From Macrostomum hystrix (Eukaryota; Animalia; Platyhelminthes), in NCBI GenBank assembly GCA_950097015.1, contig CATNEN010000038.1, forward strand, positions 26,908,001-26,972,000: a DNA stretch of 64,000 bases, read 5' to 3'. The notes beneath the pieces were generated by a model. That model was not told the origin of the DNA. It searched no databases and was given only the letters and a program-made list of their open reading frames with translations. Below, one piece after another: positions 1 through 64,000 of the stretch (the first letter of the stretch is position 1; each line of letters opens with the position of its first letter). The position numbers were made by a program, and so were the translations under genes.

Positions 1-2157
1 TCAAAGTCTTTTCCGACAAGTCTATCGGGGATAAGACAAGATCAAAGTCTCTTCCGACAAGTCTATCGGGGATAAGACAAGATCAAAGTCTCTTCCGACA
101 AGTCTATCGGGGATAAGACAAGATCAAAGTCTCATCCGACAATTCCATCGGAAATAAGACAAGATCAAAGTCTCATCCGACAATTCCATCGGGGATAAGA
201 CAAGATCAAAGTCTCATCCGACAATTCCATCGGAAATAAGACAAGATCAAAGTCTCATCCGACAATTCCATCGGAAATAAGACAAGATCAAAGTCTCATC
301 CGACAATTCCATCGGGGATAAGACAAGATCAAAGTCTCATCCGACAATTCCATCGGGGATAAGACAAGATCAAAGTCTCATCCGACAATTCCATCGGAAA
401 TAAGACAAGATCAAAGTCTCATCCGACAATTCCATCGGAAATAAGACAAGATCAAAGTCTCATCCGACAATTCCATCGGAAATAAGACAAGATCAAAGTC
501 TCATCCGACAATTCCATCGGAAATAAGACAAGATCAAAGTCTCATCCGACAATTCCATCGGGGATAAGACAAGATCAAAGTCTCATCCGACAATTCCATC
601 GGGGATAAGACAAGATCAAAGTCTCATCCGACAATTCCATCGGGGATAAGACAAGATCAAAGTCTCATCCGACAATTCCATCGGGGATAAGACAAGATCA
701 AAGTCTCATCCGACAATTCCATCGGAAATAAGACAAGATCAAAGTCTCATCCGACAATTCCATCGGGGATAAGACAAGATCAAAGTCTCATCCGACAATT
801 CCATCGGAAATAAGACAAGATCAAAGTCTCATCCGACAATTCCATCGGAAATAAGACAAGATCAAAGTCTCATCCGACAATTCCATCGGGGATAAGACAA
901 GATCAAAGTCTCATCCGACAATTCCATCGGGGATAAGACAAGATCAAAGTCTCATCCGACAATTCCATCGGGGATAAGACAAGATCAAAGTCTCATCCGA
1001 CAATTCCATCGGGGATAAGACAAGATCAAAGTCTCATCCGACAATTCCATCGGGGATAAGACAAGATCAAAGTCTCATCCGACAATTCCATCGGAAATAA
1101 GACAAGATCAAAGTCTCATCCGACAATTCCATCGGAAATAAGACAAGATCAAAGTCTCATCCGACAATTCCATCGGGGATAAGACAAGATCAAAGTCTCA
1201 TCCGACAATTCCATCGGAAATAAGACAAGATCAAAGTCTCATCCGACAATTCCATCGGGGATAAGACAAGATCAAAGTCTCATCCGACAATTCCATCGGG
1301 GATAAGACAAGATCAAAGTCTCATCCGACAATTCCATCGGGGATAAGACAAGATCAAAGTCTCATCCGACAATTCCATCGGAAATAAGACAAGATCAAAG
1401 TCTCATCCGACAATTCCATCGGAAATAAGACAAGATCAAAGTCTCATCCGACAATTCCATCGGGGATAAGACAAGATCAAAGTCTCATCCGACAATTCCA
1501 TCGGAAATAAGACAAGATCAAAGTCTCATCCGACAATTCCATCGGGGATAAGACAAGATCAAAGTCTCATCCGACAATTCCATCGGGGATAAGACAAGAT
1601 CAAAGTCTCATCCGACAATTCCATCGGGGATAAGACAAGATCAAAGTCTCATCCGACAATTCCATCGGAAATAAGACAAGATCAAAGTCTCATCCGACAA
1701 TTCCATCGGGGATAAGACAAGATCAAAGTCTCATCCGACAATTCCATCGGAAATAAGACAAGATCAAAGTCTCATCCGACAATTCCATCGGAAATAAGAC
1801 AAGATCAAAGTCTCATCCGACAATTCCATCGGAAATAAGACAAGATCAAAGTCTCATCCGACAATTCCATCGGAAATAAGACAAGATCAAAGTCTCATCC
1901 GACAATTCCATCGGGGATAAGACAAGATCAAAGTCTCATCCGACAATTCCATCGGGGATAAGACAAGATCAAAGTCTCATCCGACAATTCCATCGGGGAT
2001 AAGACAAGATCAAAGTCTCATCCGACAATTCCATCGGGGATAAGACAAGATCAAAGTCTCATCCGACAATTCCATCGGGGATAAGACAAGATCAAAGTCT
2101 CATCCGACAATTCCATCGGGGATAAGACAAGATCAAATTCTCATCCGACAATTCCAT
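1..2157. repeat. 41-bp tandem minisatellite (TCAAAGTCTCATCCGACAATTCCATCGGGGATAAGACAAGA), runs off the window start
   Basis: Period 41 read directly. Two main variants (GGGGAT/GGAAAT). Each unit has an imperfect internal inverted repeat GTCTCATCCGA...TCGGGGATAAGAC. Confidence 0.97.
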
Positions 2158-2164
2158 TCAATTA

Positions 2165-2575
2165 CACCCAAGATAAGACAATTGGACCAACCAGCGAGTC
2201 AGTAGGCTAGCGGACAGCGCTGTGGTCAGCACGGCAGTCTCGTGGCAGAACAGCACCAGAGGCGCCGCCTTCAATAGCGACGAATCGCTTCCGTCCGGAG
2301 TCCCAGCGCCTGCGGCATCCACCAGGCAGGCGAGGCCCGGCAGGGCGGCTCCGATGCTGGAGTCTGACATGCCAACCAGAGCGAACAGCAGGCAGCAGTT
2401 AATAGTCTTCAGTGCGTTGCCACGAAACAAAGACCAGCACTGAGAGGATTGCGGCACGGTGGAAGCTGTGTCACAATCGGCTATTGGTCGCTTGGCAACG
2501 GCATCGGGCAATGCAGGTCCGAGCGGCTGCTGCTGCTCGACCTCCAGCTTCTGATGTTGAGCATCTCTCTCGGCT
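2165..2575 (-). CDS. Probable coding exon of an MFS transporter (MFSD4/NaGLT1-like N-terminal TM region), lying between two satellites
   Basis: GC-rich open frame with KTINCCLLFALVGMSDSSIGAALPGLACLV, resembling TM1 of FucP/MFSD4-type MFS proteins. Possible GTAATT donor near 2164. Boundaries approximate. Confidence 0.4.
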
Positions 2576-2617
2576 ATGTCGAATGGCTTGGTTGGGGGCC
2601 AGGCAGAGGAAAGTTTA

Positions 2618-5352
2618 GTATGGGATCATGTCACAATAGTGAGTATGGGATCATGTCACAATGGTGAGTATGGAATCATGTCACAATAGTGAATATGGGA
2701 TCATGTCACAATGGTGAGTATGGGATCATGTCACAATAGTGAGTATGGGATCATGTCTCAATGGTGAGTATGGAATCATGTCACAATAGTGAATATGGGA
2801 TCATGTCACAATGGTGAGTATGGGATCATGTCACAATAGTGAGTATGGGATCATGTCACAATGGTGAGTATGGAATCATGTCACAATAGTGAATATGGGA
2901 TCATGTCACAATGGTGAGTATGGGATCATGTCACAATAGTGAGTATGGGATCATGTCTCAATGGTGAGTATGGAATCATGTCACAATAGTGAATATGGGA
3001 TCATGTCACAATGGTGAGTATGGGATCATGTCTCAATGGTGTGTATGGGATCATGTCACAATGCTATGTATGGGATATGTCAAAAAGCTATGTATGGGAT
3101 CATGTCACAATAGTGTGTATGGGATCATGTCAAAATGGTGAGTATGGGATCATGTCACAATAGTGAGTATGGGATCATGTCACAATGGTGAGTATGGAAT
3201 CATGTCACAATAGTGAATATGGGATCATGTCACAATGGTGAGTATGGGATCATGTCTCAATGGTGTGTATGGAATCATGTCACAATGCTATGTATGGGAT
3301 ATGTCAAAAAGCTATGTATGGGATCATGTCACAATAGTGTGTATGGGATCATGTCAAAATGGTGAGTATGGGATCATGTCACAATAGTGTGTATGGGATC
3401 ATGTCACAATAGTGAGTATGGGATCATGTCACGATAGTGAGTATGGGATCATGTCACAATAGTGTGTATGGGATCATGTCACAATGGTGCGTATGGAATC
3501 ATGTCACAATAGTGTGTATGGGATCATGTCACAATAGTGAGTATGGGATCATGTCACAATAGTGTGTATGGGATCATGTCACAATAGTGAGTATGGGATC
3601 ATGTCACGATAGTGAGTATGGGATCATGTCACAATAGCGTGTATGGGATCATGTCACAATGCTATGTATGGGATCATGTCACAATAGTGAGTATGGGATC
3701 ATGTCACGATAGTGAGTATGGGATCATGTCACAATAGTGTGTATGGGATCATGTCACAATAGTGAGTATGGGATCATGTCACAATAGTGAGTATGGGATC
3801 ATGTCACAATAGTGTGTATGGGATCATGTCACAATAGTGAGTATGGGATCATGTCACGATAGTGAGTATGGGATCATGTCACAATAGCGTGTATGGGATC
3901 ATGTCACAATAGTGTGTATGGGATCATGTCATAATGGTGAGTATGGGATCATGTCACAATGGTGAGTATGGAATCATGTCACAATAGTGTGTATGGGATC
4001 ATGTCACAATGCTATGTATGGGATCATGTCACAATGGTGAGTATGGGATCATGTCACAATGGTGAGTATGGGATCATGTCACAATGCTATGTATGGGATC
4101 ATGTCACAATAGTGTGTATGGAATCATGTCACAATAGTGTGTATGGGATCATGTCACAATGGTGCGTATGGAATCATGTCACAATAGTGTGTATGGGATC
4201 ATGTCACAATAGCGTGTATGGGATCATGTCACAATAGTGTGTATGGGATCATGTCACAATAGCGTGTATGGGATCATGTCACAATAGTGTGTATGGGATC
4301 ATGTCACAATGGTGAGTATGGAATCATGTCACAATAGTGTGTATGGGATCATGTCACAATAGTGTGTATGGCATCATGTCACAATAGTGTGTATGGCATC
4401 ATGTCACAATAGTGTGTATGGAATCATGTCACAATAGTGTGTATGGGATCATGTCACAATGCTATGTATGGGATCATGTCACAATGCTATGTATGGGATC
4501 ATGTCACAATGGTGAATATGGGATCATGTCACAATGGTGCGTATGGGATCATGTTACAATAGTGAATATGGGATCATGTCACAATGGTGCGTATGGAATC
4601 ATGTCACAATAGTGAATATGGGATCATGTCACAATGGTGCGTATGGAATCATGTCAGAATAGTGAGTATGGAATCATGTCACAATAGTGAATATGGGATC
4701 ATGTCACAATAGTGAATATGGGATCATGTCACAATAGTGAATATGGGATCATGTCACAATGGTGCGTATGGAATCATGTCACAATAGTGAATATGGGATC
4801 ATGTCACAATGGTGCGTATGGAATCATGTCAAAATGGTGAGTATGGAATCATGTCACAATAGTGAATATGGGATCATGTCAAAATGGTGAGTATGGAATC
4901 ATGTCACAATAGTGAATATGGGATTATGTCAAAATGGTGAGTATGGAATCATGTCACAATAGTGAGTATGGAATCATGTCAAAATGGTGAGTATGGAATC
5001 ATGTCACAATAGTGAATATAGGATCATGTCACAATAGTGAGTATGGAATCATGTCACAATAGTGAGTATGGAATCATGTCAAAATGGTGAGTATGGAATC
5101 ATGTCACAATAGTGAATATAGGATCATGTCACAATAGTGAGTATGGAATCATGTCACAATAGTGAACATAGGATCATGTCACAATAGTGAGTATGGAATC
5201 ATGTCACAATAGTGAGTATGGAATCATGTCACAATTGTGAATATAGGATCATGTCACAATAGTGAATATAGGATCATGTCACAATAGTGAGTATGGAATC
5301 ATGTCACAATAGTGAATATAGGATCATGTCACAATGCTATGTAGGGGATCAT
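2618..5352. repeat. 25-bp tandem minisatellite (GAGTATGGGATCATGTCACAATAGT)
   Basis: Period 25 read directly, with variant blocks. Confidence 0.97.
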
Positions 5353-6139
5353 ACTGAGGTGTCAAATAAGACAATGCGTGTTTAAAGTACACATCCACAA
5401 GGAGACGAGCTTACATCACATTCCATTTGCTGTAATTTGTGTGTATGACGTGAAAAATTCTTTACAAACCTTGAGACTGTTAGAACAGTAAATGTATCGA
5501 ATAAACAGAAATGCGGGGGATAATAGTAATTGTTTTATCGAAACAGGCTGACAACATGTATTCGATCAGATTCAAACATCAGGCTTTTATCTGTTACAGC
5601 AGGTTCTGCCCAATATACTTACAATCCTGTTGTCTCTCCCTCCTGATCGCTCTGCATTCTGATTGGTTGAGCGGTGAGAAAGCAGAGTTGAGGAGGGTGA
5701 ATTTATTCTGTGAGGGAGTTGGTTCGATTCTCAGTGAGGGAGTTGGTTCGATTCTCAGTGAGGTAGTTGGTTCGAACCAAGTTATGGGAGTTCGGTGGGG
5801 ATAGAAGTGACAGTTTTAATTAGGATTCGGTGGGGATAGAAGTGATAGAAGGATAGAAGTGAAACGTTTATGCAAGATTTGGGTCGATTATGAGTTATCT
5901 TGTTTTGAGCATATGAAGAAAAATGAGACGTTCTAAAGCTGTCCTTTCATCTGGCCCTCGTGTTTATTCATTTTCGTTGAAAATGACTCCGAGCCTGAAT
6001 TCTCTTGGGAGAACTACATAACACTTGGTGCAGTTATGAATAGAATATTAGTGCTACAACTTTAATTACGCGTAGAAAATCTATAGACTCAATCATTTAG
6101 ACTGAAACAGCCATTTTACATAAATCATCTCGGGCTCCG

Positions 6140-6998
6140 ATCAGTCACCTAGAATCGTCACAAATCAGTCACCTAGAATCGTCACAAATCAGTCACCTAG
6201 AATCGTCACAAATCAGTCACCTAGAATCGTCCCAAATCAGTCAGCTAGAATCGTCACTAATCAGTCACCTAGAATCGTCCCAAATCAGTCACCTAGAATC
6301 GTCACAAATCAGTCACCTAGAATCGTACCAAATCAGTCAGCTAGAATCGTCCCAAATCAGTCACCTAGAATCGTCCCAAATCAGTCACCTAGAATCGTCC
6401 CAAATCAGTCACCTAGAATCGTCACTAATCAGTCACCTAGAATCGTCCCAAATCAGTCACCTAGAATCGTCACTAATCAGTCACCTAGAATCGTCCCAAA
6501 TCAGTCACCTAGAATCGTCACTAATCAGTCACCTAGAATCGTCCCAAATCAGTCACCTAGAATCGTCCCAAATCAGTCAGCTAGAATCGTCACTAATCAG
6601 TCACCTAGAATCGTCCCAAATCAGTCACCTAGAATCGTCACAAATCAGTCACCTAGAATCGTACCAAATCAGTCAGCTAGAATCGTCCCAAATCAGTCAC
6701 CTAGAATCGTCCCAAATCAGTCACCTAGAATCGTCCCAAATCAGTCACCTAGAATCGTCACTAATCAGTCACCTAGAATCGTCCCAAATCAGTCACCTAG
6801 AATCGTCACTAATCAGTCACCTAGAATCGTCCCAAATCAGTCACCTAGAATCGTCACTAATCAGTCACCTAGAATCGTCCCAAATCAGTCACCTAGAATC
6901 GTCACTAATCAGTCACCTAGAATCGTCCCAAATCAGTCACCTAGAATCGTCACTAATCAGTCACCTAGAATCGTCCCAAATCAGTCACCTAGAATCGT
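6140..6998. repeat. 24-bp tandem minisatellite (TCAGTCACCTAGAATCGTCCCAAA)
   Basis: Period 24 read directly. Confidence 0.97.
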
Positions 6999-7775
6999 CT
7001 GCAGGACAAATTCAACGCAAGGACGAATTCCTGGATTCAACGATGAGCAAAAAATCAAGACAAATATAATAATACTTCAAATAAAAGCAGAAAAGGAAAT
7101 AATCAGTTACACAAAGAAATTAATTGACATTTTCTAACTAGAAGGGGCTGATTAACAGCACGACAGCAGTCGTGTCTTCACGCTAAAGGTGTGCGTGCAT
7201 GAATAGATTATATTTTTCCAGATTTTCTCACATGCCTTCCTGAATGGTTTCTTTCTGAATTAGGAAATTTTATTTACTACTGTCTGACAAAGCAGAGACA
7301 AAATCGAAGGTGCTGTAATGAAAAAAGAGCAGAATAAGATTCTATAGAATAAAATTGATAGGGCTTGAAGTCAATCAATAAATATGCCGTGTTTATCTAT
7401 TCAAGAAGATCTTTTATAGTTTTTCATAAACGAGAAGAAAATTTCCAAGCACATTAGAAAAGGATGTTTTTGTCTGGCAAAAATTGGTATTAAAAAAATA
7501 CAAAAGACACTTATAAAAAAGAAGCTACTGTATTAGTGGGACAGCAATATTTTGCAATTTGTCATGTTACTCTGTCATAGTGCAAGAAAAATTACTAAAA
7601 CCTTCAATACAACCAGGTGACCCTAATTAAATATTCAGGAGATACTCAATTAATCTTCGGCTACAATTAAAAAAAGTAAACAAGCATAAACCAGACAATC
7701 AATGAGATCTTTAATTCCAGACATTCCACAGCCTCATTAAAATTATCTGTTCACAAATTTTTTTTACGAATTCAG

Positions 7776-8354
7776 CTAATCCAAACTGGAATTAACTAAG
7801 TAATCGCGCACTTGCTCAGATGGCCTGCTGGGAAGGAGATTCTCTTTTTGCTGCTTTTGAATCTCCGTGCCTTCTGTCTCTTCTTTCGGCTGCTGTCCAG
7901 CGGTCTTGCTGCTGGCAGATTCGGCTTGACTATAGCAAACAGGAACTGGTACCTGCCTTCTGTACCATAGGTGGTACACAATCATAAAGCCGAAACCTAA
8001 GGCAAAGACTACAGTCGACGAAACCCAAAAACCACACGGGACGCTGGTGCTAGCGATGCTACTCACAGTAGTAGTAGTGCCAACACTTGAGCTACTACTA
8101 GGCGATGTTGTTTTAAGCATCTCAGCATCAGATTTACTCCAATATTCCTGACAGGATGTTCTAATATGCCGCCGCTTGCAACGGTCAGCCCATGCTCGCC
8201 CACCTGAGCGGCACTGCTCAACCGTGGGACAAGTGACGCAACCGCCGTTGCTGTCAGACGTGTCGTATTGGCCGAATGGACATGACAGGGAAACTTCGAT
8301 TGCACAACGAGGAAGCAGCAGCAGCAGCAGCAGCGTAAGCCATGTAATTCGCAT
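7776..8354 (-). CDS. TNF-receptor-like type I membrane protein (one Cys-rich domain, S/T stalk, TM, tail with TRAF6-type motif)
   Basis: Signal peptide MRITWLTLLLLLLLP. Six Cys spaced C-x13-C-x2-C-x5-C-x10-C-x8-C starting CPFGQY, like a TNFR CRD. TM FWVSSTVVFALGFGFMIVYHLWY. PKEETE at 7872-7889 fits PxExx(acidic). Splice acceptor TTTCAG 9 nt before the ATG. Confidence 0.7.
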   Translation of the reverse strand: MRITWLTLLLLLLLPRCAIEVSLSCPFGQYDTSDSNGGCVTCPTVEQCRSGGRAWADRCKRRHIRTSCQEYWSKSDAEMLKTTSPSSSSSVGTTTTVSSIASTSVPCGFWVSSTVVFALGFGFMIVYHLWYRRQVPVPVCYSQAESASSKTAGQQPKEETEGTEIQKQQKENLLPSRPSEQVRDYLVNSSLD

Positions 8355-8599
8355 TTTCACTAGCTGAAATTGAGGAAATCAAATTTACTAAGAAAAAAAT
8401 ACTTTAAGAAACGCATTTTTACGAATTGATAGTTTATAAAAGAAAATCTATAAAAGAAGGCATTTCTCTATTTGGGTTGATAAACAGTAGTGAAATGCGA
8501 AAATGAATACGTGGGAAAAAGAAGAGACGTGGGACACACAAAGGAGAATAAACAGGAGAGATGACACAAGGGAGATAATAGACAGACGATAGGTGAGAC

Positions 8600-9222
8600 A
8601 CTGAAGAGATGAGACAGAAGACAGATGAGACAGGGAAAAAATGAGACAGGGAAAAAATGAGACAGGGAAAAAATGAGACAGGGAAAAAATGAGACAGGAT
8701 AGAGATGAGACATGGAAGAGATAAGACACGGGAGAGATGAGACATAGGAGAGAGATGAGAATTGGAGAGAGATGAGACACGGAGAGAGATGAGAATTGGA
8801 GAGAGATGAGACACGGAGAGAGATGAGAATTGGAGAGAGATGAGACACGGAGAGAGATGAGAATTGGAGAGAGATGAGACACGGAGAGAGATGAGAATTG
8901 GAGAGAGATGAGACACGGAGAGAGATGAGAATTGGAGAGAGATGAGACACGGAGAGAGATGAGAATTGGAGAGAGATGAGACACGGAGAGAGATGAGAAT
9001 TGGAGAGAGATGAGACACGGAGAGAGATGAGAATTGGAGAGAGATGAGACACGGAGAGAGATGAGAATTGGAGAGAGATGAGACACGGAGAGAGATGAGA
9101 ATTGGAGAGAGATGAGACACGGAGAGAGATGAGAATTGGAGAGAGATGAGACACGGAGAGAGATGAGAATTGGAGAGAGATGAGACACGGAGAGAGATGA
9201 GAATTGGAGAGAGATGAGACAC
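8600..9222. repeat. Purine-rich satellite, 34-bp dimer of 17-mers (GAGAGAGATGAGACACG/GAGAGAGATGAGAATTG)
   Basis: Read directly. The ORFs over it are repeat artefacts. Confidence 0.95.
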
Positions 9223-9757
9223 TAAGATGCTAAGTAAAATTTGGCTTCAAAGTTAAAATAAAAAAAATGGAGGCATTTCGACAAACTATGGAAGCTCTGG
9301 TAGGAATTAGGCAAAGAGTAGGTCGTACTTTTGGCTATATTTAAGCTCTAGATTTGAATGTACTTTTATTCCAAAAGTTTTTACGTAGGCAGGGAAATAT
9401 GAGCATAGCTACAACTTAAAAAACTCTTGCAAGAAGCCCTTTAAAAACATAATAACCATAAATCAGATGCATTAACAATAAAAAAATGATGCCCAAAAGT
9501 ACATGTAACATGACGAAACATCACCCTGCTAGCCATCCTCACTCGCTCTTCCGAAATCAAGCACAAAACAGCAGCAATTTGTAACACCTAGGTGAAGAGA
9601 ACTAGTAAATAAAATAAGTTAAGAAATAGAGACCATTGTTAATGAAAATCTTGTCAGTTTTACGCACTTGTCAGTTACACAAGCCATTTTTGTTTTGAAC
9701 TGCACGACAACAGGACCGCAAGATCTTTGAGTAATTTGGAATGTTTTGTTTGTTTGT

Positions 9758-10542
9758 GATGAGACAGGGGAGAGATTAGACACGGTAGAGATGAGAAAGG
9801 GTAGAGATGAGACACGGGAGAGATGAGACATAGGAGAGATGAGACATGGGAGAGATGAGACACGAAGAGAGATGAGACACGGAGAGAGATGAGACATGGG
9901 AGAGAGATAAGACACGGGAGAGATGAGACATGGGAGAGATGAGACACGGAGAGAGATGAGACACGGAGAGAGATGAGACACGGAGAGAGATAAGACACGG
10001 GAGAGATGAGACATGGGAGAGATGAGACAGGAGAGAGATGAGACACGGGAGAGATGAGACATGGGAGAGATGAGACACGGGAGAGATGAGATACGGGAGA
10101 GATGAGACACGTGAGAGATTAGACACGGGAGAGATGAGATACGGGAGAGATAAGTCACGGGAGAGATAAGTCACGGGAGAGATGAGACACGGGAGAGATG
10201 AGACACGGGAGAGATGAGACACGGGAGAGATGAGACGCGGGAGAGATGAGACACGTGAGAGATTAGACACGGGAGAGATGAGACATGGGAGAGATGAGAC
10301 ACGGGAGAGATGAGATACGGGAGAGATGAGACACGTGAGAGATTAGACACGGGAGAGATGAGATACGGGAGAGATAAGTCACGGGAGAGATAAGTCACGG
10401 GAGAGATGAGACACGGGAGAGATGAGACACGGGAGAGATGAGACACGGGAGAGATGAGACGCGGGAGAGATGAGACACGTGAGAGATTAGACACGGGAGA
10501 GATGAGACACGGGAGAGATGAGTTGAGGGAATGATGAGACGG
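9758..10542. repeat. 16-17-bp satellite (GGGAGAGATGAGACAC), related to the 8.6-9.2 kb array
   Basis: Read directly. Confidence 0.95.
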
Positions 10543-11146
10543 GAAATCTGTTGATTTTCATTAAAACCGATATTCACAAGTACAAGCAGGGTCGCAGTGC
10601 CTGGAATGGTAAACCTTACAATATGGAATGTAATTAACTTGAGATCTATATTATGTCGCTTGCAGCTGATATATAAGATAAATAAGTAGTTTGGCACGTT
10701 TAAATCAATTGGCGGGATTAATTTAATAAAAGTATAAATATAAATGAAATTAGAGTTTTGCTTATAACGCTTTAACAAATGACTAGAGAATTGTTGCAAC
10801 GGCAAAATGCGATAAAAATACAGAGTACATACAATATATATATAAGACAGGATAGCGCAGTATTTAATTACGATTGTAGAGGTGTGAGCAGTTTTTGGTT
10901 TGGCCACTCTCAGTAAAAAAAGAAATATAGAAAAATAGTACTATATCACATAACGACATTTTTAACATGCTTAAGGCACAATAATAGGTCATATAAAATA
11001 AAAAAGTAAGAAAATATACTAATAAGCTATAAGGAAATAAAAAAACATTCAAAAACATGGGAAAACCTTGCAGTTTTCTTAGAAAAGTACCAAAAAGCGT
11101 ATAGAAAACACAATATTGTTTAGCAGTTTGTCAGCATCAGCTGGGT

Positions 11147-13232
11147 TTACAGCTGCTGTCTAGCTCTCAAGTTGCCACAGAGCTGCTTTAATTTTCCGCA
11201 TAGATAGCAAAGTGGACCTAAAATTTTATTACCTGCACGCCAAGGCCATCACCGGTAGCAAAAAAGTAACAATAACATTCTGAAAGCCCTGGCTGGAAGC
11301 ACCTGGGGACAAGATAAGGAGACTTTGCTCGTCACCAACAAAGCTATCTCCAGAGCCCACGTCAACTACTGCGCCCCTGTCTGGGCGCCTTACCTCAGCC
11401 TCACCAGCTGGGCGCTGATCCAGAATACGCAGAACGCAGCGCTCCACATCATTGCCGGATGCCACAGCTGCTCGGGCATTGATCATCTCCATGACGAATG
11501 TACAAGGGAATCCTGCCGGTGTCCCTTCACTCCGAACTCCTGTCAGCGCAGTTCTGGGTGCAAGCGCTTCACCCGCGCCATCCGTGTCATCAACTCTCGC
11601 TCGATCCGGCAGCTTCGCTCCTCTCTCGCCACTTATGCCACTAACTTCCTCAACGTCCATCAGCCGCTCCTCTTCCCTTCAGTGGGTCCGCTCTCTATCT
11701 GCCAGCTCTCCAAAGCCCTCCACAATGCGTGCGTGCAAAAACGCCTGATGGATCGGCCACCAAACCGGGTCCTCGGCGTGCCTTCGCCAATGATTGACGC
11801 GTCAGAGACTCAACTGCGGCGCTTTGCCCATGTGACGCTTGCTCAACTCCGGTCAGGCTTCTGCTCTCACCTTGCCAGTTACAAACACCGCCTCGACCAG
11901 GAGTCACCTGCCACCTGCCCGCGGTGCCATGACGGGGAGCAGTCAGTCGCGCATATTTTCCCTGCCCGGCTCGCCCCACCTCGCTCACCCCGCTGGATCT
12001 CTGGTCCCAGTCCAAGAAAGCCTGGGCCCTATTCGCCGAGCTCTTCCCCGGAGAATGTACTGGCCCGCCGAGTCAAGGTTAACACACACAAGGACAAGTA
12101 ACATCAATACAATATAGTCAACAAAAATAACCGAAATTGTTAAATGATGAGATTTTGTGGACATAAAAATTACGTCGATATAAGTGGTTTCTGCCAAGCA
12201 GACGAGAATCGTTGAATATCTCGACGATGTCGATGTTTTGTGATTTTGGAAGTTTTTTATCGGATAGAGCAGAAAATTCTAGCCGAGTTCTGGATTTTAG
12301 CGTTTTATCTCGCTATTTCACATATACTAGCACACCATAAGGGGGTCGGTGGCTGAGCGGTTAACGCGTTTGCCTCTCGCACCACAGTAAGTTCGATTCC
12401 ACGGCGAGGCCACATTTATTTGGGGGCTTATCGTGCAATTTGCGCCCTTTAGGGCCAACCTCCAAGCCACAGTGAAGTGTACACTCCCTGACAATGAGAA
12501 AATCAGAGCAGATGTACAAACATGTGTGAGCGAATGCCTCCGTACAGAGTCTGTGTGCGTGTGTGCTCAGGAGTCAGCCAAATGGGCAGATTTGCCTCCT
12601 CGCTGGCTGCTGGTCTAGTGTACCCAAATGATGTGCCATTGCCCGCAGCCCTCCTGCAATTATTATTATTATTATAACACACCACAATAACCTTAATTTC
12701 TACTCGATTCGGACGGCATTTAATCCAGCAGAACTTGTAACCTACCATTAGAATTTATTAAATCAAAGCCAATGTAGATAGCTAAGAAGAATAACTGGAG
12801 CACAACAAATATCCAAGGACCGGTACATGATTCTCGACGCTCAGAACACGAACCACAGTTGTCTGTTTCATCATCAACAATGTCGTCGTTCTTTAAAGTA
12901 TTTGGTAGCATCATTGTAGTTTTTGTATTGTGCTGTCTGCTGTGCGGTGTAGCGGAAGTAGTGCTCGAACTATGAACTGGTTCCTTTGCAGCCATCTTGC
13001 ACATATTCTCTTTCCAAAGCTTGCAGCACTTATAGCTGTACTTCGGTTGAGACAACTTCCAAGCAAAGTTAGTATTATAGCAAGGTTTTGGGCATGGCGA
13101 ATAGGATTTAGTATTATTATTATAGTACATTGGATCAGTAGGGAAACGCAGTTCTGGAGCATCCACGCTAGAGAACCAAACGGCAACCAATTGAAGGCTG
13201 ACGCATACCGCAACAGCCCTTAGTGTGGTCAT
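11147..13232 (-). CDS. Cys-rich single-pass receptor paralogue 2, short cytoplasmic tail; exons 13232-12746 and 11217-11147
   Basis: Signal peptide, CPKPCYN-x15-CCKLW-x4-C domain, T-rich stalk, TM. The phase-1 donor G|GTAGGT after the TM joins TTTTAG|GTCCACTT to give GPLCYLCGKLKQLCGNLRARQQL*, mirroring the GPL-starting exon 2 of paralogue 3. Confidence 0.65.
11230..12100 (+). mobile_element. Degenerate non-LTR retrotransposon (LINE) 3' fragment: post-RT region plus C-terminal CCHC-type finger
   Basis: NYCAPVWAP...QNAALHIIAGC...DHLH and TLAQLRSGFCSHLASYKHRL...CPRC...HIF are typical LINE ORF2 C-terminal motifs. The sequence looks frameshifted and lies in the intron of receptor paralogue 2. Confidence 0.8.
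12341..12676 (+). mobile_element. tRNA-derived SINE, copy 1
   Basis: Pol III A box TGGCTGAGCGG, B box GTTCGATTCC, body shared with 15688 and 18942, (TAT)n tail. Confidence 0.85.
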
Positions 13233-13894
13233 CTTCGAGACGGAAAGCTGAAAATTTAGCAAGAAACAAATGTTGTTTAGTTATTTTTTATTTTGAAGAA
13301 AGCATTGGTATGAAGTTGTGAGTATCGTAACTACTTTCTCTTACTGATTAAATAAAATTAATAGCTTCTCTTCGTATTTGACTGCACGAGCGGTCACCGC
13401 GGAAACTGACTAACAATATTCCAACAAAAACTGTAAGTATTTTTCCTTAACTTATCTGAAGCTTCACCGTTAAAATTGACTACTTAATTCTTACTCAATT
13501 AGATCAACGAAGCTTGTCAATAGCGCATAATAAACACAGCCTTATTAGGACAATGTACACGCCAATTAAAAAGATAAAAAAAAAATCACTGGTTAATTTG
13601 AAAGACGTATAATGGATGAAAAACAAGCATTGATGAAAGAGCATAAGTCAAGAAAAACTGAACTGTAACAAAAAGACTGTTATTGTATTTATTGAAAAAG
13701 CACATTTTGTTTATTTTGTGTTAATAGCGAGTAATGATACATGAGTACATGATCGAAATAAAATGGCCGATAAAAATAGCACATATAATCAAGGAACAGA
13801 ACAAGAACTTCGCTCTCTGCCTCGACTCTACAATTTGGGTGTACTCTATTTTCTTTTTCTAAATGTCCCGCACGGGAAACAGACAAGCACAACG

Positions 13895-13954
13895 ACTGAA
13901 ACAAAGACTCACAGTGTAGGGCTGAAAATATATAAATAGTATGAAAGCGAAAAC
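13895..13954 (-). promoter_or_regulatory. Candidate promoter of receptor paralogue 2: IRF-E/ISRE-like GAAAGCGAAAAC, TATA-like element, Inr-like TCAGT
   Basis: GAAAGCGAAAAC at 13943-13954 (+). On the minus strand TATTTATATA at 13938-13929, then TTCAGTC near 13897. Confidence 0.4.
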
Positions 13955-14034
13955 ATTATGTTGGATTGATTGATCTCCCATCACCAATAAAAACAAACGA
14001 GATATAAGCCTAGAAATAGTATAGTGGATATATT

Positions 14035-14334
14035 GACGAGCAGACAGCGAATGCTAGACGAGCAGACAGCGAACCAGACGAGCAGACAGCGAACCAGACG
14101 AGCAGACAGCGAATGCTAGACGAGCAGACAGCGAACCAGACGAGCAGACAGCGAACCAGACGAGCAGACAGCGAGCCAGACGAGCAGACAGCGAGCCAGA
14201 CGAGCAGACAGCGAGCCAGACGAGCAGACAGCGAGCCAGACGAGCAGACAGCGAACCAGACGAGCAGACAGCGAGCCAGACGAGCAGACAGCGAGCCAGA
14301 CGAGCAGACAGCGAACTAGAGGAGCAGACGAGCA
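14035..14334. repeat. 20-bp tandem repeat (AGACGAGCAGACAGCGAACC)
   Basis: Read directly. Confidence 0.95.
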
Positions 14335-14452
14335 AATCAATAATTATGAGCCAGACAATCTACAGAGACAGAGCCACAGAGAGAGGTCAGAACAAGAAAA
14401 ATAGCTTACGAGATTTCCGCGACACTAACCTCGCCATTGTGCATAGTTGGCT

Positions 14453-15588
14453 TTACTTCATAGGGTGAGTGGCAGTACCGGTATCTGTGTCCTCAAGTTT
14501 TGCATGCGCAGCTTCGCTAGCCACCAGATTAATGCAAGCATGAGTCGATACCACTCCAGTTTGTGACGCGAAAGAGCTCTCATTATCATTAGTAGGAACT
14601 CCAGCAGTAGATTCCTGTTCAGGAGGCAATCCATTTAATATTTTGGAATGCAGCAGATCAGTGTGAGGTGCATCGCCTGTAGAATTATCGTCGGATTTTG
14701 CCGACTGCCTCAGTAACGGTTCGGCACTAGCTTCAGACTTCTTTTGAGCTTCATCAGCTTTTGAGTCAACACCAGGAGATAAATTTGATTGGGTCGAATC
14801 ATTTGACGCTTGACGCACTTCCGCGTTTTGTTGACAGCGCAACCATTTGAGGAATGATGATAGCGGACCTAAAGTTTGATAAAAAATTATAGATTAAGCT
14901 TTAAGCCTTAACTGAGCTAGCTGGCGCAGTCGCAAAGTAAACAAAGGCTGTGTACAACTGTCCAGTCCATGGACTGGCGGCCGCAACTACGACTCCAGCT
15001 AATGCTAGTACACATTCTGCAGCTACAGTATTACTCAAGTACACATTGTTTTCTATGGGTAATCTCTATGTGAGAAAACACACGCATGCTAATAATAAGC
15101 TGAGGAGTCGGCGATCGCTCACCTTTACGAGTAAAAATGTCCCAAGCAATGTAAAATACGGAAATAGCAAACAGGACGATGATAATAAATTCGTTATAAC
15201 AGCCACCGATTTTAAAATCATTAGAAACAGCAGGAGCAGTCGTGACAGGTACATTCGCAGCCGTTAAAGCAGAACTGTCAGCACACGTGCACTGCGGCAC
15301 TGTTGGGCAAGGACATAGGGAACAGTTAACTGGCAGTGGAGTGTTTACTTGCGCATATGATGAGTCAATTATACACGCCTTCATTGTAGTCCACAAATGG
15401 CAGCACTTGTAATAGTACTTTGCCATAGACAGGTTCGCAACGAAATCTGGGTTATAGCACGGCGTTGGACAGGTGTTGTGAGAACCAGCCCTTTCATTGG
15501 AGTAGACTGGAGGCAGCTGGGGTGAGGAGACTTCGTCAATTATGATGGATAGGGTAACAAGTGCAAACAACGTCAATCGCAAATCCAT
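14453..15588 (-). CDS. Cys-rich single-pass receptor paralogue 3 with long disordered tail and TRAF2/3-type motif; exons 15588-15123 and 14868-14453
   Basis: Signal peptide MDLRLTLFALVTLSIII. CPTPCYNPDF...KYYYKCCHLW aligns with paralogue 2. TM FIIIVLFAISVFYIAW. Donor AAAG|GTGAGC joins TTTAG|GTCCG in frame. PEQES (PxQxS) at 14609-14623. Confidence 0.7.
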
Positions 15589-15687
15589 TTGTTGCAGTTG
15601 CTGAAAGAAGTGCAATAAGTTTTTTAGTTTTTATTAAGTGTTATTTATAAAATATTTAATTTCTATATTAATCTATTATCTATAAAG

Positions 15688-15982
15688 TGGGGTCGGTGGC
15701 AGAGCGGTTAACGCGTTTGCCTCTCGCACCAAGTTCCCTAAGTTCGATTGTCGTGCAATTTACGCCTTTGAGGGCCAACCTCCAAGGCACAGTGAGAGTG
15801 TACACTGCCTGACGATGAGAAAGTCAGGGCAGATGTATACACCTGTGTGACTGTGTGCCTGCGTACAGTATCTGTGTGCGTGTGTGCTCAGGAGTCAGCG
15901 AAATGGGCAGATTTGCCTCCTCGCTGGCTGCGGGTCTAGTGCCACTAAATAATGTGCTCTTGCCTATAGTCCTCCTATAATA
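15688..15982 (+). mobile_element. tRNA-derived SINE, copy 2
   Basis: GGGGTCGGTGGCAGAGCGGTTAACGCG head, GTTCGATT box, body matching copy 1. Confidence 0.85.
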
Positions 15983-16595
15983 AATTGGAACATAAAATAA
16001 AAAGTAGATAAAATCTGTTTAATAAGATGTAGTATAGCTACATTTTTACTTATAAAATAAAGCCGCATCATATAACACTATAAAGCGTATAAAACTAATT
16101 TACGAAGGTAGATCATATAACTTTGTAAAGTTAAATAAAATCGTACAGTCGTACATATGCAATTATGTACACTGTAAGGAATATGGGTCGTTATTTTAAC
16201 ATTTCACGATACTTTTAAGATTAATTTGTACTCGTAATTATGTCTACTGTTAGTAGGCTGGTCTGACATCACTTACTTTCATATAACACAGCATTTTATT
16301 CTGTTCAGTAACCAGCGATAGACTATCAAAAATAAATAGTCAGAGGTTAAACATTGTTGTTAAACAATGAACAAAAAATCTGGGAAAATGTCAGTGCAAA
16401 GCAATTAAATTTGCAATTTCAAAGGGCATAAAAATCTACAGCACTGTACAAGTACCTTCCTAGATTCCTAGAACATCTAATCCAATAAGTATAATTCATA
16501 AATAAAGAAATTAGAAATGATCTTGAAAAACTGCTTGAAGAAATGGATGCAAAATAAATTCAATTGCAGGTGGACTGGTTCGGCCGAACACAAAA

Positions 16596-23257
<6,662 letters not shown>

Positions 23258-23429
23258 TTTGTGCTGCTTTTAAAAATTGAAATACTTCAACAATGGTGTC
23301 AACATACCGAGCTCTGCCTTCGGCTAGTGTAATTGAACTAACAAGCTGAAAACAATTAGTTTCAATTGGGTCCGTGTCAAAAGTACGACAAATTATATTA
23401 AAAAATAGAGGACAGAATAAACAAGGTAT

Positions 23430-23790
23430 ATTACAGAAATAGGGTGGCAGATTACAGAAATAGGGTGGCAGATTACAGAATGAGGATGACAGATTACAGA
23501 GATAGGGTGGCAGATTACAGAATGAGGATGAAAGATTACAGAAATAGGGTGGCAGATTATTGAATGAGGATGACAGATTACAGAAATAGGGTGGCAGATT
23601 ATTGAATGAGGATGACAGATTACAGAAATAAGGTGGCAGATTACAGAATAAGCATTGTAGATTACATAATAAGGATGCAAGATTTCAGAATGAAAATGGT
23701 AGAATACCATCTGTAAGGATAGTAGATTACAGAATAATGATGGTAGATTACAGAATGAGTATGGTGGATTACATAAATAGGGTGGCAAAT
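23430..23790. repeat. Degenerate ~21-bp repeat (GGCAGATTACAGAAATAGGGT) upstream of PARG
   Basis: Read directly. Confidence 0.85.
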
Positions 23791-24699
23791 TTCTGAAAAA
23801 GTATGATAAAAGTGCTTTTCTTTTTTTTTAACAAACAAAATAAGCGAACTAGGCACGATGCTATCTACTAAATAGTAATGAAATCAGGAAATTGTCTATT
23901 TTTTCATTAAAATAGTAATATTCATTGACTAAAGCAAATTGTAACTCATAGTTACAACCATCATTATTATCTAATTTATAAAACTATCAGATAATAATAT
24001 TAATTCGACATTACAGTCCATTATTCGTAATAATAAAAGAATATGAAAAAAACGAGTTAAGCACAGTACGAGAATTAAGAGTTACATAAGACTCAATTAT
24101 ATCTGGATGCATTACATTAAATCATTAATAGAGTATACGCCTGTCACGCAACCACCGCGTGTTAGGCAATCTTCAATCGCTAAAAATAGCATGGCCCGCT
24201 GACGTACCATGCAAACACCAACAGGTGCTAAAAATAGCTCAAGCAGATATATTTTCACGCAAGCATTGCGTGAATTTTAACAATAGGAAAAAACTCCTGT
24301 TTAATACGAAGACGCTCTTTGTGCAGGCATTTATAAATTAGTATTAGGGCACAAAACTAAAAACTATAACAAATCACTATAATAAAAACTATAATTAATC
24401 AATCATTATTTATTGTAGCACCGTAGACAAAATTTAGCTAACATCTTAACAATCTCAAAGGTAACCTACTTGGCTAAAATATAACACATTCGAACAAAGC
24501 AGACTGGGCATGATTGCGGACCAGAAAGGCGCGGATTTGAAAACAAGATAACGACAAAAACTGACATTTGAATGATCCGCATAAGGATCTTTAAGAATGG
24601 ACAATCTGGAATGACTTATGAATCCCAATCTGGAATAATTAAGAGTATAACATCAAAACTGAGGATCACAGGAGCCTTAGGATGATTATGATCAAACTA

Positions 24700-26150
24700 A
24701 CTGAAGATCTAGCATAATTATGACCAAACCGGAGGATCTGGGATAATTATGACCAAACTTAAGGATATGGGATAATTATGACCAAACCTGAGGATCTGTG
24801 ATAATTATGACCAATTGCCTGAGGATCAGGGATAATTATGACCAAACCTAATGATCTGGGATAATTATGACCAATTGCCAGAGGATCAGGGATAATTATG
24901 ACCAAACCTAAGGATCTGGGATAATTATGACGAATTGCCAGAGGATATAGGATAATTATGACCAAACTTATGGATATGGGATAATTATGACCAAACCTGA
25001 GGATCTGGGATAATTATGACGAATTGCCAGAGGATATGGGATAATTATGACCAAACTTAAGGATATGGGATAATTATGACCAATTGCCAGAGGATATGGG
25101 ATAATTATGACCAAACTTAAGGATATGGGATAATTATAACCAAACCAGAGGATCTGAGATAATTATGACCAATTGCCTGAAAATCAGGGATAATTATGAC
25201 CAAACCTAATGATCTGGGATAATTATGACCAATTGCCAGAGGATATGGGATAATTATGACCAAACTTATGGATATGGGATAATTATGACCAAACCTGAGG
25301 ATCTGGGATAATTTTGACCAATTGCCTGAGGATATGGGATAATTATGACCAAACCTGAAGATCTGGGATAATTATGACCAATTGCCAGAGGATATGGGAT
25401 AATTATGACCAATTGCCTGAGGATATGGGATAATTATGACCAAACCTAATGATCTGGGATAATTATGACCAATTGCCAGAGGATATGGGATAATTATGAC
25501 CAAACCTAAGGATATGGGATAATTATGACCAAACCTGAGGATCTGGGATAATTTTGACCAATTGCCTGAGGATATGGGATAATTATGACCAAACCTGAAG
25601 ATCTGGGATAATTATGACCAATTGCCAGAGGATCAGGGATAATTATGACCAAACCTAAGGATCTGGGATAATTATGACCAATTGCCAGAGGATATAGGAT
25701 AATTATGACCAAACTTATGGATATGGGATAATTATGACCAAACCTGAGGATCTGGGATAATTATGACGAATTGCCAGAGGATATGGGATAATTATGACCA
25801 AACTTAAGGATATGGGATAATTATGACCAATTGCCAGAGGATATGGGATAATTATGACCAAACTTAAGGATATGGGATAATTATAACCAAACCAGAGGAT
25901 CTGAGATAATTATGACCAATTGCCTGAAAATCAGGGATAATTATGACCAAACCTAATGATCTGGGATAATTATGACCAATTGCCAGAGGATATGGGATAA
26001 TTATGACCAAACCTAAGGATATGGGATAATTATGACCAAACCTGAGGATCTGGGATAATTTTGACCAATTGCCTGAGGATATGGGATAATTATGACCAAA
26101 CCTGAAGATCTGGGATAATTATGACCAAACTTAAGGATATGGGATAACCC
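24700..26150. repeat. ~29-31-bp satellite (GGGATAATTATGACCAA...GAGGATCT/ATAT) with higher-order duplication
   Basis: Read directly. The variant series at ~24.9-25.3 kb recurs at ~25.6-26.1 kb. Confidence 0.95.
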
Positions 26151-26266
26151 AGGACTAAAGATAAAAATCGCTTAACCTGATGATCTGGGATAGTTGCGTC
26201 CAATAACTATCAGCAACTGAGAGCATAGCTTTTATGTCATATTCAAAAAACCATCCGTCAACATCC

Positions 26267-26731
26267 TCAATGCAGCCACTGCCTGTACTCTTCGGGCACA
26301 GAATCAAGCAAGCCTTTGGACTCTAAAAACTGCCTGCTAAACAGTTTGGCATAGTAGCGCTGTCCCAGGTCACACAGGCAGGTGACAATCACGTGACCGG
26401 GGCCCATCTGGCGGGCCGCCTGGACGGCGCCGGCCACGTTGATGCCCGAGGAGGCGCCAACAAAGAAGCCCTCCTCGTGGAGCAGTCGAAAAGTGTGCTC
26501 AACAGCTAGTGAGTCGGTGATGTGCAGAGCGTGATCAACAGGGGCGCCAGCTAGATTCTGGGTGACCCGTCCTTGACCGATGCCTTCTGTGATAGAGTTG
26601 TCGCCCTGACGCTTCAGTTCTCCATTGGTGAAGAAGTTGTACAGCACGCTGCCCTCGGGGTCCAGTAGGAAAGTGCGAATGTCTGGATTGCGCTCCTGAT
26701 GGATTATGTGTATTTCATCATTGACTGAAGA

Positions 26732-26762
<31 letters not shown>

Positions 26763-27589
26763 TGATTCCATAACACACCTTAAGAAAGGTGCCAACACCG
26801 GCCAGTGTGCCGCCAGTGCCAGTAGCGAATGCGACCGCGTCAACCCGGCCCTCAGTCTCTTCCCAGATCTCTGGGCCGGTAGTTTCGTAATGCGCCAGTC
26901 TTTATAATTAAACAGATGGGTTTGAGTAATCAGTGTGTGTCTACCGTCAGTGCTTACAGCAACGCTGCAACTATTGTTATGGTCTAACGCGTTTGTCATA
27001 GGAAAATTCTGATCATTCCATTAACCTGCTGAGCAATTTAAAGTCGTATATATATACGTACACAGGCATCAACTCACGTCAATAATGTTCATAAAGCATA
27101 TTTGGCAGCTCACCTATTCGCGGTATTATCAAACTGATTGGTCCAAACGGCATTCTCCAGGCCATCGGCGAATCGTTTGGCCTGGTGATTATAGTTGTTT
27201 GGATCTGTGTAGGCCACAGCAGGTACGGGATACACAGTGGCGCCGAGTACACGTAATAAATCAATTTTCTCCTTAGACTGAGTGTCCGGCATGAAGATTA
27301 CACACTTATAGCCTAGAGCATTGCACAGGTGAGCCAAACCGATACCAGTATTGCCAGCGGTGCCTTCAACTACAGTGCCGCCAGGTTTTAATTGGCCGCG
27401 TTTAACAGCGTCGGCTATGAGATACAAAGCAGCCCGATCTTTCACGGAGCCTCCAGCATTGGCGTATTCGGCTTTGGCTAGGATTTCGCAGCCAGTGGCC
27501 TCGCTAACCCGGCCCAGACGGATCAGGGGTGTGCGACCAACGGCGCCGCGAAGGCCCTGACGAATAAAGTGATTGGCTAGGCCGGACAT
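26267..27589 (-). CDS. Cysteine synthase (PLP-dependent O-acyl-serine sulfhydrylase, fungal CysB/Cys1-like); exons 27589-27114, 26899-26779, 26695-26267
   Basis: GGSVKDR (PLP Lys), [17 protein letters not shown]|[34 protein letters not shown] junctions in frame. No heme N-terminal or CBS domains. Confidence 0.93.
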
Positions 27590-28120
27590 GCTGTACTGAT
27601 AAATTGGCTAAGAATTATCCGATGCACTGCTGTAAAACAGGTGTTGTGTTGCTCACATGTATAAAACATAATGTTACTTATGCATTGAAAATAACTTATA
27701 AGTAGCCTATAGATATAGGACTTAAAGTTGTGTATAGTACTAAAAAAATAACGTCAATTGAAGTCGTGAATCTTACACGAATCTTACATCATATGGATAT
27801 ATATATTTTTTTACTTTCTTTTTCAATGTAGCAGACTACAAAAAATCTAATACTTTTTGAAGTAGTAAATAAAACGCGCCTTTTGGCACGATATTGCAAC
27901 CTGAATAGTACTGTAATAGTATCCGGGTTTAAGTTTTTTTAGAGAAACTAAGATAATTTAATAGACGATTAAGCACTGCAGGTCTGAAATATTTAATGCG
28001 TGGAGTAGCACCAGCAAGCTTGGTTGTTTTTGTTGGCTTGTCAGGGTTGCCCTGTTGTCATTCACAAAAGACCCAGATTGAAAGCGTAGAAACATTTTAA
28101 TTAAGGATCGCATTTTTCGG

Positions 28121-29092
28121 CTAGGGCTTTCCGCGAGGTTGACCTCCGTGTGTCAGTACACGAGAGCGCGCCAATGGCATAGTCGGCACGCAGCCAAGAA
28201 TCTCAGTACGGCCAGACAGACCGTCGGGTTCGAACAACAGCGGTGGCGATAGAGGACAATAGTTCAGAATCTCTTTTCGTCGTCCGCAAGCTACGGTTTC
28301 AGGCGTTGTCCGTAAGCATTTTTTTCCTTCGACTTTAAAATTATGCGCGCAACTTGTTTTAGTTGACTGTAGTGGCTGCACTGAATTGCGTAATCGAACT
28401 ACAGGGCCGTAATAGTAATTTTCACCCTCTTCAGTCAAAGAGCGATCAACTTGAAAGCTGCATTTGTAATCATGGAACGATGTTTTTGAAAGTCTATTTT
28501 CAGGAAAAGCAGCAGCGCAACTGACATTCGCGCTACGTAGACTGAATGACGAAGGTGTAGCCAATAGCGTGGGAGTGTCCACACGAATGACACGATCGGT
28601 ATTACAATTAGCTTCCAATTTATATCGCGATGCACTGCAACGGTTCCGCTGTCGACGCTTTTGTTGAGTATTATTATTTGTCGATTTATGTTTCATTTTA
28701 TCTGACAGTTTAAATGCAACTGGATCTTTAACTAGTGAACGAGAAGATTCGGTTGTGCAATATAGTTCAAGGTTGTCTTCAAAATGCGTCAACAACTTGC
28801 CGCAGCTGGCCAACAGACGAAACGTGAAGCTAACATTGCTAGTCCCATCAGGCAGTAGGGTGACGAGGTCGCTAGACAATCCAATCGGATAACTTGGGCG
28901 GCTACAATCGACGTTGCTGCTAACTCTCGGAGACGGTAGTGCCATACAATCTCCGTTAGCCGCAATGGCTATACGTTTTGTCTCTTGATCGTTAAATATT
29001 GAATATTGATTACACTCTTGCTTCGTAGCGGCCTCCGAAGCCTCCGTTTTCAATTTCTCATCACTTGATAAACAATTCAAAAGACGCAGCAT
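28121..29092 (-). CDS. Orphan ORF (~323 aa from first ATG), function unknown
   Basis: About 1 kb open frame in non-repetitive DNA. No recognisable motif. Confidence 0.4.
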   Translation of the reverse strand: MLRLLNCLSSDEKLKTEASEAATKQECNQYSIFNDQETKRIAIAANGDCMALPSPRVSSNVDCSRPSYPIGLSSDLVTLLPDGTSNVSFTFRLLASCGKLLTHFEDNLELYCTTESSRSLVKDPVAFKLSDKMKHKSTNNNTQQKRRQRNRCSASRYKLEANCNTDRVIRVDTPTLLATPSSFSLRSANVSCAAAFPENRLSKTSFHDYKCSFQVDRSLTEEGENYYYGPVVRLRNSVQPLQSTKTSCAHNFKVEGKKCLRTTPETVACGRRKEILNYCPLSPPLLFEPDGLSGRTEILGCVPTMPLARSRVLTHGGQPRGKP

Positions 29093-29479
29093 TGTCACCG
29101 TTTTTATTAACAAAAGCGCTCTTTTATTTTAACTACGTCTAGTGCTGATTTAGCGTCTAATATTTAAATCAAGTGAACACCGCATAGTAAACTGAAGTTT
29201 TCTCTATGGCACATACCTATAGAATTCACCTAAAACTCAATCTATATTACTTTTGCTTTAAAGAACTTAAAATGATATTTATGATATCGGGATAGGCAGA
29301 CTTAAGCTTGCTGCATTGAACTAACAGAAAGAAGAATCAGACTGGATAAGTCATTTTAAACCAAGGAAATATATGTAAAGAGCTTTCTGATCTCTCACAA
29401 ATGTCATAATACCTGGTAGTCGCTCACGTAGCATTGATTTTTTAAAGATTTTGCACAGCAGGGGTTAAAAAACTTTTTT

Positions 29480-29612
29480 GTCGAAATTGAAGTTTACTCT
29501 GTGAAAATAGAATGTAGTTTTTTCCATTAGAGCGATACACTGTCGAAATTGATGTGGAGTTTGTTACTATAGAAGTTACTGTTGTTCAAAATATAAGGTA
29601 AAATGGTATAGA
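29480..29612 (+). repeat. Diverged single arm of the 34530-34949 MITE
   Basis: AAATTGAAGTT...CTGTCGAA...GTTGTTCAAAAT...GGTAAAATGGTATAGAG matches the right arm of the 34.5 kb palindrome. Confidence 0.7.
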
Positions 29613-30984
29613 GACCGCTCGAATTCACAGCAAGCTCGCTGGCGAGTAAAAACCTCTATTGACCGTCTTCAAAGTCCCATAGAAAAGGCGTAGCACCCAA
29701 GCCGGCGCAGAGCGTTCACACGTCGTGATGTCAGCTTGAATGGATCCCATTCAAGGGGATGAAGTCATTCAGTCGCTCTAATGAGCTCCTCTCGTGATAC
29801 AGTAACTGGCAACGCAACATGCAATTTTCCAACTCGTCAACCGACTGATCAAAATCCTCGAGAGAAAGTGCTTCAACAACTTTCTCAAAGTCGAATCATC
29901 GATGTACTTCTGGATCTCGTCGCCAGTAAGTCCGCAACTACAGCAATATCTTATAATTCCGCCAAGTAACGCGTCCCAATGAAGAAGCGGGGTCATAGTC
30001 ATTTCAAGGCTAGTCAGTCAAAGACCTTTCTCCTTTCCTTGGCTATCCAGTTAATCTTGTTGATTCGACCAGGGTCAATCACCTCAGCTATCTTCGCGCA
30101 GTTCTTTTTAATGGATCAGATGCCATTGCATTGGATTTAGCTTCTCCAGCGGTGTGGCGTTGACATCGAGTTTGTGCGTCAGCAAAAATAAAGGTCTGCA
30201 CTCTGCACATAGAGAAGACCGACTGTCTGCCAGACGCAACTACGAGACGCAACTCGTACATCCCTTCAGTGCATGATAAGAAGTTCGAACAAGTGCAAGA
30301 CGATAACACAGACAGTTCATAACCGATCCTTTCAGATGGAGCGACAACTGAGCATACAGTAGCTGGAGTAAATAACTCAGAAGCAGCAGACGTCAAATAA
30401 AAAAAATACTAGTTGGGAGTTCTAGCCCACTCTTTGTAACTTTGAGGCAGGATTGGAGAATCAGACTAGGCAGTAATATCATTCACAATACATTATTGTA
30501 TTGTATCGTCTAGCTTAATAGCAGTGTTTGTGTTATTTACTCACTATTTTTGTGTTGATTCCTCATTGAAAGAAACTAGATACCCATTATTCCCCTTAAA
30601 TATGTTTCGAATCATGGAATGTAAGAGAGGGCAAGGAATTTTCAATGTATTGGAATGCAGTAAACTACTTTTTTTTGTATTTTATTGCCATCTTTACTAT
30701 GCTACTAGTAAGCTTATCATATGAAAATACTTCACGAAAATATTATGCTCTCATCACCAAGCAATCAACTTTATGATTCAGGCCAATAGAGATGCAAAAA
30801 TATATTGAAAAGGTTAAAAAACCAATCTATTCATGAAATTTAGATCTTGAAAAAGAATCTAAACATGAAAGTAAATAATGAAGTCGGAAATTTATTTAAA
30901 AGAAGTGTGATTTATGACTCGGTGGGGTGAAAGTGTCAAAAGTGACCTTCAGATCCCTGGGGAGCCCGGACACATTGTTGCGGT

Positions 30985-32772
30985 CCAGTTTTCACTTTAT
31001 ATAATAAGACCACCAAAAGCCGGCCAGAGAAAATTGTCAAGACAGTGCCAAGGCGTGAAAACTGCAACACATTGAATTACAAATACATGGACAGCAATTT
31101 GGATGATTTCCTACAAGAACTACTAGACGACATGGGAGCTCTGCTCAAGAGAATGTGGTGATGGCACCGGAGCCAGTTGCCACATCAATGGCAACAAAGA
31201 GGCCTCGTACGCCATCACCGGTGACGGTCAAACAGGCGAAGATGGCACAGCCAGCATGTGCAGCCAGCAGCGGCCGTCCTAAATTAATAATTCGGCTAAG
31301 CACAGGAGGACCTGCTCGACAAGCGGCTAAAACATCGTCAACTCGCAGTCGACACTCGGCTGGGCCAGCACCGCAGCCACTGGAGTCTAGAGCCAGGAGA
31401 GAATTGCAGCCCATGCCGCAGCCGACACAAGCCGTGCCACAGTCTACACAGCTGGTGCTTCAGCCTGTGCAACAGACCCAGCCAGCGCCAGAAGAAGAGG
31501 AAAGAGAGAAAATGATCCATGATCTGACGGAATATATAGAGAAAGTCGCGTTTTATACATATGAGCAATCATATCCTCAACACACTCAAATATGGAGCAT
31601 GACGGCATTGAAAAGTCTGCCGCAGCAGCATGCAGTCACCACGCTGCAAGTTGTAGTGCACAACCTGCACCATAGCACAGCAACTGGCAAGGCGACTCTC
31701 CATCGGAAAGTCACCAACATGGAGTTTCGATGGATTTTCCAGCAGATCGGCTGGCCCTACTACCGAGCATTACTGGCCCCGTGCGCATTCTGAGTAGGAA
31801 GTGAGGAGCATTTATGGACTTATTTTTAAGGTGAAGGGTTTTTATGGTGTACTTTTGCACCATAATTTTATATTTTTGTGCCTATATGTTCACTTATAGG
31901 TTTATGTGTTTTATTTTTATATATATTGTGTTTTATTGTGTGTAACTGCTTTTCTGTTCACTTATAGTCATTATTTCACTGCGTGCGTTTAAATCTGAAT
32001 AGTAGGGAGGTCAGTTGAGATAGGGCTTCATTCATTTTCTAAGAAATATTTGTAATTTTGTTTAACTACACTCTGATTTGTTCTAATGCACCAAAAATTG
32101 TTTTTATGCACTGGCAAATGCACCAAAAATAAAACACTTATAATGAAGTGAAGAAGGGGAGCAAAAAAATAGTATAAATACCTTTTACACTAGTAAAAGG
32201 CAGAATAAAATCAACGTTTTGAAACATTTGTGTTTTTCACAGTGTGCAGAATAAGAAATCTTGAATATTGAAGTGTTTGTCTTAAAGTTATTTGAAGAGA
32301 CCATGACAAAGAGAAGCGAAGAGAGTGAACGGAGAGCTGTAACCCTAGATCCACTGGTAAAGCCCAAGATGGACTGAAAAATGAATTAAAGATTGATTGA
32401 AAAGTAATTGAAAAGTGATAAAGATTGATAAAGAGTAATAAAGACCGATAAAGAGTACTTACAGAAATAATATAGTAAAGTTACAAGTGAGAGTAAATAG
32501 AGAGGATAAATATTGCCCATATTGAACAGATAATGCTACCATATTAAATACATAACTCTATCAATTTGAATTGAAATAAGAAGTACATAATGTAATGATA
32601 AAGTGAATAACTAAAAGACACTCATAATTTTGATATATATAAGACAGTATTTAAATAAGTAACCACTTTGATAACAACAGTAGGATATTAATTATCAAAA
32701 CAAAGCATAAGCCTACAGCAACTTTGGTAGCATTCAGTAAGATATTAAATATTATAAAATAACCCTGTGACA
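30985..32772 (+). mobile_element. Relic of a related Gypsy element: ORF3 promoter, ORF3 homologue, PPT (32001-32015) and LTR (32016-32772)
   Basis: Promoter, ORF C-terminus, PPT AGTAGGGAGGTCAGT|TG and LTR motif GATCCACTGGTA...GGACTGAA all match the intact element. LTR ends ...CCCTGTGACA followed by degenerate PBS-like ACTTTAGTGGCA. Confidence 0.7.
31087..31793 (+). pseudogene. Homologue of Gypsy accessory ORF3; one apparent frameshift near 31140-31155
   Basis: MDSNLDDFLQELL start is out of frame by 1 with the 31155 ORF. C-terminus NMEFRWIFQQIGWPYYRALLAPCAF aligns with NIEVRWAGNVVGWPRHQSIPMSAQF. Confidence 0.7.
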
Positions 32773-33868
32773 ACTTTAGTGGCATTATTAGTATTAACAG
32801 TTTATTAAGAAGTTAGCCCTATAACAAATAGAAATCAACAAAGTAGAAAGGTAGGCCCTAGCTTGCAATGACTAGAGATAAAGAGGAAGCACTATAAGAA
32901 AGCAACAACACAACTACAACACCAAAACAATGCTAGATTCACAAGAGGTAAAAATAAAACTGGCAATTTTGCAAAGTTTTGCTATTTATCAGATATTTTT
33001 CCTTTTTTAATCTGTGAAAAAAAATAATTTAATACTAATAGGGTGCATTCCAATCTCATGTCTATCTTTCTAAATGCTTTTGCCATGTACCAAGAATAAT
33101 CCAGACTATCCTGATTACTAGGTCTAACTAAATATCTATTACTAGATGCATTTTGTAAATATTAACATTATATATTCTCTATAAATCTACAATATTAAAT
33201 TTATTATTGTATTTGTAAAATATTTAGCTGGCTATTAAATATGTGACAGTTCTAGGTTCTTGCTAACAGTGAATGAAAAATTTAAATTGTTTATTATCTT
33301 GTAAATAGGTCAATGTAAATCTGTTTATGCCTACCCACATTGTATAAGTTGTGGGGCAAGCCTAGCTATTTTAATTACTGGGCTATAAAACATATTACTT
33401 CATAAAAATCTAATAGCAAACAATTTAGAAACAGTAATAGTAGGGCCTAATAAAAACAAATCTTAGCAGACTAGTGAGTCATGACTAGGCCTAGGCTAAC
33501 TAAATAGGACCTAGGCTTAGCAGTGACATACGTTCCTAAGCCAAGGGCATAAAAACTTACCATGGATGATGGCTAAGCAAACTTTAGTGGTTAAATGCTT
33601 TTTGGTATATCCCTTATGAAGTTATGGCCTTATGGAATATGGAAGGAGCACTTTGAATCAACAACTTACAACTAGTGTAAAGTATATTTTTTTATTTCTT
33701 AACTATTAAATAATATTTAGATCTATATATTAAGACATAGATTATTTGGCTCAGCCAAAGGTGGCCTGTTGGTCTATCAACAAAAATATGCAAAAATTAC
33801 AAGTCAAATATCATGGGGTGTGTATAAAAGTCACCCGTGTTGACAGAGATAGGGTCTAAGAAACGGTA

Positions 33869-34247
33869 ATCGAACATGCGCGACGGTCGCCTAATAGGCA
33901 ACTCCGAACATGTTCTTTGTTCCGAGAACATGTTCTTTTAAATTTATAAGGCTACTTAATGTATATTAATAAATTAATAACATGAAGAAAAAACTATGCC
34001 TTCCTTGACATGAGGTCAACAAACAATACAGATTTAAACCATGTGTGTGTGTTAAACCATACTAGACATAGTATGGGTTTAACTCTGTCTTGTTTGTTGA
34101 CCTCATGCCAAGGAAGGCATAGTTTTTTCTTCATGTTATTAATTCATTAGTATACATTAAGTAGCCTTATTAATTTAAAAGAACATGTTCTCGGAACAAA
34201 GAACATGTTCGGAGTTGCCTATTAGGCGACCGTCGCGCATGTTCGAT
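33869..34247. mobile_element. Fold-back/MITE-like element, ~170-bp near-perfect inverted arms
   Basis: ATCGAACATGCGCGACGGTCGCC... is the reverse complement of ...GGCGACCGTCGCGCATGTTCGAT. Short central hairpin. Additional outer IR CCGTGTTGAC/GTCAACACGG. Confidence 0.85.
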
Positions 34248-34529
34248 GTAGCCTAAGAGTCGTCAACACGGCTGATAAAAGAAGCCAGCGCTCAGCTGGT
34301 CAGTGGCATTAAAACAAAGTTTAAAGAATAGTCGGGCAGATAAGTGGAATCATGTAGAATAAAAGGAATTCATATGCGTGTATTAATTATGATTGTTTTT
34401 ATAATTTTTTTATTTTTCTTTACATCACAAAGTGAGTTACATAGATTTTTTTTAATTTCCTTTTTACTGATCGTAATTACGTCAAATATAAAAAATAAGT
34501 CATGTATTAATATTAATATTTAGTCAAAG

Positions 34530-34949
34530 ACACCATTTTACCCTAAATTTTGAACAACGAAAACTTCAATAGTGACAAACTCCGATTCAAATTCGACAGT
34601 TAACGACAAGGCACGTCAAAGCTACATTCAATTTTGACACAGTCAACTTCAATTTTGAAAAGGTCTATATTGAAGTGGAGTTGATAAAATTGAAGCGGAT
34701 ATTCAGGAGAATTTACCATAGAGTGTAACTTTTGTCGTTCGCTGTGTCAAAATTGAATCATAGTTTTAGACAACTTGAGGAGTGAGGATTTGGCTCGCGC
34801 ATTGGCTAAATCGGACCTTTTCAAAATTGAAGTTGACTGTGTCAAAATTGAATGTAGCTTTGACGTGCCTTGTCGTTAACTGTCGAATTTGAATCGGAGT
34901 TTGTCACTATTGAAGTTTTCGTTGTTCAAAATTGATGGTAAAATGGTGT
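34530..34949. mobile_element. MITE with ~135-bp terminal inverted repeats
   Basis: ACACCATTTTACC...GAAAAGGTC mirrored by GACCTTTTC...GGTAAAATGGTGT. A diverged arm is present at 29.5 kb. Confidence 0.85.
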
Positions 34950-34992
34950 AGAGGCTATTCGAATTTTAAAACGGCTAAAGCTTTCGTATAAA

Positions 34993-35690
34993 TGTAGTAG
35001 TTGCAATTTATGCCGTATTTTTACATTTAAAGTTTTGTATTTCCTAGAAACGCAGCGTTAACTTAGAATTGAATATTTTGTTTAAATGCCGCTTTTTGTT
35101 TTAATCATGTCCGCCACCCCGAAAGAAACCTAATATATACGAGTGATTTTAGACACGAAAAACCCAACTGGCGTTTCTCCGCAAGTTCTGGAAAAGCAAG
35201 CTGTTCAAAGCAAATAAAGTTTTCTTTCCTTAATCATTTTAGCTAAAGGCTACAAGCTGGAAAGTGTATGTCATAAGCGAGAATTCGTACTGAAATAAGA
35301 TATACAGGTTGGATCTGATCCAGACAGTAAAACCCAGAAGGGATTAAATTAATGCAGATTTTGCAGAAGGAAATAAAAGGAAACTAAGGGAGTAATTCCA
35401 AATAAGAGAGAGAGAGTGTGAGATTGGACACCCTCCGATCCACTGGTAGCCTTTGTCGGACTGAACTTAATAAAAGACTGTGTGTCACTAACATAAAATA
35501 TACATATGAGTTATTCGTGTGAATCAGATTAAAATAGTGTCTTACCGCTCGGACACTTGCATGCTATCACAGAGTAAATAACTACTCTAATATAATATTA
35601 TAAAGTGTTATACTAATTAAAATTGCTAAAGTTTAAAAGCCCTGAGACCATTTGATAGAATATTAACAAATAAGAAAGGGCCCTCCCACA
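34993..35690 (+). repeat. 5' LTR
   Basis: TGTAGTAG...CCCTCCCACA, matches the 3' LTR. Confidence 0.96.
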
Positions 35691-35693
35691 ACT

Positions 35694-35711
35694 TGGTGGC
35701 AGCGGTGGGAT
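35694..35711 (+). other. Primer-binding site complementary to the tRNA-Leu 3' end
   Basis: TGGTGGCAGCGGTGGGAT is the complement of ATCCCACCGCTGCCA-CCA of eukaryotic tRNA-Leu(AAG/TAG), 3 nt after the LTR. Confidence 0.9.
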
Positions 35712-35743
35712 CGGAAAATCCAGTCAACACACCAGAAACCGTA

Positions 35744-36642
35744 ATGGCAGGAGTTCAAGATGCAATTGGAATGTTGGCCGAAGAGCTGAGAATCGATTGG
35801 AATTAGGCCCAATGAGGCATGTTAAGATTCAGAAATTTACCCCAAGCCAAGATATCAGAATTTGGCTAACCGCCTTTGACCAAAGGTGTGATTCTGAAGG
35901 AATAGAACAGGAAGAACACAGGAAGAGGGAGCTCTTAGCCAACTTAGATTTAGCCACTGCGTTTGCAGCAGTACAACGTCTTAACTTACCAGAAGACCTA
36001 ACCTACGAGGAATTTAAGGAAAGACTAGTAGAAAGATTCGGTCGTTTAGGTAGTTCAGCAGAGTTTAGAGAAGAATTTCGAGGCCGATTGCAGGGCAGAA
36101 ATGAGCAGATTGATTCGTTTTCCGATGCACTTATCGAGTTAGCAACCCGTGCTTTCCCGAATATGAATGCCGAACAACGCGAAGAAGAGGTTGTCGAGCA
36201 ATTCATCAAAGGCGCTAGAATTCCCTCAGATACTAGGGAAAAGTTGATTTTCGCCCAACCAGCCAGTCTGCAAGAGGCTAGGCGAATGTTAAGGCGCATT
36301 GAAGCCGCTTGGCAGATGTCACACAAAAGTGGACTACGAGTTGTGAGAGATGAGCCAAGTAATGACGAAGATCAGAGCAGGAAGCTGGAAGATCTGATTG
36401 AGAAGCAGAAGCTGGAAATCAGCAAACAGAAGAAGCTCATTGAGACTCTTACTCAAGAGAAGAGAAAGGCTGAAAGCCAGACACTGCCACCTCAGCCGCT
36501 CATGCAGCAGAAAGTGCATTTCCAGAAACCCTATCAGCAGTCAAGGCCTTCGCCGACCTGCTATAACTGTCGCAAAGTTGGACATATCGCGAAGAATTGC
36601 CAAAGTCCACGACAGTATCAGCGGTTCCATCAGGGAAACTGA
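35744..36642 (+). CDS. gag: Gag (capsid, coiled coil, CCHC knuckle); apparent 1-nt deletion near 35790
   Basis: CYNCRKVGHIAKNC zinc knuckle; RLQGRNEQIDSF MHR-like motif. The ATG at 35744 is one base out of frame with the main ORF. Confidence 0.9.
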
Positions 36643-36690
36643 ATATCGAGGGACGACAGTCGAGGCCACGCCCCTCCAGAAATCCCAGAT
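36633..36690 (+). promoter_or_regulatory. -1 programmed ribosomal frameshift signal (G GGA AAC plus downstream stem)
   Basis: X XXY YYZ heptamer directly before the gag TGA. Pol is in the -1 frame. GAGGGACG...CGCCCCTC can pair ~8 nt downstream. Confidence 0.85.
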
Positions 36691-39600
36691 TCGAACTTTC
36701 GGCCTCCCAGTCAAGTTGTTACCCTGTAAAGTCCCAATATTTTTATCAGACTGGGAAGCGTCATGCACTTTATGCGTCAGCACCTCGCCTATCAGTACCC
36801 TATGCGTCAGCACCTCGCGTATCAGCACCCTATGCGTCAGCACCCCGCGTAACAGCACCTATTGCGTCAGCACCCATTGTGTCAGCATCTATGTCAGCAT
36901 CTACCGTGTCAGCACTCGACGAGTCAGTGGAAGAGGATCTAGCATCCGAGGAGCCGGAGCCAGTTACAAGGACTCTCGTTGGAAAGTGCAACAAGAAGAC
37001 TCAAAGGACAAGTAAGAAAATCTTTGTTTCCAATTCTAAACTAGAATTAGTTAAGCCGGAAGGATATGAAGCTGTAGTAATAGGGACTATTCAAAAGCAG
37101 GAAGTAGACTTTATCCTAGATACAGGAGCCAGAAATTGCTTCTTAAGTAAATCTGTGTGGACTAAACTGATCAAGCCCGATCAGATCAAGAGCACTGATA
37201 AGAGAGTATCTACCTTTGATGGTACCAGAGTTCAGTTGGAAGGAGAAAGCTGCATTATTGTCCGTTTTGGTGACATCCAAATGGAAGTCGATTTCTTGCT
37301 ATGCAGTCACGAATGTGATAACATACTGGGAATGGAGTTCTTCATTGGATACTGTGAGAGCATTAACATCTCCAAGGGAATGTTAATACTCCATGAAGGA
37401 TCTTGTATCCCTATGCAGTTTACTCACCTCCCAGTGAAAGTTTGCCGCGTTTACACGCAAGAAAGGGCTGTGATCCCAGCCAACAGCGCACTGAGAATCC
37501 CCGTGCGATTAGCCAAGAATGCGGAATGTAACTTCGGTACCCCAATGACTATTGAAGTGATCGGAGATGGCGTAAGAGCCAAAGAGTTGACATTAGACAT
37601 GGTCCCAACTCTTGTCACCATGAAGGAAGGTTCCGCTATCGTTGAGATCATAAACCATCATCCTGTTGATGTGAAACTGGCAAAGTCAGCCCTGATTGGC
37701 TTAGCCAAACCCATGAAAGCCAAGGAGTTGAATTACTTCGAAGAACAGTCAGAACCCGAAGCCACTGTGAAAGTAAATCAGACCCAAACGATTGAGAATG
37801 CGTGGATTGAGGAGGTCAGCATTGGACCAGATCTCTCCGAAGATCAGAGAAAATCGGTAATCGATTTGATGAAGGAACACCGCGAAGCATTCTCCCAGCA
37901 TGAACTAGACATGGGTCTAACTCATCTAGTCACACATGAAATCTCTCTGAAAGATGAGACACCTGTTCGAATCCCTACGAGAAGGATTCCTCCCCATCTT
38001 CAGAAACAGGTTGACGCGCAGCTGGATGATATGCTAGCCAAGAACTTAATCCGACCTTGCTATTCAACTTATTCCACCCCATTAGTAATAGTGCCAAAGA
38101 AGGACGGAACGATTAGAATAGTTAGCGATTTCAGAGTGTTAAATTTTCGAGTTAATTACGTGCCATATCCGTTACCTAATATTCATCAAACTTTTTCTTA
38201 TCTATCAGGAAGCCAATATTTTAGCAGTTTAGATTTGAATTCCGGATACTGGCAAGTACCCATTAAGGAAGAGCATAAATTTATGACCGCATTTTCCACA
38301 CTAACTAGAGGCCAATTTGAATATGAAGTAATGGCCCAAGGTCTATCTAATGCTCCAGGCACTTTTCAGCGTTTAATGAACCTAGTTTTATTAGGAATCC
38401 AGCACAAATTTGCGATGTCATATATTGACGATATTGTCACCTATTCGAAAAATTTTGCCGATCATCTGGCACATTTAAAGGAAGTATTCCAAAGGCTAAT
38501 TACAGCAGGCTTGAAGCTAAGACCGAAGAAATGTAATTTGTTCCATCGAGAGTTAAAATATCTTGGTCACGTGATTAGTACGGAAGGAATCCGCACAGAT
38601 GAGTCCAAGATAGAGGCTATTAGAACTTGGCCGAAGCCGAAGGATGTAAAAGAGTTGAGAAGCTTTCTCGGTCTGTGCAATTATTATAGCCGTTTTGTGA
38701 AAAATTATGCCGAAGTAGCACACCTCTTATTCCAACTTACCCGGAAAAATGTGCAGAATTTCCGTGATAAATGGAGCGTGTTGCACGATCAGGCATTTGA
38801 GGCTTTGAAGACCCGAATGATGTCTACGGAAGTGCTAGCATACCCGGAATTTGTGGATGACGAAAAAGTACGGATGGTGTTGGATACGGATGCCAGTGAT
38901 GGACGAATTGGGGCCTGTCTAGGCCAGATTCAGTCAGATGGCGTGGAAAGACCCATCGCGTATTTTAGTCGCGCCATGAAAGAATCCGAAAAGAAGTACC
39001 CCATCACCCGAAAGGAACTGTTAGCCTTAGTAGATGCCATGAAACATTTTCGATTTTACCTGCTAGGAAAGAGATTCTTAGCCAGAACAGATCATAAGGC
39101 AATCATTTGGCTTTTGAGACAAACAGAAGCACAAGGTATCTTAGGAAGATGGATAGAAAGACTAAACGAGTTTCAATTTGACATTGAACATCGGAAGGGC
39201 AGTTCCCACCAGAATGCCGATAGTCTATCTAGAAGACCCGCCGAAGAGATGGAAGAAGTCGGAGAGCCCGCGGAAGGGAGAGACAGCGTGTGTGCAGAAG
39301 CTGGTCAGAAGGCAAGGACCAAGGACAGTGCTGAGTGCCTGACCCGGTCGCCAACTGTCCCAACTGAAGGAGAAATCCCGACCCCAGATCCCAACTGTCG
39401 GATCGAGTCACAGATTTCAGGAATTGAGAAGGGAGAAGAACAACGTGTTCAATGTGATTCCTGCAACTCGCAATTGAATCCGAGCGCAGAGGTATTCTAC
39501 CCTAATTCAGAGAATGAGACGCGAGGATTAAGAGAGAGCAGATGTGATAAGCTTTTGACAGACTATTTGCCCACCCCGCTTAAGCGCGAGCAAATTTTAG

Positions 39601-41363
39601 AAGCCCAACGTGCAGACCCCGCGATCCAAACCCTAAGGGAATGGAAGCGCGAAGGCCTAGCCAAACCCCCATTGCCGAGTGACGCAAGCCCCGAATTGAA
39701 GCAATTGAGTAAGTCATTTGAAGCCATGAGCATTGAGAAGGAGTTGTTAGTAATCAAGGAAGAGGGTGAATGGAAAATTGTTTTGCCCAAGTCCGTGGAC
39801 AAGCTAGCATTTAACGATCTACATGAGAGCCCGCTAGCAGGACACCTGGGTAGAGACAAAACCATTCAAAGGATGAAGCAGAGATTCTGGAGACCTGGAT
39901 TGGTCACTTCAATTGAAGGATTGATTGCCCAGTGTATCCCCTGCCTTGAGAGTAAGAAAGGTCATTACATCCAAGCCCCTATTCAGTCATTTCCAGTCAA
40001 TGAGCCGTTTTTCCGTCTTCACATTGATCTAATTGGACCCGTATCTAAGGAGAGTAGGAGAGGGCACCGGTATGTGTTAACTGTAGTAGACAGCACTACC
40101 AAATATCCCTTCGCTTTCCCGGTCCGTAACCAAAAATCAGACACCGTAATAAAATTACTGCAGGAGAGAGTATTTTCAGAATATGGCCAATGTCATTGGA
40201 TCCATACAGATAATGGAAAAACTTTCACCAGCAAGCAATTTAAAGCGTTCTGCGATCTGTACAATGTCAAGCACACTTTTACAACCCCCTATCATGCCCA
40301 AAGCAACGGTTTAGTGGAACGATTCAATAAGCAGATTAAGTCGATCATCACTTGCTTGATTGAAAAGGACCACAATGACTGGGATCTGATGATTCCCGCC
40401 GCTTTGGTAGCTGTGCGCACAAGTGTGAATAAGACCACTGGTTACAGTCCCCATTTCCTGTTATTTGGGAGAGAGGCTGTATTGCCGATTGACAACCAGA
40501 TCAAAGAATCCAAGTCCTTTGCCGATTACCCGTCCTATGTTGCCAATCATGCCGAAAGATTGAGGATAGCAGGCGAAATAGTCAAGAGGAAGTTAGAGAA
40601 AGTAGTTACTCAGCGAGAAGAAGAGGCCAAGAACAGTAAGCTGCCAAGAGAGATTCCAGTAGGCAGTTTAGCCTTAATTAACAATCCGCAGTTAGATAGC
40701 GAAGAATCTCATAAATTCCATCGCAAGAAGAGATCCGCTTATAGAGTGTTAGAACAATTTTCAGATGTAGTGTTCAAAGTTCAGAAGGAAGAAGGAGGTG
40801 AATTGACAGGCAATATCCTATTAGTGCATAGGGACAATCTGACTCTAGTGCCGAATTCTAGCAAGGAAGCAATCATTAAGGGAAGCCACCCCAGCGCCGC
40901 GAACAAAGAGAAGGTAGTAGACAAGAAAAAGAAGGAAGGACAATCAGTTAAGGGAAGCCACCCGAGGAGGAAAACCGAAGAGAAGCAGATAAATCTATCT
41001 GACTCCGAATCGGAAGACGAAGAGAGACTCCTGTGGCATTGTGACAGTAGGAGCGAAGATCATGAAATCAGAGGAAGCATGTTGGATATTGGAGCCGAAG
41101 TGGAGGTGGATGATGTAAGTTGTCAGTCGGACAATGAAAACATCGAAGAAGAAGGAGAAGGCGAAAGTGCGAACGAGAGCGAAAGTCCCGAGAGTATTAG
41201 CGAGGAATCTGACACCTCAGCCTTAGACCCGGCATGTGAAGACGAGACAATAGCTCCGCATTCCTACAACACGCGAAAATGTGTTAAGCCCCCAGCCAGA
41301 TTCAATGATTATTTGAAAAGACTAACCACAGCGATTACGTGGTTCGGCAGCATAAAATTCTAA
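36639..41363 (+). CDS. pol: Pol: aspartic protease, RT, RNase H, integrase, acidic tail (expressed by frameshift)
   Basis: LDTGA; LDLNSGYWQ; YIDD; TDASD; H-x6-H...CxxC; IDLIGP, TDNG, NGLVER. Uninterrupted ORF. Confidence 0.97.
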   Translation: MNIEGRQSRPRPSRNPRFELSASQSSCYPVKSQYFYQTGKRHALYASAPRLSVPYASAPRVSAPYASAPRVTAPIASAPIVSASMSASTVSALDESVEEDLASEEPEPVTRTLVGKCNKKTQRTSKKIFVSNSKLELVKPEGYEAVVIGTIQKQEVDFILDTGARNCFLSKSVWTKLIKPDQIKSTDKRVSTFDGTRVQLEGESCIIVRFGDIQMEVDFLLCSHECDNILGMEFFIGYCESINISKGMLILHEGSCIPMQFTHLPVKVCRVYTQERAVIPANSALRIPVRLAKNAECNFGTPMTIEVIGDGVRAKELTLDMVPTLVTMKEGSAIVEIINHHPVDVKLAKSALIGLAKPMKAKELNYFEEQSEPEATVKVNQTQTIENAWIEEVSIGPDLSEDQRKSVIDLMKEHREAFSQHELDMGLTHLVTHEISLKDETPVRIPTRRIPPHLQKQVDAQLDDMLAKNLIRPCYSTYSTPLVIVPKKDGTIRIVSDFRVLNFRVNYVPYPLPNIHQTFSYLSGSQYFSSLDLNSGYWQVPIKEEHKFMTAFSTLTRGQFEYEVMAQGLSNAPGTFQRLMNLVLLGIQHKFAMSYIDDIVTYSKNFADHLAHLKEVFQRLITAGLKLRPKKCNLFHRELKYLGHVISTEGIRTDESKIEAIRTWPKPKDVKELRSFLGLCNYYSRFVKNYAEVAHLLFQLTRKNVQNFRDKWSVLHDQAFEALKTRMMSTEVLAYPEFVDDEKVRMVLDTDASDGRIGACLGQIQSDGVERPIAYFSRAMKESEKKYPITRKELLALVDAMKHFRFYLLGKRFLARTDHKAIIWLLRQTEAQGILGRWIERLNEFQFDIEHRKGSSHQNADSLSRRPAEEMEEVGEPAEGRDSVCAEAGQKARTKDSAECLTRSPTVPTEGEIPTPDPNCRIESQISGIEKGEEQRVQCDSCNSQLNPSAEVFYPNSENETRGLRESRCDKLLTDYLPTPLKREQILEAQRADPAIQTLREWKREGLAKPPLPSDASPELKQLSKSFEAMSIEKELLVIKEEGEWKIVLPKSVDKLAFNDLHESPLAGHLGRDKTIQRMKQRFWRPGLVTSIEGLIAQCIPCLESKKGHYIQAPIQSFPVNEPFFRLHIDLIGPVSKESRRGHRYVLTVVDSTTKYPFAFPVRNQKSDTVIKLLQERVFSEYGQCHWIHTDNGKTFTSKQFKAFCDLYNVKHTFTTPYHAQSNGLVERFNKQIKSIITCLIEKDHNDWDLMIPAALVAVRTSVNKTTGYSPHFLLFGREAVLPIDNQIKESKSFADYPSYVANHAERLRIAGEIVKRKLEKVVTQREEEAKNSKLPREIPVGSLALINNPQLDSEESHKFHRKKRSAYRVLEQFSDVVFKVQKEEGGELTGNILLVHRDNLTLVPNSSKEAIIKGSHPSAANKEKVVDKKKKEGQSVKGSHPRRKTEEKQINLSDSESEDEERLLWHCDSRSEDHEIRGSMLDIGAEVEVDDVSCQSDNENIEEEGEGESANESESPESISEESDTSALDPACEDETIAPHSYNTRKCVKPPARFNDYLKRLTTAITWFGSIKF

Positions 41364-41429
41364 AAGCAAACAAGTCGTTGCGTAATTGGAGGAAGAAAAG
41401 GCTACACAATAGACATAAGGGAATTTGAG

Positions 41430-41560
41430 CCAACCAATAGGAATCGTTTTAGGGGAGTAAATTAGTCAAGCCATCATTGGTCGGTCACCGAGGAAAGTAA
41501 AAATCTGTGTTAGCCAATAAAATGTGGGGTGGGACCCCTGTTTCTCACCTATATATAGAA
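41430..41560 (+). promoter_or_regulatory. Internal Pol II promoter for ORF3 (three CCAAT boxes, GC-box-like GGGGTGGG, TATA)
   Basis: CCAAT 41434, ATTGG 41476, CCAAT 41514, TATATATAG 41550. The TATA context is conserved in the 31.0 kb relic. Confidence 0.6.
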
Positions 41561-41632
41561 GACCCCTGGGAGCAGGAAAGGAGCAATTAAAAAGCTAAAG
41601 ACACTGAGATTGTACAAACAATTTTCCGTGAC

Positions 41633-42739
41633 ATGGAAATGGATAAGTTTAACGATCAGGAATTTGACGAACTCCTGGCAGCGATTACGGTCGACTTGCC
41701 ATCAGTGAGTTCGGAGAGCGCGAGTCCAACGGAGACTAACTCCGCCAAGGCAGAACCGCCTGTGGAAAATCAGCCTGAAGCTCCGCTGCGACAGCGCACT
41801 GAGCCAAGCTTGGCTGGCAGCCGAGGTCAAGCACGTACTGTGGTGAAGAGGCCGGCCGCTAAGACCGTCGAGTCGGTTCCGTCTAAGAAGATGCAGCCCA
41901 CAGTATCTAGACTGCCAGTCCCGGCGTATCCAGCGGCTCGAGAGAATGTCTTGAAGGCGCAAGTGGCATCCGCTGTGGTTGTACCCGCCACTACTCTAGC
42001 TCGTCACCCGCCGAATGCAAGAACATCCATTGTTCTCGCTGCATCAGAAAACAATCCTGTCAAGAAGCCAGGTCCTCGACCTATTGCTCCGAGGCTGCCA
42101 CCACAGCCAGTGCAGCAGCAGCCGCAGCCGTTGATGCAGCAGCCGGTGGTGCCGCCCAAGCGGCCGACGTTGCACAAAATGCGGACCCCGTTTCAACGGC
42201 TTGGGCAACAACATCCTCAGCAGCCTCAGCAGCCGCAGCAGCCGCCGCCGCTGCAGCAACAGCAGCAGCCGCCGCCGCCGCAGCAGCAGCAGCAGCCGTC
42301 GCCGCCGCAGCAACAACAGCCGTCCGCGTCAGCTTCGCCGCAGCCTGAACCTCAGGTAACTGGTGACCAGCCACCTGAAGATGGACCCGGAGGTGACTTC
42401 CCGGCCGTCATCGGAACCCTGCCTGAGGCTAGGCAGGAACACTACAAACGGTTGGTACAATTGATCAAGAAGTATTTACTGACAATCGCGTATGCAAGGC
42501 TGGACAGGACGCTTCCGCAGCGTGAAAGAGTCCGTCCGGTCCTGCGAGTATTGAATACGGAGTTCGGTGAGCTCTATGCTATCGCCGCCTGGCGCCGTGC
42601 GATCCAATACGCTAAGCACTCCATCACAAGTAATCCATATGACTTTAATCGCGTACTTTTAAATATTGAGGTCAGATGGGCTGGCAATGTAGTTGGTTGG
42701 CCACGCCATCAATCTATTCCTATGTCAGCTCAATTTTAA
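41633..42739 (+). CDS. Gypsy accessory ORF3 (acidic N-terminus, P/Q-rich linker, conserved ~100-aa C-terminal domain); not env
   Basis: 368-aa ORF between pol and PPT. No signal peptide or TM. Homologue at 31.1-31.8 kb. Confidence 0.8.
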   Translation: MEMDKFNDQEFDELLAAITVDLPSVSSESASPTETNSAKAEPPVENQPEAPLRQRTEPSLAGSRGQARTVVKRPAAKTVESVPSKKMQPTVSRLPVPAYPAARENVLKAQVASAVVVPATTLARHPPNARTSIVLAASENNPVKKPGPRPIAPRLPPQPVQQQPQPLMQQPVVPPKRPTLHKMRTPFQRLGQQHPQQPQQPQQPPPLQQQQQPPPPQQQQQPSPPQQQQPSASASPQPEPQVTGDQPPEDGPGGDFPAVIGTLPEARQEHYKRLVQLIKKYLLTIAYARLDRTLPQRERVRPVLRVLNTEFGELYAIAAWRRAIQYAKHSITSNPYDFNRVLLNIEVRWAGNVVGWPRHQSIPMSAQF

Positions 42740-42931
42740 GTGCGATCCATGTTTTAATGTCGCTTTTCCTTTGTGCTTTACTTATCGTATTCATGCAATT
42801 CCCATTCATGTTGTACTGCGTTCATTTGTCTTTTCTGCATGTTCTTTGTGTAAATGCTTAATGTTTTGTTGTGCTTTTATTGCTTAAAATTTACTCACTA
42901 TATTCATAAATTTCAAGTTAGGGAAGCCAAT

Positions 42932-43621
42932 TGTAGTAGTTGCCGTATTTTTACATTTAAAGTTTTGTATTTCCTAGAAACGCAGCGTTAACGTAGAATT
43001 GAATATTTTGTTTAAATGCCGCTTTTTGTTTTAATCATGTCCGCCACCCCGAAAGAAACCTAATATATACGAGTGATTTTAGACACGAAAAACCCAACTG
43101 GCGTTTCTCCGCAAGTTCTGGAAAAGCAAGCTGTTCAAAGCAAATAAAGTTTTCTTTCCTTAATCATTTTAGCTAAAGGCTACAAGCTGGAAAGTGTATG
43201 TCATAAGCGAGAATTCGTACTGAAATAAGATATACAGGTTGGATCTGATCCAGACAGTAAAACCCAGAAGGGATTAAATTAATGCAGATTTTGCAGAAGG
43301 AAATAAAAGGAAACTAAGGGAGTAATTCCAAATAAGAGAGAGAGAGTGTGAGATTGGACACCCTCCGATCCACTGGTAGCCTTTGTCGGACTGAACTTAA
43401 TAAAAGACTGTGTGTCACTAACATAAAATATACATATGAGTTATTCGTGTGAATCAGATTAAAATAGTGTCTTACCGCTCGGACACTTGCATGCTATCAC
43501 AGAGTAAATAACTACTCTAATATAATATTATAAAGTGTTATACTAATTAAAATTGCTAAAAGTTTAAAAGCCCTGAGACCATTTGATAGAATATTAACAA
43601 ATAAGAAAGGGCCCTCCCACA
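42932..43621 (+). repeat. 3' LTR (PPT AGTTAGGGAAGCCAAT immediately upstream)
   Basis: By eye, differs from the 5' LTR by a 9-bp indel, one substitution and one 1-bp indel. Confidence 0.96.
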
Positions 43622-46600
43622 TAAATATATTATCGTAGGGGCTTATAAACCGCTCATAAACCTGTTATAAGCCGAAGTTTATTTTGAACGACCAGACCAA
43701 GTTATAAGTAACATCGCTGCTTGAAACAATTAGTGGCGAATAAGAGTTACATCAAGATCTAGTAGAAAAGTTTTTCATTTGTGGCGAACGAGTTTAAAAA
43801 AGGTGGGTTTATAGCGAGTCGCTAGTGAAACGTGAGTGTAATACGAGTATTATCTAATCTTTCGCTTCCGCTTGAAATAATACGAATGCTCGATTGTACA
43901 CGCAATATTTTCTCAATATGCCTTTTCGTAATTCAATATCGAGAATGTCATTGCAAAACGATATTCTCAAAATTACATTTTATAAAATACAAAATTAAAA
44001 GAATTAAAAAATAAATGCACTGATCAAGCCTTGTTTTGCAATAACATGGTGTTCAATTCTAGCAATTTTCGCAGTCTTTAACTTCAACCGTGTATCTTAA
44101 AGATTTAAACTTAAACTGCGCGGCGCGTTACCGGCATTTCGCTAATAAAATATAAACAATAAATATACTTTCTCAATAAATAATTCCCAACAATATAATT
44201 TAAGTCGTTCCGTCTACATACTGATCGGACGGACTATGGTATCGAGCGATACTATTATCTATTCGATACTCCTATACTCAACTCAATAATCCGATACTTT
44301 AAAAAATTTGAATTTAAAATTATCACGAAAAGGCAATAAACTGAAAAAATATGAATTTCAATCATCAAAAAGACATTTTGTTAAAAATTGTAACATTTTG
44401 CATTTTTCTATAATGCGTATAGTAAGTACGTAAATCCGTAAAACTGTTGAAATATACATTTATATTAACATTATTTTATAAATTCAAAGAAAGACAAGTC
44501 ATTAATCAATCAACTAAACCAGTTATTGATTGCCAGTGGACTACACTTCACCAAAAATTGAACTGCAATTAGCCTTCTCTTTAGTAGTGATTAGTAACTA
44601 GTGAAGTGACATAGTGTAGTAATTTATAGTTATCCTAGAGACATCCCTGATCTCATCTTACGTCATCTCTCATCTCTCAAAGATCTCATCTTTCTGTCGC
44701 AAAAGACGTCCTCCGAGAGCCAAGGCGCGCGCCCCTCGCTGACATGACTCTAATGAGGCTACTCCTTCTCAGAGGCAATTGAATCAGCATCTAATGAAAT
44801 GAGTGGCAAGCATTGTTAAGCATTAATCAGTGTACCATTTTTTATCTGACATTGCTGATTACGACTAATTGATTAGTGAGTGTTGCACCTCGCATGCCCG
44901 GCCGTCCTTTTGTGCAAGCCGCACACTTGTGTGCGAAAACTTTAGGGTTGGAGAGACTCGCTAATTCCTTATTAATTTACGCGATCGTGCCTCCCTCTCT
45001 TGCCTCAATTTGTACATCGACATCGATCGCACAAATAAATAAAGTTCAAACCACACAGCGCCAATCAGTTGCTGCCACAACATCATAAAATCTTAAAAAC
45101 TTCGCTTCCGCCTTTAATTAACACATAAACAAAACAGTTGTCTCTAAAGTTTCTGTCACAAATTAAAATACGAGTAGTATAAATAGAGTGAAACAGTTTG
45201 GTACATGGCAAAATTTCATGTTTTGCCTTTTGTAGACAGTTTTTTTGCATTTTCTGAAGTATTAAACTAAAGTATGGACGATACTTAAATTTTGGTATCT
45301 GACTACGAAATAGCCGAAATAGCCGTAATAATGGATTCTACAGCTCTCCAAGAAACTACATGCGCGTTCTATACCTACAATGATGCCACACTTCATTCGT
45401 AAATAGACTTTAAATTTATTATTAAAAAATTATTTTGGAATGTTTTTCGAGCGTTTTGAGGCGCCAATTGACGTCCCGTGTTTCGGGACAAGTGGTTTTC
45501 GTAAGCTGCCACGCGCTTGTGTGATTGAAATGGTTAGGGATCGTTTTGCAAGCCACTGACCTGCCCTCGTGAAAGGTGGGAGCCTGGAGATGGCAATAGA
45601 GTCGAATGGCTATCTGCCTGGCTACTCGCGAGATGCCGCGGAGAGAGGGTGAGGAGGAAAGAGGAGACGAGGAGGTTCGATGGATGCAGGGAGTGGTCCT
45701 ATTGGCCTCAGGCTGGCCAGTCCCACTCGTCCCATTGGCCACAGGCATGACTGCCGTGCCTACCCCAAGCTATGCTCGAAACCGGCGAAAAGTCTAACGG
45801 GGGCGTCGGATTATCCGGAATCGGCAAGACAGGGCCTGGGTAGCCTACTGTCATGCGGTGCGGTGCGCAACTGACTCCTAGCTTTGGTAGCGGTGGTCGA
45901 ACTGGTCTAGGCTCTTGTCACAGAACTGCGGAAAGGCTATCGGCAAAGCGGATAGATGATCTAGGGTAGCGCCACCACCCAATGCGCCTGCCTTGGCCGC
46001 CGCATGGCCGCCCCGATTACCCAATGAACCGGCGGCGAGAAACGACAGATGCTCCTTTACGAGCAGCCGACGGCAGTCGGCCAATAATTGTTACTCCGCC
46101 AGGACAATGGGAAGCGCAGGCGCCGACCTGCCTACAGCGACATTACATGTATCTAAGAGGAAAGGTCATATATAATCGAGCTGGGCTCGGACTACACTAA
46201 AGAAGTGGGGGCATGAAGAATTATTGATCACTTGAGATGCCTGAGTGATTTCCGATATCTGATCGCGGTTTGGAGGGGAATTATGACCTAAACTAGCTCA
46301 TACAATAAAGTTATGGCCCGCGATCAGTCATTCCTACGGGGATCTAGAACAGATCCAGGGAGAGGGGATTCGTCGGCTACTTAATTCACCGCCGCCCCAA
46401 ACCCGGCCCTAAGATTAATGATCTTGTTTTTGTGGCCAGCTGCTAGTTGGGTCGCGATTATTAATTGCTAAAAATTTGAAAAATTCTGCTGGCTCACATT
46501 CCCACTCGATTCCCGTAGCACACTCCACATCATGATTAGCTGGCAAGGCTAATTCACCCTCCAGCTCAGTAATAAAAAAAGAATGCAGAAATATGATTGT

Positions 46601-47192
46601 CTCGACACTTTTAGCTTCAGTTTAAGTTTCTATTTTTAGCAAGTTCAGGGTTAGGGCAGGCTTGCGCCAGAAACCCTGATGCAAAACTTCACCTAAGGTA
46701 TCGACCCAGCAACAGCTGTATAGGGAGTCACAGATGCGTCGACTCATTGTCTAAAAAACCCTATATGGTGGGTGCAGATTCAGCCAGAATTGGAGCTTGG
46801 AACTCAGCCGCACGTTGGCTGCATGCGTCCACATATATAATCAAATCCACACGGCCCACAGCAAATGCTAGCAAACAAGTGCAAAGCAGGTATCCACCCA
46901 TGCAGTCACAGCTGTAGGGAGTCACATATGCTTTGACATCATTATCTAGAAACCTCCGGCGTCACTTGCAGATCGACAGCCAAACAGGAACTCTGCGTTT
47001 TCCCCAGGTATAGTATGTATAGTCAGAGCTGAATATCCAAAGACTATAATGGAATCATGCAGTTTTAGGCCAATGAAAAACGACTTGTCAAGTCAGCCGA
47101 CTACATGTATAAATAAAGCATTGCATGCTGAGTGCAGACTCATTTGAGCTCAGCTTCAAGAAACCTTCAAATACTGTAGTCTCACAGCTACA

Positions 47193-47930
47193 ATGCTGCT
47201 AAGTTTCGTGTTTCTGCCTCTAGTCATTCAGCTGCTGTCAGTGCAGGCTCAGTGCCCAACGCCGTTCAACCTCGAGGCTGGCAGGTGCGTGTATTTCAAC
47301 ACGGCGCATAGCTTCACCTGGTGCTCGGCTAACAGGCAGTGTGAGTCGATCGGAGGTGAGCTCATCAACTCGTACAGCTCGCTGAAGCTGCTTTCCAGCT
47401 TCTCGAGTGCGAGCTGCGGCTGCAAACTATGGGTCGGAGTGAGTGATTCGGCTGATGAGAGAGTTGAGGACCGAACTGGATGGCAACGGGTGAACTCGAA
47501 CGGCATTCTGCCGCTGGACAACTCCCTGTGGTTCCCCAGCATGCCGAACAACAATGGAAATCAGGACTGCTTGTCTAACTCAAATGTTAACATCAGTAAG
47601 CTGATCGACACCTGGTGTTCCAACACGAGGGGCTTCATTTGTGAATTTCGGAATTCAACTTCGGAGAGCCGACCTCTGAAGAGCTCGCTCTGGCAGCGGG
47701 CTGCCTTCAAGCGCACCAGCTACAATCCCAGCACTGAGTACTGCTACTCAGACGTGCAGCAGGTGTCCAGCTCCTTCCAGTGCGTTGCTGCAGCCATGCG
47801 CTCTGGTGGCAGCTGCAGACACGTGCTGTACAACCGCAAGCTGAAATTGTGCCGCCTGCTGCAGTTCACCGACGCTCAGGTCGAGGAGGAGATCGAGACC
47901 AGCGCTGACTGGGTGAAGTTCAGCTTCTGA
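47193..47930 (+). CDS. Secreted C-type lectin domain plus PAN/apple-like domain protein, copy 1 (intact, intronless)
   Basis: Signal peptide; CP..F...GRCVY, WCSANRQC...GGEL, LWVGVSD, WFPSMPNN...QDC, DTWC...FICE. C-terminal C-x9-QC...C...YN.....C.L is PAN-like. CCAAT and TATAAA upstream. Confidence 0.9.
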   Translation: MLLSFVFLPLVIQLLSVQAQCPTPFNLEAGRCVYFNTAHSFTWCSANRQCESIGGELINSYSSLKLLSSFSSASCGCKLWVGVSDSADERVEDRTGWQRVNSNGILPLDNSLWFPSMPNNNGNQDCLSNSNVNISKLIDTWCSNTRGFICEFRNSTSESRPLKSSLWQRAAFKRTSYNPSTEYCYSDVQQVSSSFQCVAAAMRSGGSCRHVLYNRKLKLCRLLQFTDAQVEEEIETSADWVKFSF

Positions 47931-49520
47931 CCGTCCCTGACAATGCCCTGTCAGAGCAAGCCGGCAGATCGAGTCAATACTGAACATTACTGGCTTTATT
48001 CCTCGCGAACACCACTCGGTTTGGTCACAAGAAGTTATTAAGAATGCGCGTCTGATTATGATTTGGTGACTATGGTTGGCAATGGCAATGTCTATGGTAA
48101 TGGAGTCTATGGCAAAAACAGCGTCTTTGGCAATGGCAAGGGGAGTCATCTACTGCCGGTTCCAGTCAAGAAAGTGGAACCGGCCGTGGAGGAGCGAGAA
48201 TGGGCCGGGCCTCTTAATATAACCACGACCGCGGAGGAGGGGTGGGAGAGGGGCTAAAGCGAATAACCCCTCACGCATTGTTAACATTATTTATGCGCGC
48301 ACGCAGTTATTGACTGGAGGGTAAATGACAAATTTGGCGAACGCATGGATGTGCTCTGGCATTTACTATGAGTAGTACTGTGAGAGATACAATTCAGACT
48401 ACTGACAACAGTAGAAAAGCAAAGACTTGGCTGCAAAAGTCTCGCATAACACTAAAAAATATCGCCATAAAAATGGCAAGCTTAAGAGAGACTTCTGTGC
48501 ACACTAAGAGTGGTGGGAGAGGACTGCGTGTGGCTATGGCTGACTGACGTACTATAAACTATATTAAATAAGAGCATTATTTAAAAGAGTTATTCATGAC
48601 TTTGAGTTAGCTTAAACAGCCCTTTTCGGGTCTACCCAAAGTAGGCAGTCGAATTACTAGTCGCTAAATATGCCTTGAACACAAGTGACAATGTCACAGC
48701 GGTGGCTGTGGCGGAGGAAGTTGCCTTCGAAATCAATCTCGGTGGTGGGCTGCCGATTGGAGTCCAAGACATGCACTTGACATTGCGCCATGCAGAGTTA
48801 ATTGCTGTTCTAGTGGATAAATGATGAAATTTTGTCTCTCAAGGTGTCACGCTGGATGTATCGGAGCAGCTGATTAATTTTCGGGACTAGAACTGAGGAA
48901 TGCGAGAAGCAGATATGGCAGAGCAGATGATGAGTGATGAAGTCTCCCGTGATGAATTTTGAACCAGGGCTTTGATTCCCAAAGTATTTGTATAACAAGG
49001 TGTTGCAGCTTCGTGTTGGCAACAGGCTGGCGGGACGTTGAACTTGTGAAGCCGGAGCTGCATGGTCTTTGCCGAGCGAAACTGAGACGGAGATCGAGCT
49101 ATATAGCTGCTAGTTGTATGGGAGATAAAAAAACTTGTCAAGCTATATATAGGAAGAGGGGAGGGTTTCGGGCGAGCGACAGCGGATTCTCTATCCCTAG
49201 CTGTCTTGCCAGAGTCTGGCCGTAGTCCTCACCTGTCTGATGAGCTGCAAGCAGGCGATGCCTGTCATCATTCGAGATTCGCTTGTAGTTTTGGGCTGCC
49301 ATGATTGATGCTGGTGATGCATGGAGTAAGGAAAAGGGGGTGTTTTTGGAAGATTAACACGTAACTTCCCTTTCCCGTGTCCTTTCAGTGGCTGCTGATT
49401 GCCATAGACAAAATGATTCTAAATGAGAATCTAAATGGCTAGGGTAAAACTTTTCTCGGGTAAAAACAAGCTTAGCCATATTAGCAACGCCACCCCATTC
49501 CTTCTCTTATACTTCTGCTA

Positions 49521-49858
49521 CCGAATTTGAATGCAGTTTGCCGAATTTGAATGCAGTTTGCCGAATTTGAATGCAGTTTGCCGAATTTGAATGCAGTTTG
49601 CCGAATTTGAATGCAGTTTGCCGAATTTGAATGCAGTTTGCCGAATTTGAATGCAGTTTGCCGAATTTGAATGCAGTTTGCCGAATTTGAATGCAGTTTG
49701 CCGAATTTGAATGCAGTTTGCCGAATTTGAATGCAGTTTGCCGAACTTGAATGCAGTTCGCCGAATTTGAATGCAGTTTGCCGAATTTGAATGCAGTTTG
49801 CCGAATTTGAATGCAGTTTGCCGAACTTGGATGCAGTTTGCCGAATTTGCTTGCAGTT
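49521..49858. repeat. 20-bp tandem repeat (CCGAATTTGAATGCAGTTTG)
   Basis: Read directly. Confidence 0.97.
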
Positions 49859-50444
49859 CACAAGTATAGCCATAGAGTTTTTCCGAATATGAATGCAGTT
49901 TTATTACGCACGTTTCGCTAGCAGCAACCGAGCCGCATCACTTTTTAAAATCACTTGTACCACTTGCAAAATCAGTCTTTTCTAATAGATTTTGACTATA
50001 TTTAATTGTACCACGCGTTAAATTATCTTCATATTGCTAATCATGTCACTTTTGAAGCCTTCAAATTTCCGGATTTAAAAAAATCGGTGCGGCAGGCATT
50101 GTGCTGATCACTTGCGCCCTAGCTTTTGACTAGATTCTTGTACCGTTTTGACTAGATTCTGCGAACGACCATAAGCTTCAAAGAACGAGTAATTCGATTT
50201 TTCAAAGACAATTTAAGAAATTTAAGAAATCTAAGAAAGCATTTCATCAACATTTCATAGTGCAATGAACAGACAGCGCTGTAATGTAGTAACAGCGCTG
50301 TAATGTGAATTAAAAAATTACAATATAATAACAAATTAAAACAACGAAATTTTAAATGGGATAGGGTACATTTACGCGATCGTATTAAATGTATATAACC
50401 ATCAACTTGCGCAGCAAATATATACTCAAATATCCCCCGCACGA

Positions 50445-51535
50445 GGTGGCTTGTTGGAGGGGTGGATTGTTGGTGGTTGTGGGTTGTTGGTGGGGTGGAT
50501 TGTTGCAGGGGTGGATTGTTGGAGGGGTGGATTGTTGGTGGTTGTGGGTTGTTGGTGGGGTGGATTGTTGCAGGGGTGGATTGTTGGAGGGATAATTGCT
50601 GGAGCGGTGGCTTGTTGCAGGGATAATTGTTGGAGCGGTGGCTTGTTGCAGGGATAATTGTTGGAGCGGTGGCTTGTTGCAGGGATAATTGTTGGAGCGG
50701 TGGCTTGTTGCAGGGATAATTGTTGGAGCGGTGGCTTGTTGCAGGGATAATTTTTGGAGCGGTGGCTTGTTGCAGGGATAATTGCTGGAGGGGTGGCTTG
50801 TTGCAGGGATAATTGCTGGAGGGGTGGCTTGTTGCAGGGATAATTGCTGGAGGGGTGGCTTGTTGCAGGGATAATTGCTGGAGGGGTGGCTTGTTGCAGG
50901 GATAATTGCTGGAGGGGTGGCTTGTTGCAGGGATAATTGCTGGAGGGGTGGCTTGTTGCAGGGATAATTGCTGGAGGGGTGGCTTGTTGCAGGGATAATT
51001 GCTGGAGCTGGGTGGCTTGTTGCAGGGATAATTGTTGGAGCGGTGGCTTGTTGCAGGGATAATTGCTGGAGGGGTGGCTTGTTGCAGGGATAATTGTTGG
51101 AGCGGTGGCTTGTTGCAGGGATAATTGCTGGAGGGGTGGCTTGTTGCAGGGATAATTGCTGGAGGGGTGGCTTGTTGCAGGGATAATTGTTGGAGCGGTG
51201 GCTTGTTGCAGGGATAATTGCTGGAGGGGTGGCTTGTTGCAGGGATAATTGCTGGAGGGGTGGCTTGTTGCAGGGAAAATTTTTGGAGTGGTGGCTTGTT
51301 GCAGGGATAATTGCTGGAGGGGTGGCTTGTTGCAGGGATAATTGTTGGAGCGGTGGCTTGTTGCAGGGATAATTGCTGGAGGGGTGGCTTGTTGCAGGGA
51401 TAATTGTTGAAGCGGTGGCTTCTTGCAGGGATAATTGCTGGAGGGGTGGCTTGTTGCAGGGATAATTGCTGGAGGGGTGGCTTGTTGCAGGGATAATTGC
51501 TGGAGTGGTTTGGCTTGCTAGAGTGGTGGCTTGTT
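50445..51535. repeat. 31-bp minisatellite (GGTGGCTTGTTGCAGGGATAATTGCTGGAGG)
   Basis: Period 31 read directly; degenerate left edge. Confidence 0.97.
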
Positions 51536-52209
51536 GAGCCGTGGACAGAACGTTAGGTTGATAAAGACGATTTTTTGACGGATTGGTGACCCTAAAAGCA
51601 CGAAAAAATGTGCCAGAAATGTATTTTAGTCTGTATAGCAGAAAAAATACGTAAGTAAAAGACACTCGCAGCACTTAAAAAGAAAATACCGAAATACCGT
51701 GGAGAGGAACTCGACGAAGAATATTTAACAACGAAAGTTATAAACAATTTATAAAAAATTAGGCAACAGGCAACATTTCTTAATCAAAGGCTCTCCTCGA
51801 AAGGTTAAAAAATATAGAATAGAACTTTCGGAGCTGCTAAAGTATAAAAAGTGAGTATGTATGTATATTGATATATGTACTTTTTAATCCAATTATCTAA
51901 AATAGTAGGACTAGAAAGTTCAATGATAAAACAATTTAAATGAAAAAAATTGCAATCGCGGCGTTTAAACTCGAAAAAATATTTTGATACACCAAACGAT
52001 TTTATTGATCGATTGAGCGATCTTTTGCTCGCTCAAGAAACTAACTTTTTAAAGAGAAAAAAGTCGTAATTACAACAACACCGCATGGTCTACTATAAGC
52101 ACTCTCGACTTTTCGAGTCGTTTTTGAAGCCAAAAATATTTTCAAGAGTTAGCTAAAGCCTGGTTAGTTGTAATTTTAAAGACTGGTGTTTGAGGGAAGT
52201 CTCTATTGA

Positions 52210-52926
52210 CATTGAAAACCGCAGTGAACCAGTAGTCCATTAATGACTGCTGCCAGTGCCACCCATTTGAGACGCAGCAAAATTGGCGGTCAAATGGTAT
52301 ATTTAGACTATTAATGACCGCTGCTGATGTCTATGGCAAACACCATGACAGACGAATCCTAGAGGTGGGAGGGAGAAAATGTGCAGAGTGTGGAAAGAGA
52401 AGCCCTCTTTGTCTATGGTCAAAATCAACACAACTCGAATCAGAGTGATATTAAGACTGTTTTCCGCCCAGAGCGCATAGAATTTAATCTGATTTTGAAC
52501 GAACCGTTTTTGAGCCTACGTACTACAGATTAAGATGGACGAGACATGCCCATATCCGACTGGTCTGCTTTATTTATCGCAAGGGGTCGTCTGTGGCCTG
52601 ACGATGGAACAGATTCAACAGAGAATGGAACGAGAGGCCGAGATGGAAAGAATGACGATGGAAACCCTGCCCGAGCTAGGAATGGAGGACGTGGATGAAC
52701 TTCTGAAGGTATACGAAGACTCTGCCATTGAGAATTTGGTTCAGGAGATGGATAATATGGAGTTGGAAAACTGTGTTTATGCCATGTTTGTTACACAATC
52801 AAAAGTGCAAATATATATGTCAGAAACGCGTGACTGCTTCCTCACGCAGAGAAAAGACAAGTTTGTGCCATAGACAAAACGTGAGTCGCAGAATTCATTA
52901 ATGACCGCTGAGAGCGGTTTTCAATG
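52210..52926. mobile_element. Non-autonomous TIR element with 13-bp inverted ends and a short acidic ORF (52535-52873)
   Basis: CATTGAAAACCGC ... GCGGTTTTCAATG; subterminal TTAATGAC(C/T)GCTG three times. No TSD resolved. Confidence 0.55.
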
Positions 52927-53011
52927 GGTGATGTTAGAGTGAAAAAATTGAGTCTACTTTAAACAATACAAAGCTCTAACTGACCAATCATGTGCAGTCT
53001 TTTAAGTGCTC

Positions 53012-56000
53012 TTAAGTTCGCCAGCGCCGCAGACTCGCGAGTGCCTCCTTCTCGTCGATACATTTCCAAGCTGGCGGCAGCCCGTTGACTGGCTTCTCGT
53101 AATAATTACTGAGATCCGTTGCAAAGCTTGCACAGAACCACATCCAAAACTTGTTGCCGCAGTTGCTTGGGTCAGGCCGAATGTCCCAATCGTAGAAAAA
53201 ATCTTTGTACTTGGCGTAAGAATGTCGTTTCTTATACCATTCGCCATCAGTGGCACAATTTGGAGTAAGTCTTCCATATATGTGGCACACAATGCAATAA
53301 AATTCATGGTTTTGACTCACATCGAGTTCACAGTTTCTAAAGACAAGCTCCAGGGTGTGTTCATAGTGCGTCCCTCTGACTCCCTGTGGTCTGTGCTGCA
53401 GGCAGACATGAGGCGTGCCTTCTCTTTCATAGTGCTTAGCATCATCTTTGCAACATGGCTCAAAACAGAAAGGACACTGTGCTCGGCAGCCCCAGAAACT
53501 ATTTAACACCATTCGGCAAAGGGTTTCTCCTTGAGAAACAGAATCAATGTCTCTGGCTTCCAAAATTCGATATTCTTGTTGAAGTTCCATATGAGCCTTC
53601 TTGATGGCTGCACGAAAAAAGCCAGTAAAATCGGCAAGTGTTATCGAACTTACATATTTATAATCGGCACTGAAAACATTCTCCAAGTCTTGCGGCACCA
53701 CAGCAAGCTCAGTTTCAACATTTTTGCAGAACTTGGCAATCCATAGGCTAAAAGACTGAGCGGAGTCCGTGTTGGCTTTTTCATCAGCGTCATGAACAGC
53801 AGCGAATATAGGTTCAATAAGTTCATAGTTTATAGCTGAAAACAGCCTGGTAGTATCGTTAGAGGACTGTTTTTTAGATAGAAATCCTAAAATAAAACTC
53901 TTCAACCACTGAAGAGCAGCTGTCTCGGAGTTTGAGGCGAAATCTATAATTTTCTCAAATTCGCGATTTTTTGCGAACTCTTCCAACATTCGCACTACGA
54001 GATAAAACTTGCCATTGCCAATTTCCTTGATCAATTTAGACTTAAGCTTCTCCTTCATTCGCTGACCAATAGCGTCCCGGATGATTTTTTTCAGATGATC
54101 CCTGACATAATCTGCTGCTACAGCGGCACAGCTTTGCCGCTTCACCATGTTAGCAAATGTGTTGCGAATCCGTTCCTTGATCTGATTGGTCCTTGACATT
54201 ATGCTGCAACTTTCGTGAAATCGATTGTCCAGTTCAACAAAATAAGGATAAGCGAGACTAAGCGACAGAATTACCAATTTTATTTCAAATTTCATCGTTA
54301 TTCTCGTGTCCTGATAGACGCTAAGTTCTCTCTGCAGACACTCAGTAACACATTTTTGAACTTTATAAGCATCGTTTTCTTCAAACCATCTATTCGCATG
54401 AGAAATGTCGATAACTAAAATCTGCACATTTCTGATAATTTTATTGCTGATTGAAGTTAAACAATCTTGTGCTTTCTTTCGCATCTTTTGTTCAAAATAG
54501 TGCTTTTCCTCTCCAAAAGTTAATAGCTTTAATGCTCCATCACGAATTCGTGTGGAAAGTGTCACGTCGATTTCGAAAAGAGTGTTTTCATCGGCTTCAA
54601 AGAGTTGTTCACGAGTCAGCGTAGCAGCAGAGCGTACTGCCCTGATGTCTTCATCAAAAGCAATTCGATCCATATAAGAACGAACGGTAGATATTTCTTT
54701 AGGATAACAATTGCGGAGAAATCTCTCGATCTTTGAATAGACAGAGTCACCTTTCTCAGATCCTTCTGCTGGTAAATCAGCGGTAAATTTACTCCACAGG
54801 CTGCCAAACTTTTGTTCAATAACTTCTGGAGGGCATCCCTCAGGCATCTCCTCAGCAGCTCTTTTGGCTTCGAGTAGAATTTCCCTCTCCCACTCGCTTT
54901 GCTTTGACATCTGCTCCGTTTCCAACAGCTGAAAGTCGCAAAGTAGGTCCAGTTTTTTTCTGATCTCGCAACCAACCGACCTAAGATATTCTGTTAAAGA
55001 GTTGGTTTTGCCGGACTTCCACTGAATTGTGTGTTCACTATATGGGTTCTGCTCAAAGAATCTCTCTAGCCGCTGTTTTCCTGATTCTTCACACTCGTCG
55101 ATAAGTCTGTTTAACTCTTTGATTAGAGCCAGTTTTTCTCTGTTCAATATGTCTGTCGCGGTCGATTTTTTTACCCGAACCGACGCATTCTTCGTCAGCC
55201 ATTCATGTAACTGTGCATCAAACAGTGTCTTAATTTCAAAGAACTCAGATTCCAAAATATTGTAGGCCTTCATTTCCACACTGTTACGAAAACTGAAAAC
55301 AAAGTCCTCAGTCATTATGGCCTTCCAAAGATCTTCAATGCAAAGAGCGAAGTCATCGAATCTACGAAAGCTTTTCGGCTCGTTATCCAGACAGTGCAGA
55401 ATGTGGCTTTTGATTTTACGGATGCTAAAAGAGTATCCAGGGTTAACGGGAGCCATCGGAGGGTCTCCTTGCCACAGATCCGACGCGTAAAAAATGTCAT
55501 TATGACAATCAAATGATATAATGTCTGAGAAACAATCGATATTTAGCAGCTTCTCTCCTTCAGCTGCCTCTCTTGTAATGTTATCAAGGACTTCCTGCAT
55601 CTTAAAGTTTGCGTCCATCATTTTTTCCTTCGCACCCACCGCTGGCACATTCTGATGCACAAAGATGCACTTCCGCCGCAGGTCACGCATGCTGTTCGCC
55701 ATCTTCATCCTGATAAACGCGTGAACCACAATCTGCAGTATATCCATAATTTCAGCCGTGTTTTCACCCTTGAGATTGATCACCGTCACGTCGCCCAGGC
55801 CAACAACAAGTGTGGCAAGCTCGTTGTCATGGTGATGCTTGTCGAGTCCCAGCTCAGGTGCTCTGAGTCCCTCCGTGTCGATCACGGCCACAAAGTCGAA
55901 CGGCCTTCCGGGCTCGACGGGAACCAGCTGAAGAAAAGCTCCTCGGGTGCAGCGACCAGCGCTCACTGCGAACTTCAAGCCGAACATTGTGTTGAGCAGA

Positions 56001-58372
56001 GTGGACTTGCCCGAGCTCTGCAACCCGAGCACAGAGACCGCAAAGATCTTCTTTGGCCCCACAATCTGCTGGCAGTGGCTGAGAACTGAGGTCACCCATG
56101 TCAGTGGGATGTTGCTGGCGTCTCCGTCAAGAATCTCCAGGGGGATTCCCCAGAGCAGCAGGCGGGCAAAAACTTCTGGTAGAGACGAAAAAGTATTTAC
56201 TGAAATTTCTGACGACATTCTGAAAGCGAATGTAGCTTCAAAACATTGGCAGATTTCTCGGAAAACATTTTCTAGACCAATTGATGCTCCAACTATTTTC
56301 GTCTCGATTTCCTGAAGCGTGAAATAAAGATTCTGTCTCTTCTCAATCAAATCTTTAATTTGACTTTTTGATTCATCAGTTGTTCGACCGATTTTTATTT
56401 CACCACACGTTATTTGAAGTGAGCTTCGAATTTTATTTCTTCTAGTGTGCAATTCGGGTAAAGTTTTTCTGGAGATTTCGTCAAGGTGCAGTTTAATCCA
56501 TTGCAGAAACAGTTTAACTGCCAGTCCATCCTCAGATTTAGCATGGCTCTCCAGTGACTTCTTAAGGTCTTTGAGAAATAGACTCATCGATTTGCACTTG
56601 GCAAATTGTGCTTCTCTCTGCTTAGCTTTTTTAGATTGGACTTCTAGCAGCTCACCCTTCTCAGCTTTCGAAGAGTGTTCTTGTCGGTGCAACTGGCTAA
56701 ACTTGAGCCAGAGTTCCTGCAGCGGAAGATGCTTAGCTTTGAACTCCAAAACATTTGAAGCAGTGATGTGCTTAACCACTTGAAGACTAGAATACTTCCC
56801 CATGGCTAGTGTCGCCCCACTCTCATCAGTGCTGAAGGTGTCGTTCCGAGTTTCCTCTGCAAGCATCTTTCCAGGTGTCTTTAACAACTGACCTTCCAGT
56901 TTTTTCGAGACATCACTAACTAGCTGGGTTTTGTTTTTCTTATTCGAGCCTTTGTAAGCCAGAACCACTTCCGAGCGTTCTCGGAGCGACTTTAGAACGG
57001 TTTCGCTCGATTTCTCTTTGCCTTTTCCGCTTTTGTTGTAGAGCACAATTAGAACATGAATTTGACGACTATTAAGATTCTCAATGGTCTGGACAACTTC
57101 TTGGCTTTGAAGAGCCTTGTTTTCAACTAGAAGGACAATAATTTGCGCTTTTTGGGCCACAATGTCCGTCTCCTTTTTATGCTGCATAATATCACCTCTG
57201 AAATTTGCAATCACAAAGGCTCTGCTGAAGGAACTCAACTGGCCCTTCGATGGTAGGAAAATTGTAGCCTCGACTAGGCCATTCGTGCACTGGCGTCTCG
57301 CGGTACCATTGCTGCAGTCTCGGTGGAAGAAAGTGTCCTGGCTGTTCTTGGACAGAAGACTGTTCAGCAGTTTCGACTTGGATGAGCCGATCTCTCCGAT
57401 TCGAGCGAAGCAGACAACCGGAAATGGATGCTCGGACACCAAGCTCGTCTCCACGTGCAGGCCCTCAGAGTCTCGAAAGTCGACCACAATGTCTCTGAGG
57501 TTCCACTGGCTCAGTGTGAGGCGGCCCTCGCAATCTCTGTAGATGAGCGGAAACGCCAGTTTGCAGGCGAACAGGGCCTTGCACAGGATCTGCTGCACCT
57601 CCGGGTCGCAGCAAAGAAAGCACGCTTGCAGCACGTCCATGGGATGCAGGACATCTGAATCATCCGTGTCCTCCTCGCCTGAGGAGTCTTGATCTTCCTG
57701 GTCATCTGCGTTTTGTGTTGATATTTCCCTAGCGGATTTGTCGTACGCCAGTATTCCTTTGAGAACAGTCCAAGCTAGAGCATCAATTTGCGGACTTCGC
57801 GCTCTCTTTGACTCGTCGAAATCCTCTTCACGGAGTCTCACAATGTCTGAGAATGAGATCTTATTCGGAAAGTAGCCCTCTAGTTCCAAATTTTTAACAA
57901 CTTGAATAACAGCTGCGTTGGCGCCATGACTGAAAGGGTTAAGACATGTTGCACCTTCACCTGGTTCTGTGTCTTCTTCCGAGTGTTCACTATGGTTCTT
58001 ATTTTCTTCGTCTTTGTCTGTGTTGCTATGTACATATTCTCTTGCACTATTCTGATCAACTGGAGTTGCGACGCTTGACTGTGAGTCGGGATCTTCAATG
58101 TGGTACAGCCTTAAATTCAAATTTGCTGCTTCTAATCGCAGCATCTCTCTCCAGCTATCAATAAAAGCGTGAAATTCTGGAATTTCATGCGATGCCATGC
58201 TTTCGATACAGACCTCATCGAGTCTGTTTATATCCTGCTGCAGTAATAGGGCCACATCCACCAAGCCGAAGCGACGCATTACACACAGAATTGTCAGGGT
58301 CCATTTCTCCTCGTCGAGGTGTGGCGCCAGTTGACGCAGCAGCTGTCGGATCTCGGTAGCTATAGGCTCCAT
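53012..58372 (-). CDS. Very large inducible GTPase (GVIN1/URG4-URGCP family), 1786 aa, single coding exon
   Basis: G1 GLQSSGKSTLLN, FAVSAGRCTRG, G3 DTEGLRAPE, HDNELATLVVGLG; also HPMD...F.C, SKSKLLN...FFHR, GCRAQCPFC...C...H, HRPQG, W.I.PD...FW.WF motifs of VLIG proteins. Confidence 0.95.
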   Translation of the reverse strand: MEPIATEIRQLLRQLAPHLDEEKWTLTILCVMRRFGLVDVALLLQQDINRLDEVCIESMASHEIPEFHAFIDSWREMLRLEAANLNLRLYHIEDPDSQSSVATPVDQNSAREYVHSNTDKDEENKNHSEHSEEDTEPGEGATCLNPFSHGANAAVIQVVKNLELEGYFPNKISFSDIVRLREEDFDESKRARSPQIDALAWTVLKGILAYDKSAREISTQNADDQEDQDSSGEEDTDDSDVLHPMDVLQACFLCCDPEVQQILCKALFACKLAFPLIYRDCEGRLTLSQWNLRDIVVDFRDSEGLHVETSLVSEHPFPVVCFARIGEIGSSKSKLLNSLLSKNSQDTFFHRDCSNGTARRQCTNGLVEATIFLPSKGQLSSFSRAFVIANFRGDIMQHKKETDIVAQKAQIIVLLVENKALQSQEVVQTIENLNSRQIHVLIVLYNKSGKGKEKSSETVLKSLRERSEVVLAYKGSNKKNKTQLVSDVSKKLEGQLLKTPGKMLAEETRNDTFSTDESGATLAMGKYSSLQVVKHITASNVLEFKAKHLPLQELWLKFSQLHRQEHSSKAEKGELLEVQSKKAKQREAQFAKCKSMSLFLKDLKKSLESHAKSEDGLAVKLFLQWIKLHLDEISRKTLPELHTRRNKIRSSLQITCGEIKIGRTTDESKSQIKDLIEKRQNLYFTLQEIETKIVGASIGLENVFREICQCFEATFAFRMSSEISVNTFSSLPEVFARLLLWGIPLEILDGDASNIPLTWVTSVLSHCQQIVGPKKIFAVSVLGLQSSGKSTLLNTMFGLKFAVSAGRCTRGAFLQLVPVEPGRPFDFVAVIDTEGLRAPELGLDKHHHDNELATLVVGLGDVTVINLKGENTAEIMDILQIVVHAFIRMKMANSMRDLRRKCIFVHQNVPAVGAKEKMMDANFKMQEVLDNITREAAEGEKLLNIDCFSDIISFDCHNDIFYASDLWQGDPPMAPVNPGYSFSIRKIKSHILHCLDNEPKSFRRFDDFALCIEDLWKAIMTEDFVFSFRNSVEMKAYNILESEFFEIKTLFDAQLHEWLTKNASVRVKKSTATDILNREKLALIKELNRLIDECEESGKQRLERFFEQNPYSEHTIQWKSGKTNSLTEYLRSVGCEIRKKLDLLCDFQLLETEQMSKQSEWEREILLEAKRAAEEMPEGCPPEVIEQKFGSLWSKFTADLPAEGSEKGDSVYSKIERFLRNCYPKEISTVRSYMDRIAFDEDIRAVRSAATLTREQLFEADENTLFEIDVTLSTRIRDGALKLLTFGEEKHYFEQKMRKKAQDCLTSISNKIIRNVQILVIDISHANRWFEENDAYKVQKCVTECLQRELSVYQDTRITMKFEIKLVILSLSLAYPYFVELDNRFHESCSIMSRTNQIKERIRNTFANMVKRQSCAAVAADYVRDHLKKIIRDAIGQRMKEKLKSKLIKEIGNGKFYLVVRMLEEFAKNREFEKIIDFASNSETAALQWLKSFILGFLSKKQSSNDTTRLFSAINYELIEPIFAAVHDADEKANTDSAQSFSLWIAKFCKNVETELAVVPQDLENVFSADYKYVSSITLADFTGFFRAAIKKAHMELQQEYRILEARDIDSVSQGETLCRMVLNSFWGCRAQCPFCFEPCCKDDAKHYEREGTPHVCLQHRPQGVRGTHYEHTLELVFRNCELDVSQNHEFYCIVCHIYGRLTPNCATDGEWYKKRHSYAKYKDFFYDWDIRPDPSNCGNKFWMWFCASFATDLSNYYEKPVNGLPPAWKCIDEKEALASLRRWRT

Positions 58373-59160
58373 CAGCTGCTCGTCTGAAAGGCAAGAAATT
58401 TTAATTACAGTGGTAGTATTTTTACTATATGTTATTTGTCTCTCTACCGCGCTATATAAGAGATATATATATATTATATATCTCGTAGAACCGCACCTTC
58501 TTGATAAAAATCAATCGGATCTGTATAAAAAGTGCACAATGCTACTTAAATAAGTCTAATATTTTATTATGGGCGAGAAGGAAAACGGGATCAATAAAAG
58601 TACAACGAACAGGGAACTATCTATTTTTAGAAACAAAAGCTGGTCGCTACAGGCCTTCCTAAATACTAAGTGAAAGAAAATAGAAGTAGCTGATTCTCAT
58701 TAGTTATATGGTTATATAATAATTATAATCTCGTGTATATAAATTTAACCTTAATAAGTTTATGCAACGTACATGCAAGTATTGAAGTCATGTCCAAAAT
58801 AAATGTTTATAATAAAAGTTATAAGTCGATAAGTTGTCATGTTTAAAAGTTAGGAAGTAGTTTCATAGACTATTATAGTAAAGTCTTCCTAATCTAATTA
58901 GTTAAAGAAGATTTTGAAAAAAAAACTAAATAGTGCTACACTTCTTACCGGTATAATATAGACTTAACAGTACCGTAGTCCCAATAATAACTAGGTAGCA
59001 ATGGCTTAACCAATGACCACTATAGGAGTCTACTCCAACTTGGGCTTAACATTGAAATTTTAATATCAAGCGTACATGGCATAGGCAGTAGTTAAAAACG
59101 TATGAAAAAGTTTTATTAAGTTCAATCAACTACAATAAATCGAGTCTCTTATTCACTTAC

Positions 59161-59372
59161 CCAGCTGAATGGGACACACCCAGCAGAACGGTAATCGATG
59201 GAGTGAATCTGAGGATTTTAATATTTAAATTAATTATTACTTTATTCAGTTTCACAGATTTTCTTTGCTTTTGGAAAACAAATAAAAGCAACAAAAGAAC
59301 TGGAGGAGAGGCGAGATAGTTTTATTTATATTGGAAACATTGGTCGAAAGCGAAAACCGAAAAACGAAAACT
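59161..59372 (-). promoter_or_regulatory. GVIN promoter and non-coding exon 1: ISRE/IRF-E-like GAAA array (59346-59372), TATA (59330-59323), Inr-like (~59301), donor at 59160
   Basis: GAAAGCGAAAACCGAAAAACGAAAACT; minus-strand TATAAATA ~30 nt before TCCAGTT; donor CTGG|GTAAGT; acceptor TTTCAG|ACGAGCAGCTGATG at 58384. Confidence 0.65.
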
Positions 59373-60461
59373 CATTGACGAAATGTCAAATTTATAGTTT
59401 TTTGTTGTAAAATGCAATAGTAGTTAACCTTTTGGATACTGAATGGTTTATACGTTTTAACTAGTCACCTAAAAATAAAAGAGCATCAATATTTGTTATA
59501 GTATAAAAAGCGTGACTTTTAAAATTCAAAATACGATATAATTTAGGGTAATTAATAATTGATCTGCAGGATTGTATATAAGGATACGGGTTAAAAATTC
59601 CAATATTCTATACTTTGACGTGCGTTTCAATTAGTTAAAAGTCTAATTTGTTCATTGATATTATCGTAATAAAAAAGCGATTATAAGTTTTTTATATTGT
59701 TGCGTGTTGAAATGTGAAATAAGAATGGTCGAGCCGCAGATAAGGAGATTGATAAGTTAAATATGAAAATTAGTTTAAGATAAGGATATGAGTGTTAAAA
59801 TAAGAGATATGCACTGAAAAGTGTAAGAGAAATGCAGTTGTAGCGGTATTCCTAAACCATGCTAAGATTGCCTATAGCTACCACTCGTGCAATCTAGACG
59901 CTACCAGATCGTGTATATACCAAATTAAACGCTACCATTAGATTGTTAGATCCGTGAAAGATAAGTATCGCGGAGTATCAAGAGTTAAACGGCCATTTTC
60001 AGGACCATCAGCCTAAAGGATAATAAAATACATACAGAACTAACAGAGAAAGAACGAGTAAGATCGACCTGAGTTATAATACGCTGCCAAGAGAGAGAAA
60101 AATTATTTCCGTTAAATTTAATATAGTCTGCTACTGTTACCTGCAGCAGTTTTTTATTTCTTTGAGTATATATAATACGAGTACTAGCGAAGATTCGTGT
60201 TTTAAATATGTATCAATTACTAGAAACACAGTTTTTTTCAACTTTCTCGGCTTAGTGTCATCGTTAAATCTTAATAGATGAATCTGTTAATAATTGCGAA
60301 TCATTTATTTACTGGTGCTCGACTTAATATAGTTATAATTTTTAATAACCCAAACGGACTTGGCAAAAACGACATAAAAAATGTAAATTGCCCATCACTG
60401 TCGATCCGAAGCTGCTGCTCTTGCAACTTCAGCACCGCTAGACTGCTCTACAGTGAAATCT

Positions 60462-61203
60462 ATGATGAGCGGACTGGCAGCGCTGCTGTGCCTTCTGAGC
60501 ATCCTGCAGGTGCCGTCAGTACAGGCTCAGTGCCCAACACCGTTTAAATTCTAGGCTGACAGGTGCGTGTATTTCAACACTGCGCATAGCTTCACCTGGT
60601 GCTCGGCTAACAGGCAGTGTGAGTTGATCGGAGGTGAGCTCATCAACTCGTACAGCTCGCTGAAGCTGCTTTCCAGCTTCTCGAGTGCGAGCTGCGGCTG
60701 CAAACTATGGGTCGGAGTGAGTGATTCGGCTGATGAGAGAGTTGAGGACCGAACTGGATGGCAACGGGTGAACTCGAACGGCATTCTGCCGCTGGACAAC
60801 TCCCTGTGGTTCCCCAGCATGCCGAACAACAATGGATATCAGGACTGCTTGTCTAACTCAAATGTCAACATCAGTAAGCTGATCGACACCTGGTGTTCCA
60901 ACACGAGGGGCTTCATTTGTGAATTTCGGAATTCAACTTCGGAGAGCCGACCTCTGAAGAGCTCGCTCTGGCAGCGGGCTGCCTTCAAGCGCACCAGCTA
61001 CAATCCCAGCACTGAGTACTGCTACTCAGACGTGCAGCTCCAGCTCCTTCCAGTGCGTTGCTGCAGCCATGCGCTCCGGTGGCAGCTGCAGACACGTGCT
61101 GTACAACCGCAAGCTGAAATTGTGCCGCCTGCTGCAGTTCACCGACGCTCAGGTCGAGGAGGAGATCGAGACCAGCGCTGACTGGGTGAAGTTCAGCTTC
61201 TGA
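60462..61203 (+). pseudogene. C-type lectin-PAN copy 2, disrupted
   Basis: Different signal peptide MMSGLAALLCLLSILQVPSVQA. In-frame TAG at 60552. 5-bp deletion near 61038 relative to copy 1. Confidence 0.85.
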
Positions 61204-61649
61204 CCGTCCCTGACAATGCCCTGTCAGAGCAAGCCGGCAGATCGAGTCAATTACTGAACTTTACTGGCTTTATTCCTCGCGAACACCACTCGGTTTGGTC
61301 ACAAGAAGTTATTAAGAATGCGCGTCTGATTGTGATTGGGTGACTATGGTTGGCAATGGCAATGTCTATGGTAATGGAGTCTATGGCAAAAACAGCGTCT
61401 TTGGCAATGGCAAGGGGAGTCCTCCACTGCCGGTTCCAGTCAAGAAAGTGGAACCGGCCGTGGAGGAGCGAGAATGGGCCGGGCCTCTAAATATAACCAC
61501 GACCGCGGAGGAGGGGTGGAGAGGGGCTAAAGCGAATAACCCCTCACGCATTGTTAACATTATTTATGCGCGCACGCAGTATTGACTGGAGGGTAAATGA
61601 CAAATTTGGCGAACGCATGGATGTGCTCTGGAATTTACTATGAGTAGCA

Positions 61650-62348
61650 CTACAAGTTCGCAGTTTGGACAAACGAACATGGCAGGCGACACAGTTTCAG
61701 CTTGCGGTTGTACAGCACGTGTCTGCAGCTGCCACCGGAGCGCATGGCTGCAGCAACGCACTGGAAGGAGCTAGACACCTGCTGCACGTCTGAATAGCAG
61801 TACTCAGTGCTGGGATTGTAGCTGGTGCGCTTGAAGGCAGCCCGCTGCCAGAGCGAGCTCTTCAGAGGTCGGCTCTCCGAAGTTGAATTCCGAAATTCAC
61901 AAATGAAGCCCCTCGTGTTGGAACACCAGGTGTCGATCAGCTTACTGATGTTGACATTTGAGTTAGACAAGCAGTCCTGATATCCATTGTTGTTCGGCAT
62001 GCTGGGGAACCACAGGGAGTTGTCCAGCGGCAGAATGCCGTTCGAGTTCACCCGTTGCCATCCAGTTCGGTCCTCAACTCTCTCATCAGCCGAATCACTC
62101 ACTCCGACCCATAGTTTGCAGCCGCAGCTCGCACTCGAGAAGCTGGAAAGCAGCTTCAGCGAGCTGTACGAGTTGATGAGCTCACCTCCGATCGACTCAC
62201 ACTGCCTGTTAGCCGAGCACCAGGTGAAGCTATGCGCCGTGTTGAAATACACGCACCTGCCAGCCTCGAGGTTGAACGGCGTTGGGCACTGAGCCTGCAC
62301 TGACAGCAGCTGAATGACTAGAGGCAGAAACACGAAACTTAGCAGCAT
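61650..62348 (-). CDS. C-type lectin-PAN copy 3, inverted, C-terminus replaced after RKLKLCRL
   Basis: Near identical to copy 1, including the proximal promoter, until the junction at ~61682. Confidence 0.8.
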   Translation of the reverse strand: MLLSFVFLPLVIQLLSVQAQCPTPFNLEAGRCVYFNTAHSFTWCSANRQCESIGGELINSYSSLKLLSSFSSASCGCKLWVGVSDSADERVEDRTGWQRVNSNGILPLDNSLWFPSMPNNNGYQDCLSNSNVNISKLIDTWCSNTRGFICEFRNSTSESRPLKSSLWQRAAFKRTSYNPSTEYCYSDVQQVSSSFQCVAAAMRSGGSCRHVLYNRKLKLCRLPCSFVQTANL

Positions 62349-62834
62349 TGCAGCTGTGAGACTACCGTATTTGAAGGTTTCTTGAAGCTGAGCTCAAATG
62401 AGTCTGCACTCAGCATGCAATGCTTTAATAATACGTGCGATCGGCTGGCTGACTTGACAAGCTGTTTTTCATTGGCTTTTATTGGCTTATAACTGGATTC
62501 CATGATTTATGGTCTTGTTGCTGCTTTTTTCTTGTTGCATTTTGCTCCCATATTGCTCCGATATCCAGAATCCATTAGCCTGGGTGGAACTCTGCCGATC
62601 CAGCTTTTTGACAATTTTTGGCTAGACTATTTGTTAACGCTTCAGTGAATCCAGGGCTACCGCTGTTACTGGGTCGATACCTTAAGTGACGTTTTGCGTC
62701 AAGGTAATTCCACTCTCATTTTTTCTTGCAAAAAATCTAAAGTAAATATTTGCCACCGGCTGTAATATATAGGTCGTATGAATTAAAATAGGAGTAATTG
62801 CTGAAACTCTCTGACTTATTAACTCTCATGGGGA

Positions 62835-63041
62835 GTGTTCGTGAATGACAGCTTCTTGCCTTCGAATGTGGTGGTTGTGTCGAACTCGATTAACTTCAGC
62901 CTGTTGCCAAAGTACTGCGCTAAGTTTGGCAAGCGAAACAATGATGGGCGCATGTTCAGGGGCACCCTGAGAGCCATTGCGATCAGCAGCAGCTCCATGT
63001 CTGAGAATGAGATTCGGGACTTCTTCACCTTGGTCGTGTGA
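62835..63041 (+). other. Possible terminal exon or fragment of a LamG/pentraxin-like domain
   Basis: FGKRNNDGRMFRGTLRAIAISSSSMSENEI resembles the G...F.G.(L/I)..+.+....LS..EI end of concanavalin-like domains. No upstream exons identified. Confidence 0.3.
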
Positions 63042-64000
63042 ATGCCTTCTGATTTTATGTTGCGGTATCGTCGAGAAAATGAAAATTAGTACTCTTTAAG
63101 TACTTTTAAATACTTCAAATCAATTTAAAATGCTTTTCCCAACAAGCTTTTTCAATATGATATTTTGTTTTAATTTTTAATTTTTCAAAATTAATTAAGT
63201 TTTTCTTTTTTTTCTTTCTTTCCTTTTAATTAAGTTTTAATTATTCTTAATTCTCTTTTTTTGGTTTAAGGTCTTATAGTTTTTTTATCTCTAAATATAA
63301 TTTATAGTTTAGTCGAAAATTATACTATATTATGCCGAGAAAATCGGTTTCCTGCTGATTGAAGCGATTGATATCCCATTCCTTTAACAATGTCGAATCA
63401 TTGGCCTTTAAGCCCTGTGCTACAGTTCGCTGGGCCCTACCACCATTAATTGTTTTTGGAGAGGAATATTGATCTTAAATATGAAATCTGAGAATCTATA
63501 CACGAGACTACGGATCGGTTGATTTGCGATGCAGCTTTTTGTATGTCAGCAACTCATTTGGCTATTGACAAAGTTTTATCTATCCAATTTCATTATGTCA
63601 CAACGATGCAAGGCTCGTTCACGCTGAAAATCTGATCTGAAAATGTGGAAATCACTAATGAAAACTAAATTTTCGTTTTTGACTCGAGAAAGGAGTAAAG
63701 AGATTTTGCAAGCGTAAGAGTAACAGCTACGCAATATTTCTGTAGTTATTTTATCTTTCCTTCGTCGTGCACTACCTTGTACTCGTGTTTTTATACTCAA
63801 CTACTAATAGTACTGGCTGTGCATTTTTATAGTTTTTTTTTCTGGATCTTTTCCCCAGAAAACGTATATTGTATCAATATATCAATGTATCAATTCGGAA
63901 CAATATATCGTATATTGATCCGAATGATTAATCATCTTATCAATCTTAGGCTTTTGCGCTTCTTTAGCTCCCCTCCCCCAGTCCATGGACTGTGCAGCTG

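What the first reader, a model, noticed from the sequence alone, without database searches (positions are those of the whole stretch)
59295..59372. ISRE/IRF-type element-TATA-Inr promoter driving a GVIN-family GTPase in an invertebrate
Seen: four GAAA cores (GAAAGCGAAAACCGAAAAACGAAAACT) lie 15-42 nt upstream of a TATA box. The TATA is ~30 nt from an Inr-like sequence, followed by a non-coding exon that can splice onto the single-exon GVIN CDS. Known: GAAANNGAAA is the IRF/ISRE consensus, vertebrate GVIN1 is interferon/IRF-inducible, and interferons are vertebrate-specific. Inference: an interferon-independent IRF-to-GVIN circuit, i.e. an ISG-style promoter in an animal without interferon.
Basis: partly seen in the sequence, partly recalled or inferred. 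Interest (0 to 1): 0.85.

Follow-up and report, generated by a model that had tools for sequence, protein, structure and literature searches.

The report
IRF-site promoter of flatworm giant GTPase
A cluster of interferon-regulatory-factor-type DNA motifs sits just upstream of the RNA-confirmed start of a giant immune-type GTPase gene in what looks like a flatworm, giving a testable but not conceptually new example of interferon-style gene control in an animal without interferon.

Summary
Four GAAA cores (59345-59372), with a fifth at 59380-59383, lie 15-42 nt upstream of TATAAATA (59330-59323).

Spliced transcript contigs from three runs confirm a non-coding exon 1 ending at 59161 and a 777-nt GT..AG intron. 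Exon 2 starts at 58383, 11 nt before the ATG of a 1786-aa URGCP/GVIN GTPase. The contigs' 5' ends are at 59305 and 59315.

Support for the interpretation:
- A four-core cluster is expected 0.002 times per window.
- The genome, whose closest relative is Macrostomum, has at least four IRF genes with an intact recognition helix.
- One of four other GVIN paralogues has the same IRF-site/TATA/non-coding-exon/intron layout in otherwise unalignable sequence.

Against it:
- The canonical ISRE consensus is not met.
- The element also reads as a weak heptamer microrepeat.
- Site-plus-TATA arrangements are not enriched genome-wide.
- Three paralogues lack a clear site.
- IRF binding and induction are untested.

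Interferon-independent IRF circuits are already known in shrimp, oyster and sea anemone. I class this as a new member of a known kind. The scan noted an ISRE cluster at an Mx gene and mini-IRF genes elsewhere in this genome.

The parts
59390..59396 (-). Upstream second TATAAAT; role unknown
   Evidence: Sequence. No transcript contig reaches it.
59375..59389 (.). Palindrome TTGAC-GAAAT-GTCAA holding a TGACG half-CRE and a fifth GAAA core (59380-59383)
   Evidence: A CGTCA also adjoins the GAAA run in the paralogue promoter L015.
59345..59372 (-). Tandem IRF-type element, CGAAAGCGAAAACCGAAAAACGAAAACT on the plus strand. It has four GAAA cores and three overlapping AANNGAAA sites. The first 12 nt match GAAASSGAAANY.
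   Evidence: TRF reads it as period 7, score 36. The surrounding 600 nt are single-copy in the genome.
59339..59343 (-). CCAAT box; a second CCAAT at 59334-59330 overlaps the TATA box
59323..59330 (-). TATA box, TATAAATA
59297..59315 (-). Transcription start zone. Transcript contig 5' ends fall at 59315 (X3) and 59305 (X4, X5).
   Evidence: table 8. Contigs cannot fix a start site.
59161..59315 (-). Non-coding exon 1 (145-155 nt as seen in contigs), no ATG
58384..59160 (-). Intron 1, 777 nt, GT..AG
   Evidence: Joint 58383/59161 in one contig of each of the three runs
53012..58383 (-). Exon 2 as far as the stop codon: 11 nt of 5' UTR, ATG at 58372, then an uninterrupted 1786-aa URGCP/GVIN-type GTPase CDS (P-loop GLQSSGKS at residue 783), stop at 53012-53014. 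The 3' UTR continues beyond 53012.
   Evidence: The contigs are colinear over 54500-58383, the part that was laid.

Best explanation
This is the proximal promoter of a giant VLIG/GVIN-type GTPase gene in a macrostomid-like flatworm.

Proposed mechanism: a run of four to five direct GAAA cores, 30-67 nt upstream of the observed transcript 5' ends, serves as a multimeric IRF-binding element of the IRF-E / PRD-I type. It is read by one or more of the genome's small IRF1/2-like factors, which consist of a DNA-binding domain plus a short acidic tail. Together with the CCAAT and TATA boxes it drives a transcript made of a non-coding exon 1 spliced to a single coding exon. Because no IRF association domain was found, activation would depend on IRF abundance, as with IRF1, rather than on IRF3-style phosphorylation. 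RIG-I-like receptors are possible upstream sensors.

Shown here: the motif, its position, the splice, the transcript boundary, the gene family, the IRF genes and the recurrence in one paralogue.

Inferred: IRF binding, inducibility and the upstream pathway.
For: - Motif rarity: the only cluster of 3 or more cores in 64 kb; a four-core cluster is expected 0.002 times per window.
- Location: spliced contigs in three runs place the transcript 5' boundary at 59305-59315, 8-18 nt past the TATA box.
- Gene identity: URGCP_GTPase 5.6e-113. [quoted passage not shown] The best is Macrostomum lignano at 65% identity.
- IRF genes: PF00605 over its cut-off at five loci. Exons align to the IRF1/IRF2 DNA-binding domains in the PDB. 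Recognition helices FRCALN, LRCALM, FRCALR and LRCAIN are present. The tails are acidic.
- Paralogue at C35 (L015): AACCGAAACT, then GAAACCGAAAAT 11 nt before TATATAA, then a non-coding exon, a 760-nt intron and an ATG 15 nt after the acceptor. The flanks are not alignable and the motif is in the opposite orientation.
- No NF-kB, GAS, HSE or AP-1 consensus in 59290-60100.
- RIG-I C-terminal domain at two loci.
- Oyster IRFs activate mammalian ISRE reporters (PMC5557890). IRF motifs and TATA boxes mark poly(I:C)-induced genes in Nematostella (PMC8476169).
Against: - The strict ISRE consensus GAAANNGAAACT is not met; two of the three core pairs have 3-nt spacers.
- TRF describes the element as a weak heptamer microrepeat.
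- Comparable CGAAA triplets are no more common genome-wide than the reversed control once one minisatellite is removed.
- GAAASSGAAA followed by TATA: 85 hits against 100 in the control. The ten sampled hits with the longest downstream reading frames gave no immune-type domain; the two with clear matches lay inside Pecanex and SMAD genes.
- Of the other four paralogues, one (L013) has only ambiguous sites and two (L014, L016) have none in the region searched.
- No such site within 1.5 kb of the IRF genes.
- The gene is transcribed in all three runs, whose conditions are unknown, so expression may be constitutive.
- There are no binding or induction data.
Confidence: 0.5

Rival explanations
1. 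The GAAA run is a slippage-born heptamer microrepeat in an AT-rich promoter with no IRF function. The gene is driven constitutively by the CCAAT and TATA boxes.
For: - TRF reads it as period 7, 3.6 copies, 83% matches.
- The genome holds dozens of similar imperfect CGAAA repeats and a similar number of reversed-control hits.
- There is no genome-wide excess of site-plus-TATA arrangements.
- Transcripts are present in all three runs.
- Three paralogues lack a clear site.
Against: - At about one such locus per 4 Mb, landing within 70 nt of a start site of one of five GVIN genes is improbable, of the order of 1e-4.
- A second paralogue has an independent IRF-3-type site at the same promoter position, in unalignable sequence and in the opposite orientation.
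- The identical 12-mer GAAAGCGAAAAC recurs next to a TATA-like box at 13943.
Confidence: 0.3
2. The GAAA run is a real regulatory element read by a factor other than an activating IRF. Candidates are a PRDM1/Blimp-like or IRF2-like repressor, or a bZIP partner on the adjoining TGACG palindrome. It would then set tissue-specific or basal expression rather than immune induction.
For: - A TGACG/CGTCA half-site lies 3-6 nt from the GAAA run in both GVIN promoters.
- The best PDB matches of the flatworm IRF exons include IRF2, a repressor in vertebrates.
- Basal transcription is seen.
Against: - No PRDM1 core (AGTGAAAG), HSE, GAS or EICE consensus is present.
- The cores are direct repeats, which rules out a heat-shock element.
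- The IRF tails are strongly acidic, as in activators.
Confidence: 0.15

Closest known systems
Vertebrate ISRE / IRF-E / PRD-I elements in promoters of interferon-inducible GTPase genes (GVIN1/VLIG-1, GBPs, Mx)
   Same: Tandem GAAA cores satisfying AANNGAAA. The first 12 nt fit the IRF-3-type consensus GAAA(C/G)(C/G)GAAAN(T/C), which I recall from Lin et al. 2000 and did not re-read here. The position is promoter-proximal, the element works in either orientation, and the target is a member of the same giant GTPase family. Human GVIN1 is IFN-gamma-inducible (bioRxiv 10.1101/2025.03.24.645074).
   Different: No interferon is known in flatworms, and no STAT DNA-binding domain was detected. The strict GAAANNGAAACT consensus is absent. 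The spacings are 2, 3 and 3 nt. The IRFs here lack an association domain, so an ISGF3-type complex is unlikely.
Interferon-independent IRF circuits of invertebrates (shrimp IRF-Vago, PMC4602278; oyster RLR/MAVS-IRF and cGAS/STING-TBK1-IRF, PMC5557890 and PMC8218723; Nematostella poly(I:C) response, PMC8476169)
   Same: An animal without interferon that has IRFs, RIG-I-like receptors and ISG-like effector genes. IRF-type motifs and TATA boxes occur in effector promoters.
   Different: Those systems have functional data (reporters, RNAi, induction); this one is sequence and transcript structure only. The taxon is a flatworm, a group in which planarians have only a diverged IRF and no cGAS/STING (PMC13563047). 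A native invertebrate GVIN promoter with such a site was not found in the papers searched.
IRF1-type regulation (DNA-binding domain plus acidic activation domain, controlled by abundance)
   Same: The flatworm IRFs are a two-exon DNA-binding domain followed by a short acidic tail. Their best structural-sequence matches are IRF1 and IRF2.
   Different: They are much shorter. One recognition-helix position that is Asn in IRF1 is Arg or Met in two copies. Orthology to IRF1 was not tested.

Membership tests
ISRE / IRF-binding element | Two or more GAAA cores forming AANNGAAA sites in tandem | tested here: met
   Three overlapping AANNGAAA sites and four cores in 28 nt
ISRE / IRF-binding element | Canonical ISRE consensus GAAANNGAAACT | tested here: not met
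   No exact match in 59290-60100 or anywhere in the window. The nearest is GAAAAACGAAAACT, with one extra base in the spacer and one before CT.
ISRE / IRF-binding element | Lies in the proximal promoter of the regulated gene | tested here: met
   30-67 nt upstream of the transcript contig 5' ends
ISRE / IRF-binding element | Bound by an IRF protein and confers IRF- or stimulus-dependent transcription | not testable with these tools
   Needs EMSA or DAP-seq, a reporter, RNAi and a challenge experiment
ISRE / IRF-binding element | Recurs upstream of co-regulated genes | tested here: inconclusive
   Present in 1 of the 4 other GVIN paralogues, ambiguous in one and absent in two. There is no genome-wide excess. 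A possible Mx-like case on C1 is known by coordinates only.
GVIN / VLIG (URGCP-like) giant GTPases | VLIG-type G domain plus URGCP helical domain in a protein of more than 1500 aa | tested here: met
IRF transcription factors (in the same genome) | IRF DNA-binding domain with recognition helix | tested here: met
   PF00605 over its cut-off at five loci; PDB IRF1/IRF2 alignments; RCAL-type helices in four genes.
IRF transcription factors (in the same genome) | IRF association domain (IRF3-9 type) | tested here: not met
   PF10401 gave no match in the six-frame search, and the open frames end in short acidic tails. A negative on a divergent, intron-split domain is weak evidence.
TATA-Inr core promoter | Transcription starts at the Inr A, about 30 nt after the TATA box | tested here: inconclusive
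   Contig ends at 59305 and 59315 lie 4-14 nt upstream of the Inr A at 59301, that is 15-25 nt from the first T of the TATA box. Contigs cannot define a start site.
Heat-shock element | Alternating inverted nGAAn units | tested here: not met
   All cores are direct repeats, and there is no GAANNTTCNNGAA

The most novel reading that the evidence does not exclude
A basal flatworm keeps an interferon-less, ISG-style regulon. Small IRF1-like factors made of a DNA-binding domain plus an acidic tail, downstream of RIG-I-like receptors, would switch on dynamin-superfamily defence GTPases (two GVIN paralogues and perhaps an Mx-like gene) through promoter-proximal GAAA multimers. The cis-regulatory link between IRFs and 'interferon-inducible' GTPases would then predate interferon and date at least to the bilaterian ancestor.
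Probability: 0.3. Interest if true: 0.6.

Novelty: new member of a known kind. Interest (0 to 1): 0.4.

Why it matters
Planarians appear to have lost much of the nucleic-acid-sensing and IRF axis (PMC13563047), and nothing was found in the literature on IRF targets in any flatworm. If real, this promoter would be a compact native IRF-responsive element of about 100 nt. Macrostomum is a genus in which, to my knowledge, RNAi and transgenesis are established. The element could therefore serve as an immune reporter. It would also allow a direct test of whether the pairing of IRFs with giant defence GTPases is older than interferon. The concept itself is already established in shrimp, oyster and sea anemone, so the gain is one of taxon and of a concrete cis-element, not of principle.

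Tried and rejected
Most genome-wide hits, and the Mx lead, could therefore not be read.
- Genome-wide enrichment:
  - CGAAA x3: 101 hits against 63 in the control, but about 35 come from one minisatellite.
  - GAAASSGAAA followed by TATA: 85 against 100.
  - GAAANNGAAANNGAAA: 474 against 375, inflated by a dispersed (GAAAGT)n repeat.
  - None of these gives a clear excess.
- Downstream ORFs of ten sampled site-plus-TATA hits: the clear matches were Pecanex and SMAD exons, one was a sub-threshold 7TM match, and seven had no Pfam match. None was immune-type.
- Motif near the IRF genes themselves: none.
- TE origin of the promoter: rejected, as it is single-copy.
- Heat-shock element, GAS, NF-kB, AP-1, EICE and PRDM1 readings: no consensus present.
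- Trans-spliced leader: rejected. The contigs are colinear with the genome from their first base.
- The bacterial promoter scan is irrelevant for a eukaryote.
- STAT domain and IAD searches were negative but weak. The STING ligand-binding domain was borderline at 25.6 bits.
- IRF exons were searched one by one by reference. The joined spliced protein was not built or searched.

Full report
**What is there.**

The finding lies on the minus strand. Reading the gene strand from 59400 downwards:

- a TATAAAT at 59396-59390
- a palindrome TTGAC-GAAAT-GTCAA at 59375-59389, holding a TGACG half-site and one GAAA core
- CCAAT at 59343-59339
- TATAAATA at 59330-59323
- an Inr-like CCAGTTC with its A at 59301

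Only the first core pair has the classical 2-nt spacer. The other two pairs have 3-nt spacers. All three pairs satisfy AANNGAAA, and the first 12 nt fit GAAASSGAAANY. The strict ISRE consensus GAAANNGAAACT is not matched anywhere in the window.

**Is it more than chance?**

Single GAAANNGAAA sites are not enriched in the window: 8 found against 5.3 expected. The window has only one place with three or more cores at 2-3-nt spacing. A first-order Markov model of the window's composition gives 0.002 four-core clusters per 64 kb and about 7 per genome.

There is a caveat. TRF reads the run as a weak heptamer repeat, score 36. Real genomic background is also richer in such imperfect repeats than a Markov model predicts. 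A CGAAA-triplet pattern hits 101 places, about 35 of them in one minisatellite, against 63 for the reversed control. The empirical density is therefore roughly one locus per 4 Mb. Even so, landing within 70 nt of the start of one of five GVIN genes is unlikely by chance.

**The gene and its transcript.**

The ORF 58372-53012 encodes 1786 aa. It matches Pfam URGCP_GTPase at 5.6e-113 and URGCP at 1.7e-54, and has the P-loop GLQSSGKS. [quoted passage not shown] The best is a Macrostomum lignano protein at 65% identity. The 220-Mb genome is therefore most likely a macrostomid flatworm.

Four runs holding 79% of the query words were found, and three of them were laid. That share matches the exonic fraction of the stretch queried. 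Each of the three has one contig that skips 58384-59160 exactly (777 nt, GT..AG on the gene strand). Each contig is colinear from 58383 down through the CDS and begins at 59315, 59305 and 59305 respectively, with no extra 5' letters.

This shows three things:

- The non-coding exon 1, its splice onto the coding exon and the absence of a trans-spliced leader are real.
- The 5' UTR has no ATG.
- The transcript boundary is 8-18 nt past the TATA box.

The promoter is therefore here. The paralogue promoter described below also has its Inr-like TCAG only 19 nt after the TATA box, so a short TATA-to-start spacing may be normal in this animal.

**Are there IRFs?**

Yes. PF00605 matches above its cut-off at C3:15.42 Mb, C38:22.01 Mb, a tandem pair at C24:2.987 and 2.990 Mb, and C38:30.986 Mb. 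Searched exon by exon, the C38:30.986 Mb exons align to the IRF1 and IRF2 DNA-binding domains in the PDB. Four genes carry a second exon with a recognition helix: FRCALN, LRCALM, FRCALR and LRCAIN. The open frames then run into short acidic tails and a stop.

No IRF association domain was found. The factors therefore look IRF1-like, regulated by abundance, rather than IRF3-like.

On other pathway components:

- A RIG-I C-terminal domain is present at two loci.
- A STING ligand-binding domain is borderline at 25.6 bits.
- No STAT DNA-binding domain was detected.

Negatives from six-frame searches are weak evidence.

**Do paralogues share the element?**

The genome has five URGCP-type genes.

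- **C35 paralogue (L015).** It has AACCGAAACT at 6156-6165, GAAACCGAAAAT at 6182-6193, CGTCA at 6195-6199 and TATATAA at 6204-6210. A non-coding exon follows, ending at a G|GTAAGT donor, then a 760-nt intron and an ATG 15 nt after the acceptor. This is the same architecture as in the window. The two promoters do not align otherwise, and the motif is in the opposite orientation. That argues for selection on the element rather than simple inheritance of a duplicated block.
- **C38b paralogue (L013).** It has only ambiguous sites: an inverted AACTGAAA pair in a likely intron, and a CGAAA pair near a TATA-like box.
- **C39 and C34 paralogues.** Nothing clear.

**Is there a wider regulon?**

I found no statistical sign of one. 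GAAASSGAAA followed by TATA gives 85 hits against 100 in the control. I scanned the ten sampled hits with the longest downstream reading frames. One lay in a Pecanex exon, one in a SMAD exon, one gave a sub-threshold 7TM match, and seven had no Pfam match. The IRF genes have no such site within 1.5 kb. The promoter is single-copy and not TE-borne.

Two local hints remain.

- The identical 12-mer GAAAGCGAAAAC recurs at 13943 next to a TATA-like box. It lies about 700 nt upstream of a small Cys-rich ORF that has the same acceptor-then-ATG layout.
- A GAAA triplet at C1:8567129 lies about 450 nt upstream of a minus-strand dynamin N-terminal exon. This may be the Mx lead noted earlier by the scan.

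**Comparison with what is known.**

The element works like a vertebrate IRF-E/PRD-I multimer, and the target belongs to the family of IFN-inducible giant GTPases. Human GVIN1 is IFN-gamma-inducible and coats Burkholderia (bioRxiv 10.1101/2025.03.24.645074).

Interferon-independent IRF circuits in invertebrates are already published:

- Shrimp IRF activates Vago (PMC4602278).
- Oyster IRFs respond to poly(I:C) and drive mammalian ISRE and IFN-beta reporters (PMC5557890).
- Oyster has a cGAS/STING-TBK1-IRF axis (PMC8218723).
- Promoters of poly(I:C)-induced genes in Nematostella carry IRF and STAT motifs, and TATA boxes were also reported (PMC8476169).

In flatworms the axis is essentially unexplored. 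Planarians have only a diverged IRF3/4-like gene and lack cGAS and STING (PMC13563047). The only paper in the library that holds both 'Macrostomum' and 'interferon regulatory factor' does not address the question.

**Verdict.**

The IRF reading is plausible at about 0.5, but it rests on motif, position, one paralogue and the presence of IRFs, not on binding or induction. The main rival is a fortuitous microrepeat in a constitutive TATA/CCAAT promoter, at about 0.3.

I class the finding as a new member of a known kind, with moderate interest.

**Limits.**

- Only one read-laying run was allowed, so the paralogue promoters and the 13.9-kb element have no RNA check.
- No eukaryotic relative's genome could be fetched for footprinting.

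Noticed in passing
window 13928-13954 (promoter-like) and 12723-13249 (ORF), minus strand: GAAAGCGAAAAC, the same 12-mer as in the GVIN promoter, is followed on the minus strand 4 nt later by TATTTATATA. About 700 nt downstream an acceptor (..ttttcag|CTTTCC) precedes ATG 13232 of a 170-aa ORF. The ORF has a signal-peptide-like start, nine Cys and a hydrophobic C-terminus, and no Pfam hit. It may be a second IRF-site/TATA/non-coding-exon gene.
   Followed up: partly
window 19228-19237: A third GAAAGCGAAA (ACGAAAGCGAAACAG) with no TATA box nearby. Its context was not worked out.
   Followed up: no
G000 C1:8567129-8567144 and C1:8566541-8566678: GAAAAAGAAAACGAAA lies about 450 nt upstream of a minus-strand exon matching Dynamin_N positions 1-47. 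The sequence could not be fetched.
   Followed up: partly
G000 contig C1, many places (e.g. 8279584, 8340147, 8360446, 19396338): GAAAGTGAAAGTGAAA, the classical IRF-1 hexamer repeat, occurs at least 20 times on one contig. It is probably part of a dispersed repeat family carrying IRF-type sites.
   Followed up: no
L003/L004 (G000 C24:2985025-2991357), L005/L006 (C38:30984418-30987892), L002: The IRF genes are small. The DNA-binding domain is split over two exons and followed by a short acidic tail (30-130 aa). No IRF association domain was found anywhere in the genome. Two of the genes form a tandem pair about 3 kb apart.
   Followed up: partly
window 59375-59389 and L015 6195-6199: A TGACG/CGTCA half-CRE sits 3-6 nt from the GAAA run in both GVIN promoters, in the window as part of a perfect 5+5 palindrome. 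This could be a composite IRF-bZIP module, as in the IFN-beta enhancer.
   Followed up: no
window 60567-61181 (+) and 61650-62348 (-): Two ORFs with sub-threshold C-type lectin matches (about 20 bits) lie just upstream of the GVIN promoter, which hints at an immune-gene neighbourhood.
   Followed up: no
window 35797-42739: A Ty3/Gypsy-type retrotransposon: gag zinc knuckle, then protease-RT-RNaseH-integrase in a 1588-aa ORF, then an unassigned 368-aa ORF. It was already noted by the scan.
   Followed up: no
window 22226-23257 (-): An ORF with a PARG helical-domain match (8.2e-25).
   Followed up: no
L015 6640-6720: A tRNA-like, SINE-type sequence inside intron 1 of the C35 GVIN paralogue.
   Followed up: no
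L016 4920-5100 and 5280-5450: Two inverted minisatellite arrays (CGATTCCCGATTCGC units and their complement) flank about 180 nt, some 600-1100 nt upstream of the C34 GVIN paralogue.
   Followed up: no
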